DNA of 50,002 nt, the filler included, from Jimgerdemannia flammicorona (lineage: Eukaryota), in NCBI GenBank assembly GCA_003990765.1. It is 2 parts of 2 records of this genome, joined end to end, with 100 filler letters (N's around TTAATTAATTAA, not from the genome) between each part and the next. Parts side by side here need not be neighbours in the genome. Positions count along the whole stretch, not along the records: positions 1 to 24,953 come from RBNJ01000900.1; 1 more part is not named here. One strand, given 5' to 3'. The position numbers were made by a program, and so were the translations under genes. Under the pieces are notes generated by a model. It worked only from the letters and a program-made list of their open reading frames with translations, did no database searches and was not told where the DNA came from. Positions 1 to 50,002 of this stretch are shown here, one piece after another. Numbering within the stretch: position 1 is the first letter of the stretch; every line of letters starts with the position of its first letter.

Positions 1-380
1 CCCCCAGCCACTGCCCCTCCAGCCCCTACGCTCGCACCCCCAGCCTGGGGACCTCCCCCCCTCCCAAGGCTCGCCTTGCCCTTCCCCACAGCAGCACCAG
101 CCCTGTCTCCAGCAGGCCAACCACTCCCCTTCACCTTGTCAGCAAAGCTCGAGGGACCAGCCTTTCTGCCAACACCACCTGTTGCCAGTCCTCCTCGAGA
201 GCCCTCACCACCATTCGACCCTCCAAAGGCCCCCATCCCCAGGCCATAACCCCTACCCACTTGCTGCCAGCCGAAAGCCCCAGCTCCCCCCGACCCAGTA
301 CGCCCGTCGGAACTCTTGCTTGAAGACATATTGCTAGTACCTTTACTCCTAGTTGTGTCGAGAACTGTTGCTTGAAGGTT
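1..380 (-). mobile_element. Probable 5' end (UTR and ORF1 start) of a LINE, running off the window
   Basis: G-rich minus strand like the LINE at 46.4-50 kb. ATG at 329-327 is followed by Gly-rich coding with an SFADKVKG motif reminiscent of LINE ORF1 N-termini. The frame appears broken. Confidence 0.35.
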
Positions 381-382
381 TG

Positions 383-1413
383 TGTAACGTGAATTGTACA
401 GGAGAAAGGTGCCCTGATAGGAAACCTCCTCTATCAGGAGTTCTCACAGGCCAGCCCCCAAGAGTTATAAGATACCACTTCCATGGATATATGCAAAGCA
501 AGAATAGCTAAGAAGATCCATCAGATCTTCAGATATATACCATGGTCAATCTCCAACTTGGAGTATGTTAGAGTCTCAGATTTCAGAGACCTGTCATCCT
601 GCCATATCAATGCACTAGAAACCAGGGTAGCTACAGAAGCCCAGTCCACTATCACCCTCAATAGTAATAAAGTAGAAGACTTCTGGCATCCCATCCTTCA
701 GAACAACCCAGACCAATTCCTATAAGGATTGATCTCAGTATTCCAAGGCCCAAGCATCCAGATTAGACCTCTCCAAGATCCCACATTTGTTCCCTATTTC
801 ATGGAAGAGAACCTCATAGACTGGAGAGCCCCAGACCTCCTTCCCGCTGCTGAACATGATGATGACGAATTCGCGGATCTCATCTCCTTCAGTGATAATG
901 AGGATGAAGCCTCCATGGTCCTGAACATTCTGCTCTAAGTCCCTTGTTACACTGAATTATGCCAGCACCAGCATTCTGATGTAACACTGAATTATACCAG
1001 CACCAGCATTCTGATATATAATACTAAATTATACCAGCATCCTGAACCTATATAACCATCAGTGCCAACCCTGAAACTTAGCAGTTTTTCCTGTTCTGGC
1101 ATTTTATTTTAGTTATTGGAATTTATATTTAGCTTTATATCTTAGCAACCATTGAATTATATTTTGTATAAATACCCCTCTTATTTCCTCTGAAATAAAG
1201 TCAGTCCATTTTTAGTCAAGTTCACTTACACACACTTCTTTGTAAGCAATCTAAGAGATAACAAGACAGTTAAAGATAAGAAGTTTGAGGACTATAAGAT
1301 CTTGGGAAGACACTCTAATAAGAACTTGCTTATAACAAACTTGAGTTAGTCTAAGAGATATACCTTGAAGAGAATCTGGCATATTTGAAGGACTCAGTAA
1401 CCACTACATAACA
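383..1413 (+). mobile_element. Solo LTR, shorter variant of the Gypsy LTR at 14121/21343
   Basis: Starts TGTAAC and ends ...CCACTACATAACA. From ~417 it is colinear with 21810-22857 (TATA-like GTATAAATACCCC, AATAAA, ~35-bp U3 repeats at ~948-1040). No TSD recognised. Confidence 0.9.
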
Positions 1414-2520
1414 ATATATATAAGCTATAGAAAATATGGTTATCAAGAGGATTAGGGTCTTACTAATTCTCAAAAAAGGCCTTGATCTGAGTTCAGTTAG
1501 TCATAATGGACCCTGTACCTCAAGGTACTCACATAAACTTTAATTTTTTTTTTACAGCCAAATTGGTATATCTCAGTAACAAGAATTAGCCACAATCTGC
1601 TCCACAGGCTCTCATGTGGGCCTGAGTTATTATCAACTGCTGTATAACTGTGTGAGTGATCATATGGTTGTCTGAAAGAATATTTCATTGATTTGGTAAT
1701 ACCAAACTTATAGAGCACATGATCATTTGGCCTTGGGTGTATGACCAGAGTTGGCCTAATTAGAAATTCACCAATGATAATTTTTGTAAATATATATTAT
1801 ATAGAATACTCTCAACATATCCAGTGGCAAAATATTTGATCATTATATAACTAACTATTCTGAACCACCTAGTTACCAATGGTAAATTTCAATAAAGAAA
1901 TCAAATCTCAGTCTGGGCACACAATCAGATGATCTATTTGGGTTGGGCTAACCCATTCAGATTGTTTGTGGAATGGTGAGTATTTGTGTATATCAGTAAA
2001 AGATATTCTGTATATAATATAGAGAGTGATATATATATATTTAGAGATTTATAGATTCAGAATACTAGATCCATAATTTTGAAATTATATATATATAATT
2101 ATAAAATAATTAGATAGTAAGCAGATTAAAGATCTGTAATTATAATATGATTAGGTCTGGGCTTTAGGTAATACAAGATCTAAGATAGAAAGAGTAGAAT
2201 TGGTGGAAATTATAATTGTACTAACCAATTGTACTATATTGTACTTTAGTCTATCCAATCTAGTCTTAAATTGCACTATCAGATGGTACTATTAATTATT
2301 AACTTTATAGAAAGGGGTGAGAATTATAATTGCACTAATGAATTAAAATTGCACTCTAGTATATCTATTCCAGCCTAAAATTGCACTATTTTCTTAATTA
2401 TAAATACTCATAGATTTCTTCCTAAATCTGATCCATCTCAACCAGATTCCTTCTCCTGACCTATCTCAATCAACCCAATATATATCCAAATAAATAAATT
2501 TTACAATTACATCTTGTATA

Positions 2521-5516
2521 TAAATATAAACAAATTCTTATCAAATCCACCCATCTGTAAGATATTGCTCCAATCTGCCTGTACAGAACACAGAGCCACT
2601 CATTGTTACTGAGGATAAACTGGTGATCAATATAATGATTAAAATGTCTTCTACATTATATTTTGCATATAAATATAAACAAAATCTTACCAAGTCTACC
2701 CATCTGCAGGATGCTGCTACCTTTCCTGATTTGTATGTATAGAATACAGCACCACCCATTATTACTGAGAATAAACTGATGATTGATACAATGATTGAAA
2801 TATCCACCACTATTATACTTCTACAGATTACTGCTACCCCTTCTGATATTATAACCAATACATATGAACCACCTATTAGCAATAATGGTAAACTGATTGA
2901 CCTATATGATATAGCCATATCTTTAAATATTGTACAGGCTATAGAGTTACCTATCTCTCTGAATCTATATATACAGAATATAGAATCTCTATAGAATACA
3001 GAGCCATTCATAGTTACTGAGGATAAACTGATGATTGATGCTACTCTATCTGATATTATAACTAATACACATAAATCACCTATTAGCAATAATGGTAAAC
3101 TAATGATTGATACTATGATTGAACTACCAGTCATTACTATCAATCTGCATAATATAGCTATATCTTCAAATATCAAGATTAATTGGGCCAACATATCAGA
3201 AATATATAAACAGGCCACAGAGTTATATATTGTAAATAAGGATGAATGGGCAACTAATACTATAGTCAAGTATGAATGGGAAACCAATGCTATGATTGAG
3301 GATGAATATGTAACCAATGCTATAATTGAGGATAAATGGGTAACCAATACTATAGTTAATGATGAATGGGAAACCAATGCTGTAGTCAAAGGTGAATAGG
3401 AAACCAATGTTATAGTTACAGATAAATGGATAATCTATACTATGGCTGAGGTATCTACTATTATATCTCCTCCATGAAATATTACCACTCTTTCAAATGA
3501 TTGAATTCATTGATCTGACCAGCAGCAGCAAGAGGTATCAGAACCTATTATAGAGCTATTGATGGTATATCTGTGACTGATACCTACCTATAAGATGTAG
3601 CTACTCATGATCAATCTGACCATAATATCACTGAGCTGCCAATTGTCAATACAAGTAAATATGTAATTGATATCATAATTAACAAACTTTCATATCTCAT
3701 CAAAGTGCTGGTCCAGTGGCAATTAGATCCCAAAATAGTCATTGGAGAATATATGGCTGGTAGAGTTATTATATGTAATAATGAGTGGATGCTGCTCCAT
3801 GAGGCCACTAAACTAGGAGATCTCAAACTTATTACCATTTTGGTTATAGAACTCAAGGCCAATATCAATCATCAAGAGTATAATGAAATGATACTACTGT
3901 ATGTTGCAGTAGAGAACAATCACCCTGAGGCTGTAGAAATGCTCTATACTATATATGATACTGATATAGAAATTAGAGATCAGTAATATCAAACAATACT
4001 GCAACTGGCAATAGATAGAGAATACTATGAGATAATTAAAATACTCTGCAAAATATTTAGGACTGTGCAGGAAGAAATCAATTCTGCACTCATCTCAGCT
4101 ATTCAAAATAATGACCTCAATATATTTACAGTTCTGATATATAATTGTGGTATTGATCTCATTGAACATAGTAATAATATAGTACTATGACATATAGCAG
4201 CCAGTTTAAACAAAAATGATGACTTTATCTAAATATTTAGAAGTAGAGGAGTAGTATGCATATATTCCAAAACTACCTACAATACAATGGTTGAAAGAGT
4301 TCTATATTTCATAGAATGGCTGAACTGGAGATATAAACAGGATTTAATTATACATTCTGAGGCAATTATTATGAAATATGAGATTTATGAAATTATGTAC
4401 TATAATAGATACTGGACAGTACTACATGAAGCTACCCTACTGGGAGATCTCAACCTTATAGAGAATCTTATTATTGGTCTCAGGTCTAATGTCAACCTGT
4501 AGAGATATGATAAAATTACAGCACTGCATATTGCAGTGGAGCATAATTATTCTGAAGTTGTAAGAATACTCTATGCTAGGTTTGGTGCTGATATTACAAT
4601 CAGGGATTGGTATAATCAAATAGTACTATAATTGGCAATAGATAAAAGACACCACTAGATAATTTGTATGCTATATAATCTGTTTGGAGCTATACAAGAG
4701 AATATCAATTCAACACTCATATCTACTATACTAAATGATGATCACAATATATTCAGAGTCTTGGTAAATAATTGTAGTACCAACACTAGTTAATATAATA
4801 ATGATATAGTCCAATTATATATTCAAAAACATTCTGTCCTTATTGCTGAATTGCAAGAACCAGTTGTAGAGGTATCTATTGATAATGAACTTGCTATTAA
4901 TACTATAATTGAAAGACTTCTATATCTTATCAAAATACTGATCCAGTGGTTATTGGACTCCAGAATAGTCATTATGGAATATATGGCAGATCGAATAGTA
5001 ACCACAAATATTAGACACTGCTCTATAGTGCCAACATATTGGGAGATCTTAAACTCATTGAGATATTTGTTACTTATCTCAAGGCTAATATCAATCTGCA
5101 GGGATATAGTAGAATAATACCACTATATATTATAGTGGTGAAAAATCATCCAGAGGTTGTAAGAATGCTTTGTGCTAGATTCAATACTGATATTAGGATC
5201 CTAGATTGGAGGAACTAAACAGCATTACAACTGGCAGTAGATGGAGGACATCATGAGATAATTTGGATGCTCTATAATTTATTTGGAACTATATAGGAAG
5301 ATATCAACTCTACACTCATCTCTGCAATACTACACAATGACCTTGATATATTTAAGATCCTGGTGCTGGAGTGTGGTACTGATATTAATAAATAGTGTTC
5401 TATAATGGAGTACTTCTATCAATTATGACATATATTCTATTTATGAAAGAGCATAGTGACTTTTATTATATATTCCTTAAATTATCTGATAATACTATAG
5501 ATGATTATCATTTCTG
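2521..5516 (+). pseudogene. Degenerate intronless ankyrin-repeat gene with a repetitive N-terminus
   Basis: Three tandem modules (~3640, ~4290, ~4850) with ankyrin motifs (WMLLHEATKLGDLKLITIL..KANIN; TALHIAVEHNYSEVVRIL). Many in-frame stops are explained by C>T or G>A. Confidence 0.8.
3241..3450 (+). repeat. 30-bp coding tandem repeat (~7 units, DEWETNAIVK-like decapeptide)
   Basis: GATGAATGGG.AAC.AAT.CTAT.GT.AA units, visible in ORF 3031-3399. Confidence 0.85.
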
Positions 5517-5912
5517 AGTAAGAATAGATTGGCTACAATAACTAGTGCTCTGAATGGATGAAGTTGATCCAAATGAGATTCAATTCAGATTCATCATGTG
5601 ATGGATTTGAATCAACTCAGATTGGTCTCATGATCTGATCTGGATTGATCTAGATTGATCTGGATTGATCCATCTAGATTGATTCATTTGGATTGAAATC
5701 TTTGATAATATCACCCTTTCTTTTGTTCATTTTCACTCTTGTTTTTTTTTCCTACTACACTTTGATGATATCACCCTTTCTTTTGTTCCCTCTCTTCTTT
5801 TGTTTCTTTGTTCTTTTTCTTTATTCTTTTTTCTTTCCTACTGCATCACAAGCAAACAAAACAGCAACCCTTAATCATATGTTGGTCCAGTCTACTCATT
5901 TTTTACTCTGTA

Positions 5913-7910
5913 ATGATCATCAAAAGAGGGAGTATTCAAGGTGAAAACACACTCTCTGCTGACAATGTTAGATTCTTTCTTATTTAGGCAGTACACAAGT
6001 TGCTCATCAAGAGCCAAAGAGGTGATAGCAATGGTGATGGTGGTGGTGATGGCAGGGATGAGAGAGAATTCCAGCAACAACTCACAGCAGTCCTTTGGAT
6101 CTTGGAATTCACAGATCTCAGCTATGTACATGGTAGCCTTTTTGGAGCAGCTAATAGTAGATATAGGTTGCTCACTCTACCACCACTTATTTACTTATAT
6201 TTATTTAAATTTCCCCAGCATGACTCAATTCACCTCATGCTTTTCTTAGGGTCCGCAGCTCTACAGCAAGATCTGCCAACTTTATTTGCAACATCTGATC
6301 AAGATAAAGAAAGGCTGGTGGATGTTGTGGGGTATGCCTTTGGTGGCTGAGCTGTTGAGTCAATATATTATGTAGTAGAGGTCTCAAAAGGAACAGAAGC
6401 AAGCCTTCATGAGCAATCTTGTGCAACTCATGCAACTCGTACAACTCATCAGTATGTAACTTATTAGCATGCAACTCACTCTCTCACTCACTCATACTCT
6501 TTTTCTGAAATACCCATCTCTGTGTTTTATTTAACTTTATTTTTTACATGGTCTCTCTCTAAAAAACACCCACACCCACATACAACCCATCTACATACAA
6601 CCCATCTACATGCAATCCACCCACATACAATCTGTCTGCATATAACCTGTCCACACACAATCCATCCACATGCAACCCATCTATATACTTATCTCAGTCC
6701 CTCAGATCAGGGCTCAGTTCCATTGAAAAGGAGAGTTCAAAGTTACCCAAGTTCAACCATGTCTGGCATCTGATCAAATAGAGAAATTTGAGAGCAAGAT
6801 ATTCAGCATAAGTAGTACCAGCATCATCATCAAGGCTTGGGGGTCTATATTCAAATCAGAGCCAATCGTTCTTGACTAAGGAGTCTATTGGCCAGCAGGA
6901 GTAACCAATGATGAAGATAACTATATCATTATTAACAAATGTGGAGAGGTGGTTGCAATGGTGGTAAGGAATCTCTATGGTGACGAGCTTCACTGCCACA
7001 TCAATGAGATTTGCAAGAATTATATCAAATATTGAGTGACAGGAAAGAGGGGGTGAAAAAAGCAAGGAGGGGGGGGTTTGGATGGAAATTGGATATACTG
7101 CAACATTGGTGAAGGGTGGGTTCTAGAGTTCTGAAATCCCCTACTTTTTTTTACTCCTCTCCAGATAATCACACTCTTTACTAACATACTCTTTTTTGAT
7201 ACAATTTCAGAGAGGCACAAGATTCTATACCTCTACTGGAACTTTTAAAGTACTGTTGAAGAGCAAACTACATGTGAGCATGATATGGTCTGTGTGGTGA
7301 TAGTGGCTATGATCTGGGGTTCTTTGAGCAGATTGGTAGAGCATATGGCAGACCAGCTTGGTAGTGATCTTGGTATGGCTGTATGTATATTCTTGGCACA
7401 ATTTAGTATGCTATATGAGATGAGGAGTTCTGCTTTATTTGGGTGCTACAGCCTGGGGGGTTTCTGCCCCCCTATATGTAAAAAGGACTGACCAGATACT
7501 ATCCATCTAGCAGGTTTCCAAGCTGGGGCTCCTGGGGCTGGACCAAGGGCAGGCATCCACCAGCACAGCCTGACAGTATGAGGTCCTGGGCCAAGGGTTC
7601 ACCCAATCATATACTTGTATCACATCAGAATATATCAGGCAAAATGTTTCTCTGCCCACATACATAGATAACAACATCACTCTGGTAATGTTCTACATTC
7701 TGGAAAGGAAGGGCCCAACCTGGAAGGATAGTGGCAGAGTCTGATATAACCTCACCTATTGTTTTAGGGTCCCATTTGTGGCCAATATAACTATCCTATT
7801 CCAACCACACAACTACTATAACACTGTCACTTTCAAGGAGAGCTTGAACACAATAGTCATTACATTCACAATAGATGACAGGCTCATCAAGGCCTGAAAC
7901 TGGTGAGTGG
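5913..7910 (+). pseudogene. Spliced cargo gene of the hAT; C-terminal region resembles a TET/JBP-family 2OG-Fe(II) dioxygenase (degenerate)
   Basis: Hand translation through stops and introns: IIINKCGEVVAMVVRN ... LQHW*R/RGTRFYTSTGT ... FLAQFSMLYEQVSKL ... YTCITSEYIRQNVSLPT(Y)ID ... WKDSGRV*YNL..FRVPFVANITILFQPHNY(Y)NTVT..E..TIVITFT. This follows the fungal TET/JBP pattern. The His positions read TAC/TAT (7661, 7817). The frame may extend to ~8140. Confidence 0.5.
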
Positions 7911-8140
7911 AGCAGTTTTTGTGAGGGTTAGGCAATCTTTCATGAGGGTCCAGCAGTTATTTTGTACTGGTTGAGCTGGTAGCCAGGCACCTCTTCTGTA
8001 GCACTAGTTTAGCCATTATGCTGGGCCCTACTGGCCCCTTGGCTCTGCTCTTGTAGTGCTGCTGGTGTGGTGCTGCAGTGTAGGACCAGGGTGTCTGTGA
8101 GACCCAAACTGGCGATGGGGCCCAAATATGTAGTAGACTT

Positions 8141-8320
8141 TGACTGCTAAAAGCACCCTCCAACTGCCAAAAACATCCTCTGACTGCCAGAAGCACCCTC
8201 TGACTGCCAGAAGCACCCTCTGACCACCAGAAATGTCCTCCAACTGCCAGAAGCACCCTCTGACCACCAGAAGCACCCTCCGACTGCCAGAAGCACCCTC
8301 CAACTGCCAGAAGCACTCTC
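8141..8320. repeat. 20-bp tandem repeat x9 inside the hAT
   Basis: (TGACTGCCAGAAGCACCCTC)n with transition variants. Confidence 0.95.
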
Positions 8321-8329
8321 TGATCTGAA

Positions 8330-8890
8330 CTTGGACTCCTTGGCAGCTTGGGGCTGCCCCTATGCTGTTGGTGGAGGGCTGCAAATTTTGTGTGCTCCCT
8401 CCACCAACTCTGCTGACCCCTGGCCTGGATACAGGCTGCTGGGTGGAGCTCTGCCCATCCTGGACACTTGCAGCTTAGGGCTGTCCCTTGCTGCTGGTGA
8501 AGGGCTGTAAATTTTGCACACTCTCTCCACTAACCCCATGCCCACCAACCCTGCCAACTGACCCTGCTCACTGACCCTGACCACTGACAGCTTAGAGCTG
8601 CTCCTTGCTGCTGGCAGAGGGCTGCAAATTTTGTGCACTCTCTCTGCCTACCCCCCCCCTCTACCAACCCCCTGTCCTGGATACTTGCAGCTTGGGGCTG
8701 CCCCTTGCTGCCAGCAGAGGGCTACAAATTTTGCACACTCTCTCTGCTGACCCCATACCCACCAATCTGCCCACTGACCCAGGCACTGATAGCTTGGGGC
8801 TGCCTCTTGCTGCTGGTGGAGGGCTGTAAATTTTGTATACTCCCTCTACTGCCACCAATCCTACCGACCACTGTCCCACTTGGGCTGCAA
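8330..8890. repeat. ~100-125-bp imperfect tandem repeat x5 inside the hAT
   Basis: Core CAGCTTGGGGCTG..CTTGCTGCTGGTGGAGGGCTG.AAATTTTG at ~8344, 8470, 8589, 8688 and 8790. Confidence 0.9.
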
Positions 8891-8997
8891 ACTCTGGGCT
8901 GAGTCCTCAGGTTTTTTTTCCTTTTTATTTTTAAAAGATATTAATTATTCTATAAGGCCAACCAACTTATCTGTGAACTCCCAAGACTCACTGAATT

Positions 8998-11700
8998 TTA
9001 GTGGCCTGAGCCCCACCAAGACTTCAGACATATATATGCCTAGATTGTCTCAGTATTCAGTGTATACCTCTTTGGGGCAATGAGGTCCACCTCACCTGAG
9101 AACACCCACTTGATGAGAGCACTGGAGGCAGGAATCACCAGATAGTCCCAAGCCATACCACAGACTGGAGAAGTTCATTTGATGCAGCTGCATGCCTTGG
9201 TGGATAGAGCAGTGATTATATTGGTAGATTAAATTGGTCCAATGCCTGTCTGACAACCCACCTTCTACTAGTTGAGCACCACTGTACCCTCCAGCAGGAT
9301 CATATGGTCACTGGCAAAATAAATAGTAAGTTTGTCTATTGATGGCAGCTCTTTTACTGATGGTTCCCTCTTCCTCTTTCTGCTGAAGTAAATGTGGGAC
9401 AGGAGGGATTCCTTGGTATATTCATCTGGACTTTGGCTGGAACCTTGTGGTGGTGCATAGTTTTTCCAGTATACTTCAATTACAGCCTGCTTGGTTCTCT
9501 CAATGAAGTGCTGCTCCCAGCCCTGATCTTTATGGTATTATAGCTTTAAGCATGAGTCTAGCACTGTTTGGAGAAAAGAGAGTGAGTTTTTGCAGAGGTT
9601 TCTCTGTTTTAGAAGAGGCAACAGCCACATATCAATATATCTATACTGATTGAGTATATGGCAGTATCTGTTTTGAAGTAGTATTTTCTGAGCTTGCTTA
9701 GAGCAACCTCTATGGTATCTCTCTGATCCGGGCTTAACTATAAATTACTGTAACCTTTCAGCCTATCCTTGAGCTTATCCTCTAGCCAGTCAATCAGAAG
9801 GTTGTATACTGATATTGCAGAGCTTATTGTTGGGGTCATTTGTTTGACTATATCCTTTGTATAATTGTTGAAATACTAGCAGTTATATGTAGTGAGGTAT
9901 TGCATTGTGCAGAGGCAGACAAAATAAGTTTGGAGCCAGAGCAATCACTACTTACTACCAAAACTCTGACAATATTCCTAAGTACATCTCACTTGCTTTC
10001 ATCTAGAGCCTTGCCATTTTCTTGTCAGCAGCCACTATTGAATCTATTGGCTTTTTTGTTTTTTTTTTTTAAAAAAAAAAAATCTTCAATTATCCAAAAT
10101 AAGTTGCTTCAGCCAACTGAAGAAAAAAAAGAATGCATACTACAGCAAACTCCAGTATACACTGGATCATTGCAAATATTAAGTTCCAACACATACAGAT
10201 GTCCAATATAAGCTCTTTCAGGGCTAAACTGATTGCCCTATACTGTATAGCAAATTTGTCTCATTGTTGTGTGGACAATTGAACTGATACAACCAGTTTG
10301 TATAGCTTGAAAATTATACTCAGGGCCCCTCCTCTCTTGGATGTTTTGTCTATGTGTATAAGATAGTCCTGAATAGTGAGGTTCAGTATATGGGCCTGGC
10401 ATTGCACACAGCAGCTTTCTGCACTAAAGGCTACATTTTCCTGTTTGAGACTGGCCACTAAAACTTGGAAAAATATTGAGTTGTTTGTGGTATTATTTGT
10501 CTTAATGGCCAAAATCTGTACTTGAAATATTCAGTTGACAAATTTATGTGAAAATAAATAACCAATAAAATCTGTTTTGTTTTAGGACCTCTCTCAAAAT
10601 ACTGACCTGATGGCAAGCCCCCCTTTTTTACCTTAGTTGTGATCCCAAGCTCCCAGATACAACTAATAAAAGTATCTGTGATATTGTCCCCAGAATGAGG
10701 GCCAGCAAGTTTGATAAAGTCAAGGGTGAGAGATTTAAGCTACCAATTGAGGTCAATTTAATGACTGGTAATGCCCAGAAATAAAATTGCATTGGGGAAT
10801 GTCCATGTGTCAATCATAAACAAAATTTTGCCTACTGAATTCTACTTATTGAATATAAGGTTACATTGGTGAGCTCTTTATAAAAATATATATATAATTC
10901 AGCTTACAAAGATCATAGTACTGCTCTTATTTTACCTGAAGTATCTGGCAGAGATTATCATACTCCTTCCTATAGGCCTCCAGGATATCTTTGTAAATAG
11001 TATTGGTACTTAGCAAATATAAATCATACTTGAGAAGGCCAAAGATACTATACAATTGGTCACTCTTGATAGTTGTGAATGGCTGGTCTATGCATATAAT
11101 CCAGTAAATGAGCCAATTTTGAAATTCTGCCAAAGAGTATGGCTAAATATTTTTGATTAAATGGGGTTATTAGTATAGAAATGGTCAGACAATTGGATAA
11201 ATATACCCACCACAGCTTGGATGTTGATTTTATTTGTCTTCATGTTCTTTTTGATTTTGTCAGAGTGCTTGTCTTTTATGTGTTGATATATGTTTGAAGT
11301 TATATCACAAAGCATTTTGAACTTCTGGCTGGTGCAGTTTATGGGGGTGGATGAAACAGTATCATATGTATGTCAAACAAAAGTGTCAGTTATATCAATA
11401 GGTATGTCTTAATTTTTTATCTGTAATAATTACAAATAATATCATCTTCTATCTTAGTACAATGTTACCAGATTTTGGAGTAAGAATTGCATAGAAGGTG
11501 TGGAACTATCAGGGATGTTTAACTTGAAGCATCATTGGTACTGTGAACTATTGAAGACTGATCTGTTGAAATGTGTATTTGTGTATTTGCATGTGCATGT
11601 ATATGTTTGCATGTGTGTGTATTGTATATGTAAATATGTCCAGTATATGAGTCAAGTGGAGGATTCAGATTAGAGGATTCAGTTGAAGGATTTGGATGAG
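8998..11700 (-). pseudogene. hAT transposase (BED finger, DDE core, dimerisation domain), degenerate and intron-containing
   Basis: BED-like SKIW*H (~11470) and SNIYQHIKDKH (~11280); IDTWT (~10805); KTNNTTNN (=TDNAxN); CQAHILNLTIQD; KLRKYY; LDSCLKL (=LDPRxK); C-terminal MAWDYLVIPASSALIKWVFS..DLIAPKR..L..ETI.AYICLKSWW ending TAA at 9000-8998. The start position is approximate. Confidence 0.92.
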
Positions 11701-12063
11701 GATTCAAATTGAAGAATTCAAATTGGAGGATTTGAATTGGAGGATTTGAATTGGAGGATTTGAATTGGAGGATTTGGATTGAGTAATTTGGATTGAGTGA
11801 TTTAAATTAAGTAATTCAGATTGAGTGATTCAGACTGAGTAATTTGGATTGAGTGGTTCAGATGGGGTAGTTCAGATGGGGTAATTCAGATTAATCCAAG
11901 TTGATTTAGATGGCTTCAGATTTGAGATTTGGATCAAACTGTCATGTGATGAATCAAATCTGGATTTGATTCAAATTAACTCATTCAGAGCACTAACAAC
12001 AACAATAAAACCTAATATATCCAGGACCAACCAATAATTTCACCATATCAGCTGTCTGATTTC

Positions 12064-13427
12064 ATGATACCAAGTACAAGTAAATACAAGGAGGCTCCCA
12101 AACATAAAGGAATATTTGCTATTACTGCCTGTTGATATGATATTACCCAAATATAAATGAGTATCTGCCATTACTATCTATCTACAAAATACTACTACCT
12201 CTTCTAGTAAATGTATGAAAGTATCTACATCTAAATACAAAAGAGCATCTGCTATTACTGCCTATCTACAAGATACTACCACCTCTTCTAGTGAATATAT
12301 AAAAGTACCTATACTCAAATACAAAAGAGCATCTGCTATTACTATCTATCTACAAGATACCACCACCTCTTCTAGTGAATATATGAAGGTATCTGCTACT
12401 ACTAAACACCAAAAGATACTAGCCAATACTACTCACCCACATAGTGCTGCTACTTCTTTGGGTATTATTATCAATCTGACCAATGAGCTGCAAGAAGTAT
12501 ATGAACCAGTCATAGAGCTATCTACTGTTGATGAACTAGCAGTTGATTTTATTATGAAAAGGCTCTCATATCTCATTGAAAGACTGGTCAGATGGAAATT
12601 CAACCCTAGGGTGGTCATCAGAAAATACTTGGCTGATGGAGTTGTGATCTATAATAATCATTAGACACTGCTCCATGAAGCACTTTACTAGGAGATCTCC
12701 AACTAGTTGGGATCTTTATCACTGATCTCAAGGCCAATATCAATCTGCAGAGATATGACAAAATGACACCACTACATGTTGCAGTAGAGAGTAATTATCC
12801 TGAGGTTGTGTGAATACTCTGTGCTTAATTCCATACTGATACTGAAATTCAGAATTCATTAAATAAAACAGCATTATAGCTGACAATATATAAAAGACAC
12901 CCTGAGATAATGCAAATACTCTATAATGAGGTTGGGGCTATACAAGAAGAACTTATTTGGGAATATATGTGGAGGCAGTCTCAATATATTTAAGATTATA
13001 GTGACTGAGTTTGGTATTGATGTCAATGAATGGTGGGGAGATATAACTCTATTGCATGAGGCAGCTACTTGAGGTTTATTTGTCTTTGTCGAAATACTTA
13101 TCAATTATGATACTGATGTTAATGTAAGGACACCATCAAGTGAATTCACCCCTCTACATATCATATGTGAAAATTACATAAGATGTACTAAGACAGATAA
13201 GATTGTAATTGCCAGGATCCTTATAGAGGCTGGTGCAGATGTGAATGCAAGGAATAAGTTGGGTAGAAACTGCAGTACAATCTAATAACATATATCTTAT
13301 AATATATCTCATTAATGAGTATAAGGCAGATACTAGTATCAGATTATACAATGGTCTGAAGCTATTTGATTTAGCTCAAACAAAAGTAATGGCAAATCTA
13401 TTTCCAGAGATTGCCAGTGACAGATAG
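12064..13427 (+). pseudogene. Second degenerate ankyrin-repeat gene (paralog of 2521-5516)
   Basis: 84-bp N-terminal repeats (KYKRASAITAYLQDTTTSSSEY..). Same pre-ankyrin cap (ELAVDFIMKRLSYLIERLVRWKFNPRVVI). Ankyrin motifs TLLHEA, TPLHVAVE, TPLHI, EAGADVNA. Confidence 0.8.
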
Positions 13428-14120
13428 TTAGGATAACTACATTATTTTATTAAATTAAACCTACCACAATATACTATCATGAGATTACTGAGATTTTAAT
13501 ATATATGAAATTGTTTACAAATAAGATAAAAATACCAAAATTTATAAATATAATTCAAAGAATTACCTGTTCCATGTTTTTATACTATTATGTTGAAAAA
13601 TAGATAATGGAAATTCTAGCAGCAATTATAACATTTGGTGGATGGCTACCTATAAGTACAGTATAATTTAGAGTGGTCTTGTATATGTTTTAACTTTGGA
13701 CAATACCTTTATAAGATCAAGGTGACTCTATAACTCTGCAGAGAGATACTTATCAAATAATATTACAGATCCAGAATTTGCTATTGACATTGAGTTGCAA
13801 ATTTATAAGCTATTAAAAGTTGCTTCTAGTGCTCTTTACCAAATTGAAATTTAATGTATTGTTAGTAATTTCTACCCACCCTACAAATTCATTTGAACAT
13901 TACCAAATTCTGCCCACCCTCAACAAAATTTAAATTTGGCCCCACTCTCAACAAATTGAAATTTGGGAGTAAAACCTGAATTGACTATATCACTAATAAT
14001 ACTTAGAGAAAAGAAGCTTTAAATAATGATAAAAATATTTAAAAGATTACTTCTCATATCAATAGATGGAAATTTTAGCAAGTATGTTCATTTCAGAGAT
14101 TACTGATGATAGATAGTACA

Positions 14121-15634
14121 TATAATAGTGACCCCAGAATGATGACATCAGCACAGGAGATAGCCTTTCCTTGCAAGCCACCAGATCGAAGCACAAGAAG
14201 ATCATATGGCATACAAGATGAGCAATGATGACCAACTGTGAGTTATTGTGACCATAGTATGGATATCTTGAAGAATATAAAAGAAGGATCAAGGAACCAC
14301 AGTAGCAGCAACCAACAAGACCCACCAATCCCAAAATAGCTCAAAGACTTACCACAAATGAAATGCCTGCTGCTTGCCAAACCTCAAGATCAAGGAACCA
14401 CCAAGGCACCTCAGTCAAAGAAAGGATGTTCTAAGAGATCAGAAGAGCCATAAGGACCTACTCAAGAAGGACTCCTAGTATCAACCTGGGTACTGGTAAC
14501 TCTTATCATTATATTCTCTACCACTATGAAATGGAAACAAGGATCACTATTGCTATCAAATACCTCCAAATGTGGCAGGAGTATGAAATAGAAAACCTTC
14601 TCTGCTGGGAGTTCCCACAGGCCAGCCCTCAAGAGCTATAAGATACTACTTCCATAGATATATGCAAAATAAGAACAGCTAAGAAGATCCATCAGATCTT
14701 TAGGTATGTACTATAGTTGATCCCCAACTTGGAGTATGTTAGAGTCTCAGACTTCAGAGACCTGTCAGCCCACCATATCAATGCACTAGAAGCCAGAGTG
14801 GCTACAGAAGCCCAGTCCACTATCACTCTCAATAGTGATGAAGTAGAAGACTTCTGGCATCCCATCCTCCAGGACAACCCAGACTAATTTCTGCAAGGAT
14901 TGATCTCAGTATTCTAAGGCCAAGCATCCAGGTTAGACCTCTCTAAGATCCCACATTTGTCCCCTATTTCATAGAAGAGAACCTCATAGACTGGAGAGCT
15001 CCAGACCTCCTTGTTCCTGCCACCACTGAACATGATGACATTATTGGCAATGACATCATCTCATGTGATCTATGTGATGATGATGAATTCACAGACCTCA
15101 TCTCCTTTGAAGACATCCTGATCTCTAATGAGGATGAAGCTCCTATAGTCTTGAACATTCTGCTCTAAGTCTCTTGGTGATACTGAATTATGCCAGCACC
15201 AGTATTCTGATATGATACTGAATTATTCCAGCACTATTTTCCTGTACCACCAAAATTATACCAGCATCCTGAACCTATGCAACCATCAGTGCCAACACTG
15301 GAACTTAGCAGTTTTCTCTGTTCTGGTATTTTATTTTAGTTATTGGAATTTATATTTAGCTTTATATCTTAGCAATCATTGACTTATATTTTGTATAAAT
15401 ACCCCTCTTATTTCCTCTGAAATAAAGTCAGTCTACTTAGTGCAATACACACAATTCCTTGAAAGCAATCTAAAGAGATAACAAGATAGTTTAAAGATAA
15501 GAAGTTTGAGGACTATAAGATCTTGGGAAGGTACTCCAATAAGAACTTGCTTATAACAAACTTGAGTTAGTCTAAGAGATACACCTTGAAGAGAATCTGA
15601 TATATTTGGAGAACTCAGTGACCATTACATGACA
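14121..15634 (+). repeat. 5' LTR (1514 bp)
   Basis: TATAATAGTG (=TGTAACAGTG)...CATGACA; colinear with 21343-22857. Confidence 0.95.
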
Positions 15635-15754
15635 ACTTTGTGCCCATTGGCTAGTGATTCAAGACGAATCCCTCACTTTCAAGCTGAAAAACAAACAACT
15701 ACCACAACAACTACTCTGACTACAAGAGTCACCCCTGCAAGAATTCAAGATAAG

Positions 15755-17082
15755 ATGGAAATACATCTCTCCACATTCTATAAATATACTACTGAAGAGT
15801 CAATCCTGACCTTCATTGAAGACTTTGAACAATTTGCCACCATATGAGCCCTTGATATGAATGCACAATTGGCTCTTCTATCTGTCAGCCTCAGAGGACC
15901 TGTCAGAGACAAGTTCAATACAGCCACTATTGCTGATAATGGTGCAGCCAAACTTGCCAACATGAAGGCCTTCTTCAGAACAATATACTATACTGAAGAG
16001 ATCAAGCAAGCTCTCAAGGATCAACTCAATACTATCTGCCAGGGACTCAGTGAAGATCCCAACTCATTCTATACCCAAATATGTCACCAGATTATCTTGG
16101 CTGGCTATGATAATGCCCTCAAGGAACAAATAGCAGATTCAACCTTTCTCAAAGGAGTTCACCCTAAAATTGCCCTAGCAATCTGGTCTATCCTAGCTGC
16201 ACTGACCCTTGATCAGAAAGTGGTCCTTGTACAGAGATATTGGACTGCCAGACACTCTGCCAAACACTCAATAGAGAAAATAACTGGCATCAAGATGGAG
16301 CCATCAAAGTCAACTAGTATCATACCCGCTACAGTTGTAAACAGACAACCATCCTCACCTATCCCCAAGACAACCCAGTGGAAGAACTCACTAAGTAGTT
16401 TGCCAAGATGACTGCACACCTTAGTGATGTTGTTAGAGAAGTCTGAAGCACCAACAGGAGACCAGTGCAGAGATTTGCAGCTGCTACAGAAGAACATAAT
16501 ATCACATGCTTCAGATGTAAAGAAGAAGGCCACTATACAAAGAGTTGCATGACTGAAACAAGACACAAAGCTCAACCAAGCAATGCTAGCAGAACCAGAG
16601 AACAAACCAATACAGTAGTCATCGAGGAGATTGGTGATACTGATGATGAAGAATACTACAGAGAGCTTAAATTCTACTCTACTACTGAAGGTACCAGAAC
16701 TCAGTCCAAGCCTTATGACAAGAAGAGCAACAGAAAGCCAGTTGGAAGATCAAAGAAGACTCCAGCTATCACTATTCAAAGTAAGACCCAACCTGAGGAG
16801 ATTGATCAAGATATGGAGTTAGATGAAGCTGCCCAACAAATCATTGAAGGTACTACTCTAGTCTTGGAAGAAAGCAAAAGCAAGAAGGAACAGAAGCTGT
16901 GTAAGACCAAGATCCACCAGTATGATAACTACAAGAACTTCAAGGAACAGAAGGTCAATGCTACTTTTAGACAGCTAGCTGAAGTCCCTGCCTTCAGACA
17001 GCAGTTGAGAGTAAGACTTATAACTACTACCAAGAATCAAGAGTATAAGATTGTAGAAGCTCAATGTATAGAAAGAATCTGA
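15755..17082 (+). pseudogene. gag: Gypsy gag with CCHC zinc knuckle
   Basis: LSTFY..EESILTFIEDFE; ICQGLSEDPNSFY..I; FLKGV; CFRCKEEGHYTKSC at ~16507; one frameshift near 16400. Confidence 0.88.
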
Positions 17083-17149
17083 AAACTCAGATGAAGAATC
17101 CAAAAACTTAGGTGAAGAATCCAAAGACCAGCACAAGACATCAGCCTAT

Positions 17150-17500
17150 ACTCCATATCAGATCAAAGATTGTATCTTTGATGCCATCATTGATACCAGT
17201 GTTGGAGGATGCCTCATGAGCAAGAAAGCAATTGACTGCTTAGGCTAGAATATTGAAGAGTCTACCAAGATGGTCAATGTTACAGTAGATAGTACATGAG
17301 CTACCCCTCTTGGCAAAATCCAAGAGGTCCCCATCAAGATAGGAGGAGCTACCATTCCAGTAGATGTGATTGTTACAAGTGCCACTAACTATAACATCCT
17401 CACTGGCAACCAATGGCTTCACAAGGCCAAGACCATCATTGACCTCAATACCCAGAAGATGCAGATCAACTATAGAGGAAGAAAGGTATGAGTTTCTATC
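17150..17500 (+). pseudogene. Gypsy aspartic protease
   Basis: FDAIIDTSVGG (DTG mutated to DTS) and ILTGNQWL. Confidence 0.85.
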
Positions 17501-17856
17501 AATGTTCATAAAGAAGTCCTACCAGACATAGAGAAGGAGATGAAGAGGATACAGAAGTCTTCATACACTTGGTAAATAAGAACAAGAACAAGAACAAGAC
17601 ACTCAAGCTCACAGATGAGCAGTGGTATAACAAGATCATCAATGGCTATGCCCCTCAAGAAAGATGCCCCCATGGTACTAGGATATACTGCTCTGAACAC
17701 CTGAATGACTGCTGGTCCTGTATTAGTGAAGTCAGGAAAATCTGCCAACAGAAGCATGAGTAAGAAGCCACTAAAGCAAAAAAGAAAGCCAAAGAAGATG
17801 ACCAGCCTCCAGAGCTTCAAGCTGACAGTGATGATGAGGAGGAATAAGAATCAGAC

Positions 17857-18270
17857 ATCACCCTCAAGGTCAAGAAGTTTTACCCCAAAGCCAAGATCCC
17901 AGAATACAAGACTGAAGGAGTCATAGGAATGGACCTTGCCAGCATTCAAGATGCTACCCTTGAACCACAGACCACCACCCTACTTGGCACTGGAATTGGA
18001 GTCAAGCTGCCAGAGAACTATGCCAGAATTATCAAGACCAGGAGCAGTCTGGCCAAAAGTGAAATCTCAGTTGAAGGAGGAGTAATTAACCCTGATTATA
18101 CTGGCAAGATCTTCCTCATAGTTAAGAATCACAACCCCACCACCCCATCTGAAGTCAAGAAGCATGATAGGATTGGCCAGATGCTGATCCATGAAATCAA
18201 GAAGCCTAAGATCACTGAAGCCATTAAACTCATCAAGATCAAGAGAGGAGAACAAGGCTTTGAATCTACT
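17857..18270 (+). pseudogene. dut: Trimeric dUTPase domain in pol, between PR and RT
   Basis: Motifs GMDL, RSSLA, GGVINPDYTG, RIGQM and RGEQGFEST. Confidence 0.92.
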
Positions 18271-18419
18271 AGAAGAGGAGCTTACACTGCTACCAAGATT
18301 ACTGAACTTGAGCACAAGAAAGATAGAGACCAGAATAAGCACATATATACCATTGGAGAAAACTTTCCCCTGGAAGAACAACTTCTCAAGATCCTGTACC
18401 AGAATGAAGGAGTACTTGC

Positions 18420-21033
18420 TACAGACTTCAGGGATATCCATAATCAAGAACCCAAGTATTATCATGAAGTTTACACTGGCAATATCAAGCCCATCTACCA
18501 AAAAGCCAGACCCATACCACCTGTCTACAGAGAATGGCTGCAAGCAGAACTCAAGGAAATGAAAGAAGCCAGAATCATCAAGCAAGCTATCAGTCCCTGG
18601 GCTTCACCTATTGTCCTCACCCTAAAGAAAGAAAGCAAGCCTGGAGAGTTTGTGCCAAGACTCTGTATTGACTACAGGAAGCTCAATGCCATCACTAAGA
18701 AGGATAGGCAGCTCTTGCCAAATATTTAAGAAATCCTTACTACTCTAGAAAGTGAAGCCAAATACTACACCACCTTGGATCTGTTCTCAGGCTTCCATCA
18801 GATTGGTCTCACTCAAGATGCCAGTGAGAAATCAGCCTTCATCACACCTGATGCCACCTATATCTACCTGCAAATACCATTTGGAATATACAATGCCCCA
18901 GCAAGCTTTCAGCAAATGATGAACAGAGTCTTCAGCAATGAGATTGGAAAATAGCTCTTTGTCTATGTTGACAATATGATCATCTTTAGCAATACTGTAT
19001 GAGAACATATCAATTACATACAGCTAGCCCTCAAGAAGCTCAAGGAGCATGGCCTCTACATCAAGCCCAATAAATGTAAGTTTGCAGCTCAGGAAATTGC
19101 CTACCTAGGATACCTCATCAACCAGATCAGAATCTACACAGATCCCATGAAGATTGAGGCTGTTGCAGTCTATCCAAGACCCAGAACAACTACAGAAGTC
19201 CATGCCTTCCTTGGACTGGCCAGCTACTACAGAAGATTTATCAAAGAATACTCTAACATTGCAGTACCTATCTATGAGCTACTGAAGAAGGAGACAAAAT
19301 TTGAATAGACCAAGGAATGCTAAGAAACCTTTAATGAACTCAAGACCAGGTTGACCCAAGCACTTATCCTCAGAAGACTAGATTGGAACCTAGAGTTCAT
19401 CCTGCAGATAGATGCAAATACTATAGGACTTGGAGCAGTCCTAGCTCAGAAGAAAGATGGATATGAATATGTCATCTCCTATACAAGCTGAGGTACCCAT
19501 GGAGCAGAACAGAATTACGAGTCATGCAAGCTCAAATGCTTAGCAGTAGTATGGGCTGTAGACAAGTTCCACTACTACCTAGCTAGGAAACACTTCACCA
19601 TTCAAACAGACCATTCTGCTCTTGCCTGACTATTCCACACTCTGAACTCCAAAGGAATATATGTCAGATAGATCTACAGGCTGCAAGAGTATGACTGTAC
19701 TGTCAAGCACTACTCAGAAAGAACTAATACCAATACTGATGCACTCTCAAGGACACCCCAAAACACCCCCATCAAGACTATTCAACATGAATAAGGAGTT
19801 ATACTAAGGATTAATCAGCTACCTTGGGCAGTAAAAGATGCTCAACCACCTTGAACCCTGGACAATCACTATCATCAACCAGACTTGGAAACAGTTTCAA
19901 CTAGACAATACTACACTCAGAAAAGGAGAAAAACTTGTAATATCTGAATATAAGAAGTATCATGTAATGGAGGAAGTACATGAACAAGGACACCTAGGAG
20001 GAACCAACATATATGACAAGGCAAAAAGAACCATATGGTGGTATAAGATGGAAGAAGACCTGTGCCAATTTGTCAAAGAGTGTAACAAGTGCCAAAAACA
20101 GAAACAAGATCAGCAAGACCAGATATCCGGGTCATCAAGAATTGAGCCTATCCTCTTCCACTATATTGCAATGGATATCATTGGGCTACTATCAGTAACA
20201 ATATCAGGAAACTACTATATTATAGTTATTGTAGACCTCTTTACTAAATGGATAGAAGCAGGAGCATTACAAGAAGCCAATGCCCTCTCTATAGCTGACT
20301 TCCTATACTGAGAAATTATCTGCTACTACAAGACACCAAAGCAATTCACTACAGACCATGGCACAGAATTTGTTAATGGATTCCATGAGATAATGTATCA
20401 GAAATACAAGATTCAGCACATCAAGACCACTGCATACCACTCTCAAGGAAATGGATAGACAGAAAGAATCAACAAGACTCTCAAGAACATTCTGGTGAAG
20501 ATCTCAGACACATATGAGAATTGGGATAACTACCTCCCAACTGCCCTCTCTGTCCTATGAGACATATGGTCACAGAGCACACACTTTACCCCAAGAGAAC
20601 TGCTCTTCAGAGAAGAAGATTCTGATGGAACCTCAGCTACAAATCTAGACCTAACTTGGAGATGGGTTAATGCAAAAATCCAGAGACTACACCAAATCAG
20701 GAAGAAGGCTGAAGATTACATCATCAAGTCACAAACGCTGATAAGAAAGAATATAGAAAAGAATCACAAGACCCTAGAACCCATCCAAATTGGAGAAAAG
20801 GTCTTACTGTATCAAAATATGGTAGAGGCCTCATGGTCACAAAAACTGGAGCCCAAATGGAAAGGACCCTTCTATATGCAAGATAAAAGGGAACTACCTT
20901 CTGGCTTAGAAAAATCTCAGAGACCATACTGCCTACCATGATATACAAAAACAGACTCAAGAAGTACCATGAACCTATACAAGAGAAGCAAAACATAATG
21001 ACTGCCCATGAGGTTCTAGTCTACGAATCATAA
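18420..21033 (+). pseudogene. pol: Gypsy RT, RNase H and integrase
   Basis: SPWASPIV, LCIDYRKLN, LDLFSGFHQI, PFGIYNAPASFQ, VYVDNMIIFS; ILQIDAN..GLGAVL, TDHSAL, NTNTDALSR; HEQGHLG..CNKCQ, MDIIG, VDLFTKW, TDHGTEF, GNG*TERIN, KWKGPF. Stop at 21031-21033. Confidence 0.95.
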
Positions 21034-21044
21034 CAGTATGTCCC

Positions 21045-22391
21045 ATGACCAGCAGGCTATCTGTCTGGACCATTCTCTAAGAGATACAGTACCAGCAACT
21101 ACTCATCCATGAGACTTTTGAAGCTAGAGGAGTTTGAACCATCAACTGATTGATCAAGATCAGAATCAGGCCCTTGCTCTATATGAAGGGAGTGACCCTT
21201 CACTATCACACCAAAATATATAGAGAAGCAGCCTATAAACACTCTTTTCGACCCCCTTGTCAGAGGTTATGGGATTAGCAAATTTTTCAGGACTAGACTA
21301 ATGAATAAAGATGCTCAAGAAGATTCTTATTCAGGAGGAAGATGTAACAGTGACCCCAGAATAATGACATCAGCACAGGAGACAGCCTTTTCTTGCAAGC
21401 CACCAGATCAGAGTATAAGAAGATCATATGGCATATAAGATGAGCAATGATGACCAACTGTAAGTCATTGTAACCACAGTATGGGTATCTTGAGGAATAT
21501 AAAAAAAGAATCAAGGAATTGCAGTAGCAGCAACCAACAAGACCTATCAATCCCAAAATAGCTTAAAGACTTACTACAAATGAAATGCCTACTGCTTGCC
21601 AAACCTCAAGATCAAGGAACTACCAAGGCACCTCAGTCGAAGAAAGGATGTTCCAAGACATCAGAAGAACTATGAGGACCCACTCAAGAAGGACTCCTAG
21701 TGTTAACCTGGGTACTGGTAATTCTTATCATTATATTCTCTATCACCATGAAATGGAAACAAGGATCACTATTGCTACCAAATACCTCTAAATGTGGCAG
21801 GAGTATGAAATAGGAAACCTCCTCTGCTGGGAGTTCCCACAGGCCAGCCCTCAAGAGCTATAAGATACCACTCCCATAGATATATGCAAAACAAGGACAG
21901 CTAAGAAGATCCATCAGATCTTCAGGCATGCACTATGGTCAATCCCCAACTTGGAGTATATTAGAGTCTCAGACTTCAGAGACCTGTCAGCCTGCCATAT
22001 CAATATACTAGAAGCCAGGGTGGCTACAGAAGCCCAGTTTACTATCACCCTCAATAGTGATGAAGTAGAAGACTTCTGGCATCTCATCCTCCAGGACAAC
22101 CCAGACCAATTCCTGCAAGGATTGATCTCAGTATTCCAAGGCCCAAGCATCCAGGTTAGACCTCTTCAAGACCCCACATTTGTCCCCTATTTTGTGGAAG
22201 AGAACCTCATAAACTGGAGAGCTCCAGATCTCCTTATTCCTGCTGCTGCTAAATGTGATGATGTCATCAGCAATGATGTCATCCCATGTGACCTATGCAA
22301 TGATGACAAATTCATAGACCTTATCTCCTTCAAAGACATCCTGACCTCTAATGAGGATGAAGCCTCTATGGTCTTGAACATTCTGCTCTAA
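21045..22391 (+). pseudogene. Accessory ORF3 (~448 codons) in the env position, extending into the 3' LTR; unknown function
   Basis: Single frame from ATG 21045 to TAA 22391, which includes ORFs 21585 and 21951. Several stops are CAA in another LTR copy. Indels between LTR copies mostly preserve frame. Confidence 0.65.
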
Positions 22392-22857
22392 GTCTCTTGG
22401 TGATACTGAATTATACCAGCACTGGTATTCTGATGTGACACTGAATTATTCCAGCACTATTTTCCTATACCACCAAAATTATACCAGCATCCTGAACCTG
22501 TGCAACCATTAGTGCTGATATTAGAACTTAGCAGTTTTCCCTGTCCTGGTATTTTATTTTAGTTATTGGAATTTATATTTAGCTTTATATCTTAGCAACC
22601 ATTGAATTATATTTTGTATAAATACCCCTCTTATTTCCTCTGAAATAAAGTCAGTCTACTCAGTGCAATATACATAATTCCTTGCAAGCAATCTAAAGAG
22701 ATAACAAGACAGTTTAAAGATAAGAAGTTTGAGGACTATAAGATCTTGGGAAGGTACTCTAATAAGAACTTACTTATAACAAACTTGAGTTAGTCTAAGA
22801 GATATACCTTGAAGAGAATCTGATGTATTTGGAGGACTCAGTGATCACTATGTGACA
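21343..22857 (+). repeat. 3' LTR (1515 bp)
   Basis: TGTAACAGTG...TATGTGACA, immediately after the PPT. Confidence 0.95.
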
Positions 22858-23899
22858 ATAGTTAGGATAACTATATTATTTTGTTGGATTAAACCTATTA
22901 CAAATATACTATTATAAGATTACTAAGATTTTGATATATATATATGAAATTATTAAAATTCTTAAATATAATTTAAATAATTAATTGTTTTATGTTTTGT
23001 ACTATTATATTAAAAATAGATGAACCATTTTGTATAAGAGTGATTCAGTCACCAAGATCCTTTAGAGAATCCCTCCTTACATATATATCAATTTATTAAG
23101 CTAATAAAAGCTAGTGCCAAAAAGTTTAGTCAATATCATATAGTTAGACTGTTTTATTTAATATCAAAATGTACTCAGGATTACTGTAAAAAGAATGAAA
23201 TTATACTGAGTGATAAAGCCAAACACACATATATATTTATAGATTCAATGTTACTATATGTAATATCTATCACTCCAGAGTTCTGATGACTATACTGATT
23301 TGGTTATTGGCTGTTAATATAAGTGCTGCTGTCAGTAGATTGGAAACTGACATAGGTGCAAGATATTTCTAAAGCAAGTGTGGTGGAAGACAAGAAATAA
23401 GAAACTGGCATTATATATTTTGTGAATAAAGTCATATATCCAGATAGGTATAACTGCTTTTCAATGTCTAGCTTAGACTAACTTCCTTGAGACATGATGT
23501 TCCAATAAATTAAATGTAAAACTAAGGTGAGACTTTATATTTTAGCAATAGAATTTATGATTAATATATTTTAGAATAGCAAAGAATACTATTTATTTAA
23601 CTGCCTTAACCTGAGGACCCTTTTTGATCATAGAGATCACACCAGCTTATATATTATTCTTGAGTGGACTTCATTAAAATACTCCTTAGAGAGCTTATAA
23701 GAACAAGTACTCATCCACTGAAAGTGGTGTGAGGAAATATTAGCCTTCTTTTTAAAATATATTGAGCATCATATGTACTAGATAGCTAGATATTGTTGCT
23801 TTTGTTATTGCTTTTGCCATTACTCTTGCCATTGCTTCTACTTAATTCAATGTTACTACCCAACATGAGTGATCTCTTTAAGTATCAAAAAATCCTCTT

Positions 23900-24539
23900 A
23901 ATGGCACTCTAATGTGAATTATTATAGTAGGAGGAGTATTGCACCATCTTATTCATAGAATATGATATATGTATCAGGTCTTATTCCTAATATGAGATAT
24001 ATGAGAGAGCCAACTACTTGCTGATAGGGAATATTGTTGGTACTGTTCTTAGTGAGCATATTGTTGTCATCCTTAGGAGTAGTATCAGGCTTCCTTAATT
24101 TCATAGAAGTATTTATAAGAGTACTGATGGGCTTGCAATCACTCATATTAAATTATTCCAAAATGGCTTTGGCATATATTTCTTGTGAGAGGTATATGGT
24201 ATATGTATTCCTGTCATATATAATGGATATCCCCAAAAGGAAGGACACATCACCCATATTAGTCATCTTGAATTCTCAGTATAGAGTTTCCTTTACTCTG
24301 TTAAGCCTATTCTTATTGGCTATGATGATTATATCATCAATCCATATGCCAATAAATACTATGCCATTATCATAATATACAATTGTCTACTTTACAATAC
24401 TTGAATCCATTTAAGGAGATATTTATCAATTCTTTTATTCTATAGGCATACTGCTTGCTTAATACTATATAGTCTTTTATATAGTCTATATATAAGCTTG
24501 CTGTTCTGGTTGTCATATAGTTTATATCCTTATAGTCAG
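23900..24539 (-). mobile_element. Ty1/Copia RT fragment, highly degenerate
   Basis: KRLYSIKQA..*NKRID (=LYGLKQA), FIGIWIDDIII, KMTNMGDVSFLLGI, PYQQVVGSLIYLILGIRPD. Confidence 0.85.
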
Positions 24540-24953
24540 TGATGGCATCTCTCTCTAACTCTCCAACATCCCCCAGAGAACCCAGTCCGACCACCATATC
24601 ATCGGCGAAGGCCCCCACCTTCCAGTTCACCCCTAGAATGTCCAAACCTCCAATCCTATGCCGAATCCTGTCCAGTAGCGGCTCCAGGGAAAGGGCATAC
24701 AATATGGGTGACAAGGGGTCCCCTTGTGGCACCCCGCGGCCCAGGGGAAAGTTCACCCCCCGGTGGCCATTGATGACCAATGCCACCTGACTGTCCTCCA
24801 ATAGGCTGATCAACGAACCTCGGAATCCTGGGGGGACTCCAACCCGCTTCAGCACTCCTTCCAGCCATATTCTCTGCACTCTATCATAAGCCTTCTCCTG
24901 GTCTAGAAATACCAATCTGCCATCCACCCCTGTAGCCCGGGCACCTTCAATCA
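24540..24953 (-). mobile_element. L1-clade LINE RT fragment (young, CpG-retaining), cut by the assembly gap
   Basis: FLDQEKAYDRV, GVPQGDPLSPILYALSLEPLL, AFADDMVV. Same family as 48110-48510. Confidence 0.92.
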
Positions 24954-25053
24954 NNNNNNNNNNNNNNNNNNNNNNNNNNNNNNNNNNNNNNNNNNNNTTA
25001 ATTAATTAANNNNNNNNNNNNNNNNNNNNNNNNNNNNNNNNNNNNNNNNNNNN
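24954..25053. other. Assembly gap / artificial contig linker
   Basis: 100 positions of N with a central TTAATTAATTAA (24998-25009), which gives stops in all frames. Adjacency across it is not supported. Confidence 0.97.
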
Positions 25054-26285
25054 TTTTTGGATCGTGATATTTTTGTCTTGGCCGTCGCAGCGTGGGTGTT
25101 CGTTCCTCGCTTTGTCGTTATCGTATTTCATCGATTAAAAACTGACCCTGACTTCGCGGGTCATATTTCGTGAAAAATCCTGTTCGTGGTGAAATATCCG
25201 GTTGTTGGATCGCATGACCATTCACCCGTGTAATATGGCCCTACACGGCTCATATGACGAGCCGGCCCAAATCCCGATGCCAATTCAGGGACCTGTTGGC
25301 TATTTTTGCACGGGGCGGGTCCGGTCGCATGTATACATATGGTGGGAAGGGGTTGATTGATTGACACGCGGGTTTTCGTAGGACTGTCTCGGGCAGGTGA
25401 CATTAGGCCTATGGGTATCTCTGTGTGGAGACGAGATGGCAGAATCTCTTTCTTTCTTCTACTTTCCGCATTTGGAATTGTTGACTTCGTGCACACTTTC
25501 AACAGTCATTTTTGTAGGAGGTATTGGTTGGCAAATGCTCCAATCCTGTGAAGAAGAGAGATCAAAAGGTATCACCCTTTCAACCACAGCCCAAATCTAG
25601 GTATTTCTAGTAAGACGAAGTTTCAGAGGCCCGAAACCGGAAACAAAAAAAAAAAAAAAACCCCCACTCAACGTAATCGTGGTGGTCGCGCGACGGACTG
25701 CCCCGTGCCGACTGTCCAAAACCGAATGTTTCATCTGATAAGGACAGTCCCGCCAAAGGGAGGACTGCATCCTGTCAGCCGGTCGGCATCGCGGCTATTT
25801 ATATTCAATGTACTTACCCTTCGAAATGCATCCGATCGACAATCAATAACATTGGCCTCCTTATCTTACATCGCCCCTGAAAACACGTGTCTCCCCCGCT
25901 CGCTTTTTGTTTCTCTTTGGTGGGAAAATCGCCGCGGGGCCAAGCTTCAGGCCCAAGTTATCAGGTTTCACTTGCGCCCCCTCTTTCACTCCAAGGGCCC
26001 CACGCCAAAAAGCCAAAACTTGGCGGACATGACCCCCCCTGCCCTTGGGAATCGATATCTGGTATACCCGCGGCATCCTTCCTGCAACCCCCGCAACTGA
26101 TTCCCGAAGCCACATGTCTGGTCTGCGTGTAACACCCTTTTGGAGGCGCAGAAGCGCGCTTTACCTTCCTGAATAGGAAAGTGGCGAGTAAAAATAAAAC
26201 GGGTGGGTGATGACCTGTGACGGCATTTCCTGTGGCGAAACTTTCTGTTTTTTTATTGCTGCTGCTCAAATATTTGGTCCTGCTC

Positions 26286-27742
26286 ATGGCAAAGGACAAG
26301 AAGAAGAAAAAGGACAAGGCTGAACACAAGGCTCGCGTCCAGGACAAGGTCGTCTAGTACTCGATTATTTTACGGATATTGTTTATTCCTTTGAGGCCGA
26401 ATATGAGGAACCTAATAGTTTTTGCGTTTGTGAACCTGGCGTTTTGTTTCCTGCTCAGACTGAGCGAAAGGTCGCGAAGAAGGTGAAGAAGCAAAAGAAC
26501 AAGAAGGAGGAGGCGGAAGAGGAACCAGAGGAGGACATTGAGTCAATCTTGGCGAGATTCAGGCATGAGGTGGGTTGGGAGAGCGCCAGATCTGTTGAAC
26601 CGCTCATCAATTTGCCGATGGAATGAAAAATGGTGTTGTAATCGGCCATCCCGCAACATTTGTCGATTCACCCGTCAATATAGCAAGAGGAAAAATACAA
26701 AGTCACCGAGGAGATTGTCGGCGGCCCGCCAAGGTTCATTTGTCAATCCGCATCGCTGCAAGTTGTTTGATAGCGTCCATTTCCCATTACTCATAGAATA
26801 TAGTCATGTAGTCGCCGCGCCAACGCCACGTTTACGGCGAACCCGACCAATGCCAACGAGCTGATTTTGTTTGGCGGAGAATTTTACGATGGGCAGAGAG
26901 GTAAGGGGGGGGCGAGACGTGGCGTTGGCCGCAGTCGGTATCACGTGGACTGACTCATTTCCTCTCTTCCAGTTCACATGTACAACGACCTTTACAGGTA
27001 AATCCTCACATCCCATTCAGTCATCCAAATCGCCGAATCCCACCTACCTCGTATCGCTCACATGCAGCTCACGCGCGTAGATACAACATCGAGAAGGACG
27101 AGTGGAAGCGCATCACCTCGCCTAACTCGCCGGGTCCAAGGTCCTCCCACCAAGTCGTCATCACGCCGACGGGCATCCTGTTCTTGTTTGGCGGTATGTT
27201 GTTTTGTTGGAGCGGCCGAGTACTCTGGGGTTTCTATTTTAATGATGTATATGGCGACTTTTTTTTTTTTGTGAGATCAGTCCGGTTTTTTGGATAACCA
27301 AATTATCGCTCTTATACGTACGATCCCGTCATTATTCCACAGGAGAATTCGTCTCCCCGAATGAAACCCAATTCTTTCAGTAAGCCTACCTCCTTCAATC
27401 TGCATCGTTCCGAGTCCGACACACCTGTTCACCACACCGTCACTCCTCTTTCGCACAGCTACAAGGATTTCTGGGCCTTCGACCTCAAGACGAACCAGTG
27501 GGAGAAGCTTGAGATCAAGCTCAAGCCGTCGGCGAGATCGGGCCATCGCATGGTGGTGGGTACATTGGGATGTCTGTTTGACTGTTGTACTGTTGGATTG
27601 GGGTTGTGATTGTGGCTAATGGTGTGATGGCCGAATTTCTATATTTTTTTTTGGAACAGTTGTGGAAGAATTTTATCATGCTGTTTGGAGGTGAGTTTCA
27701 CTTCGTAAACGGGTTGGGTATGCGGTGATAAATTAGAGGAGA

Positions 27743-27779
<37 letters not shown>

Positions 27780-30562
27780 GTTGACGATTGGTTCATCAAT
27801 TTCGCATCCAGGATTCTACGATAACTACGTGAAGACAAACTACTACGACGATTTGTGGTTGTTCAACATTCTAGAGTACAAAGTGCGAGATACAAATTTG
27901 TTGTTTATAGAATGTCGGCTGCGCTTTCAACGTGCACATCACTGACGATCCTTTGAGCGCACTTCACGATAGTGGACGAAACTGGAGATGCCCGAGCCCA
28001 CCACGAAACCAAGGTGGGTAAAACCGTAACCCAAAACACGATGGTAGATCTCACGCTGCCGGTTTGCAATATTATGGTGACAAGTGCTAACCTTTCCCAA
28101 CGTACCTACCGAAACCCTAGCGCCCGCAGCGGCTTCTGCTTCATCCCAACCACCGATGGCGTCATCTTGCACGGCGGCTACTGCAAGCAGTACGTAAAGG
28201 GGCAGCGTGCCAAGGGGATTGTGCATTCGGGTGAGTGGATCGTTCCCTGTGGGTGTATGAGTCGATAAGCGGCTGAGTTTGAAACTGACTGTTTGGGTGC
28301 TCGTTTTCACGCAGACACGTGGTTATTGAAGATGAACCCAGAGACGAAGCTGATCAAGTGGGAGAAGCGGAGAAGGTCGGGGTTCGCGCCGAGGTTGGTT
28401 CGCGTTATTGGTTTCTAGGTATTTATTGTTTGTTGTCCCGCTATGTGTGTTTACGAATGTGGCACCCTTTATGCATCGGTTTATTCCCCATATAATTTCA
28501 ACCGTAGTCCTCGTAGCGGGGCTACGATGGCCGTATTCAAAAACCGCGCAGTCCTATTCGGTGGGGTATACGACGAGGACGTGAGCGAGGAGAAGTTGGA
28601 GAGTACATTTTATAATGAGCTGTAAGTGGACACATTTCTGCATTAATGATGATCCAAACCGTCGTTGCGAAATCGCCATACACCATGTTCTACAAATAAC
28701 TTGTGTTGCTACGCAGATACACCTACCAGATTGATTCCGGACGATGGTTCCCGTTAAATCTCAAGAAGCCCAAGAAGCCCAAGAAGCCGAAACAGCCGCA
28801 AAATCAGCAGAGAAGAGGAAACGAGAGCGATTCGGATGTCGAGGTTTGTTTACTTTTCCAACATTATAAAACGTTCTAATGTTCGATCACGTACTTGAAA
28901 TCTCCAAAAATTCTATCACCAATCACCATGTCCAGATGGACTTTGAATCCGACGAGGACGCTCCACGCTCCAAACCGACTCCTTCCAAACCGACCGCCGC
29001 TCCCGCCCCACCACCTGCAGCTGACGACGACCCGGACCTGCCACAGCCATGCCCGCGCTACAACACTATGATGTGCGTGCAACGGTCCACGCTGTTCGTT
29101 TACGGCGGAATCTTTGAGGCCCGCGAGAAAGAATACACGCTTGACGACTTCTGGACCCTCAACATGGACAAGATGACCGAGTACGTTTGCCTCAAGAGCT
29201 CCGAGATCGACGCCCAGGTGTGGCTGGGCGAGGAGAGTGGGGATGAGGACGAGGATGAGGATGAGGAGGGGGAAGATGAGGATGAGGATGATGAGGATGA
29301 GGAGGAAGAAGAGGAAGAGGAAGAAGAAGAGGAGGAGGCGGGGGTGGAAGATGAGATGGAGGTGGAGATGGAGGTGGAAGTGGAAGTAGATAAAAAGACG
29401 AGAAAAAAGAAGGATGAGAAGGTGGGAAGGAAAGGGGAGGGAATGGAAATTGAGCGAAAAGAGAAGAGCAAGAAAGAGAAGGGAGTACATGTCAGGCCGT
29501 ATGATGACAAGGCGGAGGATGAGGATGAGAATGGGGATAAAGAGGTAGAGGTGGAGGCAGAAGTAGATACAAAGTTAAAGAAGAAGGAAAAGGAAAAGGA
29601 AAAGGAAAAGCAAGTTGATCGAAAAGAGAATGGCGGGAAGAAAGATAAGGGAGAGGATGCTGGACCGGGCGATGACAAGTTGGATAGGAAAGGAAAGAAA
29701 AAAAGGAAAGATAAGGAGGTGCGGCGGAACGACGAGGAAGAGCAAAAGAAGGAAAAGAAGATGACAAAAAAGAAGTCAACCGACAACGGCGACGTCGAGA
29801 TGCAGCCAGTCGAGGTCCGCACTCTAATCAATTTGTCGAGCATACTTCCGTGGATATTTCGGATTCGCCTGTTCTTTCATCTTTATTCCAAACCCGATCC
29901 TGAAAAATCGTTCTTCAGACATCACAGACTCCCGTGCAAGCAGATGTCTTCGCTGGTGTCTCTCGTCGGGGGCAAGATGTGTGAATCATTGTTTTCTCTG
30001 CTTTGCGTAAACAGTTATGCATCAATATGTGGATAGTTAACGTGTTCTCACTGCCCCTCCGCAGACAAAAATAAACGAAGAAGAGGTGCTCAGTACACCG
30101 AAACCGGGCGAGTCATTGAGAGAGTTCTATGCGAGGACAAGTAAGTATTCGGGAGCATGCCGTTTAGGATGAATCTTATTTTTTATTTTTTCCTTCCCCC
30201 TGTAATGATATCTTCAACGTAATCAATACAACTTCTCTAGCCACCCACTGGTCCCAGAAGATGTACGAGCAGGAGGGCACCATCCACGGTTCGCATCGAC
30301 CCGCGTGCCATGTTGCCCTTATTTTTTACAACCATTATATCCTTCCTTAACCTTATCTGTTCTTTCTTCACTAGGTAAGGCCCTACGGCGCGACGCTTTC
30401 CAGCTCGCGCAGGACCGCTACAATGAGTACCAGCCCATTCTAGCGGAGATTGAGAAACTGCGCATCGCCGCAGGGATGGACGAGGAGGACGAGGCCGACG
30501 GGAAGAAGGGCGGATCAGCGGCGAGCGGGTTCGATAAGATGGCGTCGAGGAATAGGAGGTAG
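26286..30562 (+). CDS. KEL3: Kelch-domain-containing protein 4 (KLHDC4/Kel3-like) with C-terminal DUF4110-type domain; multi-exon
   Basis: MAKDKKKKK start; EEDIESILARF; kelch blades ELILFGGE, PGPRSSHQ, PSARSGHRM, PRSG..MAV..LFGGV, PCPRYN; acidic/Lys-rich insert; TPKPGESLREFYART..GKALRRDAFQLAQDRY. GT-AG introns; exon bounds only partly resolved. Confidence 0.9.
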
Positions 30563-31002
30563 TGCAGGTCGAAGGATGGAACACGCGCATGCTATGCTCT
30601 TCGTGGTCATGTGCTATGTCATGTGACCTGTCATCGCACGTTTTACAATAAAGGCAACTATGACATCGTCATGCCAGGTTTTCTCCCGAGTGCCCGAGTT
30701 CCACTGATCCTGATCTATGGCTATGTTGACAGCGGTCTGGACTTCATGAACACCGCTATGCGCAGTTAGATCAAACAGAGAGATTATCGCGTCAGGATAT
30801 TCTTCCAGTTCGTCGAAGAACTGCTGTCTCCGAAAAGCGACTGTAGAAGAGTAATTCTGATGCTATTTTGGCACTCCATAAAAGGCAAATGCAGGAACAC
30901 AACCCGTCGATTGACAGTCCCGCATGAGTAATCGCGCTGAACCTTCTGCTTTATAAATAACTTCCTTCCGTTCGTCGCCGATTTCCTCTGCAACGACAAA
31001 AA

Positions 31003-33503
31003 ATGAAGCTCCCAACCCTGATACTAGCCGGCGTCCTGCTGTCCTCCACTGTCGCGGCTGAGGTGAGTTCCGGGTGGAGCTCGCCGCACGTCAAACGCCA
31101 GTTTATCCCGAGCGTGACCGATAACCATCCCGTGTTAGAATTTGCGAGGACCGGTAAACTTGTGCAGAACGGTAGGGTCAATTGGTTTGATTTGATGCGT
31201 GCGTGTCTGTATTTTACGGCATTTCTCATCTTGTCGATCCATTTTTCGTACGCCCAGGTCGCACCGGTGTTTCAGCCATGCATGCCGTCCTATTGAAGTG
31301 CGTATGCTGTGCTGGTCGTTAAATGTCATCGAATACATTGACACATTGACCTCACATTTGTATCGTCGACGTTCCGCAGCGATCGCAAGATTATGGTCAT
31401 CGACAAAGGTTGGTTTCGTTTGTGAGTCTATCTTCCGTTCGTTGTCCCACAATAGGTTATTGTTATTCTGGCATCAATAAATGTAACCAAAAAAAATCTA
31501 GCTCAATGGAACGAGGCACGCTTCGATTCGGGTCAGTACGCTTGGTCCACCGAGTACGATTACATCGACAACAATTACAGGGCGCTACACATGGATACCA
31601 ACAGCTTTTGTTCCGGTGGCGGGTTTCTGGGGAACGGTACGCTGGTTAGCACGGGCGGTGGCGAACGAAGGGTGCGTATATTTTTAGAAAATTTTCATCT
31701 TGGCCATTCAAAACCAACGCTACGGTAAGCGGCTGTGCAGTATATCATACCGTCTGATTTTTCCAACTCCCAACCAATTTCGCGTCCTAACCAGGGCCGT
31801 AATTATAAAGCTCTTGAAGGCTGGCACTCGATTCGCATGTTCAAACCCTGCACTAACCAGACGTGCGAGTGGAGCGAGTTTTCGACCCACCAAATGGGTG
31901 TGAATCGGTGGTATCCGACTGCCGAGCAATTGCCAGATGTGAGTGTTATGGAAGATAATGGTAAAACCGATCATTGTTGCGAATGAGATTTTATTTACTA
32001 CGATTATGCCATTCGCTTGGTTCTTGACATCACAGGGTAGCCTATTTATCATTGGCGGTAGTAAGAAGGGTGCCGCGGTGAATCGCGAAGAAATCAACAC
32101 TCCGTCATACGAGTATGTAGATTTTTAGTGTTTTTTATTTTTATTTTATTGTGATAAGATAATGACAATGTACCGTCATAATATTACCAGGTTCTGGCCA
32201 ACGCGTGGCCCACCCGTCCACATGCAATTCCTTGTGGATACCATGCCATACAACCTGTAAGTTCCATTGCTCGTGCATGCGATAACGAAGGTTAGACGTT
32301 TGGATAACATAAATAATATGATTCCCCATACCAATAGCTACCCCTTCGTCTACCTTCTTCCCTCTGGCCACCTTTGGATCTTCGCCTCTCGTTCCTCCAT
32401 CATCTTCGACTATGAAAAGAATGAGATTGTCCGTCGTCTGCCGGATATTCCTGGTAACGTGCGCAGTTATCCACTCACCGGGACTGCCGTTATGCTCCCC
32501 CTTATGCCCGAGAATAATTATGAGGTGGAGGTGCTAGTGTGTGGTGGAGCTGAGGGGATGCGTAGAAAGTCCCGTGCGGATGATACGTGCGGAAGAATTA
32601 ATCTGAGCAAGGAGGACACGAAGTGGGAGATGGTGAGTCCAATTTATTGCATATGTTTAACGAGCTTGAATGGTTGGTGTTAGGATAGTCTGTGACGACG
32701 GATACGCTTTTCTTTCCTTCTCCGATCCGAATAATAGGACACATTTGTTTTTCCTCGCTTGATGCCGGACGGGGTTCTTCTCGCTGACGGCAAGATCCTC
32801 TTCGTCAACGGTTGCCAACGCGGTTTCGCTGGTTACAATGGCCGCAATAACGATCCTCAGTTTACGCCCGTCATATATGATCCTGTGAAGCCGCTGGGCC
32901 AGCGATGGATCACCGGCCTCGTATCTTCAACCATTGCCAGGATGTATCATTCGGTCGCTTTGTTGATCCCGGTAGGTTTTTATGTCATCTTGGTGGTTTG
33001 CAAAGAGACAGGTCAGTTGGTTATGCATAACTGACCAACGTTGGATTGCTTCCACCATTTATGACATCCAGGACGGCACAGTTTGGATCGCCGGCTCCGG
33101 CTGCATCGACCCCCCGAACGCTACCGCGACCCCCTACCCAACCGAATTCCGCGTCGAGTACTTCTCCCCGCCCTACCTCTTCTCCACCCCGCGTCCCCTC
33201 ATATCCAACGTTCCTACCTCACTCTACCCCGCCCAACGATTCGCCATCAACATCAACCTACAGTCCGACTCGACCCCAGACGTCAAGGCCGCCCTCATCA
33301 ACCCGGGATTCTCCACCCATTCGCTACATATGAGCCAGCGCTACGTCGGTCTCGAGAGTAGCCTTTCAGAAGACGGGTTGAACCTCGAAGTCGTCGCGCC
33401 GCCTAATAATAATATATTCCCCCCGGGACCCGCGTGGTTCTATGTTACCAACAATGGCGTGCCAGCGCAGGGGGTGCAGGTTATGGTGAAGACCTTGACG
33501 TGA
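31003..33503 (+). CDS. Secreted copper radical oxidase, glyoxal-oxidase type (CAZy AA5_1); multi-exon
   Basis: Signal peptide MKLPTLILAGVLLSSTVAA; TGVSAMH; catalytic set FCSGG (Cys), RWYPT (Tyr), RMYHS (Tyr/His) and STHS (His); C-terminal PPNNNIFPPGP Ig-like domain. Confidence 0.92.
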
Positions 33504-34657
33504 TTACGATATGATGGAAAATTTATTTAAATAGAGAATAGATGACTACAACCTTTGGTTCCTTTTATTCAAAGTGCTATGGTATGGTGGTATTAACATG
33601 CTCGCCGTGGAAGTTGAGGTGCATGGGGTGGTATTGTGTAGGGAAGAAAGTTAGGTGGCCGAACGAGATACGTCATTACCTCTCGAATCCAATGATCCAT
33701 ACATAGTCACCTCGCAGTAAACCTTGAAATAGACCAATGGATAGATATCCCCCCCCCCCCAAAAAAAAAAAAAGTATCGGATCTTCTTGCTGACGTGAAC
33801 GATAAAATTTGTTCACGAGCGAAGATCTCAATTCAGAATTTCTGTTAAATATTACGCTCGCGAATCTGTTGTGTGTCCGGAAAAGCCGTTTTCAGTTCTG
33901 GTGAAGCTACCATAAACAATTTAAGTGCACACAAGCCACGCGGAACTCCTCCACGTGGCGGGTCGGATCGGATCGGAGCACCAATTTTTTAAACGACCGT
34001 CTTGCTCGAAGAGGTCAGGACGCTCGCTGCTGTTCGATAGAATGGACGAGATGATACGCCTTGCTGTGGTGCATGTCTAGTTCCATAAACATTGTAAAGA
34101 CTACATCTTGTTTTCTTTGGTTTACATCCCCAGTGTTCGGATCTCGACAGACGATGGCTTTTTACATGTGATGCATGATTTCAGGGAATCGAATGAATCG
34201 AGCCTTCCGCCGTGCCACAGCCTCCCAAATATATGCTGACATATCTGACACCATAGTTTGCATAGTTTGCCCGGCGAACCCCGCTGGACCCAGAATCCAA
34301 TGCCAAGGAACCAAGCCCCCCTCCTTCCCGACAAGCAAAGCACAACATGCCATATACCCCATTGACCCGTCCTGTCAATCTCCAATGATGTCATGCCCAC
34401 AACGCGTAATTGGAAATTGGGCGCAATCCAACTCCGCTTTCCTACGACGACAGCTCGAAACCACGAGGACTCCGGAATGATACGAGCACAGCATGTTCGA
34501 CATGTGAAACTGAGGTGTTCTGCGCACGTGATTTTTCGTAGATGTCAGATGTTAAAAAACCCACCTATGAGGGGAGAGATGTTTGGGTGCTTGCTTGCTT
34601 GCTCTCTTCTCTTCTCTCTCCACATCATCTCATCTCACACGACCACCACCACTCAAC

Positions 34658-35915
34658 ATGTCTTCATCCATCGACACCACAAACATTGCCGAGGACAAGT
34701 ACACAGCTGTTCGGAGAGATATCGTAAAGATCTTGCCGAAAGAGGATTACGATGATGGCTCGCTTGGTCCCGTTCTGTGAGTTGCATCTAGATATTTGGA
34801 ACGTATAATCCGTTCGAATTTTGGCGTAGTGTCTGCATCCGCAAAAATTCTAATCTTGAATTCGCAAAACGTTCCAATTTTCGTTCTTTGCTCAGCGTCC
34901 GCCTCGCGTGGCACGCCAGCGGCACTTACTCTAGGCACGATCGCACCGGCGGCAGCAACGGCGCGACAATGCGGTTCGGCGCCGAGGCTAGTGACCCGGC
35001 CAACGCCGGTCTTGACATCGCTCGTGAGGCGCTAGAACCAATCAAGGCGAAATACCCGTGGATCAGCTATGCCGATTTGTGGACGTGAGTATCGTTTTTA
35101 ATTCGGCCATCATCGTTGAGAGCCAGGGTACCATATCACATGCGTTTGTAGGGATCTGACGGATTATCGTTGATTTCTTCTGCTGTGGGATTAGACTTGC
35201 CGGGTGCGTCGCCATTGAAGCCATGGGTGGTCCCAAGATTCCGTGGGTTTCCGGTGAGTCTTTGACTTTTTTTTTTTTTTTTCTACTTCTTCCACAATCC
35301 CTGAATCTCACCACAAACGTCCCACTAGGCCGCTCCGACGAGAGGTCCGAGAGAGCCTGCCCCCCTGTCGGCCGTCTTCCCGACGGCGCCCAGGGCAAGT
35401 CTCACGTTCTTGACGTTTTCGGCCGAATGGGCTTCGATGTCCGTGAGATTGTCGCTTTGATTGGCGCTCACACCATTGGTCGCTGTCATAAGGATCGCTC
35501 TGGGTATGACGGGCCGTGGACGTACACACCGACAAGGTTCTCGAACCAGTTGTAAGTAGTTTTATTTGGTTTTATAATGGAGTCATGGAACAGGAACGGA
35601 ACTTTGCTTTCAATTGTGCTGGTTTTGTGTGTATCCGCAATTCTCATCGTAATCCATCGAACCTTCACTATTAGTTTCAAGCTCCTCCTTCAAAAGGAAT
35701 GGGTGAAGCGTAACTGGGAAGGCCCCGAGCAGTTCCAGCCCAAAAACGACCCGGAGCTGATGATGCTCCCCGCGGACCTGGCTCTGCTCGAGGAGCCCTT
35801 CAGGCAATACGTTGAACTCTACGCCGCCGACAAGGACGCCTTCTTCAACGATTTCGCGCAAGCGTTCAACAAGCTGATCGAACTGGGCGTCGTACGGAAG
35901 GCGTCGAGGTTGTAG
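34658..35915 (+). CDS. Class I heme peroxidase (cytochrome c peroxidase-like, CCP2 type) with peroxisomal PTS1; multi-exon
   Basis: [59 protein letters not shown]. No mitochondrial presequence. Ends ...KASRL*. Confidence 0.92.
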
Positions 35916-36063
35916 GGTATTGAGGGGATTCGGTTTGCTTGTCGTGTGTGTTGATAGATTTTATGCTATTAGATTATAGAATAAAAGTCGTCCTGTGGCG
36001 TATTGCCGCGGAACAGAGACTCTATCGTCTATCATTGTCCTGCAGCTTATTGTCATCCTGTAG

Positions 36064-36501
36064 GCCGTGATCTATGGATCTCATTGATCCTCACACAAAT
36101 GCCATGATCTCGTTGATCCTCACATGAATGCCGTGATCTACGAATTGTGTTGATCCTCACACGAATGCTGTGATCTACGGATCTCATTTATCCTCACACA
36201 CGAACGTCATGATCTCTGGACCTAGTTGATCCTCACGAACGCCATGATCTACGAATCTCGTTGATCCTAACATGAATGCCACGATCTACGAATCTCGTTG
36301 TTCCTTACACAAATGCCGTGATTTACGAATCTCGTTGATCCTCTCATACGAATGCCATGATCTACGAATCTCGTTGATCCTTACACAAATGCCGTGATCT
36401 ACGAATTTCGTCGATCCTCTCATACAAATGCCGTGATCTACGGATCTCGTTGATCCTCACATGAACGTGGACCTCATTGATCCTCACACAAACGCTGTGA
36501 T
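36064..36501. repeat. ~37-bp minisatellite, ~12 units
   Basis: GCCGTGATCTACGAATCTCGTTGATCCTCACA(C/T)(A/G)AAT units directly abutting. Confidence 0.92.
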
Positions 36502-38275
36502 GTTGATGGAGGGTGATGCACGTCGTGGTAGGCCTGGAGAGCGACAAGGCAGTAGTGGCACTGTCGGTTGAAGAGGGCATGCCAGATACAGATTGTTAGA
36601 CAAGAGAATTCGTTAAGTGGTAGTGAAAATATAAAGATAGAATACTTATGCGCTTATTGAGCGTTGACACGTGATCTCGCGTGCGAGAGGTGTCACGTTC
36701 ATTGGGGTATTTTGACAAAGCGCGCGGGACCGTGATATCAGAGATCGAAGAAATAGCCTTCTCTTAGTCACCAGTCATCCCTGGACAATAGGCTGTGCTC
36801 ACGTAAGCGTATGATTGCAAATCTTCAAATAAACGTGGTAACTGTTATTTTTGGAGCCGTTCACATTGGTGAAAAGCGAATTCTTATATTTCTATTTTAT
36901 CTGTCTATTTTGCGTTTCACTTAGTCAAATTGCTAACATTTAAGGATTTCGCATCCATTCCCAGATTTGCGCAGAGTGATTGGGAAGGATGGGTGGTCCA
37001 ATGCTTACACATGCGTCACAATTAATTCTACAATGCATGACTATCGTCTGAGGTAGTAAATACAGATCGAATCGTAGATTGCTGGATCTGCTTTGATTGA
37101 TCAGGTACCTGGAGATTTACAAAATTACAAATGGCTCGAGTCGAACTCAGAGAATGTAGTAGACATCACTGCCTTAAATTCCAACTGGTACCCCTAAAAC
37201 ACTAACACCATAAGAACTGCTCCATTCAGCAAAGCTCGGAGGAAGATCTTCCGAGCATATTGTTTGTTATTATATAAATCGCCGCTCACCACTCACCACC
37301 GCTCGCCGCTCGCCGCCAGCCCCCCAGCGGCCGCCAGTCGCTCGCTGCTCACTGCCAGCCCGTTAGCCAGCCAAGATGGAGGTGGGTATAGTGAGGACAC
37401 CTTTAACGAACATGCACAGATAGTGAGCTTGATTCTATCATACAACTACACAACATTCACAAATTTCTGACATACCAGAAATATGCAGTTCGGTCAAGAT
37501 AGTGTTTTGCTTGAGAGACTCTGCTAGGACGCATGTCACCTCGCCATAGATGTTATTTCCCTAAAGTGAATAGGGAATTAGTGATGACAAGCGTGATTCC
37601 GTTATGCAGCAGCATACAATGCTTCACATAATTCTGACATACCGTTACTTGCCAGCCTGCAGATGAAGATGATAAACCTGCCTAAGATAAATGCAGTTCG
37701 TAGACGACTCATCGATGTACATTTCAATGTGCTAATCTCAGTCTCTTCAACACAGGAGGTTTCCGTAGTGCGACGGTGCTGGCTTTCGGCACTCTGGCGG
37801 TCTTTCTCCGTCGTTGTCGGTGGGCGTTTGTCATCAGCGGTTGCATTGTAGTGCGCTTACCAATTGAAGGGGAGTAGCGAAAATCAATACAACCATCACA
37901 GGCAAGAACACGAATGACAACCTGACAAGATAATACCGTTCCTTCCAGCGTAAACGTGCATCTCTTTTCCTTTGCTCACCTTTTTCACTCACAATCACGA
38001 CCCAAACCGTGGGTTGGCGTATGACTATGACAGACGTTCCTTTTCACTCACAATCACGACCCTAACTGTAAGACACGCGTTATTAATGTTTATAAATACA
38101 CATAAGCATGTAAACAAACGCCACCGACCTAGAATAGACCGGTTTCGCTGGCTCATCAGTTGGCCTAAAAGCAACCAAGACCAGGCAGCATGGCACATTC
38201 GCGTCGGCATCTCGCGCTGGTCAAAAAAATAAAATAAAAAATAAAAAATAAAAATAGTAAGCAAGCAGATTCGAA

Positions 38276-38276
<1 letters not shown>

Positions 38277-38364
<88 letters not shown>
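38277..38364. repeat. 88-nt poly(A) homopolymer
   Basis: Uninterrupted A run. Confidence 0.95.
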
Positions 38365-38366
<2 letters not shown>

Positions 38367-39672
38367 AAACAGGGTAAGCAGAAAAAACTGAGAGCAATAC
38401 TTATCATAAATAGGCAGCTTCTTAGGCAGCTTCTTTCCCCACCCGTCAAAACTACAAAGGCTAAGCGCACTCCAATGGAGAGGGGCCCCATCTTATCGTC
38501 CTGGCCATGGACGCAACCTACCCAGATCAAACATTTTATGGCATACACGATGTGCTCTCACAAAGTGTCATACACATGGTGTACCTACACGCGGGTCATA
38601 CCCACGCCAGCGTCGCCCATGCGGGTCAAATAGTAGGTTGCCCTTTGTAGCGGTATGACAGAGAAGAGAAACCCTATGGTAAATGAATGGGATGGGGATT
38701 TTGTTTTGGGGTTGCCAGTGATGACGTAGATTTCACACGTCATAATTGTTCACAGTGCAAAACATAGCAATATCATTATATTATATGAGTATTTCTACAG
38801 CCAATAATAATAATAATAATAATAATAATCTCTCCTACATAAGTTTGTTTTATTCTGATTCTAGATAGTATATTGTATTTCTCTCTCAAATAGTTCTAGT
38901 TTCTTTAAGAGAAAATAACTATATTTTAGTATTTTCTAATAAAGTTCAAATAGCTCAAAGAGATACTTGGGTTCAAGAAGTTCCCATGAGTTTTTTGAGA
39001 GAAGATATTTATATAAAGACAATTTTATTAAAATTATAGAATATATTTTATATATTATTAATAAATAATATAAATTGATCTAAAAAAAAGATATAATAAA
39101 GTTATATCTATCAAGTTATTATCTTAATACTTTTATATTATTTTTAATTTTTTAATTTTTAATTTTTTTTTAAAAATATTAAGTATCTTATTTTAGCTAG
39201 TTATAAAAACTTATAAAATATTATAAACTTTTTTAATTATTTTTAGACTAAACTTATCTTAATATTTTTAAATTTTTTTTTTTTTAAAAAAAATATTTAC
39301 TATAAAAAGTTATAAGCTTTACTTAATAGCTATAGTAAAAAAAAACCCTCCTCTTTTAAAAATATATACTATAATATATATTATATTAAAATAAAAAATA
39401 TAAATATAAATATAAGTAACTTTAGTAATAAGAACTCAAAGTATAAGTATTCTAATAATAAAAAATATAATTCTTCTTACTATTTAATACTCTAAACAGA
39501 TGTAATTTATCCAGATTACTTGAAATCTTTAGTAATATTATTCTTTCTTTCTTTATCTTTAGTAATATTATTCTCTCTGATACTCTAATATATCTTTTTA
39601 TTTCTCTTACTATATTATGAATAAATAAATAGCAGCTCTTAATCATATATTGATCTACTTATCTTTTTACCT

Positions 39673-41925
39673 AATGATTATCAAAAGAGAGAATATTCAA
39701 GATGAGAATGTACTCTCTACTGATAATGTTAAATTCTTTCTCATATAGATAGAATATAAGCTGCTCATTAAGAGCTAAAGTAGTAATAGTAATAGTAATA
39801 GTAATAGTAATGAGAATAAAGAAGAATTCTAGTAATAACTTATAGAGACCCTTTGGATCTCAGAATTTATAAACTTTATAGCTATATATAGCAGTCTTTT
39901 TAGAGCAGCTAATAGTAAATATAGATTGTCTTTTCACTACTACATATATTTAAATTCCCACAGTATAACTAAGTTTATTTTATACTATTTCTCTTTTTCT
40001 CAGAGTCTACAGATCTGCTGACTTTATTCATAACATCTGATCAAGATGAAGAAAGACTAGAGAATATTATAAGACATATCTTTAGTGACTAAATTATTAA
40101 GTCAATATATTATATAGTAGAGATCTCAAAAAGATCAGAAGTAAGTCTTTGTAAGCAATCTTGTACAACTCATATATATGTAACTTATCTATAAGCAACT
40201 CATTCTCATACTCTTTTTTCTGAATATTCACTCTATATTTTATTTAACTTTATTTTTATATGTTCTCCCCTAAAAACTCCTACATAATACTCACACATAA
40301 TCCATCTACATATTTAACTTAGCACACTACTCAGATTAAGGCTCAGTTCTACTGCAGAGGAGAATTCAAAGTTATCTAAGTTTAACTATATCTAGTATCT
40401 GATCAAATAGAGAAGTTTGAGAGCAAGTTATTCAGTATGAGTAATATTAGTATTACCATTAAGACTTGGGGATCTATATTTAAATTAGAGCTAATCATTC
40501 TCAATTAAGGAGCTCATTGGTCTACTAGAGTATTCAATGATGAAGAGAACTACATCATTATTAATAAATATAAAGAGGTTGTTATAGTGATAGTAAGGAA
40601 TCTCTACAGTAATAAGCTTTGTCACTATTAGTGCTCCCAAATGAATTGAATCAATTTGAATCAAATTGAATTGAGGGTCATTCAAATCGAATTGAATTGG
40701 GGATTTTTCAATTTTAATTGAGGGTCCAATTCGAAACCTATTTTTAGAAATGTAATAACTCAATGAATATATGTCCAAATTCAATGATCGTTAGCCTGTT
40801 AGATTCCCCTATATAAGAGGAATCTAACAAGCTAAAGATCATTGAATTTGGATATATATTTGTCAAGTTATTTAATTTCTAAAAATAGAGTTTGAATCAG
40901 ACCTCAAATTGAATTGGACCTCAATTTGAATTGATTTGAATCAAATTGGACCTCAATTCGATTTGAAGTTTTCAAATTGAATTGAATTTGAGTTCAATTC
41001 AATTCAATTCAATTCATTGAGAGTACTAGTTACTATATTAATAAGATTTGCAAGAATTATATCAAATACTAGGTAGTGGGAAAGAGAGTGTGTAGAAAGC
41101 AGAGAGGGGGAGTTTGGACAGGAATTGGGTATACTGCAACATTGGCAAAGGGTGGGTTCTCTGAAGTTTTTTTCACATTTATCTCCTTTTTTTCAAAATT
41201 TTCTTTATTAATCTATTCTTGTTAAATTTTCAGAGATATATAGGATTCTATACTCTTATTAGAACTTTAGAAGTACTATCAAAGAACAAGCTACATATAA
41301 GTATGATATGGCCTGTGCAGTGATGGCAGTTATGATCTAGAGTTCTTTGAGTAGATTGCTAGACTGAACAGCAGACCAGCTTAGTAGTACTCTTAGTACT
41401 GCTGTATATATATTCTTAGCATAATTTAATATATCATATAAGGTGAGGAGTTTGACTTTTTTTCTGGTATAGCTCAAGGGTTTCTGTCTCTGTATGTGAA
41501 AAGGAAGAATTTAACTAGATGCTGTCTATTTTGGTAGAGTTTCAAGCTGAGACTCCTAGAGCTAGACAAAGAGCAGATATCCTCTAGTACTATCTAGCAA
41601 TATGAGGTCCTGGGTCAAGAGTTCACCAACCATATACTTATATCACATTAGGGTATATTGGGTACAACATTTCTCTACCTATATATATAGATAATAATAT
41701 TACTCTAGTAATGTTTTATATTCTAGAAAGGAAGGACCTAACTTGAGAAGATAGTAGTAGCATCTAGTATAATCTCACTTATGGTTTTGGGGTCCCATTT
41801 ATGGTCAATATGGCTATTCTATTCTAACCACATAACTTTTATAATACCATCACTTTTAAGGAGAGCTTAGATACTATAGTCATTATACTCATAACAGATA
41901 ATAGGCTCATTAAGGCCTAAGACTG
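39673..41925 (+). pseudogene. Second copy of the TET/JBP-like cargo gene
   Basis: Colinear with 5913-7910; reads ..ITLGYIGYNISLPIYIDNN.. at 41642-41698 and ..PHNFYNTITFKES.. Confidence 0.5.
40629..41028. mobile_element. hAT-type fold-back MITE (400 bp)
   Basis: TAGTGCTCCCAAATGAATTG...CAATTCATTGAGAGTACTA; 8-bp TSD GTCACTAT/GTTACTAT; empty site at ~6990 in the other copy; near-palindromic interior. Confidence 0.92.
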
Positions 41926-41937
41926 ATAGTATAAGCA

Positions 41938-44900
41938 TATAACCTCTAAGCCACTAAAATCGCATGTTATCCTCAGAACTAATTTGGAAACCACATGTGA
42001 GACTACAAAACAAGTTACTAAAGAGATCATCTGGTTACACAAAATATGCCAGCAAGCATAAGAACCCACCATCAAGATACAAGAATACTAGAAGAAGTAC
42101 TACAATCATAAGACTGACTCTGAACTACTATAACTAGTTTGGTATACTGTACTATTACAAAAGGAAACCAGAAGTATCAAACTCAAATCAAGACAAGAAG
42201 AACCCTATTTCATCCATCAAAAGGTTCATAAACTGTACTTATCAACTCAAGACCAGGATACTCTGCAACTATACAAAATCTCATTACTTAGCAGAAGCAA
42301 AATGCATTTGAATAACTCTGTTCGCTCTATCTGTATCACCTCTGTTGGAGAGTGACAGATGCTTCATCTGAACTCAAGAAAGCTGACATCATTGAAACCA
42401 ATCTCAAGCCATCCACATGACAGATATTACTACTAGAAATTGCCTCAGATTATAGAAAATATCATTTCCAAGAGGTTTGAACCCCCAGCCACAACATTGG
42501 GAGCCCTCACCCTAGACAAGGATGACCAGTCCTCACAAATGCACCAGTAAGCCAAAAAAAAAAGAGAACCAAGACCTGTTATCCTTATATAACCACCACC
42601 ACTAAGAATAGTCATAATTTTGCAAGAGACAGAAGTGATGATACCTTTGAAACTGATGACATTAGAAGTCAGAAAACTGCTCAGACTTTGCCAGCAATGA
42701 TATCATCAATAGTGATGTCATCAAAGACTACCCAGACAGTGTCTAAACCTATAAATAGCTTAGCAGTCATAGTATAGTTAGATTAGCCTTATATGATATA
42801 ACTGTGAACTAACTCAGCAGTCAGATGATCTCTTGATATGTCATATCACACTTGTACTATATGACTGCATTCTGACTTAGCAAGGCACTAAGTGCTACAC
42901 CCATATTTAGTATAGTCCAGATAGCCCCTCACTAGTATAAATACCCCCTCCCCCAGACCTCAGAATCTCAGACTTAAAAACTTAAAGATCTAGATATCCA
43001 AGAACACTCCTGAATACTTCCCCACAATATTCCTTTACACAACTACTTCTAGTATAACAATATCATAAATAGCAAATAAACCTATTTAATAACTCACAAA
43101 CCACTCTTAAGTAAATTTGCTCTCTGTTAGGTCCCACTCCTAACTCTATCATAAAATTTCCTAATTGGGTATTGTCTGTAGTAATACACCAATTCAACTA
43201 AGCTGGTCTTAGTTTCTTGAACTTTCTGAAATACAGAAAATCCTGAATATTCAGAACTAGTCTGAAAAAGGACTTTGGTTGAGATGTCAACCTGATCTCG
43301 AAATCAATAAGCATAGAGGACATACACTATATAAAATTGATCTTGACCTTAAGAAAATGGTCTTCCAGAATATCCAGAACTTCCAGAAAACCCCTTCAGA
43401 ACTATGTAATAATTACTCTAAAAAGCAACTCTCTTACAACTTGATAGTAGTAGTTTACAATCCAATTCTACTTCAAGATGCTTTCTCACTTAGCTATAAA
43501 CCCCTCTGCGAATTCCTACAAATTAGTATAAAGCCCAACCTCTGAACTAGAATTTATCCTAAACCATCTGACAATCTGGAGAGAATTGAATCTGATATAT
43601 AAGGACAATTTGACCTCCACATCTGCAACAAGTGAGACAAACTTCATTCAAAGAAAGAAATACTCTAGTTAAATCAGCAAATAGGTGAAACCCTATTCAC
43701 TGAACTCCTTGCTCTATACCTAGCAAGTCAAGACAAAGAAGGTCTTATAGAAGCCTTCTTTACTCTTCTCAATAAGAGTTTTGTCAGCTCTATAAATCTG
43801 AGCGACCTAGGACAACCAGCAGCAGTCTTTCTAGCCTTAGTCTCTCATAAAGCCTAAGCCTCTGTAGCCAAGTGGCTCAACTCTACCGACTTTCACTACA
43901 CCAGAACCAAGACCACATTATACTACTGATTCCAGAATAGCAAGGCCCACCATATTCTTAAAGAAGAAGCAAGGGAAACCCTTCATCAACTACCTGACTC
44001 TGAACCTGAAATCAATACTGAACCAGAACTTGACTTTGAATTAAGTCTATCCAAAATCAGATATACAACTGATTCTGTCTACTTTGACACCAAGCAAATC
44101 CAACTACACAAAGACCAAACCAAAGAGGAGGAGGAGTATCTCAGTAAATTCAATCCCAGATATACTACCAAATGAGATGCCCCTCCATCAGGACAAAATA
44201 CACCAATACAGCAATAGATAGCTATTTACCAAGCCCTTACTCCAGACCCACAACTATTACTCCAGCAACTTACACAGACTCAGAGAACCCCATTACACTC
44301 TGCACCAATACCTCAAGTAGTACCAGTAACACCACTACCAGTAGTCCAACTACCTCCAGTAAACAATATGGCAAACCAACAGATTCTTGACCTCACAGCC
44401 CAGATAGTAATAATGGCAGCAACCATTACTACCCTAGCTGAACAGACCTGACCTATCAAAAATCTGAGCCTACCTACTTTCAATGATACTGCACAAGAAG
44501 TCCAAAGCTTCATTAGTGTAGTTGATACCAACTTCGAAGCCAATCAATGGACAAATGAGTGAGTTGCTGACCACCTTCTGACAAACAATCAAGACCACAC
44601 TCTGGAACAACTCTTTACTACTACTATAGCCTATGTCCACTAAGTTGTTACCTTCTTTCAAGGACCTGCTGAAGAATGGTGGCAAACCCTTCCTGAAAAA
44701 CCCCTCACATGGGACACTCAATCTGCAGTAGTTGCTCAGAATACAGCAAATAATGCCCCAGGATATAGAGCACATCCTGCAGCCCCTGGACTCAAACAAC
44801 TTATGATTGCCCAATACTGCAGCAAAACCATGATTGCTGAATCTCAAGTAAAACTCCACAACCTCAAATTTGATATATATGGTAAAGAAGAATTCAAAAC

Positions 44901-46440
44901 CTTCTACACAAAACTCGAGTCACTCCTGAATACTGTTGGCCTAGGATATATTGTCAATAACAAAGTACAAAATGGTACAAGAGCAGACCATCTATTTGAT
45001 GCCCTATCTGAATAGCTTACCAGAAAAATCCAAGAACAAGGCCACCTAGTTAGTTGTAATTACCAATAATAGTGCCTGGCAAGAATCAAGACTATGGTCA
45101 AGTAAACCCTAATAGCTGGACCAATTCTGCCCTAAAGACAATTCAACAACAAAGAAAAGACTTGGACCAAGAAAGAAGAACTCAAGCATAAAGCATCCCA
45201 AGCTCCCTCTATATTCACCTTATGGACACCCAGAAATCATAAACCCACCCAGCTGAGTATCTTTAAGAAACTCACCAAAAGTGAAAGAAATGAACTTAGA
45301 AGAAGCAGAGCATGCTTCTATTGCTGAAAGATAGGACATATGGCCAGTGCCTGTCCCAACTAAAAACCCCGAACAGCAACACAAGCAACTGTTACTACTC
45401 TGCACCACCTTAATAACCTAACCACCAGAATACTGGACTTTGTCAAGTTAAGGCAAACTGCCAAGGCCCCAATCAAAGAAAGCCAAAAAGCAGCTGGATA
45501 TGATCTATATGCAGCCAAAGAAGCTATAGTTTTCAACTGAGAAGCTAAGCAAGTCTACACAGGAATCAGTATCCAAATCCCTGAAGGACATATTGGAAGA
45601 ATATGTTATCACAGCAGCCTAGCATTAAAAGAACTCTCAGTAGAAGGAGGAGTCATTGACAAAGATTATACAGGTGAAATTATTGTCCTCATCTGAAACC
45701 ATAGTTAGACACCCTTCAAGATCTCTATAGGTTTCTGCATTGCCCAGATCCTATTCGAAAAAATCAAGTCAACCCTGATAGTCAAAGAAGTCTCTGAACT
45801 ACTGCCCACTATCTGAGGATCCAAAGGATTTACCTCATCAAACAAGGCCCCAGCCCAACCTATTATGAATAAAGAAGAACAATTCTATAAGAAAATTGAA
45901 GATGGATATGTACCAAGTGGCCAATACCTCCATGGTATTGGAATGTACTCATTCTGAATGATTGATGATTGCTTCTCTTGTGTCAATGAATTGGCTCAAA
46001 GAAGAACCAACAGAAGGAAAACTCCTATAATGGAAATCACCACTATTGAATCAGACAAACTGCTTATACTCCAAGCTTTTGTCAACTGAGCACCTGTCAA
46101 GATTATGATAGACAGTAGTGCCTCAGGCAACTTTATCAATGAAGAAACAGCCAACAGACTCAAGGTCTTCACCTCTCCAGTATAACAAACCCAAGCAGTT
46201 GCTACAACTGATAGAACCTCATATGTTATCAGCAAGAAAGTCTGCAACCTACTCTTCTGAATTGGTAACTATCAAGTATATGTTACCCTCCAGATTGTAC
46301 CACTCCCAGATAACAAAATCATCCTTAGAACTCCATGGTTGAAACAAGAGAACCCCATGATCGATTGGGTAAACTATTCTCTGACCATCAAGAAAGAATG
46401 CCACAACTTCAAACTGCAAGATGAAAAGGACCCATTTACT
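41938..46440 (+). mobile_element. 5' part of a second Ty3/Gypsy family: putative LTR (~41938-43059), then a long ORF with N-terminal extension-gag-dUTPase-(CHCC)-PR; interrupted by a LINE
   Basis: Starts TATAAC (=TGTAAC) exactly where hAT homology stops; GTATAAATACCCC at ~42935; a single degenerate frame 43357-46440 with LPTFND, CFYC*KIGHMASAC (~45315), dUTPase, IMIDSSASGNFI and ILRTPWL..NPMIDW. The LTR 3' end is tentative. Confidence 0.85.
45430..45840 (+). pseudogene. dut: Trimeric dUTPase domain between the gag zinc knuckle and protease
   Basis: AAGYDL, HSSLA (=RSSLA), GGVIDKDYTGEI, IAQI, *GSKGFTSS (=RG..GFGSS). Confidence 0.92.
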
Positions 46441-49400
46441 TTAATATGGTTCAAGATCAGTATCTAGATAGAACTGATAGAGAGAGGAATGCAGGGGGGA
46501 GAAGTGGAGGTCTGGATGCATGGGAGGAGATGGAGAATTTGAGCTCTTTAGAGAATATGGGCAGAAAATGGTGGGGCAATACCAGGGTCTACACACACTG
46601 GGTGAATGGCTTAGGTATAAGGATTGATTAGATTCTGATGGCTGAGTGTTGGGCCTCTGATGTTTGGAAGGTATTGGAGGTAGAGTGGTGCCCATGGTCT
46701 GATCACTGAGAGATTTTAGGGCAGGGGCAGTTTGGGGGGAGTAGAGATGGACCCAGACATTGGCGCCTTAACTCCTCCCTGCTGGCTGAGAAGGAGTTGT
46801 GGGACTCATAGGTGGAGGACATTCAGGTGAAGGTTTTTAGCTGGAGGCATGAGGGTTTGTCTGTGGGTATATATTGGGTGAGATTGAAAGAGGCTATGAG
46901 GGTCTATTGGGGAGAAGCTGGTAAGAATGCAGGGAGACAGAGGAGGAAGTGTATGAGGTGTGCTTCCAGCAGACTGAGGAAGCTGCAAATGGATTGGGCA
47001 GGTTTGCTTACTTCTGGTGGGGTGGAGGATTGGAGGATAGAGTGGGTGAAATTAGAGATAGTAGAACTGTAACAGGTGTTGCAAGAGGAGGAGGAGACTC
47101 ATATGAGGAATGGCAGCCAGGCTATAGTGGCAGAGGCTTGAGAAGGGTGAGAGGCCTACTAGGTACTTGTTGAGACTCCTTAAAGCTAGGAGGGTGCAAC
47201 ATCAGTGGGATGGGATCTTGGATACTGAGGGAGTCATAGTGCATAGTACACAACAAATCTTAGGGGTTTTAAAGAAGAGATGGTAGAGTTTGTAGAGTGA
47301 GGAGGAAGGGGGGGCTGATGAGGAGGTGATTGAAGATACACTAGAGGAGTGGGAGCCACTACTAGTGCTCCCAAACAAGTCGAATCAATTCGAATCAAAT
47401 CGAATTGAGGGTCTAATTTAAACCCTAATTTTCAAAATGCAATACCTCAGCGTAAACTCATCCAAATCTAACATACTTTAGCTTGTTAGAATCACATTAA
47501 TACGATGAATCTAACAAGCTAAAATATGTTAAATTTGGATGAGTTTTCGTCAAGTTATTACATTTTGAAAATTAAGGTTCAAATCAAACTTCAAATTGAA
47601 TTGGACCTTTGATTTGATTTGAATCGAATTGAATTGGACCCTTGATTTGATCGAATCAAATCGAGTTTGGGCCAAATTCGATTCGATTCAATTCATTAGA
47701 AGCACTAGCCCCACAAGTAGAGGGTCTGGGGGACTTGATCTTACCAGTGCAAGGAGAGAAGATCCAGAGTATCCTTGTGGCAACTAAGCTTAGAATGGCA
47801 CCAGGGGAGGATGGGTTACCATGGGACTTCTGGAAGAAGATAGTAAAGGTCCCTGGAGTTTTGAGTGAGATGGCTGCTCTCTGTGACCATGTTCTTTGGA
47901 GTGGTGAGTGGGTTGGAGAGCAGGACCTCAGACTGGTGGCCTTATTGTACAAAGATAAGGGGAGGAGGGAAGACTGGAAGAATTGAAGGCCAATCATGCT
48001 TCTGGATATAAATAGGAAGATAGTGACTAAGGTGATTGTCATAAGGCTGCAGAAAGTTGCCCAACAGATACTGGGAGAGGAGCAGCAGGGCTTTGTTGAT
48101 CCATGGCATCATTGAAGGGGCCCAGGCTTGTAGACTGAATGGAAGGTTGGTCTTTTTGGATCAGAAGAAGGCCTATGACTGGGTATGGTGGGTTTGGCTG
48201 GGCAAGGTGTTGGATCAAATTAGTATTCCCCCAGGATTTTGGACTTCTATGTTGAATATGCTAGAGAGCAGTCAGGTGGCACTGATATGTAATGGTCACT
48301 GAGGTCTGGCATTTTCCTTGGGAAGAGGAGTTCCTCAGGGGGACCCTCTGTCCCCTATTCTATATGCCCTTTCAATAGAGCCTTTATTGGATAGGATTTA
48401 TCAGAAGGTGGCAGGGCTCTCTATATATGGTATAGTGTGGAAGGTGGGGGCCTTTATAGATGATATAGTGGTTGAACTTGGATTGGTGACAGATGTTGAA
48501 GTACTTAAGGGAACAGTGGAGTGGTATGAGGCTCACTCTGGAGTGAAGCTCAACTGGTATAAGTGTGAGATAATAGTACTAGGAAATAGACTAGTGGGGG
48601 GGGACATCATTGGAACAATTGTCCCTGCTAGTGAGGTGGTGTGGTATCTGGGCATCTTCCTCTCTGTATATAGTTCTGTCTTGCCACAAGCATGGTGAGA
48701 GAGCAGGGTGACTATTTGGGGGGAGGCCCTTCAAAGTTGGGGAGGCTGCCATATCTCTCTGGCAGGGTGGGTGGTGATTCTGAATATCTACTGGTTCTCC
48801 AAGCTATGGTATGTGACCTATTACCTAGACTTTCTAGCTTGAGTGGTGAAGAGGCTGATGAAGGTGGCTAGAGATTGGATTTGGGCAGGGAGATCAGTTG
48901 GGATACTCTTGCAATACCAGTGGTCAGGAGAGGTCTGGGCCTTGTGGATTTCCCTAAGAGGTTGTACTGCTTGTGGGCCTGGTAATTGAAGAGAGCTACT
49001 GAACTACAGGGAGGGGGATGGGTGCCACTGATGCAGAAGGTCTGGGAGATGAGAACCTCCCCTCAAGGGTCCTCAGGAGATCTGCTCTCATTGGTGGGGC
49101 TGAATGGAAATTGGCAGCTGCGGTTTAAGGACTTTTGGTAGGGGGTGGCAGATGGAGCCCACTGAATTGGCCTGCACTGGCAAGGCAATGAGGGGGAGAT
49201 AATGTGGGGTCCTGATATGTGGCAATGGGATAGACTGCTTCTGGGAGGTACTTTACTTGCTGAGTTTAATATTGGCAATGGAGTAGAGTGTCAGCAGGGT
49301 CTTAGTCTGGATCTTTGGCCAAGTGGCTGGCAGGCAGCAGAGATCGGCAAGGAGTGGGACTGAGCAGGTATCTGGTCATAGAGTACTGAGGTGCAGAGGT

Positions 49401-50002
49401 GACTTCCTCCCAAATTCTGGGTGGTATAGTGGCAAATACTGTGGAGAAATATCATATTGAATTACTATATTAAGCATATGGTAGATGGTGGCCATTTTAA
49501 TTGTGAGGAGTGCTACAATATTGGGCAAGCTGGGGGACTTATGCAGATACCAGAACACTGGCTGGGAGAGTGTGAGGTTTTGGGGAACTTTTGGATAGAA
49601 ATAGGAAATAGACTGAGTGTGGAGTATAGGCTGGCAGGGGCAGGAGGCTGCTGGGAGGACTTGAGATCTTGACTAGTAGGAGGTGTAGGAGATAGTTGGC
49701 TCACTGTAGAATGGGTGTTAGCAGTATGGGTGGGACTGGCTGGACATTGGCTTTTTATATTCGAGGAGGGGAGGTAGATGGGGTTGCAGGAGAAGGTATT
49801 ACAGTTGGAGGAGTTGTTGGAGGATCTGCTAACTGGGTGGTGGGTGGGTTGGGGTCCTCAGAGGGGGTAATATTGTGGCTTGGTGGTGAGGATCTGTAAA
49901 CAGAGTAGTGGGAGGATAGAGATAGTGTTGGACAGAGTAGCCTTTCATCGAGTAGGGGTAAGGGGGGGTGGGGGGCCAAGGGAGATCAGTTAGGAGGAGA
50001 GT
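46438..50002 (+). mobile_element. 5'-truncated L1-clade LINE (ORF2: APE C-terminal half, RT, CCHC), degenerate
   Basis: Begins at FNMVQD..LDR (GDFN region); RID*IL, WSDH, WRLNSSLL; APGEDG, RPIMLL, FLDQKKAYD, GVPQGDPLSP, AFIDD, YLGI; CEEC..EHWLGEC. Confidence 0.92.
47363..47707. mobile_element. Second fold-back hAT-type MITE (345 bp), inserted in the LINE
   Basis: TAGTGCTCCCAAAC...TTAGAAGCACTA; imperfect TSD GCCACTAC / GCC-CCAC; related to 40629-41028; retains several CpGs. Confidence 0.88.

Follow-up and report, generated by a model that had tools for sequence, protein, structure and literature searches.

A putative zinc-finger-like module between protease and dUTPase in two dead LTR retrotransposons of Jimgerdemannia flammicorona

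Introduction

What is a short, Cys- and His-containing segment doing between the protease (PR) and the dUTPase of two retrotransposons that otherwise share little? The question is raised by a stretch of 50,002 nucleotides from Jimgerdemannia flammicorona (two parts of assembly GCA_003990765.1 joined by filler; hereafter, the window), in which two LTR-type elements, here element 1 and element 2, carry such a segment next to a dUTPase, on opposite sides of it. Accessory domains are rare in LTR retrotransposons, and each tells something of what limits retrotransposition. The dUTPase itself has been reported from different positions in elements of fungi and rotifers, and how it is put to use has been left unexplained. 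A preliminary interpretation made from the DNA alone (the sequence-only reading) had described the segment as a zinc-binding module of ~39 residues with the ligand order Cys, His, Cys, Cys (CHCC), accompanying dUTPase in two different Gypsy families, which it was unable to assign to a named retroelement domain.

Results

Two dead elements with different domain orders

Element 1 is a Ty3/Gypsy LTR retrotransposon, with an LTR pair, a gag CCHC knuckle, PR, and reverse transcriptase (RT) followed by integrase (IN) (Table 1). By Pfam, its domains run in the order gag CCHC, PR, module, dUTPase, RT, IN, with Integrase_H2C2 at 19955-20107. The element is complete but dead: it contains stops and a frameshift, and its LTRs are just 91% alike. 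The protease has two in-frame stops and lies in a frame other than that of the module, the frame changing near 17520-17535. In P0002, a 90%-identical database relative, a single frame runs from the end of the protease through module and dUTPase into the start of RT and, therefore, the change of frame in element 1 represents decay. P0002 also carries PF00078, which supports the assignment of RT in element 1.

In element 2, the Pfam order is gag CCHC, dUTPase, module, RVP_2 protease. The element ends at ~46467, where it is replaced by unrelated GC-rich sequence, and blastn within the window detected no LTR pair for it. Having lost a ligand, acquired stops and been truncated, this element is dead as well.

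The orders PR-CHCC-dUTPase-RT for element 1 and gag-dUTPase-CHCC-PR for element 2, both proposed in the sequence-only reading, agree with the Pfam domains. The accompanying assignment to two Gypsy families holds for element 1, in which RT precedes integrase; element 2 is cut off after the protease, so that its order of RT and IN is not visible and it is a candidate Gypsy element only. The claim that the elements are otherwise dissimilar stands: between the dUTPases, identity is 34% over 140 residues and, within the window, gag and PR of the two elements gave no tblastn match at E ≤ 1 save for 14-residue pieces of the CCHC knuckles.

Table 1 Features of the two elements in the window.
Feature	Coordinates	Strand	Evidence
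Element-1 5' LTR	14120-15635	+	blastn against 21342-22858: 91.1% over 1517 nt
Element-1 gag, two open frames (15848-16411 and 16447-17082)	15848-17082	+	ORFs
Element-1 gag CCHC knuckle, canonical	~16501-16551	+	zf-CCHC E 0.0016, residues 19-35 of second frame
Element-1 aspartic protease	17144-17467 (wider span 17102-17520)	+	Pfam Asp_protease E 1e-05, RVP_2 E 2.9e-05
Element-1 CHCC mini-domain	17614-17757 (core 17617-17733)	+	tblastn, pattern scan, AF2 model
Element-1 dUTPase	17887-18270	+	Pfam dUTPase E 2.7e-23, residues 14-141 of frame from 17848
Element-1 reverse transcriptase, approximate, decayed	18640-19116	+	RVT_1 on 19003-19308, E 1.6e-05; RT-like motifs
Element-1 integrase, HHCC zinc domain and start of core	19955-20296	+	Integrase_H2C2 E 5.9e-14, rve E 0.0034
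Element-1 3' LTR	21342-22858	+	blastn against 5' LTR
Element-2 gag CCHC knuckle, contains stop	45307-45360	+	zf-CCHC E 0.0017, residues 58-75 of read from 45136
Element-2 dUTPase, decayed, several stops	45460-45840	+	Pfam dUTPase E 4.9e-30, residues 109-235
Element-2 CHCC mini-domain, decayed	45877-45993	+	Tyr at first ligand; stop 45955-45957
Element-2 aspartic protease	46045-46398	+	RVP_2 E 3.2e-08, residues 304-421

Elsewhere in the window, the element-1 family is represented by a third LTR, which is partial (417-1414; 83% identical to the 5' LTR over 1061 nt) and probably either stands alone as a solo LTR or marks one end of a further copy. The GC-rich sequence by which element 2 is truncated (46467-50002) holds an RVT_1 match at 48303-48698 (+; E 1.1e-09), and a second RT fragment is found at 24370-25005 (-; E 3.3e-14); both are unrelated to elements 1 and 2. 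A dispersed repeat family (6065-7902 and 39823-41925, 73-79% identical), present just upstream of element 2, is not its LTR pair. Tandem arrays occupy 8123-8363, 3203-3442, 12144-12401 and 8458-8867, with periods of 20, 30, 84 and ~100 nt. Pieces of a galactose/glyoxal-oxidase-like host gene lie at 28870-30036 (+) and 32976-33503 (+) (GO-like_E_set, E 2.9e-26), with weak Kelch/beta-propeller matches below the cut-off; in the ESM Atlas, this ORF matched a mixture of clusters from bacteria and plants.

The module is constrained as a protein

Translation of the window returned both module peptides as the sequence-only reading had written them: EQWYNKIINGYAPQERCPHGTRIYCSEHLNDCWSCISEV for element 1 (17617-17733, +) and EQFYKKIEDGYVPSGQYLHGIGMYSF*MIDDCFSCVNEL for element 2 (45877-45993, +). 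They align without gaps, also as claimed, with 16 of 39 residues identical. When the element-1 module was compared with all six frames of the window using tblastn, element 2 was matched at E 1.15e-08 (34% over 53 aa), the next match having E 0.47; the reciprocal search from element 2 recovered element 1 at E 3.3e-09, and no third copy was found in the six frames. Nucleotide identity between the two copies is 28/39, 24/39 and 16/39 at codon positions 1, 2 and 3, respectively. The third position being the least conserved, the module appears to have been constrained as a protein.

The ligand pattern, C-x-H-x12-C-x2-C, has a single exact occurrence when the window is translated in all six frames; this lies in element 1, where the codons are Cys 17665-17667, His 17671-17673, Cys 17710-17712 and Cys 17719-17721. 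Element 2 lacks the exact pattern because its first ligand position is Tyr, encoded by TAC instead of TGC; as the sequence-only reading had noted, its Y-L-H (TAC CTC CAT) is two transitions away from the C-P-H of element 1 (TGC CCC CAT). The length of ~39 residues given there was too short, the predicted folded unit comprising ~48 residues (17614-17757 in element 1). A stop codon follows the element-1 module (17761-17763).

Database relatives keep the ligands

Altogether, 15 true relatives were collected, 10 with phmmer, one (P0002) with a word-index search and four with a profile search. The phmmer search covered 1.84 billion representative proteins and yielded 15 matches, namely, 10 retroelement-like fragments and five spurious hits; the word-index search, in which the 62-aa stretch was compared with longer proteins, yielded P0002 as the one match among 13 candidates. 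The HMM built from the family matches the relatives at E 1e-17 to 1e-28. These searches identify the module as a real homologous unit with 15 relatives in the databases.

The five spurious hits (P0007, P0012, P0013, P0014 and P0015) were rejected: they lack C-x-H-x12-C-x2-C and are not matched by the family HMM at E ≤ 10. All are long repeat proteins, each aligned in 4 to 11 stretches; P0007, P0012 and P0013 carry bacterial secretion-type domains, and the proteins of the set have Ig_7, CHU_C, RCC1 or Por_Secre_tail domains or are matched by no family. That a Cys-rich query of 62 residues drew E values down to 3e-10 from such proteins calls for caution in searches with short domains.

Among the relatives, the first Cys and the last Cys are present in 15 of 15, the His in 14 (Tyr in P0011), and the first Cys of C-x2-C in 13 (Tyr in P0009, Gly in P0020), so that 12 of 15 retain all four ligands. 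Each of P0009, P0011 and P0020 is a fragmentary gene model changed at one ligand position, and these may be decayed copies. The intact relatives of element 2 (P0019, P0010 and P0021) have C-P-H where the copy in the window has Y-L-H; P0019 is a 560-residue open read that includes gag, CCHC, dUTPase, module and the start of PR. Conservation of the Cys and His residues, chosen beforehand as one of the points on which the sequence-only reading would stand or fall, is thus observed in most of the family, intact relatives of element 2 included.

An additional Cys and His in the middle of the module (Y-C-x-E-H) are present in 9/15 and 7/15 relatives, respectively; in the element-2 family they are replaced by Ser and Met, which places them outside the minimal site. 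In P0003 and P0006, a further Cys precedes the first ligand by three residues (C-G-x-C-P-H), bringing the number of candidate ligands up to seven, which hints that the putative metal site varies. In the gag of element-2-type relatives, there is also a second short stretch, C-P-H-x3-W-C, upstream of CCHC (around 160-168 in P0006 and 163-170 in P0019), with a decayed counterpart near 45052 in the window; the family HMM gives these stretches only negative scores.

In a phylogenetic tree built from 17 module sequences over 43 columns, the element-2 module groups with P0021, P0011 and P0019 (support 82/82). One of the 14 inner branches is well supported and, accordingly, the tree makes no statement on whether the two architectures form clades.

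The module matches no domain in the resources searched

The sequence-only reading had failed to assign the module to a named domain, and none of the resources searched here assigned it either. Pfam gave no match to the module in the 112-aa element-1 read at E ≤ 1; at E ≤ 10 across 12 members, 11 families appeared, none in more than two members. The family profile had two matches to PDB sequences at E ≤ 10 (best E 3.2). Foldseek on PDB returned 40 matches at E ≤ 10; the best of them had E 3.1, no TM exceeded 0.28, and E ≤ 0.001 was never reached. In the ESM Atlas, the best score was 0.75, to an unnamed cluster, and a literature search recovered no description of the module.

Several domains with comparable ligands were considered individually and rejected. 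The gag-type zinc knuckle, zf-CCHC (PF00098), requires C-x2-C-x4-H-x4-C; it does not match the module at E ≤ 10 in 12 members, whereas both gag knuckles in the window are matched. The HHCC domain of integrase (PF17921), with spacing H-x(3-7)-H ... C-x2-C, did not match the module, and element 1 has an Integrase_H2C2 domain of its own. RING (C3HC4) domains have eight cross-braced ligands that bind two zincs, compared with four conserved ligands here, six in some members; zf_RING_Vps8_fungal appeared in a single member (E 0.0026; 18.7 bits against a cut-off of 27.4), and so did zf-C3HC4_3 (E 0.073). CCCH fingers of the tristetraprolin type have the spacing C-x8-C-x5-C-x3-H, and the match to 1m9o_A (E 3.2 over 24 positions) aligns the first Cys of that finger with a column that is hydrophobic in the module. 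Pfam zf-CHCC, for which the spacing is C-x8-H-x14-C-x2-C, is absent from the families matched at E ≤ 10 in 12 members or at E ≤ 1 in the 112-aa element-1 read. The Gag CHCC of the CsRn1 clade differs in all three spacings and in location, and CCHC is retained here. Within the resources covered, the module appears to be a new zinc-finger-like family of a known kind, that of accessory zinc modules in LTR retroelement polyproteins.

A compact predicted fold with a putative zinc site

The AF2 model of the 62-aa element-1 query (starting at 17575; 12 aligned sequences; mean pLDDT 81.1, pTM 0.58) consists of a helix (14-22), a hairpin (29-37) and two further helices (40-45 and 47-61), with C-P-H at the tip of the hairpin and the long helix starting at C-x2-C. 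A separate AF2 run on P0010, from the subtype in which the middle Cys and His are missing, again produced a helix, a hairpin, a short helix and a long helix, in that order. In that model, pLDDT is 82-86 over residues 211-260 and below 50 at 189-209 and 269-296, and these low-confidence segments separate the module from the well-predicted dUTPase core. Structure prediction, another of the checks proposed earlier, thus gives the two subtypes the same compact fold, and the module is predicted to be a small, autonomously folding domain of ~48 residues inside the Gag-Pol polyprotein of a dUTPase-carrying LTR retrotransposon lineage.

Cys and His on a hairpin tip combined with Cys at a helix N-terminus is the usual zinc-finger layout. 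We infer fairly safely that the module would bind one zinc ion; the order of secondary structures in both models fits a treble-clef-like layout with a single zinc. A complex prediction with two element-1 modules and zinc, run without an alignment and with the fold uncertain (score 0.00, mark 0.32), counts neither way.

Charged stretches flank the module. The core itself has a net charge of -3 to 0 in 12 of 12 sequences and is not basic, whereas the 14 columns after C-x2-C form a mildly basic flank (net charge -1 to +5). In having a non-basic core the module differs from nucleocapsid knuckles, which favours a protein as its binding partner no less than a nucleic acid.

The module lies between PR and dUTPase

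A Pfam dUTPase domain is present on the same fragment in 13 of the 15 relatives, preceding the module in 11 of them and following it in two, in line with the proposed association between module and enzyme. The relatives that show no dUTPase are P0005 (82 aa) and P0008 (157 aa); the latter, in which 74 and 64 residues flank the module with no recognisable dUTPase, is possibly a true exception. The sequence-only reading had also held that the module always lies between PR and dUTPase, and this is the case in 8/8 sequences with both flanks visible, i.e. the two copies in the window, P0002, P0009, P0010, P0011, P0017 and P0019 (in P0009, P0010 and P0019, the PR side was recognised by alignment or by the D-S-G motif rather than by Pfam). 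A word-index search with the element-1 dUTPase yielded P0002 alone among 233 candidates and is uninformative on co-occurrence.

Compared with proteins in which dUTPase precedes the module, the element-1 module shows 40-60% identity and the element-1 dUTPase 28-44%, and the element-1 protease matches nothing significant in them (E ≥ 0.4). By this comparison, the module is the best-conserved piece between the two architectures. The element-1 module is nearer to P0003 and P0004 than to P0009, and the element-1 dUTPase is nearer to P0009; this difference rests on 4-5 residues, and different histories of module and enzyme are not claimed.

Discussion

A possible adaptor for dUTPase and its alternatives

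Our preferred interpretation, held tentatively and with slightly less than even confidence, is that the module would be a one-zinc adaptor finger that stays with dUTPase and holds the enzyme at the reverse-transcription complex. The zinc would be coordinated by the Cys and His of the C-P-H-G turn at the beta-hairpin tip and by the two Cys of C-x2-C, where the last helix begins. The finger would remain attached to dUTPase after processing, a step that can be proposed with much less safety than zinc binding, and would retain the enzyme at the RNA/protein complex of reverse transcription, so that dUTP would be removed where cDNA is made. What suggests an adaptor is the association with dUTPase, the mildly basic flanks of the module, and the precedents of the betaretroviral NC-dUTPase and the rotifer Juno elements discussed below. 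Nevertheless, a canonical gag CCHC is kept in both families and, in the element-2 type, lies only ~33-48 residues upstream of dUTPase, so that an extra tether seems redundant there. The neutral to acidic core, the two relatives that show no dUTPase on their fragment and the three that have lost a ligand also count against the adaptor. Furthermore, the module adjoins PR as consistently as it adjoins dUTPase, and the data are therefore silent on which partner is served.

Indeed, the same position could speak for a role on the protease side, where a zinc domain next to PR would aid Gag-Pol dimerisation, time the activation of the protease or present cleavage sites, much as the transframe region and the G-patch flank retroviral proteases at a comparable position. 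The module adjoins PR in 8/8 sequences in which the PR side is visible, its core is not basic, and the low-confidence linkers on both sides of it in the long AF2 model could hold cleavage sites. We nonetheless consider such a role unlikely: the module follows PR in one architecture and precedes it in the other, it is conserved between the families while PR is not detectably so, and all 15 relatives come from dUTPase-type contexts or short fragments, none combining PR and module without dUTPase. The neutral to acidic core would equally suit an adaptor, half-RING or treble-clef-like, that recruits a host factor, such as a repair, import or ubiquitin-pathway protein, and acts on neither dUTPase nor PR. 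The conserved C-x-H ... C-x2-C resembles the second zinc site of RING domains, for which this is the ligand pattern, and weak, sub-threshold RING matches were seen in 2/12 members (zf_RING_Vps8_fungal and zf-C3HC4_3). However, each of these matches is confined to a single member, with the former under its cut-off, the candidate ligands number 4 to 6 rather than eight, neither the profile nor Foldseek found a PDB match, and the constant location between PR and dUTPase would be left unexplained; recruitment of a host factor is, in our estimate, more unlikely still.

The co-occurrence with dUTPase in 13/15 relatives would also be expected of a passenger, that is, a piece of the donor gene captured along with the enzyme and without a role of its own. 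Such a passenger would hardly be found N-terminal of dUTPase in one architecture and C-terminal in the other, nor be more conserved than the enzyme, and the phmmer scan of 1.84 billion representatives showed the module in no cellular-looking protein, its 15 matches being 10 retroelement-like fragments and five spurious bacterial repeat proteins; we deem this origin improbable. Finally, the Cys and His could form no metal site at all, being engaged in disulfides or incidental to a conserved linker, as the lack of one ligand in 3/15 relatives might indicate. Those three are, however, fragmentary gene models that differ at a single ligand position each, and the four positions are kept in 12/15 relatives against an overall identity of 40-60%, with AF2 placing them on a hairpin tip and a helix N-terminus. 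Retroelement polyproteins, moreover, act in the reducing cytoplasm or nucleus, which counts against disulfides, and we give this explanation very little credence.

Implications

A module at the PR/dUTPase junction that is more constrained than the enzyme is a candidate for transposable element annotation libraries and a marker for the present lineage. The adaptor interpretation further provides a testable idea, namely, that retroelement dUTPases need a tether; should it fail, a zinc-finger-like fold outside the catalogued domains would still be left. Beyond mobile-element biology, these observations have no bearing on long-standing questions.

A broader and rather doubtful extension is that the CHCC finger might be a new accessory cassette of LTR retroelements that moves independently and couples a captured dUTPase to the replication complex. 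If so, taken together with the betaretroviral fusion and the Juno knuckle, retroelement dUTPases of animals and of the present host would each be tied to a zinc finger, and a general rule would follow whereby dUTPase works only if kept where reverse transcription occurs. Recombination that shuffled the cassette between families would then account for the higher conservation of the finger and its switch of side.

Comparison with known systems

A local match of 10 residues around C-P-H-G was found in MutL chain 8h1g_A (domain E 24, whole-sequence E 8). In the C-terminal endonuclease domain of MutL, C-P-H-G-R-P is a metal-binding motif; the likeness covers the C-P-H-G turn plus the hydrophobic residue and the Tyr that come after it, whereas the rest of the domain is unrelated. 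We take the match as a lead that C-P-H-G can hold metal and not as a sign of relationship. Among other accessory zinc modules, the WCCH domain of Pyret is located between NC and PR.

Of the named motifs, the one closest to the module is the Gag CHCC motif in the CsRn1 clade of Ty3/Gypsy elements, C-x2-H-x9-C-x3-C (PMC2582038), which resembles the present module in the ligand order Cys, His, Cys, Cys and in the type of element. The gaps are, however, x2/x9/x3 as opposed to x1/x12/x2 here, and the CsRn1 motif, as described, replaces CCHC at the C-terminus of Gag in elements of flukes and insects (PMC2582038), whereas the present module lies between PR and dUTPase and CCHC is retained. Among fungi, dUTPase-bearing Gypsy elements have been reported as the PosPlaTy3 families of Postia placenta and in Phanerochaete and Tuber, and the authors argue for independent acquisitions of dUTPase (Novikova et al. 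2010, PMC2864245). As in the window, the position of dUTPase in pol varies by family and includes the interval between PR and RT; in contrast, the figure legend of that report names CCHC and HHCC zinc motifs only, with no module beside dUTPase (PMC2864245).

In concept, the closest parallels come from two systems in which a zinc finger accompanies dUTPase. In Mason-Pfizer monkey virus, the NC-dUTPase fusion is reported to take up trimer symmetry on oligonucleotide binding (PMC1802613). There, too, a zinc finger is joined covalently to dUTPase via flexible segments (PMC1802613), and element 2 shares the betaretrovirus-like order of NC knuckle, dUTPase and PR. The betaretroviral finger is nevertheless an ordinary, strongly basic CCHC nucleocapsid, whereas here CCHC is present together with an extra module whose ligands are patterned differently and whose core is not basic. 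In the Juno elements of rotifers, dUTPase is followed by an extra Zn knuckle, an arrangement that, according to the authors, departs from standard organisation (Rodriguez, Kenefick and Arkhipova 2017, PMC5408684). Juno (Juno1 and Juno2), found in bdelloid rotifers, differs in having its finger on the RT side, in the order PR-dUTPase-knuckle-RT, the two systems being compared by description only; the likeness is that of an additional zinc-finger-like motif in pol beside a dUTPase that lies between PR and RT (PMC5408684), so that, going by that description, a zinc finger accompanying a retrotransposon dUTPase has a precedent.

Follow-up and report, generated by a model that had tools for sequence, protein, structure and literature searches.

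A probable accessory gene inside U3 of the LTRs of a decayed Ty3/gypsy-like retrotransposon in Jimgerdemannia flammicorona

Retrotransposon long terminal repeats (LTRs) are treated as noncoding promoter and terminator blocks, and genes located in U3 are viewed as oddities of a few complex retroviruses. In MMTV, a betaretrovirus, U3 of the LTR contains the superantigen gene sag (the “LTR ORF”), whose product, Sag, is a type II membrane glycoprotein. The nef genes of HIV and SIV and the bel/bet genes of foamy viruses overlap the 3′ LTR, but start upstream of it. Tas, a foamy-virus transactivator, contains an acidic activation region and is expressed from a second promoter.

The term “LTR ORF” is used in papers on MMTV (e.g., PMC2118998). 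For fungal elements, PMC2864245 reports a dUTPase between protease (PR) and reverse transcriptase (RT) in the Ty3/gypsy element PosPlaTy3-5, and a figure legend there includes an “add. ORF” to which it assigns no function. In open-access papers and bioRxiv, we found no description of a U3 gene in an LTR retrotransposon.

Here, we analyze a stretch of 50,002 nt from Jimgerdemannia flammicorona (GCA_003990765.1), referred to below as the window, positions 1–24,953 of which correspond to RBNJ01000900.1. The comparisons draw on the three LTR copies in the window, a single metagenome locus, and related proteins. It is likely that the LTR of a Ty3/gypsy-like element in this window carries a 268-codon accessory gene that lies wholly inside U3 (21585–22391). 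The layout is a variant of the retroviral sag-type arrangement: in both systems the ORF is contained entirely in U3 of a long LTR (1.3–1.5 kb), is duplicated with the LTR, and is carried at the 3′ end of the genomic RNA. The protein itself fails the comparison with Sag. It has no sequence relation to Sag (zero Pfam families) and lacks a membrane anchor (the maximum 19-residue Kyte-Doolittle mean is 0.59–1.07 in six of six proteins, where the usual cut-off is 1.6), the latter as already noted in an earlier reading of the locus from sequence alone (the sequence-only reading). The U3 gene also differs from sag in that its host is a fungus, the element is of the Ty3/gypsy type and has no env, and expression probably comes from a promoter inside U3.

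Like nef and bel/bet, the U3 gene is accessory, lies at the 3′ end, and has sequence in common with U3. However, it starts 242 nt inside the LTR, a TAA in the LTR terminus interrupts the frame upstream of it, and the protein shows no sequence or fold similarity to the products of those genes (the fold comparison being based on a weak model). The sequence-only reading had drawn an analogy to both nef and MMTV sag. Because the ATG is 242 nt inside the LTR and the homologues start there, the analogy holds for the sag-type layout, with an ORF wholly in U3, but not for the nef-type layout, as there is no start upstream of the LTR. Finally, the element shares a backbone (gag-CCHC, PR, dUTPase, RT, RNase H, integrase [IN]) with the dUTPase-containing fungal Ty3/gypsy elements of PMC2864245, but the additional ORF of those elements is not placed inside the LTR in the accessible text of that paper, whereas the U3 gene is.

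The host element and its mutational background

The U3 gene resides in a decayed Ty3/gypsy-like LTR retrotransposon with 1.5-kb LTRs and a dUTPase in pol (the parts of the element and the LTR copies given below are on the + strand). The 5′ LTR (14121–15635, 1515 bp) and the 3′ LTR (21343–22858, 1516 bp) are 91% identical, with one 1-nt indel between the pair. Read directly, the 3′ LTR (TGT...ACA[A]) opens with TG immediately after a purine tract and closes with ...GACAA, so the LTR of 1.5 kb described in the sequence-only reading is indeed there, with the purine tract adjoining. Both LTRs have TG...CA-type ends and flank the coding part, as expected for a gypsy element. The 3′ LTR boundary is further supported by public contigs, which diverge into unrelated sequence exactly at 21343, and by one public contig that links 22858 with the post-LTR leader. 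A third LTR copy (417–1414) is either solo or 5′-truncated, with homology beginning at 417. In contigs of one public run (RNA or DNA), coverage falls nearly all on the LTR, and the internal part has almost none; these contigs carry no information on level, start, or strand.

Between the LTRs (15857–21033) are gag (CCHC), protease, dUTPase, RT, RNase H, and integrase, all of them decayed. Pfam searches of the read-through frames recovered, in order, Asp_protease/RVP_2 (weak), dUTPase, RVT_1, RT_RNaseH, Integrase_H2C2, and rve, and a CCHC knuckle (CFRCKEEGHYTKSC) is present in the gag region. The domain order PR-RT-RNase H-IN is that of Ty3/gypsy elements. The integrase is in a separate frame with its own ATG at 19838, and pol ends at a TAA (21031–21033). 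The pol stop is followed by a spacer (21034–21332) for which no homologue was found with phmmer and no frame is favored by stop counts, and then by the polypurine tract AGGAGGAAGA (21333–21342), which was read directly and adjoins the 3′ LTR. No primer-binding site could be assigned after the 5′ LTR (the window contains no tRNA gene for comparison), and there is no clean target-site duplication at the element flanks.

The element carries heavy C>T/G>A hypermutation. The differences between the 5′ and 3′ LTRs comprise 125 transitions and 3 transversions, and among changes polarized by the third copy, 49 are C>T or G>A, mostly CpA>TpA, and 19 run the opposite way. The CpG observed/expected ratio is 0.00–0.20 in the repeat-rich parts of the window (1–24 kb and 40–50 kb) versus 0.76–1.19 over 24–40 kb. 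A glyoxal-oxidase-like gene sits in the 24–40 kb part. Given this hypermutation, stops derived from CAA, CAG, and TGG are expected in any dead coding sequence here. Thus, the argument that each stop could once have been a sense codon is no proof by itself, because hypermutation makes exactly such stops.

Limits of the gene

The sequence-only reading had placed a single open frame in the env position, running from an ATG at 21045 through the polypurine tract and into U3 as far as 22391. Several of its details are accurate. The ATG does lie just after the pol stop, translation confirms that the peptides quoted belong to this frame, and the frame ends 1049 nt into the LTR (about 1050 nt had been claimed). 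The frame is not open, as it contains 14 internal stops, 12 of them in codons 1–180 and two in codons 181–448.

The stops upstream of 21585 fall evenly on the two sides of the LTR boundary. Six lie between the pol stop and the LTR (the spacer makes up the first 96 codons of the frame and contains all six) and six lie between the LTR start and 21585. The corresponding counts for the other two frames are 4+4 and 7+7, so the frame from 21045 is no more open than its alternatives, and nothing marks the upstream part as coding. The density of stops is 12 in 180 codons upstream versus two in 268 codons downstream, although both parts belong to the same copy and have had the same mutational exposure (Fisher p=0.0005). 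One of the upstream stops is part of the element's structure: codon 101 is a TAA (21345–21347) made up of bases 3–5 of the LTR terminus TGTAAC, which belongs to the TGT...ACA terminal inverted repeat, and it is present in three of three LTR copies.

Most of the upstream stops inside the LTR appear to be old. Five of the six in the 3′ LTR are common to the 5′ and 3′ LTRs (five of seven, if the distinct positions over both LTRs are counted). The LTR pair of one insertion consists of copies of one template, and the five shared stops are therefore most simply older than the insertion.

The alternative to a gene confined to U3 is a single 449-codon ORF, nef-like in layout, that runs from the ATG at 21045 through the polypurine tract into U3 and in which all 14 stops represent later C>T damage. 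It is true that a single transition could in principle undo every one of the stop codons, that the 3′ LTR stops at 21564 and 21789 are CAA in the 5′ LTR (an example of the CAA/stop alternation between LTRs that the sequence-only reading had pointed out), and that nearly all public contigs covering 21564 have C at that position. Against these points stand the 12 stops of the first 180 codons, which leave this frame no more open than the other two and one of which is made by the LTR terminus itself in every copy, and the five of six upstream LTR stops shared by both LTRs.

The homologues point the same way. A phmmer search of the 449-residue read-through against 1.84 billion representatives returned five hits at E≤0.001, all within residues 185–448, the best of which is 247 aa long and 80% identical (E 4e-110); residues 1–184 were touched by none of the five. 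A word-indexed search with the 268-residue part found five proteins. Among them is P0008, an intact protein of 271 aa that aligns with 100% of the 268-aa query at 71% identity and that starts MPAAR... where the window copy starts MPTAC... and ends LNFLL where the window copy ends LNILL. After a profile search, the family comprised 12 proteins. In all, there are 14 related sequences, every one from metagenome contigs, with the intact ones being 271, 291, 325, and 342 aa in length. A search for further loci on metagenome contigs yielded only one (L001, with an intact 291-codon member), and viral contigs yielded none.

In the alignment of these sequences (A6, 14 rows), all six rows that reach the N terminus begin at the same aligned Met-Pro, and these six represent four sub-lineages with 29%–73% identity to P0008. 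The other eight rows are pieces from contigs of 567–1625 bp that start at an internal Met. It should be noted that the relatives' contigs are 567–4848 bp in length and that L001 is the sole relative read as DNA. At L001, in-frame stops are found 18 and 26 codons before the ATG, and there is no + strand ORF of at least 50 aa in the 375 nt upstream of it. Longer or fused forms (476–2000 aa) were not found among 2424 candidates, which is a weak test.

Based on the extents of the homologues, the shared Met-Pro start, and the upstream stops at L001, we place the gene between the ATG at 21585 and the TAA at 22389–22391 (268 codons plus the stop, MPTACQTS to MVLNILL). The ATG is 242 nt after the LTR start, downstream from the polypurine tract rather than in the env position, and the stop is 226 nt before the main TATA. 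The frame that spans the polypurine tract is an artifact of reading through stops, and 21045–21584 is outside the gene, being made up of the spacer 3′ of pol, the purine tract, the end of the LTR, and the region upstream of the gene. With relatives that begin at the aligned Met-Pro, stops just before the ATG of L001, and no longer homologue found, the 449-codon model is close to refuted, and we consider it very improbable.

The gene is real, and the small orphan protein family to which it belongs is new, with other members seen only on metagenome contigs. This family, which has intact members in soil metagenomes, thereby gains a genomic context for tests of function.

Coding constraint and decay

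Because the gene is wholly inside U3, each LTR holds one copy of it. In the 3′ LTR, it is interrupted by two internal TAA stops (21789–21791 and 21861–21863), both at Gln/Trp positions of intact relatives. The copy in the 5′ LTR (14363–15168) has six stops, all at Gln/Trp positions, and a frameshifting deletion of 1 nt (opposite 22142), and the part preserved in the third LTR copy (417–938, codons 76–268) has two stops at Gln positions. Overall, each of the 10 stops counted over the three window copies corresponds to Gln or Trp in P0008 and P0002. At 21585–22391, the only damage that breaks the gene is C>T change by which Gln/Trp codons became TAA.

The distribution of these stops over the two LTRs of the element is the reverse of that in the upstream part: only one of seven distinct positions in the gene is common to both. 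The stop at 21861 is common to all three window copies, so the lineage may have been broken before insertion, and the element may have brought in a gene that was already defective.

Several features show that the family evolved under coding constraint. The frame at L001, which has been mutated only weakly (CpG o/e 0.50), has no stop in 291 codons, versus 6–22 stops in the other five frames. For comparison of the window with L001, we used identity by codon position, since synonymous sites are saturated. Over 260 aligned codons, the values at positions 1, 2, and 3 are 0.49, 0.65, and 0.39, and the order 2>1>3 is a coding signature.

Differences among the LTR copies of the window give a second view of this constraint. 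Transversions, which hypermutation does not make, number five in 522 positions in the gene versus 14 in 426 in the LTR downstream when the third copy is compared with the 3′ LTR (p=0.017); between the third copy and the 5′ LTR, the corresponding values are five in 521 and 16 in 426 (p=0.006). Indels in the comparison of the third copy with the 3′ LTR measure 48 and 12 nt within the gene versus 1, 4, 8, 1, and 1 nt downstream. The sequence-only reading was thus correct that the deletions in the acidic tail of the third LTR copy (48 and 12 nt) preserve the frame. Two further tail variants in public contigs are multiples of three as well (151 letters in place of 112, i.e., +39; and 69 skipped).

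There could, of course, be no gene at all, with the 175 codons that are open having arisen by chance in a long LTR, and the presence of stops in all window copies would fit with this. However, a chance ORF is not expected to have relatives that are intact at 271, 291, 325, and 342 aa and match with E-values as low as 1e-116, nor the codon-position pattern and in-frame indels described above. The homologues and the codon-position pattern refute this reading, and we assign it a negligible probability.

Expression and possible role of the product

Two stretches of U3 could provide promoters. The first is a TATA-like box, TATAAAAA (21498–21505), which lies 87 nt before the ATG and may serve as a promoter for the gene. 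Its counterpart in the 5′ LTR is TATAAAAG, and the same TATAAAAG is found at L001, 80 nt before the ATG. TATA-like words are frequent in AT-rich DNA. Just 5′ of the ATG is a block, AAAGACTTAC(T/C)ACAAA (21565–21580), that is conserved with L001 at the DNA level: the 16 nt before the ATG (AAAGACTTACYACAAA) are kept between the window and L001, whereas the proteins are only ~40% identical. A TGACCCC block near the LTR start shows DNA-level conservation with L001 too. The second candidate, read from the sequence as TATAAATA (22617–22624), is presumably the main LTR promoter, and it is followed by an AATAAA (22644–22649) that would act as the poly(A) signal. Between the gene stop and the main TATA are three copies of AATTATNCCAGCA (22409–22489; spacing ~35 nt), which are candidate enhancer elements. 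Over the three LTR copies, there are nine exact matches to AATTATNCCAGCA versus 0.52 expected by chance.

Judging from these motifs, the gene is probably driven by its own promoter within U3. Transcription would start from the TATA promoter at ~21498, in the 5′ part of U3, and the mRNA would end at the AATAAA of the LTR (22644), giving a message of ~1.1 kb. With its own promoter and the LTR poly(A) signal, any LTR, including a solo LTR, would be a complete gene. If a conserved U3 gene with its own promoter is indeed present in a fungal gypsy element, then accessory regulation is not limited to retroviruses, and solo LTRs can be protein-coding loci that are masked by annotation pipelines.

The main rival to an own promoter leaves the gene limits unchanged (21585–22391) but differs in the message, which would be a subgenomic RNA initiated at the main promoter in the 5′ LTR and then spliced, as for sag and nef. 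This is the known solution of retroviruses, the genomic RNA must hold the 3′ U3 and therefore the ORF, and there is an AG at 21561–21562, shortly before the ATG. However, no donor of the GTAAGT/GTATGT type was seen in the leader (15636–15857), and none of nine joints in public contigs links the leader with the gene (a weak observation, as it involves contigs only). The conserved spacing between TATA-like box and ATG in two lineages also fits with the own promoter, and we consider the spliced RNA unlikely.

As for the product, the evidence supports the view that U3 once encoded a protein predicted to be soluble, in which a basic N-terminal part is followed by a helical core and then an acidic tail. 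The sequence-only reading had proposed a soluble regulator whose core is basic and helical and whose tail is acidic. The helical core and the acidic tail stand. The basic part is the N terminus, and the core is acidic (and helical by prediction). The first 45 residues have a pI of 11.3–12.0 in three of four intact relatives and 11.5 in the window copy, with a net charge of +4 to +8; P0005 is the exception, its N-terminal stretch being close to neutral (pI 7.8, +1). The core contains the conserved blocks W(H/Q)(E/D)YEI, AKK(I/V)HQ(I/V)F.H, and L(Q/N)DN.DQ.LQ.L...F.GP.I, the second of which includes the AKKIHQ(I/V)F motif that had been singled out previously and that alignment and prediction place within the helical core. 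The tail has a net charge of −8 to −26, with DLIxF in eight of nine proteins checked and a terminal LNxLL in six of the nine, the latter being restricted to the close subfamily (L001, P0005, and P0012 are without it). A classical env can be excluded, as had been recognized before, given a polar/basic N terminus, the lack of a hydrophobic stretch, and the position of the gene after the polypurine tract.

Structure-based comparison was limited by the quality of the model. AlphaFold2 gave a pLDDT of 46.1 with nine alignment rows, and a mean pLDDT of 52.6 with a pTM of 0.49 with 14 rows. Using the latter, poor model (pLDDT 52.6) as the query, VIA-align reached at most Z 4.0 over 48,161 chains, with no chain at ≥5, Foldseek found nothing in the PDB at E≤0.001, and neither recognized a DNA-binding fold. 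Since a model with this pLDDT is too weak, the missing fold match does not show that the fold is new. The best feature score in the ESM Atlas was 0.83, for an entry whose model has a pLDDT of 0.35, and with TM values ≤0.33 it offered nothing usable. A sequence-profile search of the PDB gave zero hits at E≤10. Pfam has no family for P0001 or the host-independent frames, and at E≤1 the 14 family members yielded only three chance-level rows (ATG5_HBR, Importin_rep, and DUF3537).

With foamy-virus Tas as a working analogy, we tentatively suggest, while regarding it as a guess that may well be wrong, that the protein acted in the nucleus to regulate transcription of the element itself. The first 45 residues, rich in Arg/Lys (pI 11–12), could mediate nuclear entry or nucleic-acid binding, the helical core could be the specific module of the regulator, and the acidic, hydrophobic-dotted tail, with DLIxF and the terminal LNxLL, could be an activation or docking region. 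Such a regulator might act through the AATTATNCCAGCA repeats. Roles as an anti-silencing factor or as a particle-associated accessory protein are also possible. The complete circuit, in which the LTR is an entire gene whose trans-acting product returns to the LTR (e.g., to the AATTATNCCAGCA repeats) and switches on genomic transcription, would be a considerably longer shot. Were it true, Tas/Tax-like feedback would have arisen independently in an env-less gypsy element of an early-diverging soil fungus, and the solo LTRs scattered through the genome would stay sources of the regulator.

Alternatively, the gene could be a passenger, captured into the LTR from the host or another source, propagated with the LTR, and without any role in the life cycle of the element. 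The protein has no known family or function, and the capture of extra ORFs by LTR retrotransposons is on record (PMC5408684). Yet the start, the upstream block, and the coding constraint have been kept in lineages that are only ~40% identical, and no free-standing cellular homologue was found in the protein searches (1.84 billion representatives, word-indexed, and profile), which makes a passenger improbable in our view. Moreover, the DNA upstream of the gene at L001 resembles the 5′ end of the LTR, and thus gene and LTR appear to have been together for a long time.

Arrangement of pol and other retroelement pieces

In the decayed Ty3/gypsy-like element, whose LTRs lie at 14121-15635 (5′) and 21343-22858 (3′), the dUTPase is located between protease and reverse transcriptase (17848-18726). 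The integrase (start 19838-20311) is in a different frame from that of RT/RNase H, and opens at its own ATG (MLNHLEPW...).

Fragments of another retroelement, with a weak Retrotrans_gag match and an RVT_1 match, occur at 44644-45012 and 48303-48695; a copy of the U3 gene (the 268-codon accessory gene inside the 3′ LTR, 21585-22391) was looked for in these fragments and is absent from them. A reverse-transcriptase-like ORF on the minus strand (24373-25053) is broken by two runs of 44 Ns (24954-24997 and 25010-25053), within the filler that joins the two records. Four copies of a repeat of ~600 bp (family D1) were also seen (regions 2544-5301 and 12161-12950), and the repetitive Ser/Thr/Leu/Val-rich ORFs at those positions are without a Pfam match.

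The third LTR copy and the repeats downstream of the U3 gene

The third LTR copy seems to start with TGTAAC at ~385. After this start (385-416), it appears to pick up the family sequence at codon 76 of the U3 gene, and therefore ~450 nt of 5′ U3 are missing, a part that comprises the putative promoter and the first 75 codons. The sequence immediately upstream (1-384) is C-rich and still contains CpG.

In the 3′ LTR, AATTATNCCAGCA occurs three times at a spacing of ~35 nt (22409-22489), downstream of the U3 gene and ahead of the main TATA. The triplet is retained in all three LTR copies of the window (15186-15266 in the 5′ LTR and 955-1039 in the third copy). At L001, a metagenome locus with an intact 291-codon relative, a similar sequence, ACTGAATAATAACCTGCCA, is located 3′ of the gene.

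Hypermutation, base composition, and the gene-bearing stretch

The 5′ and 3′ LTRs differ by 125 transitions and 3 transversions, almost purely C>T/G>A and chiefly at CpA. The repeat-rich regions of the window (1-24000 and 40001-50002) have CpG observed/expected ratios of 0.00-0.20, against 0.76-1.19 over 24001-40000, where the gene-bearing stretch sits. The pattern is one of hypermutation that is restricted to repeats and is either RIP-like or driven by methylation.

Inside the CpG-normal region is a fragmented glyoxal-oxidase-like gene (31000-33500). Its Glyoxal_oxid_N and GO-like E-set domains fall in different ORFs, and because of this separation the gene probably bears introns. Farther along, a long A/T homopolymer-like tract (38238-38630) contains poly-Lys and poly-Phe ORFs and is followed by 1 kb (39001-40000) with a GC content of 17.5%.
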